A stretch of 56,468 nucleotides of DNA. It comes from a virus. Its lineage: Duplodnaviria > Caudoviricetes. The notes under the pieces were generated by a model. It was not told where the DNA came from. It saw only the letters and a program-made list of their open reading frames with translations, and did not search any database. Numbering within the stretch: the first letter of the stretch is position 1; each line of letters starts with the position of its first letter. The DNA lies in the IMG/VR virus record IMGVR_UViG_3300020282_000004, positions 1 through 56,468 of that record, one strand, 5' to 3'. Of this stretch, positions 1 to 56,468 are shown in pieces. The position numbers and the translations under genes are program-made.

Positions 1-365
1 GCTCTTTGAACAGGAGGCGGTCTATCATCGCCAGGAGAGGCACCACCTCTTATAGCATATTTCAATTCGTCATGCGTAAACCCTGCACCTTTAGCTCCTG
101 CAGCTTTTCTTCTTTGTACTTCTTTATGAAAGCCTCTTGTATCACCGCCTTTAAAATTGAATGTGCCTACTGCTGCACCTACAGGCTTACCCTCAACCAT
201 CTGCCTAGCTGCCATAGTGTACTTACCCATCTTGGATGCTGCTGCAGGACTAGCTGCTAGGAAAGCATTGATAGACTTCTGATCCATAGGTCCGTCATAG
301 CCCAGTGCTGGGAGTATCTTGTTAGTCATTGTCTCAGGCTTGAACCCTGCAAATTTTTTAGCCAT
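1..365 (-). CDS. 5' part of internal virion (ejection) protein, runs off the left edge
   Basis: ATG at 365 (MAKKFAGFKPETMTNKILPALGYDGPMDQ...), frame open to position 1; not in ORF track; probably the N-terminus of the gene ending at 54975. Confidence 0.7.
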   Translation of the reverse strand, partial: MAKKFAGFKPETMTNKILPALGYDGPMDQKSINAFLAASPAAASKMGKYTMAARQMVEGKPVGAAVGTFNFKGGDTRGFHKEVQRRKAAGAKGAGFTHDELKYAIRGGASPGDDRPPPVQR

Positions 366-368
366 TTT

Positions 369-611
369 TTATTTCCCTATTTGCATCCACACTGATGCGG
401 CAATGAATGTTATTACTGCTACGGTTGACATCTTTACAATAGTTGACCACACACCTCTTCTTGTATCACGCCAAGTTTCTAATAAGTTACGCATTTCAAC
501 TATATCTTTACGAGCATCGTCATCATGCAATCCCACCTCACGCAACGCTTCTGTAGCACCACGCTTGGCTGCACGATCTAACATATTTTCTAGTTCTTCT
601 GGTGTTATCAT
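369..611 (-). CDS. small membrane protein with C-terminal TM helix (DUF6127-like, possible holin)
   Basis: Likely start at the ATGA overlap (608-611) with the upstream stop; MITPEELENMLDRAAKRGA...C-terminal hydrophobic helix. Confidence 0.55.
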   Translation of the reverse strand: MITPEELENMLDRAAKRGATEALREVGLHDDDARKDIVEMRNLLETWRDTRRGVWSTIVKMSTVAVITFIAASVWMQIGK

Positions 612-1423
612 TTCCATGCTGCTGCCGTAAGTTGCATAAGAGTTCCCCCTGGTACAACATTGTATCCAGGGTTGGTTTGAGTACATGTATAAGTTCTGGT
701 GCCTGAGGGTGTTTGTCCATCGTACCAAGCAAAGTGAGCCGAAGCTGACTCCATGTGAATTTGCTCTATGGAGTCTGCATTAGTAACTGTTATTCCAGTT
801 TGGCTAAAGCTGTCCTCAGTAATTCCAGAACCTATTGTCATACCATTAAACTGGCTGCTTACAGAGATAGAAGCAGTGTAATCTACATTAGTTTGTTGAG
901 CCGTAGCTGTTGCATAAGGAGTAGAACTATTATAACCAGTTATTTCATATACATATAAATTTGACCTACCACTACCCCCATTGCCAGAAATATAAACAGT
1001 TCCTGATGCGGAAGTTTGTAGATAGTATACTGCAGATGTATATGCTGCTTGCCATATTCCGCTAACTGGAGTAACTGTGTCAACTTTTGCGGCTTGTGTC
1101 ATGTTTGTACCACCAAGACGCACATATGTATTTCCTGATCCTGCTAACTGAAGTGTAACAACGACTACCTTTGTACCAGAACTAAGATTAATATACCCTA
1201 ATGGAAAGCCATCAGATGTTGTTGTTGCTCTACCTCTATAGCTTACAGAAGGAGAACTTGCAGAAACTCCACGATACTCACTAAAAGCGTTCTGAGCGTT
1301 ATTACCTTTACCAATCATAGATCGTATGTCAGAGTCATTGATAGAGCAGAGTGAATTGTTTGCACCACCTGCTTCAACGTGAATTTGATTTAGACTTATT
1401 GAACCACTACTGGGGAGAGGCAT
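608..1423 (-). CDS. tail fibre tip / receptor-binding protein
   Basis: N-terminal MPLPSSGSISLNQI..E.GG motif typical of fibre-tip proteins; S/T/G-rich; follows the S74-chaperone fibre. Confidence 0.55.
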   Translation of the reverse strand: MPLPSSGSISLNQIHVEAGGANNSLCSINDSDIRSMIGKGNNAQNAFSEYRGVSASSPSVSYRGRATTTSDGFPLGYINLSSGTKVVVVTLQLAGSGNTYVRLGGTNMTQAAKVDTVTPVSGIWQAAYTSAVYYLQTSASGTVYISGNGGSGRSNLYVYEITGYNSSTPYATATAQQTNVDYTASISVSSQFNGMTIGSGITEDSFSQTGITVTNADSIEQIHMESASAHFAWYDGQTPSGTRTYTCTQTNPGYNVVPGGTLMQLTAAAWK

Positions 1424-2238
1424 TACTCACACTCACACTTTTTACACTTACACTGTTCTAGTTCTGCTTTTATTTCTTTTATGGCTTCAATAAGTACACC
1501 TACTATGTTACCATATGCTACAGATAAGTACTCACCGTCCTGTACAACCTCTGGCATAACTTGCTGCATCTCTTGAGCTATAACACCTGTGCCACGCTCA
1601 CCATCTTTGTCATACATAACACCACGCATCTGCGATACTTTGTCTAGCGCACCTTCTATGGTTTCTACATTTTCTTTTAGTCTCTCATCTGAAAACGCTG
1701 TAATGTTTCCTGTCGCTACAAACGCACCAGACAAGTTGTTGCCGTTGTTAGACAGGTTACCTAAACCTACTTCTGCAGGGGTGTCAATAGTACAAGTAAT
1801 AACACCAGTGCTGCTATTATAAGATATACCAGTCCCTGCAGATAAAGCTGATCTAGCAGTATTAGTTATGCCTCCACCAGCAGTAGACAAACTTCCATTC
1901 ACAGTTAAGTTGCCTGTTATTGTAGCATTCTCATCTACAGTAAGTGTATCTGTTTTTACTGTACCATCAAAATGACCATCCTTAAATTGTAATGCTGATG
2001 TACCTAAGTCTAGTGTATTATTAGTCTTGGGTCTTACTTGAGATGCGGTAACAACTAAGTCTTGAGATGGACCAACCTTTTCAATAGGTGCGCCCTCTGC
2101 TGCTGTACCATCATGGGTGTGACCAGTGCTGGCATTAAATGCTGACTGAATCTGATTGTACTCATCGTTAAAATCATCAGCGTCAATAACACTTCCTGTA
2201 GCTATGTTAGCTGTTGCTTGTCTTGTATAACCTGCCAT
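1423..2238 (-). CDS. tail fibre/needle protein with C-terminal S74 intramolecular chaperone
   Basis: N-terminal MAGYTRQ...DADDFNDEYNQ anchor; C-terminal FSDERLKEN...GVIAQE...VAYGNIVGVLIEAIKE. Confidence 0.75.
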   Translation of the reverse strand: MAGYTRQATANIATGSVIDADDFNDEYNQIQSAFNASTGHTHDGTAAEGAPIEKVGPSQDLVVTASQVRPKTNNTLDLGTSALQFKDGHFDGTVKTDTLTVDENATITGNLTVNGSLSTAGGGITNTARSALSAGTGISYNSSTGVITCTIDTPAEVGLGNLSNNGNNLSGAFVATGNITAFSDERLKENVETIEGALDKVSQMRGVMYDKDGERGTGVIAQEMQQVMPEVVQDGEYLSVAYGNIVGVLIEAIKEIKAELEQCKCKKCECE

Positions 2239-2240
2239 AA

Positions 2241-4763
2241 TTACTGCCTATCGTTTTGTCTATACTCAAGCACTGCTGTGTCAAGAGTAAAGGTTGGATT
2301 TGTTGAGTTATCTGTAATACGCATTGCTATTGTTTTGAAAGAACCAATTACGTTTTCTTTATATATTTGATCTAGCACACCACCAAAGGATGCACCACCA
2401 TATATAGAATTAGAAGCACCATAAAGAAATACACCAGCCCCTGCTGCTGACGAGGATATTGGTATTGTGTTTGGCTGAACAATACTTGGGTCATTCTTTG
2501 AATCAAAGTCTATTTTAAAGTTTAAATCCAAATTCATAGTGCCTGTAGGCTGTGCGTACAAAGTTAACTTGTACATTGTCTTACGTATCTGTGGGTCTGT
2601 TATGGGCATAAACGGAGATTCATATATTGACTCTATAGCGCTACCATCAAAAGAATTACCTGAGTCCATTCTATAACAAAAGCCATCATCGTTTGCAAAC
2701 ATAATAGTTTCTTGTGCGCCTGAGTATGTACTGTCTGCTACGTTTACCTTGAGTCCTTTGGTTGTTGACCAAGCTATACCACTACCACCTTGAGCGATAA
2801 ATTTAGTTGCTATTAAACCTGCTGCGCTTGCTGCTTGCACTGAGGGTATGTATGCAAATAGTCTATACTGAGACTTACCCCTAACTAATACAGAACAGAA
2901 TGTATCCGTTTGTGCTATAAACTCGTTTGCGTCTTTATAAATAGGATCAGATGCAATGTCAAGAGCAAGGTCACCGATACGGTCAGTAGCACTAAGTAAA
3001 CGTATACCATCAGGAGATAGGTATGCTATGTCACCACCAAATTCTTGAATACTGTCTGGGTTGATACATCCTATTCTATCTGTTATAGGCTCTAGCCTAA
3101 AGTCAGAAGAAGTATTACCTACAAGCTTTTTAATTGTGTCCGTAGTAAAGATGATAAGCTGATCACGAAAGCCTATCATACCTGTTACATCAAAGCCTAT
3201 GTTTATAGTACCAGCACCATTACCTGTAGCAAAATCATCTACTGTGTTGGGTGCTGTAAAAAATATCTTACTACCTTTGGAATAGAATGCGTGGTTTTTA
3301 AATACTGCTACATTCTCTGCACCCTGAACATCTGAGCTATTTGAAGACGTAAGATTTACTGTAGTATTTCCGCTTGCATTGAATATTGTAGGAAAGCTTT
3401 TACTGTCTACAAATATAGTCTTATCTTCTTGTGTAAAATTAAAAGATGCATATCTTGCTTTTAGTGTATTTGTAGAGGAGCTTGTACCTATGTGTGACCA
3501 AGTAGTTCCTGTTCCATGAAAGTATAATGTTTTGTCAACCTGACTAGAGTGAAATGTACCAAAGGTAAGAACAGTGTTGTCTGCTATTGATTGAGCAGAG
3601 TCAAGCACAATATTACTTTGATTTGTTAGTGACGCTACTTTTACAACACCTGATATACCTGCGCCTGTAACAAACATACCAGCTACTATATTAGTAATAA
3701 AACTAACCACAACGTTGTCAGCTATAGATACTGCTTTGTCCAGTACAATACTGTTTTGACTAGTTACTGTTTTTACTGTTACAGTACCGCTTATACCAGT
3801 GCCACTTATTATCATACCTCTGGTAATAGTTCCACTAAAAACTACACCACTACCAGCGACAGATACTCCTGTTATCGGTCCCTCTGCTAAACCTGTGCCA
3901 GCTATTGTAGCTGCTGTTATACCACCAGAACCATCTACTCCAGTTATTGTAATGGTTGCATCATTAGCAGTAGTAGCACCATTTAACTGTGTGCCAACGA
4001 TAGTAATTGTTTCACTGGCTGTAAAACCTGAACCTGCTGCAGTAATAGCTACGGTATATGTAGTACCTGTTTTAACTACATTGAATGTAGCACTACTACC
4101 AGAACCACTATAGCCAGACTGTGTTGGGTTAGTATATGTAACAGCACTAGAGCCGACAGAGGTAACTGTAACAGTTGCGTTGTTTGCTGCAGTTGCGCCA
4201 CCTAAGTTTGCGCCAAGCACCGTTACTGTTTCGTTAACCTTGAAGCCTGTACCTGCTGCATTTATTGCTGCTGTGTAAGTACCGTTTGTGTTTGTTATAT
4301 CAAACGTAGCACTTGCACCAGCTAAAGAAGTAGCACCTGTAACTCCTGTAAAAGTACGTATTCTATCTAGTGTTAATGTTGTGCCATTAGTAACAGCGCC
4401 ATTTACAACTGCTGTGGCTGTGTTGTTATCGAGAGCTACTGCAGTGCCTGAAGATACTGCACCGTTTACTGTAGATGTAGCTGTTTGATATTCTGTTACA
4501 GTAGCAGTGTCCATTTTTCTGGCTGTTACAACTCTGCCAGAAGATATAACCTTCATAGCAAGAACATCCCCACCGCCAGGAACTAGTGTCGAACTAAACT
4601 TGCTATAGCCTTTTAGCTTACTGTAGCCCCCTTCTCTATCAGACTCAAAGTTCTGTAAAATAGTAGCAGAGCCTACAGCGTTAGTACCCTGTTGTAGTGG
4701 AGTGAGGTTAGATATTAACCCTCCCTTGAACTCCATAGGAAATGTCGTCCATTGTACTGGCAT
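2241..4763 (-). CDS. tail nozzle / tubular protein B-like, with a large inserted beta-repeat stalk
   Basis: GGL N-terminus, IGCINPDSIQEFGGDIAYLSPDGIR propeller-type motif, located after the adaptor gene. Confidence 0.7.
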   Translation of the reverse strand: MPVQWTTFPMEFKGGLISNLTPLQQGTNAVGSATILQNFESDREGGYSKLKGYSKFSSTLVPGGGDVLAMKVISSGRVVTARKMDTATVTEYQTATSTVNGAVSSGTAVALDNNTATAVVNGAVTNGTTLTLDRIRTFTGVTGATSLAGASATFDITNTNGTYTAAINAAGTGFKVNETVTVLGANLGGATAANNATVTVTSVGSSAVTYTNPTQSGYSGSGSSATFNVVKTGTTYTVAITAAGSGFTASETITIVGTQLNGATTANDATITITGVDGSGGITAATIAGTGLAEGPITGVSVAGSGVVFSGTITRGMIISGTGISGTVTVKTVTSQNSIVLDKAVSIADNVVVSFITNIVAGMFVTGAGISGVVKVASLTNQSNIVLDSAQSIADNTVLTFGTFHSSQVDKTLYFHGTGTTWSHIGTSSSTNTLKARYASFNFTQEDKTIFVDSKSFPTIFNASGNTTVNLTSSNSSDVQGAENVAVFKNHAFYSKGSKIFFTAPNTVDDFATGNGAGTINIGFDVTGMIGFRDQLIIFTTDTIKKLVGNTSSDFRLEPITDRIGCINPDSIQEFGGDIAYLSPDGIRLLSATDRIGDLALDIASDPIYKDANEFIAQTDTFCSVLVRGKSQYRLFAYIPSVQAASAAGLIATKFIAQGGSGIAWSTTKGLKVNVADSTYSGAQETIMFANDDGFCYRMDSGNSFDGSAIESIYESPFMPITDPQIRKTMYKLTLYAQPTGTMNLDLNFKIDFDSKNDPSIVQPNTIPISSSAAGAGVFLYGASNSIYGGASFGGVLDQIYKENVIGSFKTIAMRITDNSTNPTFTLDTAVLEYRQNDRQ

Positions 4764-5452
4764 TAAAAGTGTACTCTTGTATCTCTTATGTATGGTGTTC
4801 TATTTATATTTATAGAACGTAGGTATTTTATTTGTTCTTCAAATTTTCTAAGAGCAACATCTGCTGCTGGTGTGTCGCCTCTAAACTGAAATGCGTAATA
4901 CATAGCACCATCAACTATGGCAAACCTATACTGCTCTGGTAGGGCAGGAACATCTAGTGCATTCTCTAAGTCATAACCTAGTGTGTAATATTCATATACT
5001 ATGGTGTAGGCTTTGTCAGGAACAGGGTGACATATAAGTTCTCTGCCTGGAGTTCTTACAATAAACTTAGGGATACCACGTATGTTTGCGTCTGTGTTAA
5101 ACTCATCATCAGCATACTTTTCTAGCCACTCTTCATATACTAAATTCTTTAACTTTTTTGTACCAACATTTAAGCTATTATCTCTTCTTACACGAAAAGA
5201 ATCCATATCTATTGTCTTAGCGTCTGTCGGATAAAAGTACTTCATAGTACCTGCATTTAACACCAAGTCTGCTTGTACATGATTCCAAGGCCACTCATAC
5301 TCTTCTTGGTTAATGTGTCTAACTGCTGAGTTTATAGAATCTTTAGCTAAACTGTAATAGCCTACAGCAGAAGCAAAGTTTGTTTCCGTTAGTGCTACCT
5401 CATTTAGTCTTTTATTAACATCATTAACTAAGCCGAGAAAATTATAAGCCAT
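4763..5452 (-). CDS. tail adaptor / tubular protein A-like
   Basis: 229 aa, LVNDVNKRLNEV...EWPWN...P.PDKAYTIVYEYY pattern, position before the nozzle. Confidence 0.7.
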   Translation of the reverse strand: MAYNFLGLVNDVNKRLNEVALTETNFASAVGYYSLAKDSINSAVRHINQEEYEWPWNHVQADLVLNAGTMKYFYPTDAKTIDMDSFRVRRDNSLNVGTKKLKNLVYEEWLEKYADDEFNTDANIRGIPKFIVRTPGRELICHPVPDKAYTIVYEYYTLGYDLENALDVPALPEQYRFAIVDGAMYYAFQFRGDTPAADVALRKFEEQIKYLRSININRTPYIRDTRVHF

Positions 5453-5770
5453 TTATCTGTTCCTAACAGGTAATATCACAGAACGCTCGAATGTTAAACC
5501 TTGTGTGGTGTTTATTCGACAAGTGACATTATATCTTAAATTGTTTATTCCTTGAGCGAAACGTGCGGTAGCAACATTTCCAGAAACGGTAGATTGTATA
5601 AACTGTATTCCGTTTACAATTAATGCGGTTGTTAGTTGTGTTTTAGTTCCGTTCTCATCATCAATAAAAAATACAGTAGATACTATGGTGTCATCACCTA
5701 AAAACCTAGACCAGTCTACGCTGAAGTCCGAAGTTTCATCAGGGTCTTTTTCAGGCCATTTGTAAGACAT
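5453..5770 (-). CDS. fibre-tail adaptor-like virion protein
   Basis: WPEKDPDE..DFSVDW motif, 105 aa, structural context. Confidence 0.6.
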   Translation of the reverse strand: MSYKWPEKDPDETSDFSVDWSRFLGDDTIVSTVFFIDDENGTKTQLTTALIVNGIQFIQSTVSGNVATARFAQGINNLRYNVTCRINTTQGLTFERSVILPVRNR

Positions 5771-5779
5771 GTCTTATCC

Positions 5780-7135
5780 TTAATTAGTTATGTATACTAC
5801 GTTGTGTCTGTTTACAGGACGTATAACTACGGTTCTACTTTCTTTAGGTATGTATATTGTTCTATCTACATTAAAAGGTAGTATTACTACTGTTCTACCT
5901 CTTTCAAACTTATCCGCAATTTCATCAAACGGAAACAACACACCTTCAGCAGTAGTTGTACCTTGTTGTAGTCCTACATTTATGTCGGCTATTGTAAAGT
6001 TTGCTAGACCAGTTATACTCGGTACTGTCTGACTAAACAAAGAAGCTGCACCAGTAGGTGTGTGGTTTGCTTTTCCTTGAGCAGTTAGTGAAACAGGAAC
6101 ACCACTTGTAGTTATTGTGTTACCCATACCATTGCCGTGTACAGTACAGTAGTATCTTAGTCCTATACTAGGTGCGTTGCTTGGCACAGTAAACGTTACA
6201 CTTGCACCAGATTGACCAGGAGTACCACTGCTTGTTACACCATCTGTGTAACTATTGTTACCACTCTTGAATGCTAGTGGATGTCCAGACACAGATGAAT
6301 CACTAAGATCAAATACGTATGTAGTTCCCCTTACGAGTTGTAGCGTTGGTGTAGTAACTCCATTGAGTACATACTTGTTACCGCCAGAACTTACAACTGT
6401 TACAGTAAAATTAGTAGTGCTGTTTACTGTAGTTATGGTATTACCCATACCGTTGCCGTGTACGGTACAGTAATATCTTGCTGGCTGTGTGCCTGATGCT
6501 GGTACTACAAGAGTTACTGTTGCTCCTGACTGACCTGCTGTTCCGCTTGTTGTAACTCCTGTAGTAAAAGAGTTACCAGAAGCATCCTTAAACCTAAATG
6601 GGTGTCCACTGTTACTGCTGTCACTTACATCAAAGACGTATGTTAGTCCTCTGACCAAGGTTAGTTCAGCAGTAGTGACACCATCTATTGCATACTTATT
6701 ACCGCCAGATTGTACAACTGTCACTGTGTAGTTATGTGTAGTTGCTCCTGCTGTGTCACCAAATACATTACCAAGTATGCCAGCTTGCGTTGGTAAGTTT
6801 GTATTAGCTACACCTGCTACGTTGGGTGCGTTGGCTGTGAATGATGCAGACAAAGAAGTTGCATTAGAGTTTGCTGCACCTGATAACGTTAGAGCAGCTA
6901 TGCTTGTGGTGCTTGCTACATTAGCACTAGTTATATTTGCTTTTCCGTCAAAGTCAAGCGTACCGTTAGTTGTAGCAGCAGAAACTCCTGTTAATGCAGG
7001 TAGATTAACACCACCAGAGAATATAGCTGTACCTAGTAGGGCTTGTGCAGATACAGAAGCAGGTGTGACACCGATAGTGTGTCTAGTTAGCTCTGCTGAG
7101 AACGGTGTCTCTGATACTGCAGCAAAGCCAAACAT
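5780..7135 (-). CDS. virion protein with two tandem cupredoxin-like repeats
   Basis: MFGF..SETPFS N-terminus; two ~100 aa repeats L.RG.TY.FD.SDSS..GHP..F...YYCTVHGNGMG. Confidence 0.65.
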   Translation of the reverse strand: MFGFAAVSETPFSAELTRHTIGVTPASVSAQALLGTAIFSGGVNLPALTGVSAATTNGTLDFDGKANITSANVASTTSIAALTLSGAANSNATSLSASFTANAPNVAGVANTNLPTQAGILGNVFGDTAGATTHNYTVTVVQSGGNKYAIDGVTTAELTLVRGLTYVFDVSDSSNSGHPFRFKDASGNSFTTGVTTSGTAGQSGATVTLVVPASGTQPARYYCTVHGNGMGNTITTVNSTTNFTVTVVSSGGNKYVLNGVTTPTLQLVRGTTYVFDLSDSSVSGHPLAFKSGNNSYTDGVTSSGTPGQSGASVTFTVPSNAPSIGLRYYCTVHGNGMGNTITTSGVPVSLTAQGKANHTPTGAASLFSQTVPSITGLANFTIADINVGLQQGTTTAEGVLFPFDEIADKFERGRTVVILPFNVDRTIYIPKESRTVVIRPVNRHNVVYITN

Positions 7136-7651
7136 TTATTCAACTTCTGCGATTATATTTGTATAACGTGGATGATCTCCTACACGTCCTTGTCCACTAG
7201 ATATATTACAAAATGCCCTAGCACGAAACGTTCTTTGCGTAGTTCCTGAATTAGAATATGAATTAAGGCAGTTGTATTGTAAGCGCAAACCATCTGGAAC
7301 AGCATAGTCATCTGCGTAGTTTAGCCAGTTTGAAACTAATTGACTTGATGTATTACCAGTCGTTGTTTCGTCTACATATAATTGTGTCCAGCCATAAGAA
7401 GCACTAGCTCTATCAGACGACCTGCTAAACAATATTGGATTAGACCAAAATATTAAAGTTGAACTTGTAGACTTTGGAGTAATGCTTATACTAGGAAAGT
7501 TATAGCTATTATTATAAGCAAACGCTGTTTCAGCCGTTGTTCCATGATTTATAAGAAACTGCAAAATAGCACCATTAGCAAAGGCAGAAGGTATAATGTC
7601 CTTGTTTGCATCTAATAAAAAAGGTGAGGCTAAGTTTCGTGCGTTGCTCAT
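7136..7651 (-). CDS. fibre/adhesin module
   Basis: MSNARNLA N-terminus, SITPKSTSS motif shared with 11057-11578. Confidence 0.55.
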   Translation of the reverse strand: MSNARNLASPFLLDANKDIIPSAFANGAILQFLINHGTTAETAFAYNNSYNFPSISITPKSTSSTLIFWSNPILFSRSSDRASASYGWTQLYVDETTTGNTSSQLVSNWLNYADDYAVPDGLRLQYNCLNSYSNSGTTQRTFRARAFCNISSGQGRVGDHPRYTNIIAEVE

Positions 7652-7660
7652 GTGTTCCTC

Positions 7661-8638
7661 CTAACTTAGTAAACAAATTGTAAAGGTACTTTCTGAACCA
7701 GCGTGTAATTTACCATTTGTACCAACTATAGTAATTGTATCGTTAGCAGAACAGTTGAATATACCTCCAGAAGCTATCATACCGCCATACGTGCTTCCAC
7801 TATTGTAACTTTGATCGTAGCCACGAAAAAACCCACTTCCATTTTTTTTGATTTCATACCTAGCTACTTCTCCACTTGACGTATTATCGTCCATCAAAAT
7901 ACTTACAAAAACCCAGTATCTTCCAGCCACAGGGCAAGTCCAAACACCAGTGCTATTATTCCAGTGATTTCCAATATTATGTTGCAGATCATTTAGATAA
8001 AGATTTACATTAAGAGATACATACCCAGAAGTACTAATTGGGCGAATTGCCGTACCTGACATTGATGGCTGATAGGGCATTGTCACATTGCCTGATGTAT
8101 CTATCTGTAATCTGGTAGTACCATTTGTTAAGCCGTGGTTTGTACCAGTGTGTATGTTGACTGTATCTGCACCACCAATATACATAGCCTCTGCACCAGA
8201 ACCATTAGTATAAGAAGTAATGTAGCCTGTGTCTGTACCAGCAGCTTTAAACTGTATTCCACCATAATTACCACTGTCTACGGTAAGGTTTGTTGTTGTA
8301 GAAGTATCAACAGTTAAAGCACCTGTCATGGTATCGCCAGTAGCATTGACGTATCTCGTATCTGCTGCTGTTTGAGTAATTGCATCACCAACGCTAAACG
8401 TATTGTATGCAACAACTTCTATCTCATCACCTGCTGCTGCACCTGATGTAAGTGTTACTGCTGATCCATTGCTTGTATAGTCTACTGTTTCATCTAAGAG
8501 CAAGCCATTCATAAATACCTGTACAAATCCCTGTGTGTGGGATATAGTAAAGGCTGTCTGTCCTGCAGTAGCTGTAAACGTAGTACTGCTGTAATTGCCA
8601 GAACCTATGAGGTTAGCTACATCTCTTGCTCTTGTCAT
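7661..8638 (-). CDS. fibre protein with C-terminal C1q-like head
   Basis: MTRARDVA, TFTATAGQTAF repeat, NIGNHWNNSTGVWTCPVAGRY C1q-like motif. Confidence 0.6.
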   Translation of the reverse strand: MTRARDVANLIGSGNYSSTTFTATAGQTAFTISHTQGFVQVFMNGLLLDETVDYTSNGSAVTLTSGAAAGDEIEVVAYNTFSVGDAITQTAADTRYVNATGDTMTGALTVDTSTTTNLTVDSGNYGGIQFKAAGTDTGYITSYTNGSGAEAMYIGGADTVNIHTGTNHGLTNGTTRLQIDTSGNVTMPYQPSMSGTAIRPISTSGYVSLNVNLYLNDLQHNIGNHWNNSTGVWTCPVAGRYWVFVSILMDDNTSSGEVARYEIKKNGSGFFRGYDQSYNSGSTYGGMIASGGIFNCSANDTITIVGTNGKLHAGSESTFTICLLS

Positions 8639-8889
8639 TCGGGGTTGATCTCCGCTAAATGTTTAGCATATGCTGTTTTGATTGCATCTGTGTGTACTTG
8701 TGCAGCAATAGCTTTTACATCATCACTTTCGCCTGATGTATCAGAATCTGGTGCTAAAACATGTCGGTGAAATGATCTGCTAATCTCTACACCATCACGC
8801 TTGATAACAGTTGCGGTCCTCACCTGTATCATTTTGTAATCACCGACTATCTCTATTTTATCTTGTACTGTTTCTTCTGTTAATGCCAT
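8635..8889 (-). CDS. small fibre-associated protein (possible chaperone)
   Basis: 84 aa, AGGAG RBS, DKIEIV..YK.IQVRTATVI.RDG.EISRSFHRHV; follows a fibre gene. Confidence 0.55.
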   Translation of the reverse strand: MALTEETVQDKIEIVGDYKMIQVRTATVIKRDGVEISRSFHRHVLAPDSDTSGESDDVKAIAAQVHTDAIKTAYAKHLAEINPE

Positions 8890-8920
8890 TATTTATCTCC
8901 TTATGGTTAATGGACTGACT

Positions 8921-8940
8921 ACCCAGCCTCCGACTGGGGT
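8921..8940 (-). terminator. intergenic GC stem-loop (attenuator or processing site)
   Basis: CCCAGT-CGGAG-GCTGGG inverted repeat (one G-U pair) directly after the 8942 stop; no strong U tract. Confidence 0.35.
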
Positions 8941-8941
8941 G

Positions 8942-9886
8942 TTATGTTGACATATAGTGAAAACGCATAATCATATTAGTATCACTATATAAACTATTAT
9001 AACGAACAGGACTGTAACCTGAGCTTCCACCAGCACCATAATAAAATCCACAATTTGTGTTTGATGAACCAGAATAAATATAAAAACTATTAGCTGATCC
9101 TAATCTATTTCCCCAAACACTACCTATATTATTATTATAATAAGTTGCATTAATTGTAAAAGGTAATCCTGTAAGTGTAACAATACCAGTGCTTGAAACA
9201 TCGGTAGGATTTGCCAATCTACAACCAGCGGTTACCAATTTACCTATTTTAATATAAAAAGCACTGTTTGCTTGAAGAGTAACACTCCCCGATGCAAAAG
9301 CTGGAGTCCAAGTTCCCTCTTCGTAATCTTCTAACTTATTACTAGCCCCAGTTCCACCAAGATTTATACCATCTGAAGCAACAATGTTACCTGAAAAAGT
9401 AGCACCAGTTGTATTTGCTAAAGGTATCCAAGCTCCAGCGTGAGAGTAGTAAGCTAATCCAGTATTGTGTACGTGGGCAAACATACCGTGGTAGGTGGAT
9501 GCGCTGGGTAAGTCTGATACGTTGTTGTATAGGTTTGCGTAGGTAATCTTGTTGGAACCAAAGTCTACATCACCACTAAACGTGCCGCCTGTAGCAGGTA
9601 CATAGTCGCTGTTAGGTATGTCTGTCTGTAAAGCTGTAATACTAACAATGTCGTTAAGGTTTGCTGCAGACGCTAGTGTAACTGTGTTGCCGTTACTTGT
9701 GGAGAAGTCGCTCTCATCCATGAGAATGCCGTTGACAAAGACTTCTATTTGCCCATCGGTAAACCCTAAAGTCTTGCCATCATCGTCAGCACCAGTAAAA
9801 GCTGTTTGCCCCTGCGAAGCAGTGTAGTCAAACTTAGCTCTCCCGAAGGATCTAACATCTTTTGGTTCTGTGCCTATGTATGACAT
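8942..9886 (-). CDS. tail fibre protein
   Basis: MSYIG N-terminus, YTASQGQTAF repeat, LEDYEEGTWTP...YIKIGKLV fibre-tip motif. Confidence 0.65.
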   Translation of the reverse strand: MSYIGTEPKDVRSFGRAKFDYTASQGQTAFTGADDDGKTLGFTDGQIEVFVNGILMDESDFSTSNGNTVTLASAANLNDIVSITALQTDIPNSDYVPATGGTFSGDVDFGSNKITYANLYNNVSDLPSASTYHGMFAHVHNTGLAYYSHAGAWIPLANTTGATFSGNIVASDGINLGGTGASNKLEDYEEGTWTPAFASGSVTLQANSAFYIKIGKLVTAGCRLANPTDVSSTGIVTLTGLPFTINATYYNNNIGSVWGNRLGSANSFYIYSGSSNTNCGFYYGAGGSSGYSPVRYNSLYSDTNMIMRFHYMST

Positions 9887-9895
9887 TGATATTCC

Positions 9896-10159
9896 TTACT
9901 TAGATTCAGATTCCTTGTCGACCTCTGCTGCTGTCTTAACAACCTTTAGGTCGAACGCTTGTGCTACCTGCTTCTCTTCACCAACAGCTAGTGCTACTGA
10001 GTTTGCATTGCAGTGTGCTACAAGAGCAGCAATGATCTCATCCTTGGCTATCCTAGCTCTGTTAGTCAAAGCATTGTCAGCCCAGTCCTGTGGGGATGCT
10101 GCTGCATACTCAAGACACTTTAGTTCTGTGTCGGTTAGTGTTACTTTAATCTCTGCCAT
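9896..10159 (-). CDS. small fibre-associated hypothetical protein
   Basis: 87 aa ORF with AGGAG RBS inside the fibre cluster. Confidence 0.55.
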   Translation of the reverse strand: MAEIKVTLTDTELKCLEYAAASPQDWADNALTNRARIAKDEIIAALVAHCNANSVALAVGEEKQVAQAFDLKVVKTAAEVDKESESK

Positions 10160-10168
10160 ATTATACTC

Positions 10169-10552
10169 CTATGGTTTTGTAGGCCAAGTTACATCATCTA
10201 AACTGGTTGCAGTCTTTGTTATGTCACGCAAGTCAGTTCTATATTTTTTCTGTGCATCAGTCATAGTTAGGTCACTTGATGCCCACCAGTCTACCTCTGC
10301 TAATCTACGGTTACGCTCTTCACGTAGTAGTCTCATGGGTTCTGCTGCTACAAGTTCATCCTTCTTAGCTTTAACTTTATCCCACGTTGTACCGAAGTGC
10401 GCTGGGTCTGAGCTTTCTATGGCAGAGCCTCCACTATCTACGCCCATGACCTTGCGGAACATAGTCTCAAACTCTTTCTCAGTTGTTGGCTCTCCACGTA
10501 ACACCCACTCGTCTACGCCTAGTTTTTTTAATGCTGTTGCTATATCTGTCAT
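10169..10552 (-). CDS. tail fibre assembly chaperone-like protein
   Basis: LREERNRRLAEVDWW...YRTDLRDIT...VTWPTKP signature. Confidence 0.7.
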   Translation of the reverse strand: MTDIATALKKLGVDEWVLRGEPTTEKEFETMFRKVMGVDSGGSAIESSDPAHFGTTWDKVKAKKDELVAAEPMRLLREERNRRLAEVDWWASSDLTMTDAQKKYRTDLRDITKTATSLDDVTWPTKP

Positions 10553-10556
10553 TTGT

Positions 10557-11060
10557 TTATCCTATTTTGTATATCGAAAAGCCAGAGTAAGTTCCACCAT
10601 GACCATCCGATGTAGCGCCCACTTCCTCAGTTTCTACGTTTATATATTGTCCTGCTGTCGCTGCTACAATTCCGCTACAAGAATATGAATGCCAATAATT
10701 TCCATTCATTATTATATATGTTCTAAATTTAGCAGTGCCGTTAAGTTTTATAACCCACGATACAGCACCACTTCCCCCATAAGCCATATTATAATAACTA
10801 ACATAATAGTCCCCTGCTACTGGAAGAGTAAAACGACCATTACTACCATCAAAAGTTATTCCTACAGGTGTAATATTATTCACAACAGTTGATGCATTTA
10901 AATACTGTTCATTAACGGAGTAAGAAATATTATTATTTGAGCTATGGCTAACATGTATTCTAGGTAAGGCAGGGGTATTTACACGACCACCACTATCTAT
11001 GGTTAACCCAGTAGTACCACCAGTGTTCTGTATCGTATCAACTTTAAGGATAGAACTCAT
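10557..11060 (-). CDS. short adhesin with C1q-like head
   Basis: MSSILKVDTIQ N-terminus; GITFDGSNGRFTLPVAGDYYV. Confidence 0.6.
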   Translation of the reverse strand: MSSILKVDTIQNTGGTTGLTIDSGGRVNTPALPRIHVSHSSNNNISYSVNEQYLNASTVVNNITPVGITFDGSNGRFTLPVAGDYYVSYYNMAYGGSGAVSWVIKLNGTAKFRTYIIMNGNYWHSYSCSGIVAATAGQYINVETEEVGATSDGHGGTYSGFSIYKIG

Positions 11061-11578
11061 TGAGCTATCTCCATTAATATAAGTGACGACTGTCCAAATG
11101 TAGTATCCCCATGATTTACAGTTAGAATTGAACCAGCAGTACCATAGGCTTTACCTTTGACGCTATATGTTGTTGCTGAAGTTGTACTAGGACTATCTAT
11201 AATATTATTTGAGTATCTAACACAAAGTTCTCCACCGCTATGACCACCATCGTAATGACCTATTTCAAAAGGTCCTGCATTATCTCCAGCAAGTGTCTGT
11301 AATTGAGTTGAGCCTCTTAAAATTTCAAAACCAGTGTTATAATAAGTAGTATTTGGATCGTTTACTTTCATACTAATATTAACCATAACAACTATTTTAC
11401 TGGTGCTGAACTTTGGAGTTATTGCTAAAGAAGCTCCAGTTATTGCTGTAGCACTCTGAGATGAAATAGTTGTTTTAGTATTCCAAGATGTATTAACCAA
11501 CTGAACAACATGGCCTGGAATAGCCACACCATTACCACTAGTCTTTTCGTTTATGGTGTCTACCTTCAGGATGCTCAT
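11057..11578 (-). CDS. short adhesin module
   Basis: Likely start MSILKVDTINE at the ATGA overlap (11578); ITPKFSTSKI...DSPSTTSATTY...LMEIAQ. Confidence 0.6.
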   Translation of the reverse strand: MSILKVDTINEKTSGNGVAIPGHVVQLVNTSWNTKTTISSQSATAITGASLAITPKFSTSKIVVMVNISMKVNDPNTTYYNTGFEILRGSTQLQTLAGDNAGPFEIGHYDGGHSGGELCVRYSNNIIDSPSTTSATTYSVKGKAYGTAGSILTVNHGDTTFGQSSLILMEIAQ

Positions 11579-12339
11579 TGTGCTACCTCTTCGATAACCA
11601 TCATCCAATACTTTGGATAACTATCACTATAATCTCCCCAGTAAACTGAATCAGCGGAACTCCACAATCTTACTTCAAGATAAACAAATATATCGCCAGT
11701 GTGATTATTATAAGCAGATACTCCATCATTGAGGCAAACGCTATATGTGGCGCTATCAACAGCCGCTAAACTAGATCCTCCATACCCTCCTGCACCCCAA
11801 CCATTGTAAGGCCCATTTTCAATAAAATCATTGTCGTAGCCACTGGCACTTGAACTGTATGTTCTAGCGTGTTTGACTCTCATACCCCAACCAGAGCTGG
11901 TGTTTCCCATGTAAGCATGCATCATGGGAGTGCAAATAATTTTTGAAGTAGCCAGTTTCTTGTTAAAAACCAATATACCTGCATTTCCACTGTATCTAGG
12001 GCCGCTGTAACTTGTTCCAGTATTTGGCATCGTTACCCAGGCAGTGGTTCCAGGTTGTTGCAGACGAGCGCCAGAGCCATACCCTGAATTGTAAAGTTCT
12101 TTATTTACAACGGAGCCAGATGGCATGTCTTCGTATCTTAGATTATCCGTAACTTCTAATGTCTGACCAGTTGGTATAATAACTTTATTAGCATTACTAC
12201 CACTAGTTGCCCCTCTAATATTTTCTACTGTTAGTGTTCCGCTAGTAGTATCTAAAGTTTGACCAGAAGGTATAACTATTTTGTTGGCATTACCGCCACT
12301 GCTAAGACCTTTGAGGTTTTCTACATGTAAAGTACTCAT
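11575..12339 (-). CDS. adhesin module with duplicated N-terminal segment
   Basis: TLHVENLKG..GNANKIVIPSGQTL and TLTVENIRG..SNANKVIIPTGQTL in tandem; C-terminal EEVAQ. Confidence 0.6.
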   Translation of the reverse strand: MSTLHVENLKGLSSGGNANKIVIPSGQTLDTTSGTLTVENIRGATSGSNANKVIIPTGQTLEVTDNLRYEDMPSGSVVNKELYNSGYGSGARLQQPGTTAWVTMPNTGTSYSGPRYSGNAGILVFNKKLATSKIICTPMMHAYMGNTSSGWGMRVKHARTYSSSASGYDNDFIENGPYNGWGAGGYGGSSLAAVDSATYSVCLNDGVSAYNNHTGDIFVYLEVRLWSSADSVYWGDYSDSYPKYWMMVIEEVAQ

Positions 12340-12803
12340 ATGATTGTCAAGTTCCCATTAACTGTAAGCGTTATGTTTGACGCTATTGTTAGAGGTCCAT
12401 TACAACTAGCATTCTGTGAGCTAGGTATTGTTGTGTCTGTACCCATGCTTTGCTCATTAGTCTGAAACAAAGCGGTCTTTATAGTATTCTGTGTTGTGTC
12501 GTATATTGGCGCTCTGATACTAGCTGCAAATGTGCCACCACCTGAAAGTGTGGGTGCATCTGCTACGCTGAATATGTTGTGAGCTATAATAGTAATCTCA
12601 TCGTCTAGCGCAGCGCCAGTGCCTAACACCACTGTAGTTCCTGTGGTAGCTGTGTAGTCAGCAGGTTGTAACAGTATTCCGTTTTGATATACGTCTACGT
12701 TTCCAATAGAGTATACAGCATTAAATGTGGTTTGTCCAGCAGTAGCTGTAAATGTGTGCGCTCTTCTTGTACCTTCGGTTAGTGTCTGTCCTATGTATGC
12801 CAT
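12336..12803 (-). CDS. fibre branch/adaptor protein
   Basis: MAYIG, TFTATAGQTTF, C-terminal NASCNGPLTIASNITLTVNGNLTII. Confidence 0.6.
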   Translation of the reverse strand: MAYIGQTLTEGTRRAHTFTATAGQTTFNAVYSIGNVDVYQNGILLQPADYTATTGTTVVLGTGAALDDEITIIAHNIFSVADAPTLSGGGTFAASIRAPIYDTTQNTIKTALFQTNEQSMGTDTTIPSSQNASCNGPLTIASNITLTVNGNLTII

Positions 12804-12812
12804 GTCTGTGTT

Positions 12813-13556
12813 CTAACCTAATAAATAAATTGACCAATTTGAATGATAGCCATATATATCACCTTGGTGATAATAAGTAATTGTATCATTAGCAGATGCG
12901 TTCATTATGTAACTTGCAGAAATATTATTATCTGGATAACCAGTATCAGCATTTTGGTAACCCATAAGATTATCACCCCAATAAGCACCGTTTCTTCCAA
13001 CACGACCAATATGTAAGGTAGTTCCAGAGTTGTTAACCCAAATACTTAATTGTATCATATATTTACCTGCTATTGGACAGGTAAAAACACCAGTATTATG
13101 ATTGAAATGACCCCCCTGATTAAACCATCCTGATTGAGTTGTTCTCCAATCAGGAACCACAGTGTAACTACTGTAATTACGCCACCCAAAGTTTCCATCG
13201 GCTTGAAAAGCTGGCTGATTAGGCTTTGTCACATAGCCATCAGCATTTATTGTCATGCGTGGGTCACCCATAGCAACACCACCAGCAGCAGTGCCAAATT
13301 CCATTTTAAGACCACCACCACTTCCTTGTGATCTACCTCTTATATAACCTCTAGTGCCACTAGAATTTGTATCAGCATCATCACCAGACAGAATAATTTG
13401 ACCATAAAGATCATCATTAGCAATAGTGGTGTCTGTTCTATGTAAAGTAACCTGTGAACCTGACGCATTATTGATTGCCAAGTTACCTGTCATGGTATCG
13501 CCAGCGGTGTTTACAAACCGTGTTTCACCAGTAGCTAAATCTTTAGATCTACCCAT
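12813..13556 (-). CDS. fibre protein with C1q-like head
   Basis: MGRSKDLA, PNQPAF, NQGGHFNHNTGVFTCPIAGKY. Confidence 0.6.
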   Translation of the reverse strand: MGRSKDLATGETRFVNTAGDTMTGNLAINNASGSQVTLHRTDTTIANDDLYGQIILSGDDADTNSSGTRGYIRGRSQGSGGGLKMEFGTAAGGVAMGDPRMTINADGYVTKPNQPAFQADGNFGWRNYSSYTVVPDWRTTQSGWFNQGGHFNHNTGVFTCPIAGKYMIQLSIWVNNSGTTLHIGRVGRNGAYWGDNLMGYQNADTGYPDNNISASYIMNASANDTITYYHQGDIYGYHSNWSIYLLG

Positions 13557-13888
13557 TAGGTAATCTCCAATATACTCATCATTACGTCACAAGAAGAGGC
13601 TGCACTTGATGTCACTTTAATGCTATCGCCTGTTTGTAAGACAACCTTTTGATCACCTCCCACAACAACAAGTGAGCCTCCGCTAGGTACGGTAGCCTGT
13701 TTAACTAAGAACGTATCATTAGATCCATCGTTGTGTGTTACGTCAACTGTGATAGCTGCAGTAGTTCTGTTAGCACAAGACAAACCAATAACGGTTGTGG
13801 CTGTGCTTGCACCCACTGTGTAGCTTCCCACCGTAACTGCTGATGTTCCTATGCTACGTGAAGTTTTTCTAAGAAATGTATTTGCCAT
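13556..13888 (-). CDS. conserved small virion protein
   Basis: MANTF...VP.GGSLVVVGGDQKVVLQTGDSIKV...MSILEIT. Confidence 0.6.
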   Translation of the reverse strand: MANTFLRKTSRSIGTSAVTVGSYTVGASTATTVIGLSCANRTTAAITVDVTHNDGSNDTFLVKQATVPSGGSLVVVGGDQKVVLQTGDSIKVTSSAASSCDVMMSILEIT

Positions 13889-13892
13889 ATTG

Positions 13893-14396
13893 CTATCCCA
13901 AAGCTATCGCTAGTGCAACAGCAGTTCCTGCTGGCTCAAAGGCTGTGGATGCAGCAACACGTGCATCTGCTCTAGCGTTGGTGAAATATAAGTTAGTAGA
14001 TCCTTCTGATAAATTATCTGTGTCGTGATTACCAAAAGTAATAATAGATGCTAAGTCGTGATCGTTTGATGCAGGGTCAAGGTGAGCAGCAACACTAGCA
14101 GGTAAAGTTATGAATACAAACTTAGTTCCTGCTGAAAAGTTTGTCGCTGATCCACCATTTGAACTGGACAACACTGTAGTTCGTGAGAGAGTATTAGTGC
14201 CACTGTATGTGCCTAGCCCTACTTCCCACTCATCTACTCCATTAGCTGTGTGTACAATGGCATAGTAAGTTGTGTCATTAGTAGACATAACTGATGCAAA
14301 GGTATCGAAGGTAGCACTAGCTCCTCCAAGAGTTATGTTACTTACGCCTGTGCTGGTAGTAGTTTCACGTACTCGGTCTTTTAGTACTAGTGCCAT
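13893..14396 (-). CDS. virion/fibre-anchor protein
   Basis: MALVLKDRVRETTT...WEVGLGTY...NFSAGTK; C-terminal AVALAIALG. Confidence 0.6.
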   Translation of the reverse strand: MALVLKDRVRETTTSTGVSNITLGGASATFDTFASVMSTNDTTYYAIVHTANGVDEWEVGLGTYSGTNTLSRTTVLSSSNGGSATNFSAGTKFVFITLPASVAAHLDPASNDHDLASIITFGNHDTDNLSEGSTNLYFTNARADARVAASTAFEPAGTAVALAIALG

Positions 14397-14406
14397 TTTA
14401 TTATCC

Positions 14407-14847
14407 TTACGTTATACGTATAACTGCGTTGGATGCGTCTGCTGTAGGAAAGATTACAGTAAAGTCACCTGCTGTCGATGCCACGTTTGAGCCAAACGAG
14501 AATACAGCTATTGCTTTATTACTTGCCGAACTGTTATATATGATAGCCCCAGCAGCCGTTATTGTCAGGTTCGAGAACACTTCATCTGCAAAGTCTACAA
14601 ATGCCGTAGTTCCCGATAACGTTATTGTAGCGGAATCTAACGTTTGCCCTCCTGCACTATAGTTTGTTCCTGTAGCTTCATCTGAACTACCTGTTACGTC
14701 AGAGTAATTAGTTGTAGCTGCACCAAAGTTACCTGTAGGTGATGGCTTTATCAACGCTATCTTCAGCGTGTGTGTGTCTAAATCGTGAACACCCCCAAGT
14801 AGCTCTTGCTTGAAGCTGTTGCACATTGCTGTAGTAATAGTACCCAT
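14407..14847 (-). CDS. capsid decoration / virion structural protein
   Basis: AMCNSFKQELL.G.HD motif; directly downstream of the MCP. Confidence 0.6.
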   Translation of the reverse strand: MGTITTAMCNSFKQELLGGVHDLDTHTLKIALIKPSPTGNFGAATTNYSDVTGSSDEATGTNYSAGGQTLDSATITLSGTTAFVDFADEVFSNLTITAAGAIIYNSSASNKAIAVFSFGSNVASTAGDFTVIFPTADASNAVIRIT

Positions 14848-14874
14848 GAGAATGTCCTTATGTTAAATGCACGA

Positions 14875-14896
14875 AGAGGCCACCGAAGCAGCCTCT
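14875..14896 (-). terminator. UUCG-capped stem-loop after the MCP stop (terminator or 3' stabiliser)
   Basis: AGAGGCTGC-TTCG-GTGGCCTCT on the - strand (with G-U pairs); weak U tract. Confidence 0.6.
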
Positions 14897-14911
14897 AAGT
14901 TTATCTTATGA

Positions 14912-15979
14912 TTATGCAACGTTGTAAATAGCTGACACCAATCCTTGTGGGCGTAGAATCTTACGTCCATATAGGTGCATACCACGTACAATGTCTGCAA
15001 ATGAGTCGGGATCTCTATAGTTCTCAACTTTATTCATTTGCTCTGCAGTTGCTACAGACTCTTGCTGTCCACCTAAGATTACACCGTAGTGTGCATCTTG
15101 GGCTAGTGCGCCAGCATGAGTTGGACCATTACCTTTGGCAGGTAGGTTGTTTGAAACGTACACTTGAAAACCGTGAATGTTTCCTGCAACCAATCCATTT
15201 TGTAGACCTGACCCACCGAAGTCTGCATTGAGAAGACGTGAGTCTTCGTCTTTTAGCAGTTCCATGAATACTGGATCTACAACCAACCAACGTGAACGTG
15301 AGTCAACGTTTTCTGTGTCCATTTGACGTGCCATACGTGCGATGACTGTCAATGGGGATACAGTAGCTGATGATAGTGCAGTTGCACCAGGCAAACGTGT
15401 AGCTAGTGGAATAGAGTCACCAGTAGCATATGCTGTTGATGCAGCGTCTGCTGATCCTAGTGCGCCCATATCAGTAGCGTCCAACTGGTTAGCCTTTAAA
15501 GATTCACCGTTGATTTCACTTGATGTTGGGTGCTGTGCGTCACCTGAAGATGAAGTAATCAATGCTCCAGATGTGTCATAGCCTGACATGTAGGAAAGAA
15601 CATCTACGTCAATAGCGTCTGCCATTTTGTAGGCTGCTCTATCTGCAGCTAGACTTACGAAGTCAACATGAGAGAACTGCTCTTCGATGTCATCCATTTT
15701 AAAAGCAAAGTAGTTAGCTTTGTCAATGGTGAGTGAGAAATCCTGATCGTCTAACTTCTCTACAGAAATACCTGTGTGACGCTGTAGTGCGTTAACAGTT
15801 ACGTCTGGTTCTTTTTGGATGCGTACAACGTCACCCTGATTTGCAATTTCACCAAAGTATGAGTTGTTGGTGATTGCACTTACTACAGACGATTTTCGCA
15901 GTGCGATTTGCGCCTGTTTGGAGAACATTATCGGACTAAAATTGCCGTTAAAGCCTCCACTTGCTGATGCTATAGCCAT
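14912..15979 (-). CDS. major capsid protein (HK97 fold, P22-coat-like)
   Basis: AAGGAG RBS then ATG at 15979; FSPIMFSK, GEIANQGDVVRI, YRDPDSFADIVRGMHLYGRKILRP; follows the scaffold gene. Confidence 0.88.
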   Translation of the reverse strand: MAIASASGGFNGNFSPIMFSKQAQIALRKSSVVSAITNNSYFGEIANQGDVVRIQKEPDVTVNALQRHTGISVEKLDDQDFSLTIDKANYFAFKMDDIEEQFSHVDFVSLAADRAAYKMADAIDVDVLSYMSGYDTSGALITSSSGDAQHPTSSEINGESLKANQLDATDMGALGSADAASTAYATGDSIPLATRLPGATALSSATVSPLTVIARMARQMDTENVDSRSRWLVVDPVFMELLKDEDSRLLNADFGGSGLQNGLVAGNIHGFQVYVSNNLPAKGNGPTHAGALAQDAHYGVILGGQQESVATAEQMNKVENYRDPDSFADIVRGMHLYGRKILRPQGLVSAIYNVA

Positions 15980-16172
15980 AATTAAATCTCCTTTATAGAT
16001 ATGGCGTTGAAGTAACACTACATACCCACGATGAAGAGGCTCTTTGTTTTAGGGTAGTCAGCTATGCTTAGAGACTGCGCTGTCTCTTTGCGCTGGGCCT
16101 ATACGTAGAGGTAAGTCTTTGTGTGGCTAGTGCTTGATTAAAGCATACACACTAATGCTGTGTATATGCCAT

Positions 16173-16201
16173 AGTTGTATCTACGATGTTAGAAATGTCA
16201 A
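16173..16201 (-). promoter_or_regulatory. promoter TTGACA-N16-TACAACT upstream of the MCP
   Basis: Sigma70-like -35/-10; same architecture at 28518, 29073 and 40302. Confidence 0.6.
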
Positions 16202-17170
16202 CTACTTTCTTGAAACATCGTAAATAAATCTTCCATTACGTTGAGCGTCTAATATTTCTTCTTGTCGCTTTTCGTACTGTTTAATAGACATTGCAGCTAC
16301 TTCTGATTCACGAATGTATCCTGCTGCTTCATCTGGCTCTGGCGCTGCTGCGCTTTTTGTTTTTACAGAAGATGCTGCTGCTTTTTCTGAAGGTTTAGCT
16401 TTGCTTTTAGTATTAATACCTTTATCTATTTTGTAAAGGTCTATTACACGTGCTACAGATTTTGCATCGTCAACATTTTCATACAGAGCATCCTGTACCC
16501 ACTTAGGTTGTTCTTTAGCCCAGTTATGAAATGTATCGTCTTGACGTATTTCTATAAAGTCAGGATGTATCTTAACAAGTTCTGCTTCTGCTTTTTCTCT
16601 TTGTGCATTTACTTTGAGTTCTTCAAACTCAGCCATGCGTTCTTCTAAAGCAGTAGCAGATGCCTTGGCTTTTTTATCAGCAATACTTTCTATAATAGCT
16701 GCAACATCTGGATACTCTTTGGTCCAAGCTTCAAGCTCTTCATCTGTTTTAGGTAATACAAGTTCCTGCTTTGCAGCTTTGTTTACCTGTGCTTCTAGTG
16801 CTGCTATCTTTGCGTTGAACTCTTCTTCTTTCTTTTGTGAGTGTCTACGCAAATCACCATAACGTTTCTTGAAGTTCTTTTCCTCTGCACCTAAGTCATC
16901 TTCTTCTTGTGCTTTGGCTTCTGGTTTTTCTTCTTGTTTGGTATCACTCTCTGCCTGTACTGGTTCAGCTTCAGGCTCTTCGCTACTGGGTTTATCTTCA
17001 GTACTTTCTTCATCTGTTATACCTAAAGCTTCTTTCTTCATAGCTAAAAGCTCTTCTTCATCTTGCTTGATACGTTCTTCGTTGGTTAAGTATCCACCTT
17101 GACCCATCATTACTCTTGGGATCTTAGGTTTTACCATTGGATGTGGTTTTGCTTCTTCGCTTGTAGCCAT
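16202..17170 (-). CDS. capsid scaffolding protein
   Basis: Acidic coiled coil, FKKRYGDLRRH, HPDF..I...F..W...QP motif; directly before the MCP. Confidence 0.75.
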   Translation of the reverse strand: MATSEEAKPHPMVKPKIPRVMMGQGGYLTNEERIKQDEEELLAMKKEALGITDEESTEDKPSSEEPEAEPVQAESDTKQEEKPEAKAQEEDDLGAEEKNFKKRYGDLRRHSQKKEEEFNAKIAALEAQVNKAAKQELVLPKTDEELEAWTKEYPDVAAIIESIADKKAKASATALEERMAEFEELKVNAQREKAEAELVKIHPDFIEIRQDDTFHNWAKEQPKWVQDALYENVDDAKSVARVIDLYKIDKGINTKSKAKPSEKAAASSVKTKSAAAPEPDEAAGYIRESEVAAMSIKQYEKRQEEILDAQRNGRFIYDVSRK

Positions 17171-17193
17171 TTGTTTTCTCCTTATGTTGGGGT

Positions 17194-17207
17194 CAGCCGA
17201 AGCTGAG
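17194..17207 (-). promoter_or_regulatory. UUCG hairpin in the scaffold leader
   Basis: TCAGC-TTCG-GCTGA just upstream of the AAGGAG RBS. Confidence 0.45.
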
Positions 17208-17218
17208 TGGCCTTATAG

Positions 17219-19210
17219 TTATTTGGATTTTTTCTTTTTACTTTTCTTGCTTGCTAGTCCGCCTTTTTCAAAACCTCTAACAACACCTCTGTCCAAGTCT
17301 CTTAAAACATTTTCTGTTCTAGCTGCTGCTTTTAGTGATTTGTTTCGCTCTTCTCTTGAAGCACCTCTATCTCTCATATCTTTCATTACTTTTTGAGTAT
17401 TCTGTCTTGCCTTTTGTACTCTAGGAGACTCTTCTCTTATTGGTTTTGTTGCTGTTCTTGGTGCAGAACGTGAAGATCCTGAGTCTACTGTTGAAGGATC
17501 AAACCTTGTTTGACTTCCACCAAACTCTTCTGCTGGATCTATTCCCATACCACCAAAACCACTAGACGCTGGTGGGATAGGATCTTTTGATGACTGTACA
17601 AATGGCTCAGAAGTTTCGTTTGTTTCATCTACGCCAGGGGTTGTTCTATCGCTTGCATCTTGCACATCTGGTGTATATGCCTTTGTCATTTTATCTAACT
17701 GCTTGTACAGCGCATCAGTTTGTTCTGGAGTTCTAACTTCAGGTGCATTTGGATCATTGCCTGTTATCTTACCCAGCAGAGTAGATATTAAACCAGGCTC
17801 ATCCCTATTTGCTATTTCAAGTAGCTGATCGTAACGTCTCTTATCTACTTCACTTGTAGCAGGATCATCTCTTCTACGCTCTAACTCTTTTTTAAGTTGT
17901 CTAGTCTCATTCCACATGGCAAGTTTTACTGCACCACCAACTATAGGATTTAACACACCTATACCAGCAGCTAATATATTACCTTTCATGCTTTTCTGGT
18001 CTTCTATCATTTTAGAAAGTTCTTCCATAGTTAACTCTTTGTAGTTAACAGGAGTTGGCATTAACTCTGGCGATATCCCACCTGCATTGCCATCATCTCC
18101 CATATCGGAACCACCTCTACCGCCTACTGGAGGAGTAGGAGCTACAACTGTACCTTCACCTTCTACGGGATAGTAACCTGCAGGTATTTCCATTTGTGGT
18201 ACACCGTCTATAAAAGTAATAAATATTCTGTGACCAGCATCGTTAACGTACTCACGCATTTCTAGTAGTGGTCCTGTGCCATCTCCATAGTTAGCGTAGG
18301 CATTATCCATATCAAAGCCACCCTTTTGATCAGGGGCATAGAAAGGCTCATTAAATTGGTCTTCTCCACCTATAAGATTTGTATCTTCATCAGTAGCAAG
18401 TCCTCCCTCATCAAAGCCTAAGTCTTTTCTTAAGTTTTGAACAAATGCTTTGTAAAAGGGTTGTTCTCTATAAGTATATGGAGTGTCTACTTGACCTGCT
18501 GATGGGGCTTCTGTTCCAAACTTACGTGCGCCACGTTCTGCAATGTTTCCACCAAACTTTAAGTCTAAATTGTAATTATTACGTGTAGGCTCATCATCAT
18601 CGTCTTTACGATCAAATAATTCTGCCATCCTTCTATAAATTGCTTCTGCTCTGTTTTTTGGTTTATTTTTTCTGGCTTGAACTCTAGCAGATATGGCTTT
18701 AGGCGAGTTGTCTTTTTTATCATCATCTCCAAAAGCTGCTGCCATTATCTGTGAGTGTGTTTTACGTGGGGCAGTTCGTTTAGGAGGTTTTATATTTCTT
18801 GCTTGCTTTTCTATTCCTTCATAGTCCTTCATAGACGTACCACCCCTGTTCATTTGCACAGGGGCATCATCATCCATTACTTCTAAGTCTATCTCAGAAA
18901 GTTGTATATCCATTATACGGTCTTCTTCAGCATCATCCATAGGTTGTCCACCTATACGTCCATCTTCTGCCATTTGAGCGTAACCATTCTTAGCTTCAGC
19001 ACGTAAGTCTTCAAACAGTTTAACACCATGAAAATTTACTACGTCAGCAGGTACAACTATTTCCCCCTCACTAAGATTAGTTGGTATATCATCTCGCACA
19101 TTCTCTGCTGTAGAACCTAGTGGTATGTCATTACCTGATACAGGATCTTGACCTATAGTATTGTCTGGTACATCACCAAAGTTCATTGCCATTTGTTCTT
19201 CAAGCGCCAT
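17219..19210 (-). CDS. large head-associated protein with DDIP.NLSEGE.V domain and [FM]xxGG motifs
   Basis: 663 aa between portal and scaffold; conserved-looking N-terminal domain, low-complexity remainder. Confidence 0.6.
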   Translation of the reverse strand: MALEEQMAMNFGDVPDNTIGQDPVSGNDIPLGSTAENVRDDIPTNLSEGEIVVPADVVNFHGVKLFEDLRAEAKNGYAQMAEDGRIGGQPMDDAEEDRIMDIQLSEIDLEVMDDDAPVQMNRGGTSMKDYEGIEKQARNIKPPKRTAPRKTHSQIMAAAFGDDDKKDNSPKAISARVQARKNKPKNRAEAIYRRMAELFDRKDDDDEPTRNNYNLDLKFGGNIAERGARKFGTEAPSAGQVDTPYTYREQPFYKAFVQNLRKDLGFDEGGLATDEDTNLIGGEDQFNEPFYAPDQKGGFDMDNAYANYGDGTGPLLEMREYVNDAGHRIFITFIDGVPQMEIPAGYYPVEGEGTVVAPTPPVGGRGGSDMGDDGNAGGISPELMPTPVNYKELTMEELSKMIEDQKSMKGNILAAGIGVLNPIVGGAVKLAMWNETRQLKKELERRRDDPATSEVDKRRYDQLLEIANRDEPGLISTLLGKITGNDPNAPEVRTPEQTDALYKQLDKMTKAYTPDVQDASDRTTPGVDETNETSEPFVQSSKDPIPPASSGFGGMGIDPAEEFGGSQTRFDPSTVDSGSSRSAPRTATKPIREESPRVQKARQNTQKVMKDMRDRGASREERNKSLKAAARTENVLRDLDRGVVRGFEKGGLASKKSKKKKSK

Positions 19211-19391
19211 TTACTGTCTCCCTCAATAGCTTGAGCTTTCTAAGTACGTCTATCGCACCCTGCTGTCTGTGTATAACATGCGGTTCATGTGCTGTTTCTA
19301 ACGCACGTTGCCTTATATGTATTAGTTCATCTATATGCTTTTGAAACTGTTCGTAACATTCTTTATCATTGACCAACTGCTTGAGGTGCAT
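19200..19391 (-). CDS. small conserved protein downstream of the portal
   Basis: 63 aa, IHRQQGAIDVLRKLKLLRE motif, overlaps the portal end. Confidence 0.6.
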   Translation of the reverse strand: MHLKQLVNDKECYEQFQKHIDELIHIRQRALETAHEPHVIHRQQGAIDVLRKLKLLRETVNGA

Positions 19392-21486
19392 TGCCTGTAA
19401 ATCCTTGTTCTTCAGGTAGTGGAGCTGTGCCTATACCTACTTGTGAACCTCCACCTCCAGTAGTATCTGCTACACTTTGTGGGCCTTGACCTTCAGGAGA
19501 AGCTACACCTTGCTCTGGTGTTGGTGCTGGTGCTTGAAAACCTTTTAGTATCTCAGCCTGTATAGCTGCGTCAGCAATAGAGTTAGTTACCTTGTCAGGA
19601 TCTAAGTCCATGCTTTTTGCAATCTCACGTATAATATAATCCATCTTAGCAAAGGGTGCAAGCACTGGATTCTGTGCTACCTGTAAGAACTGCATCAAGC
19701 GTTGACTACGTACTTCATTAGCCATCAAACTCTCTGTGCCTGACGCATGTACTTCTAAGTCACCCTTTATATCTTCATCAAAGTCAAACTGCATGTTGAA
19801 TGCAAAGAATGCTTTGCCTAAAGGACGTATAAGATAATCATCCACATTTTTAACAACAGTACGGATAGAGCCGTTAGCAGCAGACATAAGCATAGAGATT
19901 CCAGAAGCAGTACGCCCCACTCCTTGAACTCCTGTTTGACCATGTGCAAAAGATGGGAATCCAGTAGACTCATCTGCTAATACTCTCGCTTTATCAAATA
20001 GTTGCATGTTTTCTTGTGCTACATTTGGAAACTTTGTACCAAAAATAGCTTGTCCTGGAGCGCCACCCTGTCTTCTAAATATCTTTCCAGGATATACAGA
20101 TAGGTCTTGACCAGGAACTAAGTTAGTCTCATCTACTTCTATAATAAGATTACCAGACATTGCAGCATTGTCAATAGCCATTCTCATAAAGCCATTCATC
20201 AGTGTCTGTGTATCGTCCATGTTCTCAGCAATACCAACACCAAAGAATGAGTATGGATTATGCTCGTATGGCACAGCGTAGTAAGGTATACGTGTAGGCT
20301 TAAATGGGTTTAGTACAAAGCGTAGTACTTCGCCGTTGCTTACCCATACATTACAGTTTACCTCATCTAAGTCACTAAGCTCACTGGGTATATCTACACC
20401 ATGTTCTTCTAATAGTTTTGTATCTACGTATCCCCAGAACTCTAATACCTCCCAACGCTCTGATTTTGGTTGGGTGTCATCGTCTTCCATAGTCATTTCC
20501 CAGTACTTTTGTGTATAGTCTGGTCCTTTGTCTATGGCATTCTGCACACCATCATCCATAAAGTATGGACGTGACTTTAGCTTGCGTAGCTGTGTTCGTG
20601 ACATCTTGTGTCTTTGTACAACATACTCTGCCTCATCCATATCCTTTGCTTCAGGGTCAGGGTAAAAATCCCATATAGAAACATGGTCACACTCTGGTAC
20701 AGTTTTTACTATGGGGTCATACTCACCATCTTCATTCCAGTTAGGGTATTCTTTGTCTACAGCAAATGCACCCTTCATTACACCTGTGCCTAGAAGTGCC
20801 ATCTCGAATGCCATACTTCTTAGATGTGTAGTAGCTCCTGACTCTTGTAGCTGATCATGGATCTTCTTTTCCATTTTTTTAGCTGCAACCATAGCAGGAT
20901 GAAAAGTAACTGTGGTAGCTGTAGTTCCATCACCCTCTATAATTTTTTCAGACACAGGCTCTAGTTTTTTATCCATACCACCTAGTCTTGCCTGAAGATC
21001 AATAAGAGTTTCTCCTGGCTTTAGTTCTGTATCACCATCTATCAGATACGGTCTTGGCTGTGGTGAACCCATAGCTGCACTAATAGCAGAAGTTGCTGCC
21101 TCTGCTCTAGGGTCTATATTTATATGTACAGATTCTGCTACACCGTCAGGCAACACAGTTGGATTCACAGATAAGGGAAACTTATTGTTGCCAAACAGAA
21201 CATCTACTATTTGACCATACGCTGCCAGTGTTTTTGTTTTTGTTACCTTTACAAAGATACGAGATTTTTCTGAATCTGTAAATTGAACATCGCTGCTATA
21301 CAATCCTCTGTAGTTTCGATATGCTCTTAGCCATCTCTGTTCATCAGCATACCTAGAATCTTCAGACCTCTTATATCTTTCTTTTACAAAACTAACTACA
21401 CTTGCTCTTTCTTTAAATATAGAATCTAGTGCGCCCTCTGCTGCAACAACCTCTGTTGTTTCAAACATTTCTTCCTGTTCAGCCAT
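19366..21486 (-). CDS. portal protein
   Basis: ~705 aa; WLRAYRNYRG, SRIFVK.TKTK, DFYPDP, PYSFFGVGIAENM, RTASGISMLM; after terL. Confidence 0.85.
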   Translation of the reverse strand: MAEQEEMFETTEVVAAEGALDSIFKERASVVSFVKERYKRSEDSRYADEQRWLRAYRNYRGLYSSDVQFTDSEKSRIFVKVTKTKTLAAYGQIVDVLFGNNKFPLSVNPTVLPDGVAESVHINIDPRAEAATSAISAAMGSPQPRPYLIDGDTELKPGETLIDLQARLGGMDKKLEPVSEKIIEGDGTTATTVTFHPAMVAAKKMEKKIHDQLQESGATTHLRSMAFEMALLGTGVMKGAFAVDKEYPNWNEDGEYDPIVKTVPECDHVSIWDFYPDPEAKDMDEAEYVVQRHKMSRTQLRKLKSRPYFMDDGVQNAIDKGPDYTQKYWEMTMEDDDTQPKSERWEVLEFWGYVDTKLLEEHGVDIPSELSDLDEVNCNVWVSNGEVLRFVLNPFKPTRIPYYAVPYEHNPYSFFGVGIAENMDDTQTLMNGFMRMAIDNAAMSGNLIIEVDETNLVPGQDLSVYPGKIFRRQGGAPGQAIFGTKFPNVAQENMQLFDKARVLADESTGFPSFAHGQTGVQGVGRTASGISMLMSAANGSIRTVVKNVDDYLIRPLGKAFFAFNMQFDFDEDIKGDLEVHASGTESLMANEVRSQRLMQFLQVAQNPVLAPFAKMDYIIREIAKSMDLDPDKVTNSIADAAIQAEILKGFQAPAPTPEQGVASPEGQGPQSVADTTGGGGSQVGIGTAPLPEEQGFTGNAPQAVGQ

Positions 21487-21685
21487 CATAATCATCCTTG
21501 TTAAAACAATCTAGTTGTATATCGTAAAATGGATTGTTCCGAAACTTGTTCCAATTAGAAGCGTCTGCTAATTTAAGACACTCTTCTTTTGTGTACATTT
21601 CTTGTGATACATACTGATTGCCTGTATATACCCACTCAGTTCCAGTGTTTCCCCATATACTTATTACTAATACAAAAGCTTTCAT
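21479..21685 (-). CDS. small exported protein ([FY]xTxExC type)
   Basis: Hydrophobic N-terminus, YTKEEC, second Cys near the C-terminus. Confidence 0.5.
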   Translation of the reverse strand: MKAFVLVISIWGNTGTEWVYTGNQYVSQEMYTKEECLKLADASNWNKFRNNPFYDIQLDCFNKDDYDG

Positions 21686-21798
21686 CACTTACCTTTCCAA
21701 GGACCATTATCAAAATCGTAGGTTTCTTGACATCTAGGACAACAATCAAACTTATCTGTATTATATATTATTGAACACTTAGGACAAGTTACTAACAT
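21685..21798 (-). CDS. 37 aa zinc-ribbon peptide
   Basis: MLVTCPKCSIIYNTDKFDCCPRCQ...; fills the gap between terL and the next gene; not in ORF track. Confidence 0.5.
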   Translation of the reverse strand: MLVTCPKCSIIYNTDKFDCCPRCQETYDFDNGPWKGK

Positions 21799-21799
21799 C

Positions 21800-23380
21800 T
21801 TAATATCCAAATGTTGAATCGCTGGCTTGGAAGCCTGATCGTTGTTTTGCAGGATTGTAATCCCATATGCTGCTACGTGGTCTTGTCATTATACCATATC
21901 TTAATGCATCATACAAGTGGTCTTCTGCTTTTGTATCCACATCCTCTGGATTCTTTTTATCCAGTGGTATAGCTGGTATCTGTGCAATAGTATTAACACA
22001 GTTGTCCATGAACACTAACATAGGCTTTTCTACAAACTCGTCTACCTTCAGCCGCCTATGTATTTCGTTTTTACCTGCCACACGTGATCCTCTTGACCTA
22101 TCTGATGGCCTCCACCTGCAACCTTTCATGTTCATTTGTTCAGCTAGTGACGGACCAGTGTCACCACGCTTGTGCCATAACGAGCTATCTAGCACACCGT
22201 ATCTCATTCCACCGTCTTCTACTTCTGCTTGCAATACTAAGTCTGCTAAATCAGAAGCTGTAACTTTAGATACGTATAACTCTCTGTATACTATAAGCTG
22301 TTCATCAGGAGCCATAGTAAACCAAAGCACTCCAGTATAGCTACCATACCCATAATCACAAGCACGAAACCTCGTCCACGACTTAGGAATGTCGAAACGT
22401 TCGATGACGTGTTTCGTTCTGTCGAACTCTGGGAACGCTGCTCCTTCGTTGATGTCCCAGTTCCCTTCGAGGAGTTGCTTTCTTTGATGCTCTGGTAGTG
22501 ATAGGAGCATGGCCTCATAGTCACCCTCTTCAGCGAGGTAGGGATTATCGAAGAGTGACGCAGGAATAAACCTACGCTTAAATAGAGGCTGACCTTCCTT
22601 GCTGTGTCCTTTAGGGAACTTAATAACTTTACTTGATTCAATGTCTGTGGCCCAGAAAGATTGACCTGCAGGTGCAGGATCTATAAACATCTTTTTTACC
22701 CAAGCATGCCCAGCACCACCTGGGTTTGTTGTAGCTCTCATGTAAAGCCCTAAATCTTTACCGTATGCGCTACGAAGACGTGACCTCATATAATCCCAAG
22801 CGTAAGGTGTAGGCCATTGAGTAAGTTCGTCAAATCCAATCCAGTTAAAAGCCTGTCCTTGGTAACGTGTGACATCGGTATCCTTATCCAGATACGACAT
22901 CCATAACCGTCCACCTTTAGGAGCAATCCACTGAGACTTACGTTCTGACCATTTGATCCCTGGTACTGCACGTGGATATAACTCCTGCGACTTCTGTATT
23001 AGTTCTCTTAGTTCCTCAGTTGTGTGTCGTACAAGGAGTCCTGAGAAGTGAGGATTGTTTAAGCCGTGTAGTGGGTCCGCTAGCATGGCGTAAGACTTGC
23101 CACCACCTGCTGCCCCTCCATACAATACTTCTCTCTCAGAAGAACTTAGAAAAGTTGTTTGTGGTCCTTCATTAGGCTTAAATACAACTTCCTGCGCTTC
23201 TTCAACGTCATACTCAGGTGCTACTACCTGTGCTGGAATCTGGGGGGTTTCGATTTCCACAGGCTTCTGAGTATGCACCGACTCCTTGGGTTTCGAGCTT
23301 CTCGATTTCCGAGAGCGTTTCTTCGAGCCACTTGGCAAGCTTGCGTTTAGTGATAGATGCTTTTCTACGTCTTTGCTCAA
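21800..23380 (-). CDS. terL: terminase large subunit (true start probably further downstream)
   Basis: Walker A GGAAGGGKS, Walker B WIGFDE, ATTNPGG, RNase H-like DYG...DHLYDALRY. Confidence 0.92.
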   Translation of the reverse strand: MSKDVEKHLSLNASLPSGSKKRSRKSRSSKPKESVHTQKPVEIETPQIPAQVVAPEYDVEEAQEVVFKPNEGPQTTFLSSSEREVLYGGAAGGGKSYAMLADPLHGLNNPHFSGLLVRHTTEELRELIQKSQELYPRAVPGIKWSERKSQWIAPKGGRLWMSYLDKDTDVTRYQGQAFNWIGFDELTQWPTPYAWDYMRSRLRSAYGKDLGLYMRATTNPGGAGHAWVKKMFIDPAPAGQSFWATDIESSKVIKFPKGHSKEGQPLFKRRFIPASLFDNPYLAEEGDYEAMLLSLPEHQRKQLLEGNWDINEGAAFPEFDRTKHVIERFDIPKSWTRFRACDYGYGSYTGVLWFTMAPDEQLIVYRELYVSKVTASDLADLVLQAEVEDGGMRYGVLDSSLWHKRGDTGPSLAEQMNMKGCRWRPSDRSRGSRVAGKNEIHRRLKVDEFVEKPMLVFMDNCVNTIAQIPAIPLDKKNPEDVDTKAEDHLYDALRYGIMTRPRSSIWDYNPAKQRSGFQASDSTFGY

Positions 23381-23663
23381 CTTCTATTCTCTTTTTTAGG
23401 CCCATATGTGATATGTATCGGCCTGTCTCTTTACTCAGCCATTGTGCTACTGCTCTGTAACTATACTGTCTGAGGTGTTGTTTTGCAAGCTCTAAAGCTT
23501 CTAGCTCATGTTCTATGGGTACAAGTAATCTGTCATTGTCAGGATCTAGTTCGTAACCAAATGGTATTTTCTTAGTAAACCTGACAATCTTGTGCCATTG
23601 TTTGTTGTGCGTTTTAAGAGGCTTTGGTAATTGCCAAAAGCCTAACTCTCTTTGAGGTATTAT
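23214..23663 (-). CDS. putative DNA-binding protein upstream of terL (non-canonical start)
   Basis: Frame open for 149 codons from ATA at 23663; IPFGY...ELEALELAKQHLRQYSYRAVAQWLSKETGRYISHMGLKKR is helix-turn-helix-like. Confidence 0.6.
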   Translation of the reverse strand: MIPQRELGFWQLPKPLKTHNKQWHKIVRFTKKIPFGYELDPDNDRLLVPIEHELEALELAKQHLRQYSYRAVAQWLSKETGRYISHMGLKKRIEVEQRRRKASITKRKLAKWLEETLSEIEKLETQGVGAYSEACGNRNPPDSSTGSST

Positions 23664-24028
23664 TCGTTTGCACCCTCTTTTGGTGGTAAATAAAAAATGC
23701 CACCACCACTAGTGACATCTACCTTGTCTACTTTACCAAGACCTGCTCTGTCAAGAACATCCTTGGCTGCTATCATTTTTTCTTTGATACCCAACTGAGT
23801 GGGATCTTGCAAAGCGCCCATAAGCGACACAGCAGCTTTCGGGGCAGTCCTAGCAAAGTAAGTCCTAGTTTTTTCAGCGATTTCATCTTTTAGTGCCTCC
23901 ACTATAGCAGTTGTACTGGAGTTGTCGCCATACCCAGCTAATTTCTTAGCCTGTACAACGTCACCTCCAGCATCATCAAACAGTACGTCCAAGAACCTCT
24001 GTTGTCTTTCGGTTAGTGATCTTGCCAT
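23660..24028 (-). CDS. terminase small subunit-like protein
   Basis: MARSLTERQQRFLDVLF...AKKLAGY HTH, AAKDVLDRAG; two genes upstream of terL. Confidence 0.65.
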   Translation of the reverse strand: MARSLTERQQRFLDVLFDDAGGDVVQAKKLAGYGDNSSTTAIVEALKDEIAEKTRTYFARTAPKAAVSLMGALQDPTQLGIKEKMIAAKDVLDRAGLGKVDKVDVTSGGGIFYLPPKEGANE

Positions 24029-24032
24029 TGTG

Positions 24033-24473
24033 CTAACGTCTGCCACCTCTAGCGCCACCTTTGGCTCTGCCTTTTTTACGCATCTTTAGTGGGTTTGCAA
24101 CTGTACCGAAGAATCCACCTCTAGCCATACCTTTTGGCTTGCGCTTCATGCCACCTACAGCCATGCCTTTCTTCTTCTTCATACCGCCTACGGCCATACC
24201 TTTTTTCTTCTTCTTAGCCATAGCACCTTTAGCCATACCTTTTTTCTTAGCCATACCACCACCGTACATTTTACCTTTGCCATCAGCAGCGTAGAATGGA
24301 ACTTTTTTACCATTCTTCATAACCATTTTAAGAGCGCCTTTAGCTGCTCCCTTCTTTTTCATAGCCATAGCACCTCTAGCCATTCCTTTTTTCTTCTTAG
24401 CCATTGCGCCTTTAGCCATGCCTTTCTTTTTCATCATAGCACCTTTAGCCATGCCTTTTTTCTTTTTAACCAT
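24033..24473 (-). CDS. extremely basic repeat protein (KKKGMAxG[AG]M)n
   Basis: 146 aa, about ten K-rich repeats; protamine-like composition. Confidence 0.65.
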   Translation of the reverse strand: MVKKKKGMAKGAMMKKKGMAKGAMAKKKKGMARGAMAMKKKGAAKGALKMVMKNGKKVPFYAADGKGKMYGGGMAKKKGMAKGAMAKKKKKGMAVGGMKKKKGMAVGGMKRKPKGMARGGFFGTVANPLKMRKKGRAKGGARGGRR

Positions 24474-25153
24474 TACGATTCATCCTCGCTGTAAAGATTG
24501 TTGAAAACTCGTTGCGTATCCCATACATAGTCTACGTTCTCTTTTGAGTTGTATATATTTTGATTCGGTCTAAAGTCTGGCGCACCTTGTCCAGTTTCAA
24601 ACCAAGCTGGGTGAGTTACTCTCACTCTATTATTGGGTAACGCAACAATGTTACCAGTATATTCCCCTGCATCTAATAGCTCCAACACGTGTGATTGTTT
24701 GTGTTGTGCAGGATCATCTGCTACTTCATTATCTGTATAATCTACAGTAAAGTAATACTTAGCTGGATAGAACTCACCGTCTACTTTGGCTATCCAGGGT
24801 GCTGGGGTTGCACGTGTTAGTGTGTACACAGAGTGTGTGTGAGACATACAATCCCAAGGCTGTGCTAAATATGGTGGTAACTCTTCAGGCCATTCATCCA
24901 ACGGTGTATCAGCTACTAGTGCGGTCAGTGGCATTCTAGCCCACATAGCACCACCATGTACGTTTTCTGAGTCATCATAGTCTGATTCGTATCCAGTGAA
25001 TAGTACTTGAAAACTCAGTGTTCTGTTAGGCATTGTAGTAACGCCAATTACCATAGCGTGTAGAAAGTCGCCATGATACTCTTCCATGTTCTTTGTGTAT
25101 TCTCTACGTACCCATGCTTTAAAGTACGGTATACTACTTGTTAGATACGGCAT
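24473..25153 (-). CDS. conserved hypothetical phage protein
   Basis: 226 aa, AAGGA RBS; VHGGAMWARMP, QPWDC, Y.FTVDY, QHKQSHV, ALPNNRVR. Confidence 0.7.
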   Translation of the reverse strand: MPYLTSSIPYFKAWVRREYTKNMEEYHGDFLHAMVIGVTTMPNRTLSFQVLFTGYESDYDDSENVHGGAMWARMPLTALVADTPLDEWPEELPPYLAQPWDCMSHTHSVYTLTRATPAPWIAKVDGEFYPAKYYFTVDYTDNEVADDPAQHKQSHVLELLDAGEYTGNIVALPNNRVRVTHPAWFETGQGAPDFRPNQNIYNSKENVDYVWDTQRVFNNLYSEDES

Positions 25154-25209
25154 ATAAAATCCTTTATGTTAATTTTTTTACTGTAACATAGTTAGATTTT
25201 ACATTCAAC

Positions 25210-25344
25210 CTATTTTTTCTTTTTGCCGTACTTAGTAAACTTTTTATCTTTGAGTAAAGAGCCTAGCATTTTAGCTTGTTTTCCATGTAGCTTAGAAGCT
25301 TTTTCTAAACCCTTTTTTACTTTTTTAACTCGTTTTACATGCAT
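25210..25344 (-). CDS. 44 aa basic peptide
   Basis: AGGA RBS; MHVKRVKKVKKGLEKASKLHGKQAKML...KKKK; not in ORF track. Confidence 0.55.
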   Translation of the reverse strand: MHVKRVKKVKKGLEKASKLHGKQAKMLGSLLKDKKFTKYGKKKK

Positions 25345-25356
25345 TTGTTTTTCCTA

Positions 25357-25566
25357 TTAAGTAAGTTGGCTTACAGGTTCAGTATCTTTTAAAGAGTCGG
25401 GTTTATCTGAAAAAGTTTTACTATCCTTATTATATAGTTTACCACTGTATATGTTTTCTTCCGTGGACAGCCAATTAGAAGACACTTCATCAGGAACCAT
25501 ACCTTCAGGATACTCAGCTACATTAGCTACTAAATTATTACTATCTACTAAAAAATATACGGTCAT
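25357..25566 (-). CDS. small hypothetical protein
   Basis: 69 aa, ATGA-coupled to the upstream gene. Confidence 0.5.
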   Translation of the reverse strand: MTVYFLVDSNNLVANVAEYPEGMVPDEVSSNWLSTEENIYSGKLYNKDSKTFSDKPDSLKDTEPVSQLT

Positions 25567-25856
25567 GCTTTTCTTTTTCTACCTGATGCTGTTACTGACC
25601 ATTTAACTTTCTTAGGTCCAGTCTTTTTTGATGCTTCTGATTTACTAATTCTACCAGCTACCTTTGCAGGTCTGCAAGCAGGATAGGGTCTGCCCTTGTC
25701 TTTCTTGCCAGAGCGTCCACACTTCTTGCCTGTCTTTACGTCACGCCAGTCTTCTTTGAACCACTTAGTTAGTCCACCTGGAGCATAGCCTCTACGACTT
25801 TCTAGTACGTGCCTTGACTTTTGCAACTGCTCCTCCCTTATTATAAGTACCTCCAC
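25563..25856 (-). CDS. small basic protein (DUF5872-like; start uncertain)
   Basis: GGLTKWFKEDWRDVKTGKKCGRS...YPACRP. Confidence 0.6.
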   Translation of the reverse strand: MEVLIIREEQLQKSRHVLESRRGYAPGGLTKWFKEDWRDVKTGKKCGRSGKKDKGRPYPACRPAKVAGRISKSEASKKTGPKKVKWSVTASGRKRKA

Positions 25857-25974
25857 GTGCCTTATACGTCTTTACAAGCCATGCAGACCCATATGCACTA
25901 GGCCACGTCTTAAACTTTCTTTTAGCTTCTGACTTTACTTTTGAGTATAGAGCTTTGTTTTTAGGTGTTGCCAT
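25792..25974 (-). CDS. small basic protein (DUF5872-like)
   Basis: PKNKALYSKVKSEAKRKFKTWPSAYGSAWLVKTYKARGG. Confidence 0.6.
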   Translation of the reverse strand: MATPKNKALYSKVKSEAKRKFKTWPSAYGSAWLVKTYKARGGTYNKGGAVAKVKARTRKS

Positions 25975-26243
25975 TATGCTTTCCTCGATTTAGTACCAGC
26001 ACACTTCCACTTCTTACGAGACAAACGTAGTGGGCTGTTAGGGTTTCGTGCAGCTTTGGGATGTTTCTTCATTTGTCCAGCGCTTCTTGCACAGTACGAA
26101 TCACCCTTGCTAGTTCCTGGCCTAATACGCCTACCACCATCTTTAGCTTTACCTGCTTGGCCGTAGCTTATTTTGATCTTACGCCCTGTCTTAGGGTTGG
26201 TAGTTGTCTTGGCAAACATCTTGCCTTTTGCTGGTTTAGCCAT
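25974..26243 (-). CDS. small basic protein (DUF6321-like)
   Basis: GDSYCARSAG...NPNSPLRLSRKKWKC. Confidence 0.6.
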   Translation of the reverse strand: MAKPAKGKMFAKTTTNPKTGRKIKISYGQAGKAKDGGRRIRPGTSKGDSYCARSAGQMKKHPKAARNPNSPLRLSRKKWKCAGTKSRKA

Positions 26244-26250
26244 GTATCAC

Positions 26251-26862
26251 CTATAGTGGATTGCTTGCTAGTTCATCATAGGCTTTCCAGATGTCGTCTA
26301 CCTCTGTTTGCAGTACATCTAGTTTGTCACCTATGCCATCCGTGATGGTAGTAGCTTTATCAACTTGTGAGCGTAAGTCAAGTAAAACTTTCTGCTGCTC
26401 TAGTATTTGTTGCATGTTTGTAGTCAACTGAGCTAGCTTTGAGTTCAGTCCACGCACATCATTGTTTGTAACTGTTTGCTCTACCGTTTGTATTCTACTA
26501 GTTACCGTAGCTTCTAGTGTTGTTAGCTGTTGAGTTAACTGTTGCATTTTTGCAACAATGTCATCGTTTAGGGTTGTTTCGACTTCTTGTAATTCATTTG
26601 CCGCAAATGTTTTTGCTGCTGTTATATCTCTGTCTGTATCATTGCGTAACTGAGTTAAGCTTTTTTGTAATTCTGAAATTTGCTTTGCGTTTGCGCTGGT
26701 TTTACTTAGTGCTGAGTCTATACCTTCTTCTACGCCGTAGAACCTATGAAGTGTATCATAACCCCAATAGACACCGCCTGATACAGCAGATAGAACTGGC
26801 AAAGCCACAGCAACCATCCAGCCCTTAACATTAAAGCCTCCTATACTAAACTCCATTGCCAT
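26251..26862 (-). CDS. membrane-anchored coiled-coil protein
   Basis: N-terminal TM helix (WMVAVALPVLSAVSGGVYWG) followed by long heptad repeats. Confidence 0.65.
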   Translation of the reverse strand: MAMEFSIGGFNVKGWMVAVALPVLSAVSGGVYWGYDTLHRFYGVEEGIDSALSKTSANAKQISELQKSLTQLRNDTDRDITAAKTFAANELQEVETTLNDDIVAKMQQLTQQLTTLEATVTSRIQTVEQTVTNNDVRGLNSKLAQLTTNMQQILEQQKVLLDLRSQVDKATTITDGIGDKLDVLQTEVDDIWKAYDELASNPL

Positions 26863-27740
26863 TAGTTTGGCATGGTTCCGTATTCAGCTACATACTCTCC
26901 TGCACCAAACAAATCGTCTGCTGATACCATGTCTTCTGTTAGGTAGCCCTGCCAACCAGAGCCAAACCCATCGTTGTCCCAGTTGATTACAAACTCATCA
27001 ATGCTTTGAGTATATGTTATAGTTGTGTAGTTTCCGACTACAAAGTTGTTAACCTGTGCGTAGCTGTCTATGCTGGCTGTTAAGTCTGCGTTATTAGCAG
27101 CAGCCATAAATGCACCAGCTTGTTGTGCGTAGTTCTCTACCTGTGCTACAGCCTGGTTGTATGCGTCAACTTCAGCCTGATCTATGCTATACTGATCTTC
27201 GCCTAACATACCCTGTAACGCAGTCTGCTCTGGTGATGTGTCAGCTATTGCAGCAGCTTCCATTACGCCAGTGGCAGTTAGTATCTCTGCAGAAGCATCA
27301 GCTAGTAAGTCTATAGCCTCATCCAAGTTATTCATTGCACCCTGATACTCTTGAGTGAATAACTCTGTTGCGGTAGTAGCTGTAGAGTAATCGTGGTTTA
27401 TTACAAGATCGTGTGCTTCTAGGTATGCGTCTAACTCATCCTGTGTGATAAGTCCGTCATTCATTGCGTCATCTACTATGACACCACCCAGAGCAGTATA
27501 ACCTACAGCACCTACTGTCATTGTGCCTACGTCTGTTACTCTGTTCTTTATTGCACCCAGAGAGTTAATCAGTGCGTCAATCTTTTCCTGTCCTGTCATT
27601 GTCAGGTCTAGGTTGATGTCAACTTCCAGTTCCAGCGTTTGTGGAGGTGGTGGCTGGATTGGTGGGCTTGTTGCGTTTGCTGCTCCTGAAGCGATCACTA
27701 ACGGACAACTTAGGAGTATTATCTTCCACAACTTCTTCAT
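26862..27740 (-). CDS. secreted acidic helical protein
   Basis: Sec signal MKKLWKIILLSCPLVIASGAANA, Pro linker, very D/E-rich. Confidence 0.65.
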   Translation of the reverse strand: MKKLWKIILLSCPLVIASGAANATSPPIQPPPPQTLELEVDINLDLTMTGQEKIDALINSLGAIKNRVTDVGTMTVGAVGYTALGGVIVDDAMNDGLITQDELDAYLEAHDLVINHDYSTATTATELFTQEYQGAMNNLDEAIDLLADASAEILTATGVMEAAAIADTSPEQTALQGMLGEDQYSIDQAEVDAYNQAVAQVENYAQQAGAFMAAANNADLTASIDSYAQVNNFVVGNYTTITYTQSIDEFVINWDNDGFGSGWQGYLTEDMVSADDLFGAGEYVAEYGTMPN

Positions 27741-28428
27741 CTTCGTATTCCTCTCCTACCCTTAATAGAGTATCCCAAAATTCTTTATCCTCGGCGTAGC
27801 CTACTACAAATATAGATGGGCTTTCACGATACTTGTTTATAGCATTCTTGCCCATCAACAGTCTGCCAGTACGTGCATCGTTTATAGGGCATGGAGTATT
27901 AGCTAACATCATACTCCTAAATACTGTAGGGTCTTGGCACATCACTGAGATAGCCGACACCTGTAATCCCAGCCCACCAACCTGTTGAGGTAACCCAAGT
28001 AATCTAGCATTCTTTCTGCGATTACAGTTGGGGTCTTGCTGCATCTCACCTTGAGACAGGCCAATTATATTTAACTGAAGCCCTCTACTCTTCGGGATTA
28101 AGCAAGAGTCGTTACCTCCCCCACCCATCATTGTCGGAGAGATACTTGACATTACAGGGCTACTCCCTGGTGATGAACCTGCTCCGTTGTAGTTTATGAC
28201 TTCGCTAGTATTGTTTGACTCAACTGTAGAATCTTCGTAGTTGTTCGAGAAGTCACCTGTTATATCGTTACCAGTGTCGTTAGTCGTGGTGTTATTTGTA
28301 GTTGTGCCATCATCTATCGGTACTTGTTCCTGTGCAGATACTGGATGACAACTGTGTAATAGCAGTATCGCTACACATAAGTTCCGTAGCAGCTTCCGTA
28401 TGTCCGATAATTGCGAGTGTTTGTGCAT
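27619..28428 (-). CDS. secreted Cys-patterned protein
   Basis: Signal-like N-terminus, T/N-rich linker, DSC...DPNCNRRKNARLL...AISVMCQD...NTPCP. Confidence 0.65.
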   Translation of the reverse strand: MHKHSQLSDIRKLLRNLCVAILLLHSCHPVSAQEQVPIDDGTTTNNTTTNDTGNDITGDFSNNYEDSTVESNNTSEVINYNGAGSSPGSSPVMSSISPTMMGGGGNDSCLIPKSRGLQLNIIGLSQGEMQQDPNCNRRKNARLLGLPQQVGGLGLQVSAISVMCQDPTVFRSMMLANTPCPINDARTGRLLMGKNAINKYRESPSIFVVGYAEDKEFWDTLLRVGEEYEDEEVVEDNTPKLSVSDRFRSSKRNKPTNPATTSTNAGTGS

Positions 28429-28549
28429 CTTGGTTTCTCTGACATACAGTATCCCCCACTCGACACGATGCAGTATAGTTTATAGTTTGACAAGCTGATA
28501 ATATTCCTAATACGCATAGTTGTATTGATGCGTTTCTTAATGTCAACAC
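28310..28549 (-). CDS. putative lipoprotein
   Basis: Lipobox ILSA-C after a hydrophobic stretch; four further Cys. Confidence 0.5.
   Translation of the reverse strand: MLTLRNASIQLCVLGILSACQTINYTASCRVGDTVCQRNQDAQTLAIIGHTEAATELMCSDTAITQLSSSICTGTSTDR
28518..28546 (-). promoter_or_regulatory. promoter-like TTGACA-N16-TACAACT
   Basis: Same architecture as the MCP promoter; overlaps the lipoprotein start. Confidence 0.45.
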
Positions 28550-28554
28550 TTTAT

Positions 28555-28815
28555 TTACCCTACACCTGGTCTTTTTCTGTCAGGGTCTAGCACTTCGTAA
28601 CGACTTAGAAAGCCCTCAAGGTACATAGCTCTCTCTACATGGTCTAATGTATAACTTTTTCCGAGTTTAGACTTTAGTGCTTCACGTACATAGAACACAT
28701 CTGACTTAGGAATGTGAACTCTACGTAGCTTTTTACTGTCTCCGTCTGCTATTGCCTCGTAGAACTCTTCAATAACGTCTTCAGAAGAGTACATATTTAC
28801 TTTGTTTCTGTACAT
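28555..28815 (-). CDS. conserved hypothetical protein, first gene of the leftward arm
   Basis: 86 aa, VHIPKSDVFYVREAL...LDHVERAMYLEG. Confidence 0.6.
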   Translation of the reverse strand: MYRNKVNMYSSEDVIEEFYEAIADGDSKKLRRVHIPKSDVFYVREALKSKLGKSYTLDHVERAMYLEGFLSRYEVLDPDRKRPGVG

Positions 28816-28953
28816 AGTCCTGCCTAAAAGGTGGTATGTACCATAAACTACGTGTGAGGAGGAGGATTGTGAGGAAGAAAGACACCCAGAATACGGTACA
28901 TACCTAGTATAACACTATTTATTGGTTATAATTATTGTAGTGTTACTAGATTT

Positions 28954-28982
28954 AGTATACAGGAGGTTAGTATTACTGTCAA
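28954..28982 (-). promoter_or_regulatory. consensus sigma70 promoter, leftward
   Basis: TTGACA-17 nt-TATACT with an AT-rich UP-like region at 28983-29040. Confidence 0.75.
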
Positions 28983-29072
28983 GTTAAACTTTATTTTTGT
29001 TATATTATTTATTTATTATTACTTTTTTTAAGTCTAAACACTAAATGTTTAACTATCCTGCTCCTGCTTCGC

Positions 29073-29101
29073 AGTTATACCCAGAAAATAGGCTGTGTCA
29101 A
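29073..29101 (-). promoter_or_regulatory. leftward promoter TTGACA-N16-TATAACT
   Basis: CTTGACACAG...GTATAACT, flanks identical to the 40301-40330 promoter. Confidence 0.6.
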
Positions 29102-29338
29102 GTGTTTATTTCTGTATATGCGACATTATGTCACCATTCTAAAAACCACTTCTGTGTATTTGTGTATATATACGTACTGGGTAACGGGGGGTGGCGCTCG
29201 CAGGGTGGTGCTTTTGACTGGCTATCTTGCAGTATTGGTACTGTTTTGCTTACTAAGTTACTGTTTTTACAACATAAACTAACTGATATATCCTCAATAG
29301 ACTACAAAAAGGTGTTGTAATTATGCAACTTCTCAGAA

Positions 29339-29395
29339 TGTGATCACAATTTGACAAGGGATGCACAACTAGACCCCATACTTTGTGATCACAAA
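29339..29395. repeat. two TGTGATCACA palindromes
   Basis: 29339-29348 and 29384-29393 (the second extends to the 14 bp TTTGTGATCACAAA). Confidence 0.7.
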
Positions 29396-29411
29396 ATACC
29401 ATACCCCATAA

Positions 29412-29456
29412 GAACGAATCAGGAACAAACAACTACAAGCAGAACCAAACAGGAAC
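29412..29456 (+). promoter_or_regulatory. two alphaproteobacterial LexA-type boxes GAAC-N7-GAAC
   Basis: GAACgaatcagGAAC (29412-29426) and GAACcaaacagGAAC (29442-29456). Confidence 0.6.
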
Positions 29457-29512
29457 AGCTAAAAAAAGAATCGTTTAATTACAACAACTTATAAAATAAT
29501 TCAAAAAAACAC

Positions 29513-29542
29513 TTGCTTTCTATGTTGGGGTATGCCCTTAAT
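29513..29542 (+). promoter_or_regulatory. possible rightward early promoter
   Basis: TTGCTT-18 nt-CTTAAT preceded by an A-tract UP-like element. Confidence 0.35.
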
Positions 29543-29667
29543 AGTACATCGAAAAGATAGCGGAAACCGAAAAGCACAAGGTAAGACCTAGCTAGGACTG
29601 AAGCACTTAAGTCGACATAGACGGATAATGAAAAGACCCTCTAATAAATACTAACTAAATAAAATAC

Positions 29668-29696
29668 TTGACTAACAAAACTAAATACGAAAGACT
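29668..29696 (+). promoter_or_regulatory. rightward early promoter
   Basis: TTGACT-17 nt-AAGACT with AT-rich upstream sequence. Confidence 0.5.
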
Positions 29697-30003
29697 GAAT
29701 ACAACACTAACGAAAGATAACTGATACGACACAAACGAATAGACATAATTTTGCAATAGCTCATAGGCGTGAAAGTGAGAATACACTACAAGCCCAGCCA
29801 ATAGGCAAGCAGACAATAAACGTGGACGCCACTAAGTCTGTACAAGTGTTGACTAACACATAACCACTGAAAAGGTGCTAACCTACTGTATGATTGCAAC
29901 CTGTATTTTGTGGACACACTAACTGCTAATCTAGGCCAACCTAGACTTTGCTTGACAATGGGTGGATAGTGTGTCTAGCTAAATATAGAGAGGAGTACTA
30001 CCA

Positions 30004-30264
30004 ATGATATTACTTGACGGACAAAGGTATGAGCGCAACGGATTGTTCGCTACACCTGAAACTATAGATGACTTGACTGATCAGCTTAACAGCCCTGAGC
30101 AATGGGTTGCTTATGGTCTAACAACTAACTTTTTACACAATGAGTTCAACAAAGTTCTTGACAACCTACAGAAAGATATAGAAGCTCTAGAGGAAAAGTG
30201 TGACGTTTACAGACGTGCATACAATTATGAGAGAGGATTGACGGATAATGACACAACCAGTTAG
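30004..30264 (+). CDS. early hypothetical protein
   Basis: GAGGAG RBS; first gene of the rightward arm; C-terminal coiled coil. Confidence 0.65.
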   Translation: MILLDGQRYERNGLFATPETIDDLTDQLNSPEQWVAYGLTTNFLHNEFNKVLDNLQKDIEALEEKCDVYRRAYNYERGLTDNDTTS

Positions 30265-30838
30265 GAACATACTCAAGATATACCGTATGGCTACCACTGA
30301 GGACATAGCTAATGGCGTGGAGTGGTACGATAGAGCCAAGCGGTATGCTGACACTATATCCAAGCAGACTGGAGTGCATCTGCATACAGTAATTGGAGTA
30401 ATGGCGGCACTATCACCCAACAACAAATGGGAGCGCAACGTTGCAGACTGTGAGCGTATGTGTATGTACTGGATGCATGGCTATGACTTGGACGACTTCA
30501 AAGTCTCATGCTACAACACTATGAAGCTCAAGGCTTGGAGCATACTTGCTGACAACTTGACCAGTGACGATGACATATTGACTAGACTCAATGGGCAAAA
30601 GATCAGGTCATTCTATTCCAACATACGAGGGCTGGACGAAGTGACTATAGACGGCCATGCCCTTAACATTGCACTAGGCAAGCTTCAAGGCTTGACTACT
30701 GACAAGACTAACATGGGCAAAAAAGTCTATGTAGAGATGCAGAAGCATTATGTACGTGCTGCCAAAAGAGTTGACATACCAGCCCACGTATTGCAAGCTA
30801 TTACTTGGACAACATGGAAGAGAGTACACAAGATATGA
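30248..30838 (+). CDS. DUF7178-like protein (HhH-glycosylase-like fold suspected)
   Basis: G.EWY, AALSP..KWERN, GQKIRSFYSNI, VTIDGHA, LQAITW. Confidence 0.6.
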   Translation: MTQPVRNILKIYRMATTEDIANGVEWYDRAKRYADTISKQTGVHLHTVIGVMAALSPNNKWERNVADCERMCMYWMHGYDLDDFKVSCYNTMKLKAWSILADNLTSDDDILTRLNGQKIRSFYSNIRGLDEVTIDGHALNIALGKLQGLTTDKTNMGKKVYVEMQKHYVRAAKRVDIPAHVLQAITWTTWKRVHKI

Positions 30839-30966
30839 AAACTTTAATAGATAAGGTAATTGATCAAATAGTGATAGATGTTAATAAAAAAGATTACACT
30901 GCAATAGAGGAGCTATTGAAGGTAATACCAAGAGAAAACCTAATAGGGTTTTTATCAGAAACTTAA
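30835..30966 (+). CDS. 43 aa early protein
   Basis: ATGA-coupled; MKTLIDKVIDQIVIDVNKKDYTAIEELL...; not in ORF track. Confidence 0.55.
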   Translation: MKTLIDKVIDQIVIDVNKKDYTAIEELLKVIPRENLIGFLSET

Positions 30967-30986
30967 ACAAACAAAGAGGAGATATT

Positions 30987-31211
30987 ATGTTTGTAATACT
31001 AGCAACTAAACCAACTCAGGACGGATGCAAAGGTTTCCGTTTCAACTTCCTTGGCATCAAGGGCATCTACCGCAAGCGTAGCATTATCAGGCGCTGGGGT
31101 AGGCAGGAAGGTAATTGTATGCTCAGCTACCACTTTGGCAAGCGTAGCCTTTACATTGAGAAGTCTGCTAACACTAGAACTAGACGCAAGTTCAGACACG
31201 TAGCTGGGTGA
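30987..31211 (+). CDS. basic early protein
   Basis: GAGGAG RBS, GFRFNFLGIKG. Confidence 0.6.
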   Translation: MFVILATKPTQDGCKGFRFNFLGIKGIYRKRSIIRRWGRQEGNCMLSYHFGKRSLYIEKSANTRTRRKFRHVAG

Positions 31212-31215
31212 TACT

Positions 31216-31572
31216 ATGCAGAACATGGTAGTAAAAAACAAAGGGCTTGACTTTACTGAATCTCAGTGGGGTCAACTCATAGAGGGCAATGGACTGCTTA
31301 TCATGTGGTTCATTGAGTGGAACAAAGGTGACAAGCAAGATGCTAATATCTTGGAGTTCTTTGCTCGTAAGTATCAACAGTCTGCTGGCTGTGAGCCTTT
31401 TCCATTAGGTGGGAAGGTAGCACTAGACGGTAAGTATGTATCGAGAGGTGATGATGACCTTGAGCCATACTTCCTGATCAATACTAATGAGGGCGTTGGA
31501 TACGTCTATCCATACGCAATAGTAGCACTGCCTAGAAAATCAGGCGGTCACCATATAGTGAGGATGGACTAA
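31216..31572 (+). CDS. early hypothetical protein
   Basis: 118 aa; G.Y.S.GDDDLEP...YVYPYAIVA...RMD. Confidence 0.65.
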   Translation: MQNMVVKNKGLDFTESQWGQLIEGNGLLIMWFIEWNKGDKQDANILEFFARKYQQSAGCEPFPLGGKVALDGKYVSRGDDDLEPYFLINTNEGVGYVYPYAIVALPRKSGGHHIVRMD

Positions 31573-31799
31573 TGAAGCTTAACTGTACAATTCAAATGGA
31601 CAATGATGCGTTTATGGGTATTGATGAAGGAGCGCATCCAACTCTTGAAGTAGCTAGAATACTTCACGGATTGGCCGATAATATGTGTCAGTCTTATCCA
31701 GATGACACCTCATGGGATGGATACCTAAGAGACATAAACGGTAACAAAGTTGGTTACTACAAATATGAATCGGATATAGATGTAGAGGAGTGTGACTAA
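31572..31799 (+). CDS. acidic early protein
   Basis: IQMDNDAF...EVARIL...LRDINGNKVG; TAATG coupling. Confidence 0.65.
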   Translation: MKLNCTIQMDNDAFMGIDEGAHPTLEVARILHGLADNMCQSYPDDTSWDGYLRDINGNKVGYYKYESDIDVEECD

Positions 31800-32056
31800 T
31801 GACTAAAAAATGGAGCTTAGAAAATATGCACACGGTGAAAGACTTAGCCAAGAAACTAAACATAGAGGTGGGCATGAGTACAAGCATGGCAGTCGAGGAG
31901 GCTATGACCTACCTTACAATGTCATTCCACAAACGTAACGTGGATAGTATCAAGGCGGCTGAGTTACTCAGGTGGTGGCTCAGTGACTTTCAAGACAAGG
32001 AGCTAGAATACTTTGAGATTAGAGTAGACTTAGCCAAACAAGTGAGGAACAGATAA
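31799..32056 (+). CDS. early hypothetical protein
   Basis: TAATG-coupled ORF with GAGGAG RBS. Confidence 0.6.
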   Translation: MTKKWSLENMHTVKDLAKKLNIEVGMSTSMAVEEAMTYLTMSFHKRNVDSIKAAELLRWWLSDFQDKELEYFEIRVDLAKQVRNR

Positions 32057-32319
32057 TGTATGACTTTGACAATGACCCAAAAAGAATACAAGACAAGCTG
32101 TACTGTAGCATGAGCGCACACTTCTTGACTAACGAACTACCAGTCGAGGCTATTGACTGGGATGAAGACAAGATAGAGGAATGGTGTAAGGAAAATGTTT
32201 GGCAACCATTCGAGTATTGGGAAGCTTCAGATGTTATGGACTTAATCGAGAGTGCCGCCTGGCATGCTTACAGATTTATGAAAAGCAACTGGAAGGAGTT
32301 GAACAATGGCAAAGTATAA
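32056..32319 (+). CDS. acidic early protein
   Basis: TAATG-coupled, D/E/W-rich. Confidence 0.6.
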   Translation: MYDFDNDPKRIQDKLYCSMSAHFLTNELPVEAIDWDEDKIEEWCKENVWQPFEYWEASDVMDLIESAAWHAYRFMKSNWKELNNGKV

Positions 32320-32515
32320 AGTGACAGCCACAATGGATGTGGGATACGAAGCTATTATTGAAGCTGATAGTGAAGAGGAAGCATGGGCGATAGCACGTGG
32401 TGACAGATTTGAAGAGGCTGACTGGGAAAAGACAGACAACGGACACGACTGGACTTTGGAAAACATTTGGAAGCATGAAGATGCTTGGTATGGAATTAAT
32501 AGAATAGATGAATAG
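32306..32515 (+). CDS. acidic early protein
   Basis: AAGGAG RBS; IEADSEEEAWAIA motif. Confidence 0.6.
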   Translation: MAKYKVTATMDVGYEAIIEADSEEEAWAIARGDRFEEADWEKTDNGHDWTLENIWKHEDAWYGINRIDE

Positions 32516-32531
32516 AGAAGGAGACTAAGGA

Positions 32532-32804
32532 ATGCGTAATATAAAACTAAATGTATCTCGGAGTGTTGAACAGATGTGCATAGCATCATTCAGATCTATG
32601 TTTGTTGAGCGCTTGGAAGATGGTGTCGACCTAACACCCAAGTATATAGAGATGCTAGTCAAGGAACACTGTGAGCCATACATGATAGTGACACAAGGTT
32701 TTACACATGACCTACTAGCTAATGCACTGGACTACATGGACTGGGAGTACATATCCTATCACATCAACCACCCAGTATATAAGGAGACTAAAGATGGACG
32801 GTGA
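32532..32804 (+). CDS. early hypothetical protein
   Basis: AAGGAG RBS; DLLANALDYMDWEYI. Confidence 0.6.
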   Translation: MRNIKLNVSRSVEQMCIASFRSMFVERLEDGVDLTPKYIEMLVKEHCEPYMIVTQGFTHDLLANALDYMDWEYISYHINHPVYKETKDGR

Positions 32805-33090
32805 ACTAATACTAAGTGACTATGAGAAGGGATACTTACTATCTGTGTATGACTTACAGGCAGTGTACGAGGCCAAGGAGTACATCCAAGAGTATCCAGA
32901 AGAAAACTTTTGGTTTATGCAAGTTGTAGGCGACAGGACTTTTGACATGTGTATATACCTATCAGATGAGGACGACATTACCTCAGACAAAGTGTGCGTG
33001 GTGTATGAGTGCCACCCCGATGGTACTGGCTGTATGACTACGGACACATCATTCCAATATTATTTAAAGGGTAGAAAGGAGGAAGACTGA
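32794..33090 (+). CDS. acidic early protein
   Basis: AAGGAG RBS before ATG 32794 (MDGELIL...). Confidence 0.6.
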   Translation: MDGELILSDYEKGYLLSVYDLQAVYEAKEYIQEYPEENFWFMQVVGDRTFDMCIYLSDEDDITSDKVCVVYECHPDGTGCMTTDTSFQYYLKGRKEED

Positions 33091-33269
33091 TGCTACCTGA
33101 TGAAATGGAAGCTGAGAAAAACAGGAAGCTGTTACTATCTCAGGCTGACAAGATAGAGATACTAGAGAGAAATGTGCGTGACTTGCAACAGAACTTACAA
33201 GATGCGTATGTAATAATAAAACATAAACAGCAAAGGATAGATGAACTAACATGCAACCAAGAAACATAA
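33090..33269 (+). CDS. 59 aa coiled-coil early protein
   Basis: AGGAGG RBS, TGATG coupling; LERNVRDLQQNLQDAY; not in ORF track. Confidence 0.55.
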   Translation: MLPDEMEAEKNRKLLLSQADKIEILERNVRDLQQNLQDAYVIIKHKQQRIDELTCNQET

Positions 33270-33526
33270 ACGCACATCAACGTGTGAAGTATGAGCCTAG
33301 CTATCTCAAGCGTGGCAGACAGTGTACACTATTCGGTGTGGACTTTGAGAGCGTAGCACAAGCGGCTAGGTACTGGAAGATTTCATACTCATGGGCTAAA
33401 GAACAGATAGATGGTGGACACAACAAGCACAAGCTACCCAGGCGGTACATCCACAAAGGTAAACCAAGAGGACGATGGAGGACTAAGCATGAAGTGGTTA
33501 ATATTCATAGCACTGACACAAGGTAA
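33251..33526 (+). CDS. small basic HTH (NUMOD1-like) DNA-binding protein
   Basis: GVDFESVAQAARYWKISYSWAKEQI. Confidence 0.5.
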   Translation: MQPRNINAHQRVKYEPSYLKRGRQCTLFGVDFESVAQAARYWKISYSWAKEQIDGGHNKHKLPRRYIHKGKPRGRWRTKHEVVNIHSTDTR

Positions 33527-33716
33527 CTCGTTTACGATAGACGACAGACCTTTTGAGACAGAGGATGATTGCATTGCATACATAAGTAGCATTGACAACG
33601 TAGATCATTTAGCTGTAGAAGTTATATCGAGGGCTGGCTTCAATGCCAGACTGACTGAGTTGAGATGTATAACTGAACAAGAGAGGAAGACTTATGAGAC
33701 TATACAAAAACTCTGA
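33489..33716 (+). CDS. small exported protein ([FY]xTxExC type)
   Basis: GGAGG RBS, MKWLIFIAL..., FETEDDC, second Cys near the C-terminus. Confidence 0.55.
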   Translation: MKWLIFIALTQGNSFTIDDRPFETEDDCIAYISSIDNVDHLAVEVISRAGFNARLTELRCITEQERKTYETIQKL

Positions 33717-34017
33717 GGGTGTATGGGCAGGTACACAAGCTGACGCACGTAAGATGTGTGGCAAGACTTATAGTACTGTCGATGTACCAACCGACAAGCC
33801 TAACCTATTAAAGTTCCTTAACCTCAATCAGGTTGGCTCCTATACTAGTAACGATAAGCAAGATACTATTACAGGAGAGATTGATACTTCAAACAAAAGT
33901 GCAATGTCTTGGATACGATGGAGCCACGACTGTATGTGTAGAGGACAGTATGAAGATGCAAAAGAAATGTTAAGAAAAGGATTGGAGCTAGCAAGAGATG
34001 GTAAAGAAAGCACCTGA
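33694..34017 (+). CDS. early hypothetical protein
   Basis: G.WAGTQADAR...VDVPTDKPNLLKFLN. Confidence 0.65.
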   Translation: MRLYKNSEGVWAGTQADARKMCGKTYSTVDVPTDKPNLLKFLNLNQVGSYTSNDKQDTITGEIDTSNKSAMSWIRWSHDCMCRGQYEDAKEMLRKGLELARDGKEST

Positions 34018-34183
34018 GAAGTTAAATATAGAGGTAACGTTATCTAGTGAGAACTCATGTTACTTAGGTATAAAGGACTACATTATATACGTAGAGGTGA
34101 GTCAAGCTACAGAGAATAAACCCCTCGTAAGTTTTTGGAAGAAAGGATGGAAAGATGATAGAGCTATTACTCTCAGTCATTGA
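33998..34183 (+). CDS. early hypothetical protein
   Basis: GGAG RBS, tiles between its neighbours. Confidence 0.5.
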   Translation: MVKKAPEKLNIEVTLSSENSCYLGIKDYIIYVEVSQATENKPLVSFWKKGWKDDRAITLSH

Positions 34184-34442
34184 GGAACCCAACCAGATAC
34201 ACAAGTATTGTATGTCCAAGCATGATCACTGGACAGGCAGAGCCGCATGTGTACAAGAGCTACGACATGCCCAGCGCAAGCTAGAGGTAGAGAGACTACG
34301 ACAGTTCTTGAAAGAGAACCCACACTACAAGTACCCAGGCATGGCATTGCCTAACGGAAAGATAAAACCTCTTGACGTTTGCTGGGGATCTGATAAAACT
34401 TATTACATAGGAAGTGACAAACAGAAGAGGAGTAAGTGCTGA
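34155..34442 (+). CDS. early hypothetical protein
   Basis: 95 aa; LRQFLKENPHYKYPGMA. Confidence 0.55.
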   Translation: MIELLLSVIEEPNQIHKYCMSKHDHWTGRAACVQELRHAQRKLEVERLRQFLKENPHYKYPGMALPNGKIKPLDVCWGSDKTYYIGSDKQKRSKC

Positions 34443-34594
34443 TGTCATATGAAGTATGGTTTGGACAAGACGGTAACTGGTTTGGTTACCACTCATTCAA
34501 ACACCGCATGGATGCTGTACGCTACGAGCTACGGTATCTTAAAATGTTTCCTAAATTAACTGTTGAGATACGGAGGAGAGAACATGCGAGTTAG
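34442..34594 (+). CDS. 50 aa early protein
   Basis: GAGGAG RBS, TGATG coupling; MSYEVWFGQDGNWFGYH...; not in ORF track. Confidence 0.5.
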   Translation: MSYEVWFGQDGNWFGYHSFKHRMDAVRYELRYLKMFPKLTVEIRRREHAS

Positions 34595-34772
34595 TCCCGA
34601 TGGATGGCGATACAAAGTCACACCCATAGACAGGGTGATCAACGACTGTAGGCGCAGAGCAGACGATGCTTGGTGGGATGGTAACGATGAAGAGGCCAAA
34701 CTACACGAGCAAGAACAGAAGCTATACGAGAAGGATAAAGAGGAGGGTGTACTTTGGGTTCCGAACTTTTAG
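34584..34772 (+). CDS. early hypothetical protein
   Basis: GGAGGAG RBS before ATG 34584; C-terminal EGVLWVPNF. Confidence 0.55.
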   Translation: MRVSPDGWRYKVTPIDRVINDCRRRADDAWWDGNDEEAKLHEQEQKLYEKDKEEGVLWVPNF

Positions 34773-34855
34773 CGGCAGCGTTTCCAATTATAATATCAGT
34801 GGGCTGGACAATAGGTTTTGTCCTGTTATGGATTGCACATGCAAGAGGAAAGTGA
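34754..34855 (+). CDS. 33 aa single-TM peptide
   Basis: GGAGGG RBS, TTG start; MGSELLAAAFPIIISVGWTIGFVLLWIAHARGK. Confidence 0.4.
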   Translation: MGSELLAAAFPIIISVGWTIGFVLLWIAHARGK

Positions 34856-34857
34856 CA

Positions 34858-35112
34858 ATGCACAAGATAAGAATGCGCCTTTTGATGATGTCACACATTG
34901 GGTGGGTAACCTACCTGACAAGAATAATGATAGTACTAAGCGTACTCTTAAACGTTATTCTTGGTGGCAGACTCAATCAAACATTCTCCGCAAGAAACTG
35001 GGAATGGAAACGAAACGGAAGAAATAATCTAGTGCGACTATTGGACACATTGCTAGGCGATGGTCATTGCAGTAGATCATGGGCATACTGGAAGGTAAGG
35101 AGGAAATGGTAA
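34858..35112 (+). CDS. small membrane-associated protein upstream of the integrase
   Basis: LSVLLNVILGG..NQTFSARNW...LDTLLGDGHC; start uncertain. Confidence 0.5.
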   Translation: MHKIRMRLLMMSHIGWVTYLTRIMIVLSVLLNVILGGRLNQTFSARNWEWKRNGRNNLVRLLDTLLGDGHCSRSWAYWKVRRKW

Positions 35113-36026
35113 TGAATATCCCGAAGCATAACTGTACGTTGGAAGAGGTGATAGACTTCTATCGTAACTCAGATGTTTATCGTAGGTTGTCCTCCTCCTC
35201 ACAAAAAGACTACGATAATCACTTGTCAGCTACACTCACTACTGAGGTAGAGGGCAAGATGCTTCGGGCATATCGCTGTAAGAACCTGAAGGTTCGACAC
35301 ATAACACAAGCATACGAGCAATGGCTGACAGTTGGTACACGTACTGCCAACTACAGACGCAGTGTCCTTTCTGCTGCGTGGAAACATGCCATGCGACATG
35401 ATGTGTTCATTCACAATCCAATCTCTTTGGTGCAGACCGTCACTGAGAAACCAAGGAGAGTACACTGGACACGTGAACAAGTGTCAATCTTTCTTGACAC
35501 AGCTTACAGCGACTTTCGCTGGCGTAGCATTGGCTTGATTGTGCATATGGCATACGACTGGGGTCAACGTGTAGGAGATGTTCGACTTCTTACATGGAAT
35601 AGTTTAGACTTAAACGAATGCAGAATAGATATGACACAAAGCAAACGTAATGCAGAAATACATCTCCCTATATCGCAGGGTTTGTGTACCATGCTACGTC
35701 AGCAGAAGGAGGAGTTTGGCTTTCAAGAGTACGTAGTACCAAGAGTGAAGCCTAGAGCAGGAGCATATACACCCTATGACAAAGAAGAAATCTCGTTACA
35801 TATCAATAAGATCCTGGAAGAAGCTAATCTACCTAAAGAGCTTACGGCTATGGATTTACGTAGGACAGCGGTCACAGAAATGATGGAAGGTGGTGTTGAC
35901 TTGGCAGGTATTATGCAAGTGACAGGACACCAGAATGCCGCATCAGTCAAGCCTTACATGGTCAACACATTTAGTGGTGCAAGCAAGGCACTAGCGGCAA
36001 GAGGTAAGCAAGATGAAGATGCGTGA
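35112..36026 (+). CDS. int: tyrosine recombinase / integrase
   Basis: AAGGAGG RBS; GQRVGD (R), QSKR (K), DLRRT, TGH, KPY catalytic pattern. Confidence 0.85.
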   Translation: MNIPKHNCTLEEVIDFYRNSDVYRRLSSSSQKDYDNHLSATLTTEVEGKMLRAYRCKNLKVRHITQAYEQWLTVGTRTANYRRSVLSAAWKHAMRHDVFIHNPISLVQTVTEKPRRVHWTREQVSIFLDTAYSDFRWRSIGLIVHMAYDWGQRVGDVRLLTWNSLDLNECRIDMTQSKRNAEIHLPISQGLCTMLRQQKEEFGFQEYVVPRVKPRAGAYTPYDKEEISLHINKILEEANLPKELTAMDLRRTAVTEMMEGGVDLAGIMQVTGHQNAASVKPYMVNTFSGASKALAARGKQDEDA

Positions 36027-36828
36027 GTTGATTGACAATCTTAATCTCAAGGATGGCGAGAGACACAGAGGTGACTGCCCTGAGTGCCGAGGTAGAAATA
36101 CATTCACCGTTGCCAATATATTTGGTGAGATAAAGTACAACTGTTTTAAGTTGGGTTGTAGAGTTGGTGGCATCTACGACACTGGCATGACAGCAGCAGA
36201 GATATTCCTACGCATGAGTGAGCAACAGTTTCAACGTGCGTATACAAACATAACGAAAGCGAAGGAGAGTATGGAGATACCTGAATACGTGGTGACACCA
36301 AAAGCATCACACACCAAGTACCAACGCTATGTAAGGCGATGGGGCATAGCAATAGGCGACACCATGTATGACGTAAAAGATGAACGTGTTGTCTTTCCTA
36401 TCAAGTATGATGGTAGGATAATTGATGCAGTGGGTAGAGCAGTTGGTAAGAAGCAACACCCCAAGTGGTATCGCTACACAGGCGAGGCCGATTACTACAC
36501 CATAGGTATTGGCAAGACACTGGTGATAGTAGAGGATGTAGTGTCTGCTATAGTTGCGGCACAAGAGATACCATACATCACAGCTATGGCTATCCTGGGT
36601 ACTAGCATGAACCCTAAACACTTTGAGAAGATAGGAGAGTATGACAAGACTATCATAGCTCTTGACCCTGACGCTGTAGGCAAGACAGTTGAGTATCGCA
36701 GAGAGATAGAACTGTGGACAGGACGCAAGACAACAGCAATGAATCTTATAGACGACATAAAGTATCGTGAGTTTGAAGATATGGAAAAACTAAAGGAGTT
36801 GGTAAATGAAATTAGCAGTAGTGATTGA
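36013..36828 (+). CDS. DNA primase (Zn finger + TOPRIM)
   Basis: CPEC...CFKLGC; VIVEDVVSA, ILGT, ALDPDA. Confidence 0.85.
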   Translation: MKMRELIDNLNLKDGERHRGDCPECRGRNTFTVANIFGEIKYNCFKLGCRVGGIYDTGMTAAEIFLRMSEQQFQRAYTNITKAKESMEIPEYVVTPKASHTKYQRYVRRWGIAIGDTMYDVKDERVVFPIKYDGRIIDAVGRAVGKKQHPKWYRYTGEADYYTIGIGKTLVIVEDVVSAIVAAQEIPYITAMAILGTSMNPKHFEKIGEYDKTIIALDPDAVGKTVEYRREIELWTGRKTTAMNLIDDIKYREFEDMEKLKELVNEISSSD

Positions 36829-37087
36829 CGTGGACGGTGACATCATGTATGTACCAGAGGGTAAAGTGTTTCCAAACTTTCCAGCACCAAAGGTATTTGA
36901 CAATATTGCAGACGCAGAAGAGGAACGTGACAAGTGGAACACTGGTATAATTGTTGACCTTGACAATAACAACAAGACTGTGCCTACAATTAGACCGTTC
37001 AATGATGAGGAAAGACAGAGAGCGAAAGAGCGAGAGGAGATGAACAGAGATGATGGAACTAGCACTGGTCAAAACTCTACTCAATAG
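36806..37087 (+). CDS. small conserved protein between primase and helicase
   Basis: AAGGAG RBS; DVDGDIMYV...KWNTG. Confidence 0.6.
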   Translation: MKLAVVIDVDGDIMYVPEGKVFPNFPAPKVFDNIADAEEERDKWNTGIIVDLDNNNKTVPTIRPFNDEERQRAKEREEMNRDDGTSTGQNSTQ

Positions 37088-38273
37088 AGAGTTTTATGAC
37101 AAACACAAGGGTGTGCATTGCCCTGAACGTATATTCAGTAAGGATGTGCGTAAGATAAAGCAAGCGTTGGATACGGCTATGGAGACATACGATGGTGACC
37201 TGTCTGTGTCTGACTTACAGGCTGTGTTCAATCGCATGAATGCAAGTATGACTACATCCACAAAGACAGCATATGAAGATTTGTTTAAGCGTATCAACAT
37301 AGCTGAACCTATCAAAAGTGAGATAGCAAAGGATACATTGTCTCAGTTGTTTCAGCAACACGTAGGTGACCTTGTAGCTAACCTTGGTTTTAATTTTGTG
37401 AACGGTACAGAAAATACCCTTGAACCATTGCGTAAAATATTAGAGGAATATAAAGATGACTTTACTCCAAATACACGTATCGAGTGGGATGATCACAGTT
37501 TTGATACTGTGCTTGCTTTATCTCAGCAAGAAGCCAGATGGAAAATTAACATCCCTCCCCTGGCTGATAGGGTGGAAGGAATCAGTGGCGGTCATTTCGT
37601 TGTGGTTGGTGCTAGACCTAATTCTGGTAAGACTTCTTTTCATTCCTCACTTGTAGCAGCAGAGGGTGGCTTCGCACATCAGGGTGCTAAATGTATATTG
37701 CTTACAAACGAAGAAGCATATAATCGTGTAGTGTTACGTTATATAGGTGCATCATCAAAGATGTGTATCAAAGAAGAGCTACCAAGAAATATACCACTGG
37801 CTCAAGCTAGATATAAACCTGTGGCTGATAAAATAAAGATTAAAGATTCAACTGGCAAAAACATGGACTGGGTTGAGTCTGTAGTAAAGCAAGAAAGACC
37901 TGACATTGTTATACTGGACATGGGAGATAAGTTTGCTACACCGACCACTGATCGCCCAGATATAACTCTTAGAATTGCTGCGATACACGCACGTAACATA
38001 GCAAAAGAATATAACTGTGCTGTGTTTTGGATGTCACAATTATCTGCTGAAGCACAAGACAGGGTTGCCCCTAACATGTCAATGCTAGAGGGTAGTAAAA
38101 CAGGTAAAGCTGCTGAAGCTGACCTAATGATACTAATTGGTATGGCTGCTGAAACAGAGGGTGAAGAGCAAAATAGTATGCGGTATATTAACGTAGCAAA
38201 AAATAAACTTACTGGATGGCATGGTAAAATACCAGCTATGCTTGATGTGAAGCGTGGTATATATAAAAGATGA
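37050..38273 (+). CDS. replicative SF4 (DnaB/T7 gp4-like) helicase
   Basis: Walker A GARPNSGKT, ILDMGDK, SQLS, GSKTGKAAEADL, KNK. Confidence 0.88.
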   Translation: MMELALVKTLLNREFYDKHKGVHCPERIFSKDVRKIKQALDTAMETYDGDLSVSDLQAVFNRMNASMTTSTKTAYEDLFKRINIAEPIKSEIAKDTLSQLFQQHVGDLVANLGFNFVNGTENTLEPLRKILEEYKDDFTPNTRIEWDDHSFDTVLALSQQEARWKINIPPLADRVEGISGGHFVVVGARPNSGKTSFHSSLVAAEGGFAHQGAKCILLTNEEAYNRVVLRYIGASSKMCIKEELPRNIPLAQARYKPVADKIKIKDSTGKNMDWVESVVKQERPDIVILDMGDKFATPTTDRPDITLRIAAIHARNIAKEYNCAVFWMSQLSAEAQDRVAPNMSMLEGSKTGKAAEADLMILIGMAAETEGEEQNSMRYINVAKNKLTGWHGKIPAMLDVKRGIYKR

Positions 38274-40321
38274 GATTAGTATTAGATGTAGAGAACACCG
38301 TCACCAAGCGTGACGATAAGGTTCACCTAGATCCTTTCGAGCCTAGTAATCACTTGGTGCAGGTAGGTATGCTGGATGCCGATGACCCTAAAGCTACCTT
38401 CACTATTAAGACACTAGATCACAACGAACTCACAGACTTCACAGGCTTTCAGTCACTTGACATACAGTGGACGCTGGACAATACCAAGCTACTCATTATG
38501 CACAACGCACAGCATGACTTGATGTGGCTGTGGGAGTGTGGCTACAAGTATGACGGTGACATCTATGACACCATGCTCGCTGAGTATATACTAGATCGTG
38601 GACAGAGAAATGGGCTAAGCTTAGAGGCTTGTGCAGAACGTAGACAACTAGGGGTACAGAAGGATGACACACTCAAGAAATATTTTAAGGAAGGTAAGAA
38701 CACAAATGAAATACCCTTGCAGGAACTTTGTCATTATCTCAAGCATGACTTGTTTACTACTTGCGAGTTGTTCCATGCCCAAGAGAGAGACTTTTCACTT
38801 CCCGAAGCATCTTCCCTTAGTACAATCAAGAGAGTTACCTTTAATACCTGTAAGACCCTCACCGAAATTTATAGGACAGGATTCAAAGTCGATCTTCAAG
38901 AGTTGGGGCGAGTAGCAAAGGAGTTTGAGAATGAGAAAGCGGAGATTGAAACAAGGCTGCAAAAGAAAGTCAGGGAACTTATGGGCGACACTCCGATCAA
39001 CCTACGCTCACCTGAACAGAAGTCGCAAGTCCTCTTCAGCAGAAGGGTACATGACAAAAAAGAATGGTCTGATCTCTTCGAGTTCACATCGACACAAGAA
39101 GAGTTTAAGGATGCCGTTAAAGCAAACTCGTCACCGATCTACAGGACTACGGCATACACCTGTCCTACTTGCGAGGGGCAGGGTAAAGTATACCGACTTA
39201 AAAAAGATGGAACAAAGTTTGCTAGACCTAATAAATGCAAAGATTGTAATGCGAAAGGATACAAACTAAAAGAGGGCAAGCAAGTAGCAGGGCTACGCTT
39301 TACTGCACCCAGTAAGAAGTGGGTCAGTGCCAATGGATTTAACACAGGAAAGGATGAACTAGATGTACTATCTGCAACTGCTAAGAACAATAGAATGGAC
39401 GAGGCTCTTAGTTTCATTTCTGATCTTAAACGCCATAATGCTGTTAGCTCTTACCTATCTTCTTTTGTCAACGGAATACGTGCCTATACAAAACCCAATG
39501 GATTCCTGCACGTTGGACTCACCCAACATATTACAGCTACTGGACGTTTCAGTGGACGCAACCCCAACATGCAGAACATGCCTCGTGGAGGTACATTCCC
39601 TGTAAAGAAAGTATTTATATCAAGATTTGACAACGGATTAATTATGGAGGCCGACTTTGCACAACTCGAATTTAGGACAGCAGCGTTCTTGGCACAGGAT
39701 GAAACAGCGATGGGAGAAATCTCAACTGGTTTCGATGTACATGCTTACACAGCAAAAGTTATTACTGATGCAGGACAACCAACGTCACGTCAAGCAGCTA
39801 AAGAACACACGTTCGCTCCGCTTTTTGGAGCAACAGGTTACGGAAGATCAAAAGCAGAAGCAACCTACTACGAACACTTCAACAATAAGTACAAAGGCAT
39901 AGCCAGGTGGCACAAGAAGTTAGCTGAAGAGGCACTACAATTCCTAAAGATAACAAACGTATCAGGCAGACAGTACGCCTTTCCTGATGTGACAAGACGT
40001 AGCAGTGGCACACCAACGCACTTTACTATGATAAAGAATTACCCAGTGCAGGGCTTTGCTACAGGTGATGTAGTACCAGTGATACTTAATGAAATGCATG
40101 AACGCTTGCGGCATATGCAGTCGTGTTTGGTTAATACTGTACACGATTCTATGGTGGTTGATGTGCATCCCGATGAGAAAGACCTAGTGCTATCACTGGT
40201 GTGGACACTTAACCAAGACTTAAACAAAATTATAGAGGAGACATACGGAATTGAAATGAACGTGCCTATGCTTTTAGAAGCAAAAATAGGAAAAAACTGG
40301 CTTGACACAGTTGATATATAG
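38270..40321 (+). CDS. polA: family A DNA polymerase with 3'-5' exonuclease and DnaJ-like Zn-finger insert
   Basis: ExoI LDVE, HNAQHDL, motif A DFAQLEFR, motif B RQAAKEHTF, NYPVQG, motif C VHDS; CPTCEGQG/CKDCNAKG. Confidence 0.93.
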   Translation: MRLVLDVENTVTKRDDKVHLDPFEPSNHLVQVGMLDADDPKATFTIKTLDHNELTDFTGFQSLDIQWTLDNTKLLIMHNAQHDLMWLWECGYKYDGDIYDTMLAEYILDRGQRNGLSLEACAERRQLGVQKDDTLKKYFKEGKNTNEIPLQELCHYLKHDLFTTCELFHAQERDFSLPEASSLSTIKRVTFNTCKTLTEIYRTGFKVDLQELGRVAKEFENEKAEIETRLQKKVRELMGDTPINLRSPEQKSQVLFSRRVHDKKEWSDLFEFTSTQEEFKDAVKANSSPIYRTTAYTCPTCEGQGKVYRLKKDGTKFARPNKCKDCNAKGYKLKEGKQVAGLRFTAPSKKWVSANGFNTGKDELDVLSATAKNNRMDEALSFISDLKRHNAVSSYLSSFVNGIRAYTKPNGFLHVGLTQHITATGRFSGRNPNMQNMPRGGTFPVKKVFISRFDNGLIMEADFAQLEFRTAAFLAQDETAMGEISTGFDVHAYTAKVITDAGQPTSRQAAKEHTFAPLFGATGYGRSKAEATYYEHFNNKYKGIARWHKKLAEEALQFLKITNVSGRQYAFPDVTRRSSGTPTHFTMIKNYPVQGFATGDVVPVILNEMHERLRHMQSCLVNTVHDSMVVDVHPDEKDLVLSLVWTLNQDLNKIIEETYGIEMNVPMLLEAKIGKNWLDTVDI

Positions 40322-40330
40322 TGTATAACT
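40302..40330 (+). promoter_or_regulatory. promoter TTGACA-N16-TATAACT at the end of polA
   Basis: About 30 nt upstream of the 40363 ATG; matches three other sites. Confidence 0.6.
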
Positions 40331-40362
40331 AAAGCTCTTTAACTCTATGAAAAGGATATAGA

Positions 40363-41238
40363 ATGAGTAATGAACTAGCAATAGCAACAGAGCGTGGTAA
40401 ATCAATGGCAGAACTAATGGGAGTGTCGTCTGCACCCTCACAGGATCTCATGCCAACGATAGCACGTTTATCACTACAGCAAATGCAGCCTATTATGGGT
40501 GAAGTAGAACTCAATGGTAAGAAGATAAAGACCGAGGTAGTACCTATTGGCTCGTTCAAGCTGGATACTGGAGATAAAACAGTATACAGTGAGACTGCCA
40601 CGGTACGTGTCTTTGCCCAGCGCAAACAACTACAACGCTGGAATAGTGAGACAGAAGAGATGGAAAAGTCTGTGATGGCTAACGACACCAATGGCGACTT
40701 GAAAGATAGCATTGGTGGTTTCAACTTAGGCAGACCAGCAGGTTACATCCAAGACTTTGAGTCTTTACCTGAAGAAACCAAACAGCTTATACGTTCAGTG
40801 AAGCTTGTTAGTGTTATATATGGCACAGTTACAATGAAGAACCCTATAAACAACGAGGGTACAACTGTGGCTGACATAGAAGACGTGCCATTTGTTATGG
40901 ACATCAAGAACAACGATAGTAAGAAAAGTATTAATGGTGTGATGAATCACCTTAAAAAGAAAAAATTACTACCTATTATGTCCACAATAGAACTTGAAGG
41001 TATTACTGGTACGGTAGCCAGTGGTGCTAAGTTTGGTAAGATAAGTGCTAAATTAGGTACGCCTTGTGAGATAAGTGGCACGGACAATGACACACTCAAA
41101 GACTTTATTGAACTAATTGAGTATAACAATGGCAGGATTCTTGACCTACACCATGAACGTGCTAAAGTTGGTACAGATGGTGACACAGAGCTTGTTGAGG
41201 CTATTCTCAATAATGACTTTGTTGAGGTTGACGAGTAA
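40363..41238 (+). CDS. putative ssDNA-binding/annealing protein
   Basis: 291 aa after polA, acidic/aromatic C-tail NDFVEVDE, own promoter. Confidence 0.5.
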   Translation: MSNELAIATERGKSMAELMGVSSAPSQDLMPTIARLSLQQMQPIMGEVELNGKKIKTEVVPIGSFKLDTGDKTVYSETATVRVFAQRKQLQRWNSETEEMEKSVMANDTNGDLKDSIGGFNLGRPAGYIQDFESLPEETKQLIRSVKLVSVIYGTVTMKNPINNEGTTVADIEDVPFVMDIKNNDSKKSINGVMNHLKKKKLLPIMSTIELEGITGTVASGAKFGKISAKLGTPCEISGTDNDTLKDFIELIEYNNGRILDLHHERAKVGTDGDTELVEAILNNDFVEVDE

Positions 41239-41984
41239 TGGGCAAAGAGTCTAACCACTGGTATGACAAAACAGGTAAAGCTGCATACACAACTCTGGAC
41301 TCTAAAGGTAAGGAGCGCAGCACCAATCTAAGGGATGCTAGAAAACACGGATATGTACCGTCTGTTACTACTATCCTTGGTGTTGCGGCCAAGCCCTCAC
41401 TTGAGAATTGGAAAGTTAACCAAGCCATAAATGCTGCACTTGCATTAGAAAAAAGAAAAGGTGAAACAGACACACAGTTTCTATACAGATGTAAAGAGTA
41501 CTCAAGAAGTGTGGGTAAAGAAGCAGCAGAAAAGGGTACGATTATCCATGCTATGATAGAGCAAGGCTTTGAGGGTGGAGAAGAAACAAAACCCTATATC
41601 AAAATAAAAGAGTACTTGGATAAAAAGTTTCCCAATGAGAAGTGGACTTCAGAGGCTTCGTTCTGTGCTGAAGATGGTTATGGTGGCAAGATAGACTTAC
41701 ATTCTGAGTCGGGTATCTTTGTTGACTTTAAAACAAAAGACAACTTGAGTGGTAAAGAAGGAGCCAGGCTTGTGTTTGATGAGCATGGTATGCAGTTGTC
41801 AGCCTATGCCAATGGCTGTGGATTCAATGACCCTGAAAGAGTTTCTATCTTTGTTGACAGAGAAGATCCAGAGTTAATAGTTCCATACAAATGGGACAAA
41901 GAAACACACCCTAAACACTTACAGATGTTTAAAAGTTTACTGACATACTGGAAGCTGTTTAAAAACTATGACCCTTCTAAGTGA
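41238..41984 (+). CDS. PD-(D/E)XK exonuclease
   Basis: PSVTTIL, GTIIH, E...YGGKIDL...VDFKT, QLSAY. Confidence 0.8.
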   Translation: MGKESNHWYDKTGKAAYTTLDSKGKERSTNLRDARKHGYVPSVTTILGVAAKPSLENWKVNQAINAALALEKRKGETDTQFLYRCKEYSRSVGKEAAEKGTIIHAMIEQGFEGGEETKPYIKIKEYLDKKFPNEKWTSEASFCAEDGYGGKIDLHSESGIFVDFKTKDNLSGKEGARLVFDEHGMQLSAYANGCGFNDPERVSIFVDREDPELIVPYKWDKETHPKHLQMFKSLLTYWKLFKNYDPSK

Positions 41985-42412
41985 CTACTAGAAGACATAA
42001 CAAAAAGTTATATCGTAGCGGCCTTGAACAGGAGGCTGCTGCGTTTTTAAAGCTGAGACAAAAGAAGGTAGAGTATGAGAAGATAAAGATAGAGTGGGAG
42101 GACTTACGCTATCGCACATACACACCAGACTTTGAATTGGACAACGGAATAATAATAGAAACAAAAGGAATATTTAGTGCAGCCGATAGGCGTAAGCACA
42201 TAGAGATACAAAGACAGCACCCAAAGTTAGACATTAGATTTGTCTTTAGTAATGCAAAGGCTAGATTATACAAAGGAGCTAAGTCTAGGTACTGTGACTG
42301 GTGTGAGCAGAAACAATTTAAGTGGGCGCATCGTGTCATACCTGAAGGGTGGTTGTTAGAGAAAGGCAAGCGGATGAAACATCAGCGTGTCCTAGTTAAA
42401 AGGAGATCGTAA
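41981..42412 (+). CDS. endonuclease I (T7 gp3-like Holliday junction resolvase)
   Basis: YRSGLE, YTPDF.L.NGIIIETKG.F...DR.KH, DIRFVF. Confidence 0.88.
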   Translation: MTTRRHNKKLYRSGLEQEAAAFLKLRQKKVEYEKIKIEWEDLRYRTYTPDFELDNGIIIETKGIFSAADRRKHIEIQRQHPKLDIRFVFSNAKARLYKGAKSRYCDWCEQKQFKWAHRVIPEGWLLEKGKRMKHQRVLVKRRS

Positions 42413-42768
42413 TGTCTTACGAATTAAAAGATGGTGACGTTGCCATAGTCATAAGCCCTCAGATAAATGAGGATGGTGACTGGGAGGGTATACTCAGAAC
42501 AGGTATGGTCTTTGGTGAATCTAAAAACCAAACAGCTATGCGTTCTGCAATGGACTATGCTCTTACTATGGCAGCAGCATCAGAAGTACTAGAAGATTAT
42601 CCTGAGTTGATTGAATACTTTGATGATGCAAGACATAAGATACTAAAAGAAATGTTCCCCGATCAGTATGCACAATCAGAGCTTGAACTCAAGAAGGATA
42701 GAGAGTATACAACTGAGGGTAATGTAATTAAATTAACTAAATGGACAAAAACACTGGGTGAAGCATGA
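42412..42768 (+). CDS. conserved hypothetical protein
   Basis: AAGGAG RBS; C-terminal GNVIKL...TKTLGEA. Confidence 0.6.
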   Translation: MSYELKDGDVAIVISPQINEDGDWEGILRTGMVFGESKNQTAMRSAMDYALTMAAASEVLEDYPELIEYFDDARHKILKEMFPDQYAQSELELKKDREYTTEGNVIKLTKWTKTLGEA

Positions 42769-43052
42769 GCAAAGACTTAGAAGAAGAATTTAGCATAGAC
42801 GATATGTTGAATGAATTTGATGATGAAAAGATAGAAGAGGTGGTAAACAGCCCCTATCACTATCGCCAATCAAGTGTCGAGTGTATTGACGCTATACTAT
42901 CTGCAACGCATGAGATGCGTGAGGGATACCTACAGGGTAACATTATAAAGTATCTATGGAGATACAGGTATAAGAATGGTATGGAGGATCTCAAGAAAGC
43001 ACAATGGTACTTGAACAAACTAATAGAGGTGTACAAAGAGACTCACAAATGA
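42765..43052 (+). CDS. DUF3310 / T7 gp1.7-like (putative nucleotide kinase domain)
   Basis: VNSPYHY...ECIDAI...GNIIKYLWRYRYKNGMEDLKKAQWYL. Confidence 0.85.
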   Translation: MSKDLEEEFSIDDMLNEFDDEKIEEVVNSPYHYRQSSVECIDAILSATHEMREGYLQGNIIKYLWRYRYKNGMEDLKKAQWYLNKLIEVYKETHK

Positions 43053-43216
43053 TACGCAGATTTAGTGTGACGTATGTCATGGAGGTAGATGAGGACAACA
43101 ACTTCTTGTCTGCTCACGAAGAAGGACATACAGAAGACGTACATGATTTAGTAAGCAATGTCATGCATGATGTGGATGATGTTAAGATACAAAACTTGAT
43201 TGTCAAGGAGAGATAA
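43049..43216 (+). CDS. small acidic hypothetical protein
   Basis: ATGA overlap at 43049; MIRRFSVTYVMEVDEDNNFL. Confidence 0.55.
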   Translation: MIRRFSVTYVMEVDEDNNFLSAHEEGHTEDVHDLVSNVMHDVDDVKIQNLIVKER

Positions 43217-43305
43217 TGACAGACATGACAGACATATACATGGCTGCAACTATACTGTTTTGGTTAGTTGTAATGATTGTATATTTAGTGTGGTATAAAA
43301 AATGA
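43216..43305 (+). CDS. 29 aa single-TM peptide
   Basis: AAGGAG RBS, TAATG coupling; MTDMTDIYMAATILFWLVVMIVYLVWYKK. Confidence 0.5.
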   Translation: MTDMTDIYMAATILFWLVVMIVYLVWYKK

Positions 43306-43442
43306 AAGGTATACTATGGCCTTTTCTTTTTTGTTTCTTTGTTATTTGTATTTTGCCTGTGCTATTAGTAGACAATGCAAAATACTGTAGACAAAGTATT
43401 ATACCTTGTTATCCGTGGACGGAGCCAGTAGAATGGAATTAG
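43302..43442 (+). CDS. 46 aa TM peptide with C-x6-C tail
   Basis: ATGA coupling; MKGILWPFLFCFFVICILPVLLVDNAKYCRQSIIPCYPW. Confidence 0.5.
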   Translation: MKGILWPFLFCFFVICILPVLLVDNAKYCRQSIIPCYPWTEPVEWN

Positions 43443-43648
43443 ATGTAAAGAAAGCTGCACTTGAAGAAGCTGAAAAAACATTTGAAGCATTTATACTTTG
43501 GTCAAAGAGAGTAACTCTGGTAGCTATATTCTTTTTGTTGCTGGTAGTTTTTAAATGTAACAATGGTGTTGAGACTGGTAAGAATGCTACTGGTTCTAAA
43601 TATAATGGTGAACAATATAACCCAAGCAACATAAAGGTAAAAAAATGA
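43433..43648 (+). CDS. single-TM protein resembling aa3 cytochrome c oxidase subunit IV (CtaH)
   Basis: GGAG RBS; EAEKTFEAFILWSKRVTLVAIFFLLLVVF resembles the CtaH (E/Q).TF.GF+TM pattern. Confidence 0.45.
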   Translation: MELDVKKAALEEAEKTFEAFILWSKRVTLVAIFFLLLVVFKCNNGVETGKNATGSKYNGEQYNPSNIKVKK

Positions 43649-43971
43649 ATAATAAAGTAACGCCTATAGGGTGGGGAAGAACTCTGCTAGGCGCAAAAGA
43701 TGCGTGGAAAGGTATAATGACTATAAAGAACTCTCCACTACGTAACCTACCACCACAGTTAGGACTGATGGTGTTTTCAATATTAGCTATAATGTGGAGT
43801 GGTATCTTTGCAGCTATAATAAATAACCCATACGCATTTGGTATATCTGCAGGGGGACATTTAATAGTAATCTTTGGTATCTTTATTACAGCTATAGTGT
43901 ATGATAGTGCAGAGAAGTATAGTGCGCCACAAAACTACAACTCACGTGGTATGGGAGGTGAACACGAATGA
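43645..43971 (+). CDS. two-TM membrane protein
   Basis: WKGIM..KNSPLRNLP...LAIMWSGIF...GHLIVIFGIFIT. Confidence 0.65.
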   Translation: MNNKVTPIGWGRTLLGAKDAWKGIMTIKNSPLRNLPPQLGLMVFSILAIMWSGIFAAIINNPYAFGISAGGHLIVIFGIFITAIVYDSAEKYSAPQNYNSRGMGGEHE

Positions 43972-44381
43972 AGTTTTTAAGACAGATGGCCGATGCAGGA
44001 TTTAGTCATTGGCTAATTAGAATACCTTTGATGGTTGTGTTCTTTCAGCAGGGCATGGATAAGATGCCTGTTACTGTGGAGGGCGCAGAGTCTTGGGATT
44101 TACCCTACCTAGTTTGGTGGATCGTAGCCTATGGTGAAGTAGGTGCTGCGCTGGGCATACTAGTTGGTGGTATTCTAAACTTAGATATAATGAAGTCTTG
44201 GATGAAGACTCTAGGGGACATGCTAACACGATTCTCTGGTATAACTATTTGTTGTATTATGACTGGTGTCATTTGGATAGGACAACCAGAAAGTGTTTGG
44301 GATGTTTTATTGTATGACAACCTTCATGTCATGTTGTATTTTGGAGGACTATTTTTTGCGTTGAGAGGAAACAGAACATGA
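43968..44381 (+). CDS. DoxX family membrane protein
   Basis: WLIRIPL.VVFFQQG.DK, VAYGEV.A.LGILVG, LTRFSG; four TM segments. Confidence 0.75.
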   Translation: MKFLRQMADAGFSHWLIRIPLMVVFFQQGMDKMPVTVEGAESWDLPYLVWWIVAYGEVGAALGILVGGILNLDIMKSWMKTLGDMLTRFSGITICCIMTGVIWIGQPESVWDVLLYDNLHVMLYFGGLFFALRGNRT

Positions 44382-46276
44382 GCAATTTATTACCAACAGA
44401 CTATCAATCATTTATACACCAATCACGCTATGCCAAGTACATTGATGGCAAAGGCCGTGAGTCATGGGCTGAGACAGTAGGACGCTACGTTGACAACGTG
44501 GTACGTCCGAAGCTAGGCAACGACTCCTGGGTAAATCAGATAGAGCAAGCCATACTTAACTTAGATGTTATGCCAAGCATGAGAGCTATGATGACTAGTG
44601 GTGCTGCGTTGGACAGGGATAACACAGCAGGGTACAACTGTAGCTATCTGCCAGTCGATGACCCTAAGTCTTTCGATGAAGCTATGTTCATACTACTGTG
44701 TGGTACTGGTGTTGGCTTCAGTGTGGAGCGTCAGTTCATTCAGCAGCTACCAGAAGTGCCTGAACTATTTGACAGCGAGACTACTGTGGTTGTCAGGGAC
44801 AGCAAGGAGGGCTGGGCTAAAGCGTACAGACAGATACTTGCACTACTCTGGGCAGGTGAGATACCTAAGTGGAACGTGTCACGTGTGCGTCCACAAGGAG
44901 CTAGACTCAAGACGTTTGGTGGCAGAGCCAGTGGTCCTGCACCTCTTGTTGAGTTGTTCAACTTTACTGTACAAACATTCAAGAATGCACAAGGACGCAA
45001 ACTATCCTCTATGGAGTGCCATGACTTGATGTGTTTCATTGGTCAGATAGTTGTGTCTGGTGGTGTAAGACGTAGTGCTATGATCTCTCTGTCTAACCTT
45101 AGTGATGACCGTATGCGTCACGCTAAGTCAGGGCAGTGGTGGGAAACAGCAGCACACAGGGCGTTGGCTAACAACAGTGTGTCCTACACAGAGAAGCCAG
45201 ACATCGAAACATTCATGCGTGAGTGGACTGCCTTGATAGAAAGTAAGTCAGGAGAGAGAGGTATATTTAATCGTGAAGCATCTAAGAAACAGGCTGCGAA
45301 GTATGGTAGGCGTGATCCTAACCACGAGTTCGGGACTAATCCATGCAGTGAAATCATACTTAGACCCTACCAGTTTTGTAATCTTACGGAGGTTGTTGTT
45401 CGTGCCACTGATACGATTAAAGACCTGGAGCGTAAAGTCAAACTCGCCACAATACTTGGGACAATCCAAAGCTCGTACACAAAGTTTCCGTACCTGCGAA
45501 AAGTGTGGCAACGTAATACGGAAGAAGAGCGTCTGCTTGGTGTGTCTCTGACAGGTATCATGGACAACCAACTAATGACTACAGAAAACCACAAACTTGC
45601 AGGAGTGCTAGATGGATTACGAAATGTCGCAGTGGATACTAATGCTGAATACGCTGCTCTGCTTGATATACCTGCTTCTGCTGCTATTACCTGCGTCAAA
45701 CCTTCGGGTACTGTCTCGCAGTTGGTGGACAGTGCCAGTGGTATACATGCTCGTCACTCTCCATATTACATCCGTACTGTACGAGGTGATAATAAAGATC
45801 CCCTTACACAGTTTATGATAGACAAGGGAGTACCTAACGAGCCGTGTGTATTCAAAGCAGACACTACAACTGTGTTTAGCTTTCCAGTACAATCACCTCC
45901 GATGGCTATGACACGTGACGATATGACTGCTATTGATCAGCTAGAGACTTGGCTTATGTACCAACGCTACTGGTGTGAGCATAAACCAAGCGTAACAATT
46001 TCAGTACGAGATGACGAGTGGCTTGATGTGGGAGCATTCGTTTACAAACACTTTGACGAGATGTCAGGTGTTTCATTCTTACCACACTCAGACCATACTT
46101 ATCAGCAAGCTCCTTATCAAGATTGCAGCAAGGAAGAGTATGAAGATTTACTCAAGACTATGCCAAAAAAGATTGACTGGAACAGTCTTTCAGAGTATGA
46201 ACAAGAAGACAACACGAAATCGAGTCAGACATTTGCTTGCTCTGGTGACGTGTGTGAGGTAGTGGATATAACATAG
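44378..46276 (+). CDS. nrdJ: class II (adenosylcobalamin-dependent) ribonucleotide reductase
   Basis: PSMRA, YNC, GTGVG, GGVRRSA, TNPCSEI, CNL, VKPSGTVS, C-terminal C.G..C; no beta-subunit gene. Confidence 0.92.
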   Translation: MSNLLPTDYQSFIHQSRYAKYIDGKGRESWAETVGRYVDNVVRPKLGNDSWVNQIEQAILNLDVMPSMRAMMTSGAALDRDNTAGYNCSYLPVDDPKSFDEAMFILLCGTGVGFSVERQFIQQLPEVPELFDSETTVVVRDSKEGWAKAYRQILALLWAGEIPKWNVSRVRPQGARLKTFGGRASGPAPLVELFNFTVQTFKNAQGRKLSSMECHDLMCFIGQIVVSGGVRRSAMISLSNLSDDRMRHAKSGQWWETAAHRALANNSVSYTEKPDIETFMREWTALIESKSGERGIFNREASKKQAAKYGRRDPNHEFGTNPCSEIILRPYQFCNLTEVVVRATDTIKDLERKVKLATILGTIQSSYTKFPYLRKVWQRNTEEERLLGVSLTGIMDNQLMTTENHKLAGVLDGLRNVAVDTNAEYAALLDIPASAAITCVKPSGTVSQLVDSASGIHARHSPYYIRTVRGDNKDPLTQFMIDKGVPNEPCVFKADTTTVFSFPVQSPPMAMTRDDMTAIDQLETWLMYQRYWCEHKPSVTISVRDDEWLDVGAFVYKHFDEMSGVSFLPHSDHTYQQAPYQDCSKEEYEDLLKTMPKKIDWNSLSEYEQEDNTKSSQTFACSGDVCEVVDIT

Positions 46277-46290
46277 TAAAGGAATAAGAT

Positions 46291-46491
46291 ATGACACCCT
46301 GGATTTTAATAGCTCTATTTATCTTTGACAATAAGCCAATGGTTATGAGCGATAATATTCTATATCACACAGAAGAGCAGTGTAAAGAAGCAGCACAAGC
46401 ACGTAGAGACATACTAGAAGCTACAAAACCTAAGTACGATTTTAAGGCAGACTACTGGGTATGGTGCAGTCAGATGCCACAGGAGGTATAG
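46291..46491 (+). CDS. small exported protein ([FY]xTxExC type)
   Basis: MTPWILIALFIF..., YHTEEQC, WC near the C-terminus. Confidence 0.55.
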   Translation: MTPWILIALFIFDNKPMVMSDNILYHTEEQCKEAAQARRDILEATKPKYDFKADYWVWCSQMPQEV

Positions 46492-46492
46492 A

Positions 46493-47065
46493 ATGGCTTG
46501 TTGTGATCATTGTAATGTAGAGTTAGTTGCAGGATACAAAGGTGCAGGTAACTGGAATCCAACTTATGCAAAAATTCCCTGGAAAATATGTAAGCCTTGT
46601 TACAATAATAAATACTTGAATGGCTCTAAGGGATGGAATTTAAAAAATAATCCTAAGAGAATGTACGTGAATGGTAAGTACATACCAAAGTCACACCCAC
46701 TTTATAAGCCTGGGAAATACAAAACTTTTAGTGATGCAGCCTTTGATGGTACATATAAGTTAGAATCTATTAAAGAGGGGTACGTGTATGCCATAACTAA
46801 TCCTGCTTGGCCTGAGTGGGTCAAGATAGGAATGGCTATAGATGCTGACGATAGGTGTAATGGTTATCAGACTAGTAGCCCTTTTAGAGACTACAAAGTA
46901 GAACACGTAGTTGCGACAAAAAACAGACGTGCTGCTGAAGCAGAGGCACACAAGTTAGCAACTAAAGTAGCAGTAGAAACAAGAGGGGAATGGTTTAGGT
47001 TAGATATAGAACAAGCTCAAACTATACTAAATAACATAACCACAGATTTAGAAAAGACAGGCTAA
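46493..47065 (+). CDS. GIY-YIG-like (T5orf172/MUG113) nuclease with N-terminal Zn finger
   Basis: CDHC...CKPC; GYVYAI.NPAWP.WVKIG...R...YQTSSP...E...H...GEWF. Confidence 0.75.
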   Translation: MACCDHCNVELVAGYKGAGNWNPTYAKIPWKICKPCYNNKYLNGSKGWNLKNNPKRMYVNGKYIPKSHPLYKPGKYKTFSDAAFDGTYKLESIKEGYVYAITNPAWPEWVKIGMAIDADDRCNGYQTSSPFRDYKVEHVVATKNRRAAEAEAHKLATKVAVETRGEWFRLDIEQAQTILNNITTDLEKTG

Positions 47066-47259
47066 TGGATTTGGAACTTGAGGCAAAAGCATTTATGGAA
47101 TCAAAGCGTAGAGGAAAAATAATCTGCCCTAAGTGTGACACCGAAATGATACAAGGTGGGGATCACGATGCAGAGATAGAGGATGATCCAAACGATTTTA
47201 TATGTAGCAACTTTAGTTGCAATACTTGTGATACATTCTTACTGTTATACTGGAGATAA
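47065..47259 (+). CDS. zinc-ribbon protein
   Basis: CPKC.TEMIQGGDHD...SNFSC..C. Confidence 0.6.
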   Translation: MDLELEAKAFMESKRRGKIICPKCDTEMIQGGDHDAEIEDDPNDFICSNFSCNTCDTFLLLYWR

Positions 47260-47282
47260 AAAAAGGGCCGCTAAATGCGGCC
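47258..47282 (-). terminator. intrinsic terminator at the convergence of the two arms
   Basis: GGCCGC-ATTTA-GCGGCC, then C and T7 on the - strand; may be bidirectional. Confidence 0.75.
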
Positions 47283-50200
47283 TACTTCTTCTTCTGCATC
47301 CTTTATATATTCTGCGTATCGCATAAACAATTCAAGCTCTCTAAAGTTAAGATCCTCTAGTCTTCCAGTAACACCATAGTCTCGCCTTAACATTTGAAGT
47401 GCTTGTCTCCTAGTCTCTTTACTAAAGCGTCTGGTTGCTAGGGCTGCTTTGTTTAACACACGTCCCTCATAACCGCTATATCCTCTGTCCATACTCTCTC
47501 TTACTCTAGACTTGACATCAGATATTCTTTTCTTGAGCATACCACGTTTAGTCTTTATGTCTGCTTTCTGGAATCTAGGATCGTCTAACAACTGTTGCGT
47601 ATATGTTTCCAGCATCGGTGCTAGCATACCATTAAAGATTTTATCATAGGCAGGTATGTTAGTTCTTTCGCTAGCTTTCCAGTCAGCCATGTCAGCCATT
47701 GAGTATACTGTTTCTGTAGCTGTCTTGCTAGGCTGTATTGTAAGACCAAACATTCTTGCAAAAGGATTTACGTCATAGACCTCTCCTTGTCTAGTAGCTA
47801 CAGACAACTCCTCACCTGTTATAGCATCCGTCTTATCAACAAACGCTTCTAATATATTGTCTATGTACTTGGTAGCAGTCTGTGTGAATGTATTAATACC
47901 ATCTGCTTGACGTACATCCTTTGCTGTGTCTGTGCCTGTTGCAAAACCTACAGCTTTGTTTAGTACATCTAGGGGTCTGGTAAACCCTGCTGCAAAGTTT
48001 CCTGTAACTTTATATAGACCATCTATAGCTGCTGCTCTCTTGTCTATGTCTACGTTAGTTAACACATCTAGTGCATTATTTATATCGTTAGCAAACTGTG
48101 TATCACGTGCAAGCTGACCAACAGCTAACTGTGTACCTATCTCTCTTTGTAAATCTGCTGAGACTTGCTCACCATTTCTCATAGTGTTTAGTACCCTACC
48201 TGCAGCAAGCCATAGAGAGAATGGATATGTGTTCTTGGCATCTACAATAGTGCCACCACCTACATCCACCTCATACACATCTAACCCTTGTTCTCTTCTT
48301 TCTTCATCAAATTGCATAGACAGAAACAAAGCTGTATTACCTACAGCATAACGAGCAAAGGCATCCAATTCTGTTGCTTCAGGTTCTTTCTTATACAAGA
48401 TTCTAGCAAACCTAAAAAAGTTTTCTGGTGTAGACAAGAATGACCACTGATAAGCTGTAGCTACAACATTGTTAAAGAACCTACCAAAAGGCAAAAGTGT
48501 ACCGAAGCCTGGGGTATTAGAAAATGTTTCAGCCATTTTAGCAGCAGTCCTAAGTAGCTCTGGCTGCTCTGTATTTGTGTAGTCTTTTGAATATACAGAC
48601 TTGAGTGTACCATCAAGCGCACCTTGGATAACTTCTAGTTCAGGCTCATCTCCTGCTATTATAGATTCCCTTAAAGTTTTACCTTTATTGATACGCATGT
48701 ATTTATCCATCTCAGTCATAAACATCTGAGACTTAGTAAAGCTATCCTGTATACGTACACCAGATATATTGCTTGCTGCGTTAGCACCAGCTTCTATATT
48801 TCTAAATATTTTACTTTCAGGATTTATGCCAAATCTATCTGCTTGAACTTCCACACCACCAGACATAGTTTCAAATAGTTTCTTACGTGTTGCTTCATTG
48901 TTAGCCTCTGATAAGAATCTCATGTATGAATCATGTGTAGTGTATGGATCTAATAAGTTTCTAAGCTTCTGTGATTGTATCTGTGTGTATGCACGTGCTT
49001 GTCTAAATGTTTCTCTAGCAGCAGCAGTATCATATGTTGACTGACTCAAAGCTTTGAAACTTAGCATACCGAAGTTGAACAAGTCAGCCATAGACTGGCC
49101 CACATAGTACTGAGCAAAGCCAGCCACGTTAATCATGGTAGTGGCAGGGGATGAAACAAGTAGACGCTTCCACACAGACTGTCCATACTTCAAAGGCTGT
49201 GACTTATCCATATTGTCTACCTCTTTGGTAGCCTCTGCTATGTCCTCCTCTAAAGTTTTTCTAGTCTTTGAACCAGCAGCTACAATACCATTGTTAACAA
49301 TATTTTTTGCTTGTGACAATACATTAAGTACTTTAGCTCCTTCACTAGCACTTTTAGCTACTAAATCTCTTAGGTTAATAAGCTTGGTGTCTGCCATTTC
49401 ACCTAGTGTCAAAGATGTGTATCTACCCATAGCTTTATTTATGCTTGCAAGATCCTCTTCGGGTAAAAATCTAACGACATTTGTTAGGACATCTGCTGTA
49501 AGTTTATTAGAGTGTATCTTCATACCCCTATCATGCATAAGCTTTGCTAGTCCACCCTTACCATCTGCCCCTAGTACTATGTTTTTAAACAAATCGGATG
49601 GCATATTAGCTTCATCCAGTTTTAATCCTCTGTCTACCTTTGTGTTCCAATCTTCAACGTCTTTTAGAATTTGCTTAGTAACTTTTTTGCCATCTGTCCT
49701 GGATAGTATTGGTGAATTGTTTTTTATAACTGAATTAGCAACATCATCTAGTGTAGTCTCTGGCTCATCTAGTCCTGACACTCCACGAAACTTTCCAAAG
49801 CCTAGCTGTGCTGCACCTGCTACACCACCTAACAAAGAAGAGAACGCTGTTTGTGTTTTACTAAACTGTTCCTGCGCCCCAGCTTCCATCAAAGTATTCT
49901 GTGCCAGTCCATCTTGTAGCATAGCAAACCCTGCATCTGCTACTAGCGTTTGCTTTACAGCCTTTCTACCTGCTGTTTCAAATAACTGTCTTTGCTGATC
50001 TCTCATAGCATCAGTTATAAGAGTTCTACGTCCTTCTTTGGTAACCTGTTGACTAACTTTTTCTGCTGCTTTCTTTGATTGATTCTTAGATAGCCCAGCC
50101 TTGGCTGCTCTTCTAGCCGCCTCTAGTCCAGCCTTTTCTGCAGCCTTTTTAATTTGTGCAGATGTTGCGCCCTGTCTAGCTGCTTCTAGTCCTGCTTTCT

Positions 50201-50723
50201 TTACGGACTCTTGTATAAACTTTTTACCTGCTAGTGTGTATCCACCAGCAAGAAACCTACCAAGACCACCAGTAATTAAACCCACATAGTTTGTTGGGTC
50301 TTTAGCAGCAGCAAATATGTAATCCTTTACACCGTCAACAGCACCCATAGCTCCGTCATTCTGAAAGACGTTACCTAGCTGTTCATATATTTGATAAGCT
50401 TTACTTGCTCTGTCTTTAGTTCCTTGGTCTGCCTTATTTATAAATCTAAGCTCACCTGTCGTACTAACCGAGTTAGCATTGAAGTATCTCATGTGCTGTA
50501 CAAAATCTTCTATTACTTCTTCGGCATCTTTGTTTCTATAGCCAACTCCTTTACGATCTATCATGTAAGAACGTATGGGAGTTAGATACTCATACTTCAT
50601 AAGATCGTCTTTTTTAAGAGTAGTATTTTTGTCTATATAAAAGTCCTCTTGCCTGTCAGCACTAACAGTAGAACCGCCAAACAGTTCTTCCATTGTCCTT
50701 TTATTTTCTAGGTAACTTGGCAT
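47271..50723 (-). CDS. large internal virion (ejection) protein
   Basis: 1150 aa, helical, last gene of the late arm; position typical of podovirus ejection proteins. Confidence 0.65.
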   Translation of the reverse strand: MPSYLENKRTMEELFGGSTVSADRQEDFYIDKNTTLKKDDLMKYEYLTPIRSYMIDRKGVGYRNKDAEEVIEDFVQHMRYFNANSVSTTGELRFINKADQGTKDRASKAYQIYEQLGNVFQNDGAMGAVDGVKDYIFAAAKDPTNYVGLITGGLGRFLAGGYTLAGKKFIQESVKKAGLEAARQGATSAQIKKAAEKAGLEAARRAAKAGLSKNQSKKAAEKVSQQVTKEGRRTLITDAMRDQQRQLFETAGRKAVKQTLVADAGFAMLQDGLAQNTLMEAGAQEQFSKTQTAFSSLLGGVAGAAQLGFGKFRGVSGLDEPETTLDDVANSVIKNNSPILSRTDGKKVTKQILKDVEDWNTKVDRGLKLDEANMPSDLFKNIVLGADGKGGLAKLMHDRGMKIHSNKLTADVLTNVVRFLPEEDLASINKAMGRYTSLTLGEMADTKLINLRDLVAKSASEGAKVLNVLSQAKNIVNNGIVAAGSKTRKTLEEDIAEATKEVDNMDKSQPLKYGQSVWKRLLVSSPATTMINVAGFAQYYVGQSMADLFNFGMLSFKALSQSTYDTAAARETFRQARAYTQIQSQKLRNLLDPYTTHDSYMRFLSEANNEATRKKLFETMSGGVEVQADRFGINPESKIFRNIEAGANAASNISGVRIQDSFTKSQMFMTEMDKYMRINKGKTLRESIIAGDEPELEVIQGALDGTLKSVYSKDYTNTEQPELLRTAAKMAETFSNTPGFGTLLPFGRFFNNVVATAYQWSFLSTPENFFRFARILYKKEPEATELDAFARYAVGNTALFLSMQFDEERREQGLDVYEVDVGGGTIVDAKNTYPFSLWLAAGRVLNTMRNGEQVSADLQREIGTQLAVGQLARDTQFANDINNALDVLTNVDIDKRAAAIDGLYKVTGNFAAGFTRPLDVLNKAVGFATGTDTAKDVRQADGINTFTQTATKYIDNILEAFVDKTDAITGEELSVATRQGEVYDVNPFARMFGLTIQPSKTATETVYSMADMADWKASERTNIPAYDKIFNGMLAPMLETYTQQLLDDPRFQKADIKTKRGMLKKRISDVKSRVRESMDRGYSGYEGRVLNKAALATRRFSKETRRQALQMLRRDYGVTGRLEDLNFRELELFMRYAEYIKDAEEEVGRI

Positions 50724-50724
50724 A

Positions 50725-52212
50725 TTAGTCCTCTAAATCAGGTGTTCCATCAGGATTGTGTGTGTCTCCGTAGAGTACATCCCACTCTTCTTGCGCTGTA
50801 ACTTTTTTAGTTTTACCTGGTTGTCTAATACCAAACTGATTTACAGCCTCTACCTCTTTGTCTTTAGGTCCACCAGCAGCAGGTCTTGGTTCTACAATAA
50901 TCTTTTGACCTGTAATAGGATCTAGTTTACCTTTGTATTTTCTATCCCAAGCTTTTACTCCTCCAGCATCTAGGGCATCTTTTATCGTGCCTTTACTTTC
51001 TGGCCTTGGTATAGGAGTGAAGTCTGAATCTTCTGAAGGTATCGTTGTTTCTTTAGTTTTTGTATCGGACGTTTGCGTTTGGGTATCTTCCGTCTGTTCG
51101 ATGACACCTGCTTGTGTTCTTGCTTCGGCTTCATCCATTCCAGTTTTAATTGCTTCTGGGCTACCAAGGTTTTTCTCTCTATCAGATAATTCCTTTTCTG
51201 GTTGATTAAAACTTTTTATTAACTCTTCTTCTCCAGCCAAATACTCTTCACCCATAATTCTATTTATTATATCTACGGATGGTTGATGATTAAGCAGTCC
51301 AGTCTGACCATATTGATCCACAAGAGTTTGAATTACTGTTCTAGCTCTTTCTTGAATCAGAAACTCTTTAGCGTCTGCTTCCGCATCTATTATTGTTCTA
51401 CCCAATTCTTTTTGTCTTTTTGCAAAAGCCTCATCATACTTTTCACTTTTTGGATTGATCCTATCTGCAAACTCATTACCAGCACTTCTAATATAAGCTT
51501 CTGCTACCTTCCCAGTACCAGCTTCTATTTCTATCTCACTAATAGTTTTTAGGAAATCACCTGCTGTTGCTGGTCCATAAAAGTCTTTGTCAAAAAAGTT
51601 AACACCCAAGTTAGGAAATAAAGAATTATATTCTCCTTGTCTTGCAAGCTCATTTACATCAGCTATGGACATCTTACCCATAAACGTTCTGTCTTGTAGG
51701 TTTTTCTTTGCCTGACTCATAGCGTTTGTACCAAACATAGAAGCAAGTATATTGCCACTTGTTTCAACTTCGGCTGTTTCAGTTCCAGGCATTAAGGCAG
51801 CACCATATTGTATGTCAGCCATCTCTTGAAGACTCATGTCCACAAATTTAGGGTTCACTTCAAATATTTCTGGCATACCTATAATCTGTTCTACATCAGC
51901 AGGGCCAAGTGTTTTCATACCTGTTTGATTTACTGCAGCTAGTAGTTTATCATAGAAAGTTTTTATACCGAGCGCACCAGAACCCATAGCAGCCATGACT
52001 TGCTCCTTAGTAGCACCAAGTGCCATAGCTTTTTGAGCTAAAGATCCATACTCACCTGCTAAAAGTCTTCTCTTAGCTATCTCTCTTTTATTTTCTCTAG
52101 CTAGCTCTTCCTGCTCTTCTTCATACTCTTCGCCTCTCAGTCTTCTTTTTCTGATACCCTCTGTCTGCTTGTCCAGAAAGGCTGCTCCAAAAGCTTTCCA
52201 ATCAAATTCCAT
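50725..52212 (-). CDS. internal virion protein
   Basis: MEFDWKAFGAAFL N-terminus; 495 aa; duplicated WD..Y....P..G motif in the C-terminus. Confidence 0.6.
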   Translation of the reverse strand: MEFDWKAFGAAFLDKQTEGIRKRRLRGEEYEEEQEELARENKREIAKRRLLAGEYGSLAQKAMALGATKEQVMAAMGSGALGIKTFYDKLLAAVNQTGMKTLGPADVEQIIGMPEIFEVNPKFVDMSLQEMADIQYGAALMPGTETAEVETSGNILASMFGTNAMSQAKKNLQDRTFMGKMSIADVNELARQGEYNSLFPNLGVNFFDKDFYGPATAGDFLKTISEIEIEAGTGKVAEAYIRSAGNEFADRINPKSEKYDEAFAKRQKELGRTIIDAEADAKEFLIQERARTVIQTLVDQYGQTGLLNHQPSVDIINRIMGEEYLAGEEELIKSFNQPEKELSDREKNLGSPEAIKTGMDEAEARTQAGVIEQTEDTQTQTSDTKTKETTIPSEDSDFTPIPRPESKGTIKDALDAGGVKAWDRKYKGKLDPITGQKIIVEPRPAAGGPKDKEVEAVNQFGIRQPGKTKKVTAQEEWDVLYGDTHNPDGTPDLED

Positions 52213-52216
52213 ATTC

Positions 52217-52756
52217 TTAACCTTTCGCCATCAAGCCTTTAGGCTTCTCTTCTGGTATGTCCTCTGGTGTGTCTTCTTCCTCTGGTTGTTTTTCAACCAA
52301 CTCACTTAACATTCTCTTTCCTGGGTCTGTGCCATCATCAGGATTATCACTTAGGTATGAACCTACTATAGCTTGGAAACGTTGTAGCTCTCTTTCTTCA
52401 GCTTCTTTCTGATAGTCCTTACCATCATCCTTAACCTCTACTCCCATACTTGTAATGGCTTGTTTCAAGAACTCATGTATGACTGGCTTGACTAGCATAC
52501 CCACGTCCACTGAGTGAATACCACTCATAGTTGATGCACTTACAATAGTATTTACTATAGGCTTGAGGGACAGCCCTGCCTCACAACAAGCAGCAAGATC
52601 ATCTATAACATCTTGGTTAGCCATGCCCTCTATGTAATAAGCAACAGCATCCTCTACGCTAGAGATTTCTGCTGGCTGTTCCCAAGGATTATTCTTAGGT
52701 TCACCTGTCAAAGACTGGCCTGGAATTGGTTGATCAAATATAGCTATTGTCTTCAT
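52217..52756 (-). CDS. conserved virion-associated protein
   Basis: FDQPIPGQSLT.EP...PWEQP, GIHSVDV, C-terminal KPKGLMAK. Confidence 0.65.
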   Translation of the reverse strand: MKTIAIFDQPIPGQSLTGEPKNNPWEQPAEISSVEDAVAYYIEGMANQDVIDDLAACCEAGLSLKPIVNTIVSASTMSGIHSVDVGMLVKPVIHEFLKQAITSMGVEVKDDGKDYQKEAEERELQRFQAIVGSYLSDNPDDGTDPGKRMLSELVEKQPEEEDTPEDIPEEKPKGLMAKG

Positions 52757-52765
52757 TTTGTTATC

Positions 52766-53212
52766 CTACTTAGTAAATCCTGCACCAAAGTATAAGCCTA
52801 CAATAGCTGACACAATGTGTGTATCTAGTGGTGTTATTACAAATCCTTCAGCATACTGCCACTTGACTACCTCTTGGCCTGGCCCAAAGATAAAATCTAA
52901 GAAGCCTACCTGTATCTCAGTGTAGCCTACGTATACGCCTACTTCAGGGTAGAACACAGCAACCAGCTTTGGCAACACTATTATAGCAAAGACTGCAGAT
53001 AATGCAATAAGTCTTCTTGTCCATGCAAAGTGTTTATCGTTCTTTCCTGCGTTACGTGCGTCAGCTACAAAGCTTGCGTTTGCGTTGGCACGTTCCATGA
53101 GCATCTTGTTCTGCTCTTGTTTCATCTTCATGCTCTGCCCCCATATGGACATCACTCCACCTAGTACGGTAGAGCCAAGCATTGTTATTAGTTCTAGTGG
53201 TAGTCCAAACAT
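52766..53212 (-). CDS. membrane protein, holin candidate
   Basis: 2-3 hydrophobic segments, WTRRLIAL, AIVGLYFG; adjacent to the muralytic gene. Confidence 0.55.
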   Translation of the reverse strand: MFGLPLELITMLGSTVLGGVMSIWGQSMKMKQEQNKMLMERANANASFVADARNAGKNDKHFAWTRRLIALSAVFAIIVLPKLVAVFYPEVGVYVGYTEIQVGFLDFIFGPGQEVVKWQYAEGFVITPLDTHIVSAIVGLYFGAGFTK

Positions 53213-53215
53213 TAT

Positions 53216-54964
53216 CTATCCTAGCATATCATCTTTTGTAAATATTTCTGTTATTGCTTCTGAATACTCATCTCCCCCAGTACCAAAAGCGTCAGTTCCT
53301 ACTACGCTTGTAGTCAACCATTCAAGTGCAGCTTCTGCGCCTTGATTGTGTGCATAACCTAAAACAGCAAGTTGATTTGCTTGATCCATTGCTCTATATT
53401 TTGCAGAGTTTTTAGTTAATTCACTATGATTAAATTCTGTAAGCTGTCTAAAAGCTTTTTCCTGTAGTTCACTATCTCCTCTATAATCAGCACGATTAGA
53501 AGGGTGATTTAGTTTAACTTTTTCTGCAGCAGTAAACACATCTACCATGTTGCCATCTGCATCTTCTACCCTTCTATTTTTTATGGTGTCCTTGGCATCT
53601 TTACCTAGTTGATATTTTCCATCATATGCGTTGTTAAAGCCACCTATTGCTGCATAAGGTTCAGCCTCACCACCACTTTCTATTTTTGCTATAGGTGCTT
53701 TTATTATTTCAAACAGTCCATCTTGCAAAGGTGTTACTGTAGCTGTAGAGTCTTTACCTTCTTTGTTATTAAATCTATTATTCTTTAATGCCTTTTCAGT
53801 AGCTTCATCAACTGGTTGCCCTGCTGCTGCAGTTACTGGTAGACCTGCTGTTGCCTGAAACTTTCTTAGTTGTCTGGCTGTTCCTCTACCTAATTTACCA
53901 TCTACTGTTAGATCACCAATAAGTGTTGTGTATCCTAGATCATTCAATCTTTTCTGAACCTTTTTTACCGATTCATAAGCTACACGATCAGATTCAACAT
54001 CTGATGTATCAAAGTCATCCTCAACAATATTTGTTTTTGACATAAGTCCTCTGACCATTTGCGGCACATCATCATATCCTGTTACAGATTGTGCGTCTTC
54101 GCCTAGCTCTGGTTCAAATATACGTTGATCCATAGGTACACCAGACTGAGAGAACTTTGCGTCTGGGTCTACGCTATCAACAAGATCTTTTACTCTTTCT
54201 ATTTCTTGAGGTGGTGGTATAATAAGAGTTTCACCTGTATATATACGATCTTTGTCTTCTATTTTATTTATCTTTACTAAGTCATCTACAGTAACACCTT
54301 CCCTTTGAGCAATCTCAGATAGAGTATCTCCTCTTTTTATGGTGTACTCTTTGCCACCTAGTCCTCTTTCTTTTAAGAAAGTATTGACAGCATTCTTAAC
54401 TAAGTTTTTATTAGCGCTAGAAGGTGGTATTTCATCATACGTACTACCGTAAGCCGTATAAACAAGGGGTGGCGCTTTACTATAATCCACTGCGTCCCTT
54501 ATTCTGGCATCCATTGCTGCAACATCTATAGGTATGTTGTCACGCACTTCTTTCATAGTCATAAAGGGGTACGAACTTACTATCCTACCTTCATAAGGTT
54601 TAAACATTGGCCCTTTATATACAGCCTTACCATCTACTTTTACTTCCTTTGGATCTTCTGCACCAAATGATTTCATTAAGTCAATAAATTTATTTTTTAC
54701 TTTTTCTATATTGGATGGATCTGCAGGTTTACTTGGTGTAGGCGTAGGAACTTCATCATATGTACTACCTCGTTCAAAAGGTCTTGACACTGGTTTAGCG
54801 CCTATGCCTTTTGTAGGGCTACCACCAAAACGTTCTGCAGGGTCTGCTCCCATACCACTAAAACCACTAGACCTAGATGGTTTAGGGTCTGTCCTTTTAG
54901 TAGATGGACGTGACCTACCATACTGATCATACATTTGTTTTTGTGAAAACTTTGGATCGTACAT
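53216..54964 (-). CDS. LysM + peptidoglycan-binding + lysozyme-like protein (virion lysin or endolysin)
   Basis: YTIKRGDTLSEIA...N.I...DRIYTGETLIIP (LysM); VKKVQKRLNDLGY...VDGKLG.GT...FQ (PG-binding); IAKIESGG...GKYQ (lysozyme-like); start ATG 54964. Confidence 0.8.
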   Translation of the reverse strand: MYDPKFSQKQMYDQYGRSRPSTKRTDPKPSRSSGFSGMGADPAERFGGSPTKGIGAKPVSRPFERGSTYDEVPTPTPSKPADPSNIEKVKNKFIDLMKSFGAEDPKEVKVDGKAVYKGPMFKPYEGRIVSSYPFMTMKEVRDNIPIDVAAMDARIRDAVDYSKAPPLVYTAYGSTYDEIPPSSANKNLVKNAVNTFLKERGLGGKEYTIKRGDTLSEIAQREGVTVDDLVKINKIEDKDRIYTGETLIIPPPQEIERVKDLVDSVDPDAKFSQSGVPMDQRIFEPELGEDAQSVTGYDDVPQMVRGLMSKTNIVEDDFDTSDVESDRVAYESVKKVQKRLNDLGYTTLIGDLTVDGKLGRGTARQLRKFQATAGLPVTAAAGQPVDEATEKALKNNRFNNKEGKDSTATVTPLQDGLFEIIKAPIAKIESGGEAEPYAAIGGFNNAYDGKYQLGKDAKDTIKNRRVEDADGNMVDVFTAAEKVKLNHPSNRADYRGDSELQEKAFRQLTEFNHSELTKNSAKYRAMDQANQLAVLGYAHNQGAEAALEWLTTSVVGTDAFGTGGDEYSEAITEIFTKDDMLG

Positions 54965-54974
54965 TGTTATACCC

Positions 54975-56468
54975 TTATAATTTGATTGGTAGGTACTTGC
55001 CGATAATATAAGCGGCTGCGCCTGTAACAAGCTCACCAACAAAACTACCAGCAGCAGTTTCAAGAAGATTATTTGCATCTCCACTTGCGTCTATTTGTGC
55101 CTCTGCTAATTTTGTTATTCTGTCTCTTTCGCTTTCGCCAGACTGCCATGCCCATGCTAACAGATCACGCTCACGTTGTATAGCATTATTATACATTGTA
55201 GATGTAAGATTGTTTGCAACTAGTGCTGCATCTCTGTTTGCTTGGTTAGCTGCTGCATTAGCTGCTGTAGTAATAGCTTGCGCCCATGCAGCGTTTGCTT
55301 GTGCAACTATTAAGTGATTCTGTGCATTGAACTGGTCACGTGCATTATTCTGTGCAGCGTTAAATTGAGAAATAGCATTGACCTCTCCAGCATTGAAACG
55401 GTTGATAGCATTAATCTGCTCTGCGTTAAACCTTTGTACCTGTGAACCTAGTCCTGCAAAGAACTGGTCTGTTTGATTTTGGGATGTAGCATTAAATTGC
55501 AGTGCGGCATTTATTGCAGCAGAATCGCTTAGTATAGACTGAGAAGTTTCTTGAGCTTTAAGAACCTGCATCTGCTGTTCATTGCTTAAATTAGACAAGT
55601 CCATTTGTAAGAAAGACTTAGCATTCTGTACATTAGCAGCCTGTCTGTTGTTTAAGTTAGCTAAATCTATCTGTGATAGTAAAGCAGCATCTGCCATAAC
55701 TTTTGCTTGTCTGTTATCTAAGTTAGCTAAGTCTACAGTCTGCGCCATCCTAGCATTCTCTAGTGCTATCTGTTGTTCTGCACTAAAGTTTATGTTTGCT
55801 ATCTCAGATATACGTGCTGCATTTCTTACTTTTGTTTGGAACTCTTGATCAAACTCCATGCCTAAGAAGGTGGCACGTTGTTCAGCATTAAGTAAAGCTA
55901 CTTCCTGTTTGTTGGATGCATCTATCTGTGCGATAGGTAGTGCTGCTTCCATACCTGCCTGTACAATAGCCATACCTGCCATACTAGAAGCTGACAATCC
56001 ACGTGCAGCCATTGCTGCTGCTGCATTACGCATAGCACCTGCTGCCCATGAGGGTGGATTACCACCTTGAAAGTCCTGCATCAAAGTATCTAGCTCAGTC
56101 TTTACAGATGCAGCTTCGTTCTTTGCTATAGTAGAATCTACTCTTCCCTGATCTACAGTAGAGCCAGATATTAGTTGATCTTGTGTTACCTTCAATGGGT
56201 CAGGAGCATCTACTGTTTGCGGCTGTCCTATTTGTGCAGCTTGTAGTTGTAATGCTGCTGCTGTTAATGGGTTCATTTGTGCAGGGTCAACAATAGAATC
56301 AGGACTTAATTGTCCTTGGGCAGCTAAATAGTTTTGTAAAGCTGTTTGTAAGGCTTGCTGCGATTCGTATGCCTGATACTGCGCTGGTGTCATAGCAGCA
56401 ATTTCTTCTGCTGTTGCAGTTTGTCCTGCTATTGCAGCCAGTGCTTGTGCTGCTGGTCCTGCTTGACC
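54975..56468 (-). CDS. internal virion (ejection) protein, 3' part; runs off the right edge
   Basis: Frame open to 56468; PSWAAGAMRNA, GLSASSMAG, ALPIAQ.DA, N/Q/A-rich QFNA repeats. Confidence 0.7.
   Translation of the reverse strand, partial: GQAGPAAQALAAIAGQTATAEEIAAMTPAQYQAYESQQALQTALQNYLAAQGQLSPDSIVDPAQMNPLTAAALQLQAAQIGQPQTVDAPDPLKVTQDQLISGSTVDQGRVDSTIAKNEAASVKTELDTLMQDFQGGNPPSWAAGAMRNAAAAMAARGLSASSMAGMAIVQAGMEAALPIAQIDASNKQEVALLNAEQRATFLGMEFDQEFQTKVRNAARISEIANINFSAEQQIALENARMAQTVDLANLDNRQAKVMADAALLSQIDLANLNNRQAANVQNAKSFLQMDLSNLSNEQQMQVLKAQETSQSILSDSAAINAALQFNATSQNQTDQFFAGLGSQVQRFNAEQINAINRFNAGEVNAISQFNAAQNNARDQFNAQNHLIVAQANAAWAQAITTAANAAANQANRDAALVANNLTSTMYNNAIQRERDLLAWAWQSGESERDRITKLAEAQIDASGDANNLLETAAGSFVGELVTGAAAYIIGKYLPIKL

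Follow-up and report, generated by a model that had tools for sequence, protein, structure and literature searches.

What do two short direct repeats of the kind bound by LexA do in the main control region of a phage? The question is raised by the window analysed here, the whole 56,468-nt stretch of the IMG/VR record IMGVR_UViG_3300020282_000004, which is the complete genome of an uncultured marine podophage of the HMO-2011 type that carries an integrase. Phages of this type, like cobaviruses, count among those that are abundant in surface ocean water. A sequence-only reading of the window had proposed that the repeats are perfect alphaproteobacterial SOS boxes through which host LexA may act as the lysogeny switch. 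The repeats and the region that holds them are as follows.

28816-30003, no strand assigned: divergent control region, 1,188 bp of non-coding DNA with the structural/late arm (- strand) on one side and the early/replication arm (+ strand) on the other, and a turning point of the skew.
29412-29426, + strand: box 1, GAACGAATCAGGAAC, a GAAC-N7-GAAC direct repeat read from the sequence, candidate LexA operator.
29442-29456, + strand: box 2, GAACCAAACAGGAAC, the second GAAC-N7-GAAC direct repeat, likewise a candidate LexA operator.
4580-4594, + strand: third GAAC-N7-GAAC match, within an 840-aa gene at 2241-4763.

The two perfect boxes were confirmed on the + strand, 30 bp apart from start to start. 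The region around them is, as had been claimed, the only large control region, being the largest non-coding stretch of the window and parting two divergent gene arms. The box copies are identical at 15 of 17 positions when flanks and part of the spacer are included (AGAACnAAnCAGGAACA), and their spacers have 5 of 7 bases in common. The spacer of box 1 contains a GANTC site (GAATC, 29416-29420).

Is the pair more than a chance occurrence? Over the whole window, GAAC-N7-GAAC was found three times against 1.11 expected. Of 100 shuffles of the whole window, 11 reached at least three matches, and the raw count by itself is therefore not significant. The match at 4580-4594 is attributed to chance. 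The 1,188-bp intergenic region was also shuffled 20,000 times with dinucleotides preserved. These local shuffles held a mean of 0.033 boxes, with a probability of 0.0008 for at least two boxes and of 0.00035 (0.035% of shuffles) for two boxes within 45 bp, and shuffling the A-rich core (29300-29800) alone gave about the same result. GAAC occurs four times in the region, each time as a box half-site, and GTTC does not occur. The pairing of the boxes is significant and not due to chance.

The literature describes the alphaproteobacterial LexA operator as a GTTC-N7-GTTC direct repeat. In Rhodobacteraceae, the likely host family, a perfect GAAC-N7-GAAC was found upstream of lexA in all 28 loci (a set that excludes the N-terminally truncated matches L138 and L139 and includes the additional Marivivens MAG locus L106); 27 of 30 recA loci are also preceded by one. 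These counts, together with the literature, uphold the identification of the motif with the LexA operator of that family. GAAC has the same orientation to the lexA or recA gene as the phage boxes have to the early arm. Overlapping GAAC-N7-GAAC-N7-GAAC arrays (second box perfect or with one mismatch) were present in 16 of 28 lexA regions, and in 21 of 30 genomes the recA box is preceded, at a distance of 22-41 bp, by a second, inverted one (at most one mismatch).

Both phage boxes have the repeat and the exact 7-base spacing of this operator. Scored with a matrix from 75 host sites, which is GC-biased relative to a phage with ~41% GC, box 1 reached 13.7 and box 2 11.2 (host minimum 9.8, lower quartile 16.5, median 20.5). 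That both scores lie under the host lower quartile was counted against the reading favoured below. Spacer plus flanks scored -2.4 and -4.8, no better than random positions of the region (mean -2.7). At position 5, box 1 has G and box 2 has C; the host sites have A in 59 of 75 and C in 3 of 75. In both boxes, A follows the second half-site.

How widely are the boxes distributed among related phages? Related control regions were found with the DUF7178 early protein as an anchor. The genes of the window that are needed in what follows are these.

28555-28815, - strand: opening gene of the leftward arm; its 86-aa product is helical and not recognisably a repressor (9-sequence alignment; model pLDDT 70.6).
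30248-30838, + strand: DUF7178 early protein, the anchor for finding related control regions (Pfam PF23802, E 1.5e-42).
33251-33526, + strand: small, basic product of an early gene, weakly NUMOD1/HTH-like (Pfam HTH_17, E 0.026, below the cut-off).
35079-36026, + strand: tyrosine integrase (PHROG 1, E 1.2e-39; Pfam PF00589, E 2.9e-20).

The DUF7178 protein is ~71% identical to its homologues in SIO1, Lentibacter and Celeribacter phages. Across 81 related upstream regions (95.7 kb), GAAC-N7-GAAC was found 27 times, against 0-8 times for each other spacing from N0 to N20. The 309 kb of coding DNA downstream contained five occurrences, and two were counted in the GTTC orientation. With duplicates collapsed, there were 15 distinct N7 sequences and at most five at any other spacing; 12 of the 15 start with GAACA. 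A perfect box is present in 11 of the 81 regions, nine of which have two or more. The low share, 11 of 81, was counted against the favoured reading. In the loci L083 and L078, three GAACAAAnnnn units at an 11-bp phase occur twice, adjoining a very AT-rich tract.

Within the nearest clade, box 1 is identical in L006, L016 and L024. In L172, whose polymerase is 91% identical, both boxes and their 30-bp spacing are kept and five of the seven spacer bases of box 1 are changed. Both boxes are also kept in L006, and the box 2 position reads GAACCAAACAAGAAC in L006 and L172. The pattern expected of an operator, with GAAC kept and the spacer free to change, was thus borne out in the nearest clade by L172. 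The shared spacer and flanks, and the identical box 1 spacer in L006, L016 and L024, also fit a duplicated 17-mer for another binder. IMG/VR was scanned for two AGAAC-N7-GAAC boxes 14-16 bp apart, a pattern that requires perfect boxes and by which half-site conservation is not measurable. The scan returned 72 stretches, 13 of them homologous to the control region, and the homologous contigs include other spacer variants; among the others are simple tandem or coding repeats, and in L331 the matched boxes lie inside ORFs.

In other relatives, the boxes are absent or altered. L007 and L031, ~70% identical across the region, are without the box segment and keep the rest of the cassette; L191, too, lacks the segment and keeps the rest. 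In L013-L015, L018, L021 and L004, half-sites are decayed to AAAC or GAAA. None of the 13 cultured relatives examined has the pair in its control region. It is absent from all seven cultured integrase-bearing HMO-2011-type phages (CRP-1, CRP-2, CRP-3, CRP-207, CRP-603, CRP-345 and HMO-2011) and from the left-end or upstream part of the cultured cobaviruses SIO1, P12053L, ICBM1 and ICBM2. Whole records of CRP-4 and CRP-5 were searched for perfect boxes and hold no pair; a single box is present in CRP-5, 1.6 kb from the end of the record. The missing segment in L007 and L031 and the 0 of 13 among cultured relatives were likewise counted against the favoured reading. Within the loci compared, no neighbouring gene family is specific to box-bearing phages.

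Which promoters could be affected from the boxes? The elements around them are listed here.

28954-28982, - strand: candidate leftward promoter, TTGACA, 17-nt spacer, TATACT, 11 of 12 consensus positions, conserved in all four aligned control regions.
29339-29348, no strand assigned: TGTGATCACA palindrome, first copy, putative operator for a GntR/FCD-family regulator of the host, from sequence and host comparison.
29384-29393, no strand assigned: TGTGATCACA palindrome, copy 2, part of the perfect 14-bp palindrome TTTGTGATCACAAA and 18 bp upstream of box 1.
29459-29511, + strand: A-rich block, conserved in alignments, with GAATC at 29468-29472 and CTTATAAA at 29488-29495.
29513-29542, + strand: P1, putative rightward promoter of the early arm, read from the sequence: TTGCTT, 18-nt spacer, CTTAAT.

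In the promoter search and the alignments, no recognisable promoter overlaps the boxes and no convincing -35/-10 pair lies across them. The -35 element of P1 starts 57 bp past box 2, and this distance, with the lack of overlap, was counted against the favoured reading. P1 is almost invariant in the window, L006, L172 and L007, and the alignments show TTGC-N17-CTTAAT in more distant loci. The A-rich block may be an UP-like upstream element of P1; in 12 of the 13 homologous contigs, its CTTATAAA keeps a constant offset of +77 relative to where box 1 starts. L006, L172, L016 and L024 have a TATA-rich element whose end is 5-15 bp ahead of box 1; the window lacks it. TTGACA (29351-29356) and TTGTGA-N18-CATAAG ending at box 1 were rejected as promoters, as neither is conserved in L006 or L172.

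The strongest promoter candidate is the leftward one, and GAAC is absent nearby. Three more conserved TTGAC-containing blocks lie 3' of the boxes, all without a GAAC box. LexA operators at lytic-gene promoters were not found in the region, all four GAAC being within the two boxes. Since the leftward promoter and the TTGAC blocks have no GAAC box, LexA at 29412-29456 would be unable to silence both arms.

Contigs from two RNA libraries of one sample span the boxes (29173-29770 and 29280-30020), a point counted in favour of the reading set out below, with DNA carry-over possible. Positions 28941-29172 are uncovered in either RNA run, yet covered by a DNA run. The RNA contigs begin at 29173 and 29179, and a two-allele bubble (29179-29309) breaks DNA contigs there too. 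A rightward start near 29175 was considered from these contigs and set aside because of the single sample, the allele bubble and the fact that contigs show neither strand nor ends. An Rfam scan of 28500-30300 gave two matches, both far under their gathering scores and neither usable.

The palindromes beside the boxes have their own parallel in the host. GntR/FadR-type operators are short palindromes with a GT...AC core. In 12 of 25 Rhodobacteraceae genomes, TGTGATCACA (at most one mismatch; 10 perfect) was found 17-66 nt upstream of an orthologous GntR/FCD gene, the position of a short palindrome before the regulator's own gene that is typical of this operator type. Judged by its sequence and location, TGTGATCACA matches the putative autoregulatory operator of a conserved host GntR/FCD regulator. 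Copy 2 is kept in L006 and L172 and altered in L007, and TGTGATCACA palindromes are present in four cultured HMO-2011-type phages. As operators of a host regulator next to the boxes, these palindromes suggest that the region recruits sites for host factors, and they point to a Rhodobacteraceae host. A literature search on the palindrome gave nothing relevant among the titles listed.

Does the phage encode a lysogeny system of its own? The integrase noted in the sequence-only reading was found at 35079-36026, and its statement that no CI repressor is recognisable also proved correct for the PHROGs (74 ORFs) and Pfam (37 ORFs) scans. The modelled product of 28555-28815 had no match in the PDB at E <= 0.001. 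The feature matches of the 33251-33526 protein, at 0.90-0.91, were to NUMOD1/I-TevI DNA-binding clusters and serve as a lead only; no other candidate for a phage DNA-binding regulator came up. A tRNA scan for a clue to attP found no tRNA, and attP was not identified. A DNA polymerase search of genome contigs for an integrated copy found none, returning 14 loci, mostly on short or phage-like MAG contigs. L096, a 72-kb alphaproteobacterial MAG contig, was rejected as a prophage, its genome having no match to the terminase or integrase of the window.

Several explanations compete for these observations. The proposal that host LexA at the boxes is the master switch for lysogeny and induction, in a phage without a repressor of its own as in GIL01, was not supported: the boxes do not track the integrase, overlap no recognisable promoter and are absent near the leftward promoter. 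It draws on the presence of an integrase, the lack of a recognised CI-like repressor, the place of the boxes in the main control region, their match to host SOS boxes, and the integrase-bearing relatives L006, L172 and L065, which bear boxes as well. The comparison of box and integrase presence that had been suggested for HMO-2011-type genomes speaks against it, however. All seven cultured integrase-bearing members lack the pair, including CRP-3, which the available part of the literature names as the one reported to integrate, and the uncultured integrase-bearing L031 also lacks boxes. Conversely, G045, a cobavirus-like contig (98% complete), has a perfect box pair and no PF00589 or PF00239 recombinase. 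The unboxed leftward promoter and three TTGAC blocks weigh the same way, and the many early ORFs without recognised function, with the HTH-like 33251-33526 among the early genes, leave room for a phage repressor. A master switch is accordingly improbable. The pair in the apparently lytic G045 would suit a decoy instead, in which replicating phage DNA multiplies the boxes, titrates LexA and turns on the host SOS regulon for the benefit of the phage, and the position of the boxes is not suggestive of promoter occlusion. Two sites per genome only, with low matrix scores, make a decoy very hard to credit.

Might the repeats be bound by a factor other than LexA? Such a binder could be an early protein of the phage or a host factor of the winged-helix response-regulator type (11-bp-phased repeats); alternatively, the repeats could be origin iterons. 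The copies form a 17-mer repeat with a partly conserved spacer, the three-unit arrays of L083 and L078 beside an AT-rich tract look iteron-like, GC and AT skew turn at the boxes, and the box position is atypical for a LexA operator. The HTH-like 33251-33526 family was found in four of ten loci with boxes and in four of 72 without, a difference confounded by relatedness and truncated loci, for which reason the protein was rejected as a box-associated gene. Yet the half-site, the spacing and, in the related-phage boxes, the A at position 5 are those of the host SOS box, and triple overlapping arrays are also present in host lexA promoters. The Rhodobacter CtrA site, given as GTAAC-N6-TTAAC in the available part of its source, differs in both half-sites, and the box-bearing loci share no specific gene family. 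As for iterons, three or more copies would be needed and the window has two 17-mers, with no replication initiator recognised in the PHROGs scan. Another binder is therefore unlikely, while still deserving some weight. A neutral, functionless duplication in an A-rich spacer, kept through close kinship, would explain why the segment is dispensable (absent from L007, L031 and L191 with the remaining cassette in place), why half-sites have decayed in six loci and why the window lacks the TATA-rich element that precedes box 1 in its relatives. Such a duplication would not be expected to give an N7-specific enrichment over many distinct sequences and divergent phages, spacer turnover with half-sites kept in L172, further spacer variants in homologous contigs, or the nearly fixed offset to the downstream block, and we consider it quite unlikely.

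The reading we favour, at a probability of about 0.5, is that the boxes are real binding sites for the LexA of a Rhodobacteraceae host, set in a portable early-control cassette and providing a modulatory, SOS-sensitive input. Motifs identical to the LexA operator lie in the main control region of this phage and its closest relatives, and the phage therefore probably senses DNA damage in its host. The cassette would run from the GntR-type palindromes through the GAAC boxes and the A-rich block to P1, and appears to be common to HMO-2011-type and cobavirus-like roseophages. In an undamaged cell, LexA dimers would occupy both direct repeats, 30 bp apart and on roughly the same helix face, and would damp rightward early transcription that starts at or passes the boxes. 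We infer this binding, its direction and its target promoter from the sequence. On DNA damage, RecA-stimulated self-cleavage of LexA would lift the brake. Such an input would act at infection and possibly also at induction in integrase-bearing members, and LexA would be one modulatory input beside a second host repressor of the GntR/FCD type. A role as the sole lysogeny switch is unlikely.

A wider and more speculative reading, which we hold to be rather doubtful at present, is that HMO-2011-type and cobavirus-like roseophages share a portable cassette of LexA and GntR/FCD operators, by which these phages, in which no repressor is recognised, would take host damage and, presumably, host metabolism as direct cues that gate early transcription; where an integrase is present, the choice between lysis and lysogeny may be affected too. 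If host LexA and a GntR-type regulator do bind, how an infection of abundant roseobacters ends would depend on UV or DNA damage and on host metabolism. Because host proteins and short DNA fragments would suffice as a test, the phage need not be in culture beforehand.

How do the boxes compare with known systems? With the alphaproteobacterial SOS box (Caulobacter, and recA and lexA of Rhodobacteraceae) they share the tetranucleotide direct repeat and the 7-nt spacer. The Caulobacter box, given as GTTCttgttatGTTC in the available part of its source, equals on its other strand the box of the related phage locus L065. Host lexA and recA promoters carry two or three boxes, as the phage carries two. 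In contrast to host boxes, those of the window depart from the usual A at position 5 (G or C instead), get low host-matrix scores, belong to a phage and not to a repair gene, and have no identifiable promoter beneath them. HMO-2011-type phages share a genome plan with a divergent control region, an integrase upstream of primase, helicase and PolA, then RNR, and a convergent structural arm; unlike the window, none of HMO-2011, CRP-1, -2, -3, -207, -603 and -345 has a GAAC pair in the control region. The available parts of the papers on these phages mention the integrase and neither LexA nor a repressor, and in the portions of the literature searched, no publication was found that links LexA boxes to HMO-2011-type phages or roseophages.

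GIL01, a tectivirus of Bacillus thuringiensis, is described in the available part of its literature as temperate, without a classical CI and with several SOS boxes in the early control region. According to the same partial sources, its boxes lie within promoter P1 of that phage and the phage protein gp7 strengthens LexA binding, whereas the boxes of the window overlap no recognisable promoter and no co-factor is identifiable. Unlike in the GIL01 model, the boxes here do not track lysogeny genes among relatives. CTXphi and other phages reportedly use LexA as an added SOS input at an early promoter, beside a repressor of their own (RstR in CTXphi). An added input of this kind is the role favoured here, but the window has no recognised phage repressor and its second input is apparently a host regulator. 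At the recA promoter of Rhodobacter sphaeroides, with its two SOS boxes, LexA is said to both stimulate and repress (Tapias et al. 2002). The two boxes of that promoter are ~30 bp apart, inverted, and one is imperfect (GTTC...GATC), whereas the phage boxes are direct repeats and both perfect. This likeness suggests that a box upstream of a promoter need not be a simple occluder.

The window, a complete viral record of 56,468 bp, is closest among cultured phages to the HMO-2011-type roseophages CRP-207, CRP-2 and CRP-603 (DNA polymerase about 70% identical). Its two gene arms are separated by a non-coding stretch with the two boxes in its middle, where the cumulative GC skew turns. The features discussed here are the following.

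28815 to 1, then 56468 to 47271, minus strand: minus arm, with terminase, portal, capsid, tail and internal virion proteins
4580-4594: third copy of the box pattern, within a large coding gene
28816-30003: non-coding stretch between the arms
28982-28954, leftward: best consensus promoter, TTGACA-17-TATACT, 11 of 12 positions
29339 and 29384: two perfect TGTGATCACA palindromes, in the control region
29412-29426, plus strand: box 1, GAACGAATCAGGAAC, a GAAC-N7-GAAC match
29442-29456, plus strand: box 2, GAACCAAACAGGAAC, a GAAC-N7-GAAC match 30 bp from box 1
29513-29542: candidate promoter P1, TTGCTT-18-CTTAAT, downstream of the boxes, nearly invariant
29650-29677 and 29831-29858: two TTGACTAAC repeats, in the leader from P1 to the first gene
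29930-29945: hairpin with T run, in the leader
30004-47065, plus strand: plus arm, with small early genes, DUF7178 protein, integrase, primase, DnaB-type helicase, PolA and RNR
35079-36026, plus strand: tyrosine integrase, in the plus arm

The pattern occurs three times in the whole window against 1.11 expected, and because three copies were reached in 11 of 100 shuffles, this count alone means little. For a local null, the 1,188-bp intergenic region was shuffled 20,000 times with its dinucleotides preserved. Of these shuffles, 0.08% gave at least two boxes and 0.035% gave two within 45 bp; the frequencies were much the same when the A-rich core alone was shuffled. The intergenic region holds four copies of GAAC, all of them box half-sites, and none of GTTC. 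Both boxes are copies of one 17-mer repeat, AGAACnAAnCAGGAACA, with 15 of 17 bases identical. The sequence-only reading had reported two boxes 30 bp apart in the control region, a pairing unlikely to be random; coordinates and strand were confirmed, and the local shuffles agree. The boxes are real and non-random. The alphaproteobacterial CcrM methylase recognises GANTC, and GAATC sites are present at 29416-29420 (box 1 spacer) and 29468-29472 (conserved A-rich block); the related locus L006 has GATTC at the latter place.

The Caulobacter SOS box is described as GTTC-N7-GTTC, as in GTTCttgttatGTTC. Rhodobacteraceae genomes were reached via two MAGs holding relatives of the phage polymerase, and lexA and recA loci were taken from 31 genomes. 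A perfect GAAC-N7-GAAC was found upstream of lexA in all 28 loci examined (two loci with a match missing its N-terminus were omitted and one Marivivens MAG locus was added) and upstream of recA in 27 of 30, always in the GAAC orientation relative to the gene. The earlier identification of the motif as the alphaproteobacterial LexA operator is thereby upheld for Rhodobacteraceae, the likely host family, and the core of the window boxes is identical to that of the host SOS box. Several boxes per promoter are normal in these hosts, since a second overlapping box lies 11 bp on in 16 of 28 lexA regions and a second, inverted box (at most one mismatch) 22-41 bp upstream in 21 of 30 recA regions. On a matrix of 75 distinct host sites, the window boxes score 13.7 and 11.2 (host minimum 9.8, lower quartile 16.5, median 20.5). 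Beyond the eight core bases their scores do not exceed those of random positions in the region, a weak test because the host matrix is GC-rich and the phage about 41% GC. Position 5 is G and C in the window boxes versus A in 59 of the 75 host sites.

Conservation was followed with the DUF7178 protein as anchor, which gave 80 IMG/VR loci; their 1.5-kb upstream regions and that of the window make 81 regions (95.7 kb). The N7 spacing occurs 27 times in these regions, against 0-8 times for each other spacing from N0 to N20, and the motif occurs twice in the opposite orientation. GAAC-N7-GAAC was found five times in 309 kb downstream, mostly coding DNA. When identical sequences were collapsed, 15 distinct N7 boxes remained in 11 regions, and no other spacing exceeded five. 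At least two boxes are present in nine of the 11, and 12 of the 15 begin with GAACA. In L083 and L078, arrays carry GAAC three times at 11-bp phase, twice over; they resemble host lexA promoters and are also iteron-like in look.

Among close relatives, both boxes are kept in L006 and L016, and box 1 in L024. L172, a 56.3-kb contig with an integrase that was found independently via the polymerase (91% identical), keeps both boxes and their 30-bp spacing, while the box 1 spacer differs at five of seven bases. In L004, L013-L015, L018 and L021, decay has turned one half-site into AAAC or GAAA, and the box segment is absent from L007 and L031, which are about 70% identical across the region. A two-box-layout scan of IMG/VR, which needed perfect boxes and is uninformative on half-site conservation, returned 72 stretches. 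Thirteen are homologous to the window control region and show further spacer variants, with a fixed +77 offset to a downstream CTTATAAA block in 12. In the nearest clade, the boxes are conserved with spacer turnover.

What could the boxes control? They are followed by the A-rich block, P1, the two TTGACTAAC blocks, the hairpin with its T run and a TTGACA just before the first gene. They end 57 bp ahead of the P1 -35 element, an unusual position for a LexA operator. L006, L172, L016 and L024 have a TATA-rich element, absent from the window, whose end is 5-15 bp ahead of box 1. The leftward consensus promoter, 430 bp away from the boxes and with no GAAC nearby, is conserved throughout the four aligned regions. 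A second possible leftward promoter (minus strand, TTGACA-16-TATAAC, 29096-29101 and 29074-29079, read by eye) also has both elements kept in four aligned regions. Metatranscriptome contigs from two runs of one sample cross the boxes (29173-29770 and 29280-30020), although they show neither strand nor ends and DNA carry-over is possible. The leader at 29545-29950 has strongly conserved blocks (e.g. 29750-29797), is covered by RNA-library contigs and could contain early promoters in tandem or a non-coding RNA.

Other elements of the region were also observed. The block AAAAACCACTTCTGTGTA...GTATATATAC (29139-29177) is its most widely conserved non-coding element: stretches of 30-39 nt are about 87-92% identical in distant loci as well as in CRP-603, CRP-2 and CRP-207. 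At 29179-29309, two alleles with six differing positions (29209-29279) coexist in one DNA and one RNA run, an assembly bubble that breaks contigs. Many IMG/VR contigs have an end inside the equivalent control region (L004, which begins at the equivalent of 29418, L005, L008, L010-L012, L019, L048 and others). The region 5' of the early genes in the Lentibacter phages ICBM1 and ICBM2 opens with an annotated direct terminal repeat. Because of these contig ends and this repeat, the control region or its vicinity may contain the physical ends of the phage genome.

The palindromes beside the boxes also point to the host. The window and 27 related loci carry GTGATCAC sites in clusters of two or three, and copies are present in the control regions of CRP-603 (four), CRP-345 (two), CRP-1 (two) and CRP-2 (one); they are absent from those of CRP-3, CRP-207 and HMO-2011. 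Clusters of 2-4 copies of GTGATCAC(AAA) are widespread in roseophage early control regions (L006, L013, L016, L024, L027, L036, L056, L065, L081, L172, L191 and others). The 12-mer TTGTGATCACAA was found in 12 of 31 Rhodobacteraceae genomes and the reversed control pattern in none. Intergenic pairs in tandem account for several of the host sites, and in two genomes a GntR/FCD-family regulator gene has a site immediately before it. Because the site (at most one mismatch; 10 perfect) lies 17-66 nt upstream of 12 of 25 orthologues, the palindromes are best read as the operator of this conserved host regulator, for which NCBIfam gave a generic family name only, below cut-off. One Rhodobacteraceae genome, G011, has 15 site copies, and there the site also lies ahead of an sdhC/D-like operon. 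The palindromes are probably host metabolic regulator operators borrowed by phages, and they support Rhodobacteraceae as host. The control region appears to collect host-repressor sites, so that reading the GAAC boxes as LexA sites becomes more natural.

Do the boxes belong to lysogeny? The sequence-only reading had proposed host LexA as the lysogeny switch of a phage with an integrase and no recognisable CI. The latter description holds: the integrase is present, and scans of 74 ORFs against PHROGs and 37 ORFs against Pfam (E <= 0.1) recognised no repressor family. The first leftward gene (28555-28815) is conserved, and the small helical fold predicted for its product had no PDB match. A small basic protein (33251-33526), with a sub-threshold HTH match and NUMOD1-like neighbours in the protein atlas, is a lead only as a DNA-binding regulator. 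The phage may nonetheless encode a repressor of its own. Integrase and boxes occur together in the window, L006, L172 and L065. The boxes do not, however, follow the integrase. All seven cultured HMO-2011-type phages examined have an integrase (confirmed here in five of five, in HMO-2011 by annotation, and stated for CRP-1), and none has the pair in its control region even with one mismatch allowed; single boxes are present in CRP-1 (perfect) and CRP-207 (one mismatch). CRP-3, for which integration at a tRNA-Met gene has been reported, has no box in the 278 bp of control region examined and one box only elsewhere in its record. L031 has an integrase and no boxes. Conversely, G045, a 41.5-kb contig (98% complete) nearest among cultured phages to the cobaviruses CRP-5 and Lentibacter phage ICBM2, has two perfect boxes and three palindromes and no PF00589 or PF00239 recombinase. 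L013 (100% complete) has one-mismatch boxes and no recombinase. The pair was found in none of 13 cultured phages examined, and no gene family among the loci was specific to box-bearing phages. Because the pair is absent from L031 and the seven cultured integrase-bearing phages and present in recombinase-free G045, the boxes appear to be part of an early-control cassette moving between phage types, not of the lysogeny module. The DUF7178 early protein (30248-30838; homologues annotated as DNA glycosylase in some records) is about 71% identical to SIO1, Lentibacter and Celeribacter phage homologues and only about 41% to that of the closer relative CRP-207, a pattern that points to early-module exchange among phage groups. 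A T5orf172/MUG113-domain protein, homing-endonuclease-like, ends the plus arm (46493-47065).

All of the evidence is computational. With integrase and boxes so distributed, LexA as master lysogeny switch is improbable, despite their co-occurrence in four phages. Rhodobacteraceae LexA would probably bind the boxes in vitro (probability about 0.7); whether the boxes also give early transcription an SOS-sensitive input is an even call. A different binder, or a role as iterons, would fit the look of the arrays, and is unlikely given a core shared with every lexA promoter examined. Neutral repeats are improbable; they would account for two copies of one 17-mer, but hardly for half-sites that outlast their spacers and a preferred N7 spacing. 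The decoy also raised by the sequence-only reading is very improbable.

Searches of the literature on LexA and these phages found no earlier report of SOS boxes in the HMO-2011-type or cobavirus groups. A comparison can be made with tectivirus GIL01. The logic of borrowing host LexA would be common to both phages, whereas two defining features of a LexA-governed switch, operators at the promoters of the lytic genes and boxes that follow the lysogeny genes among relatives, were looked for in the window phage and its relatives and not found.
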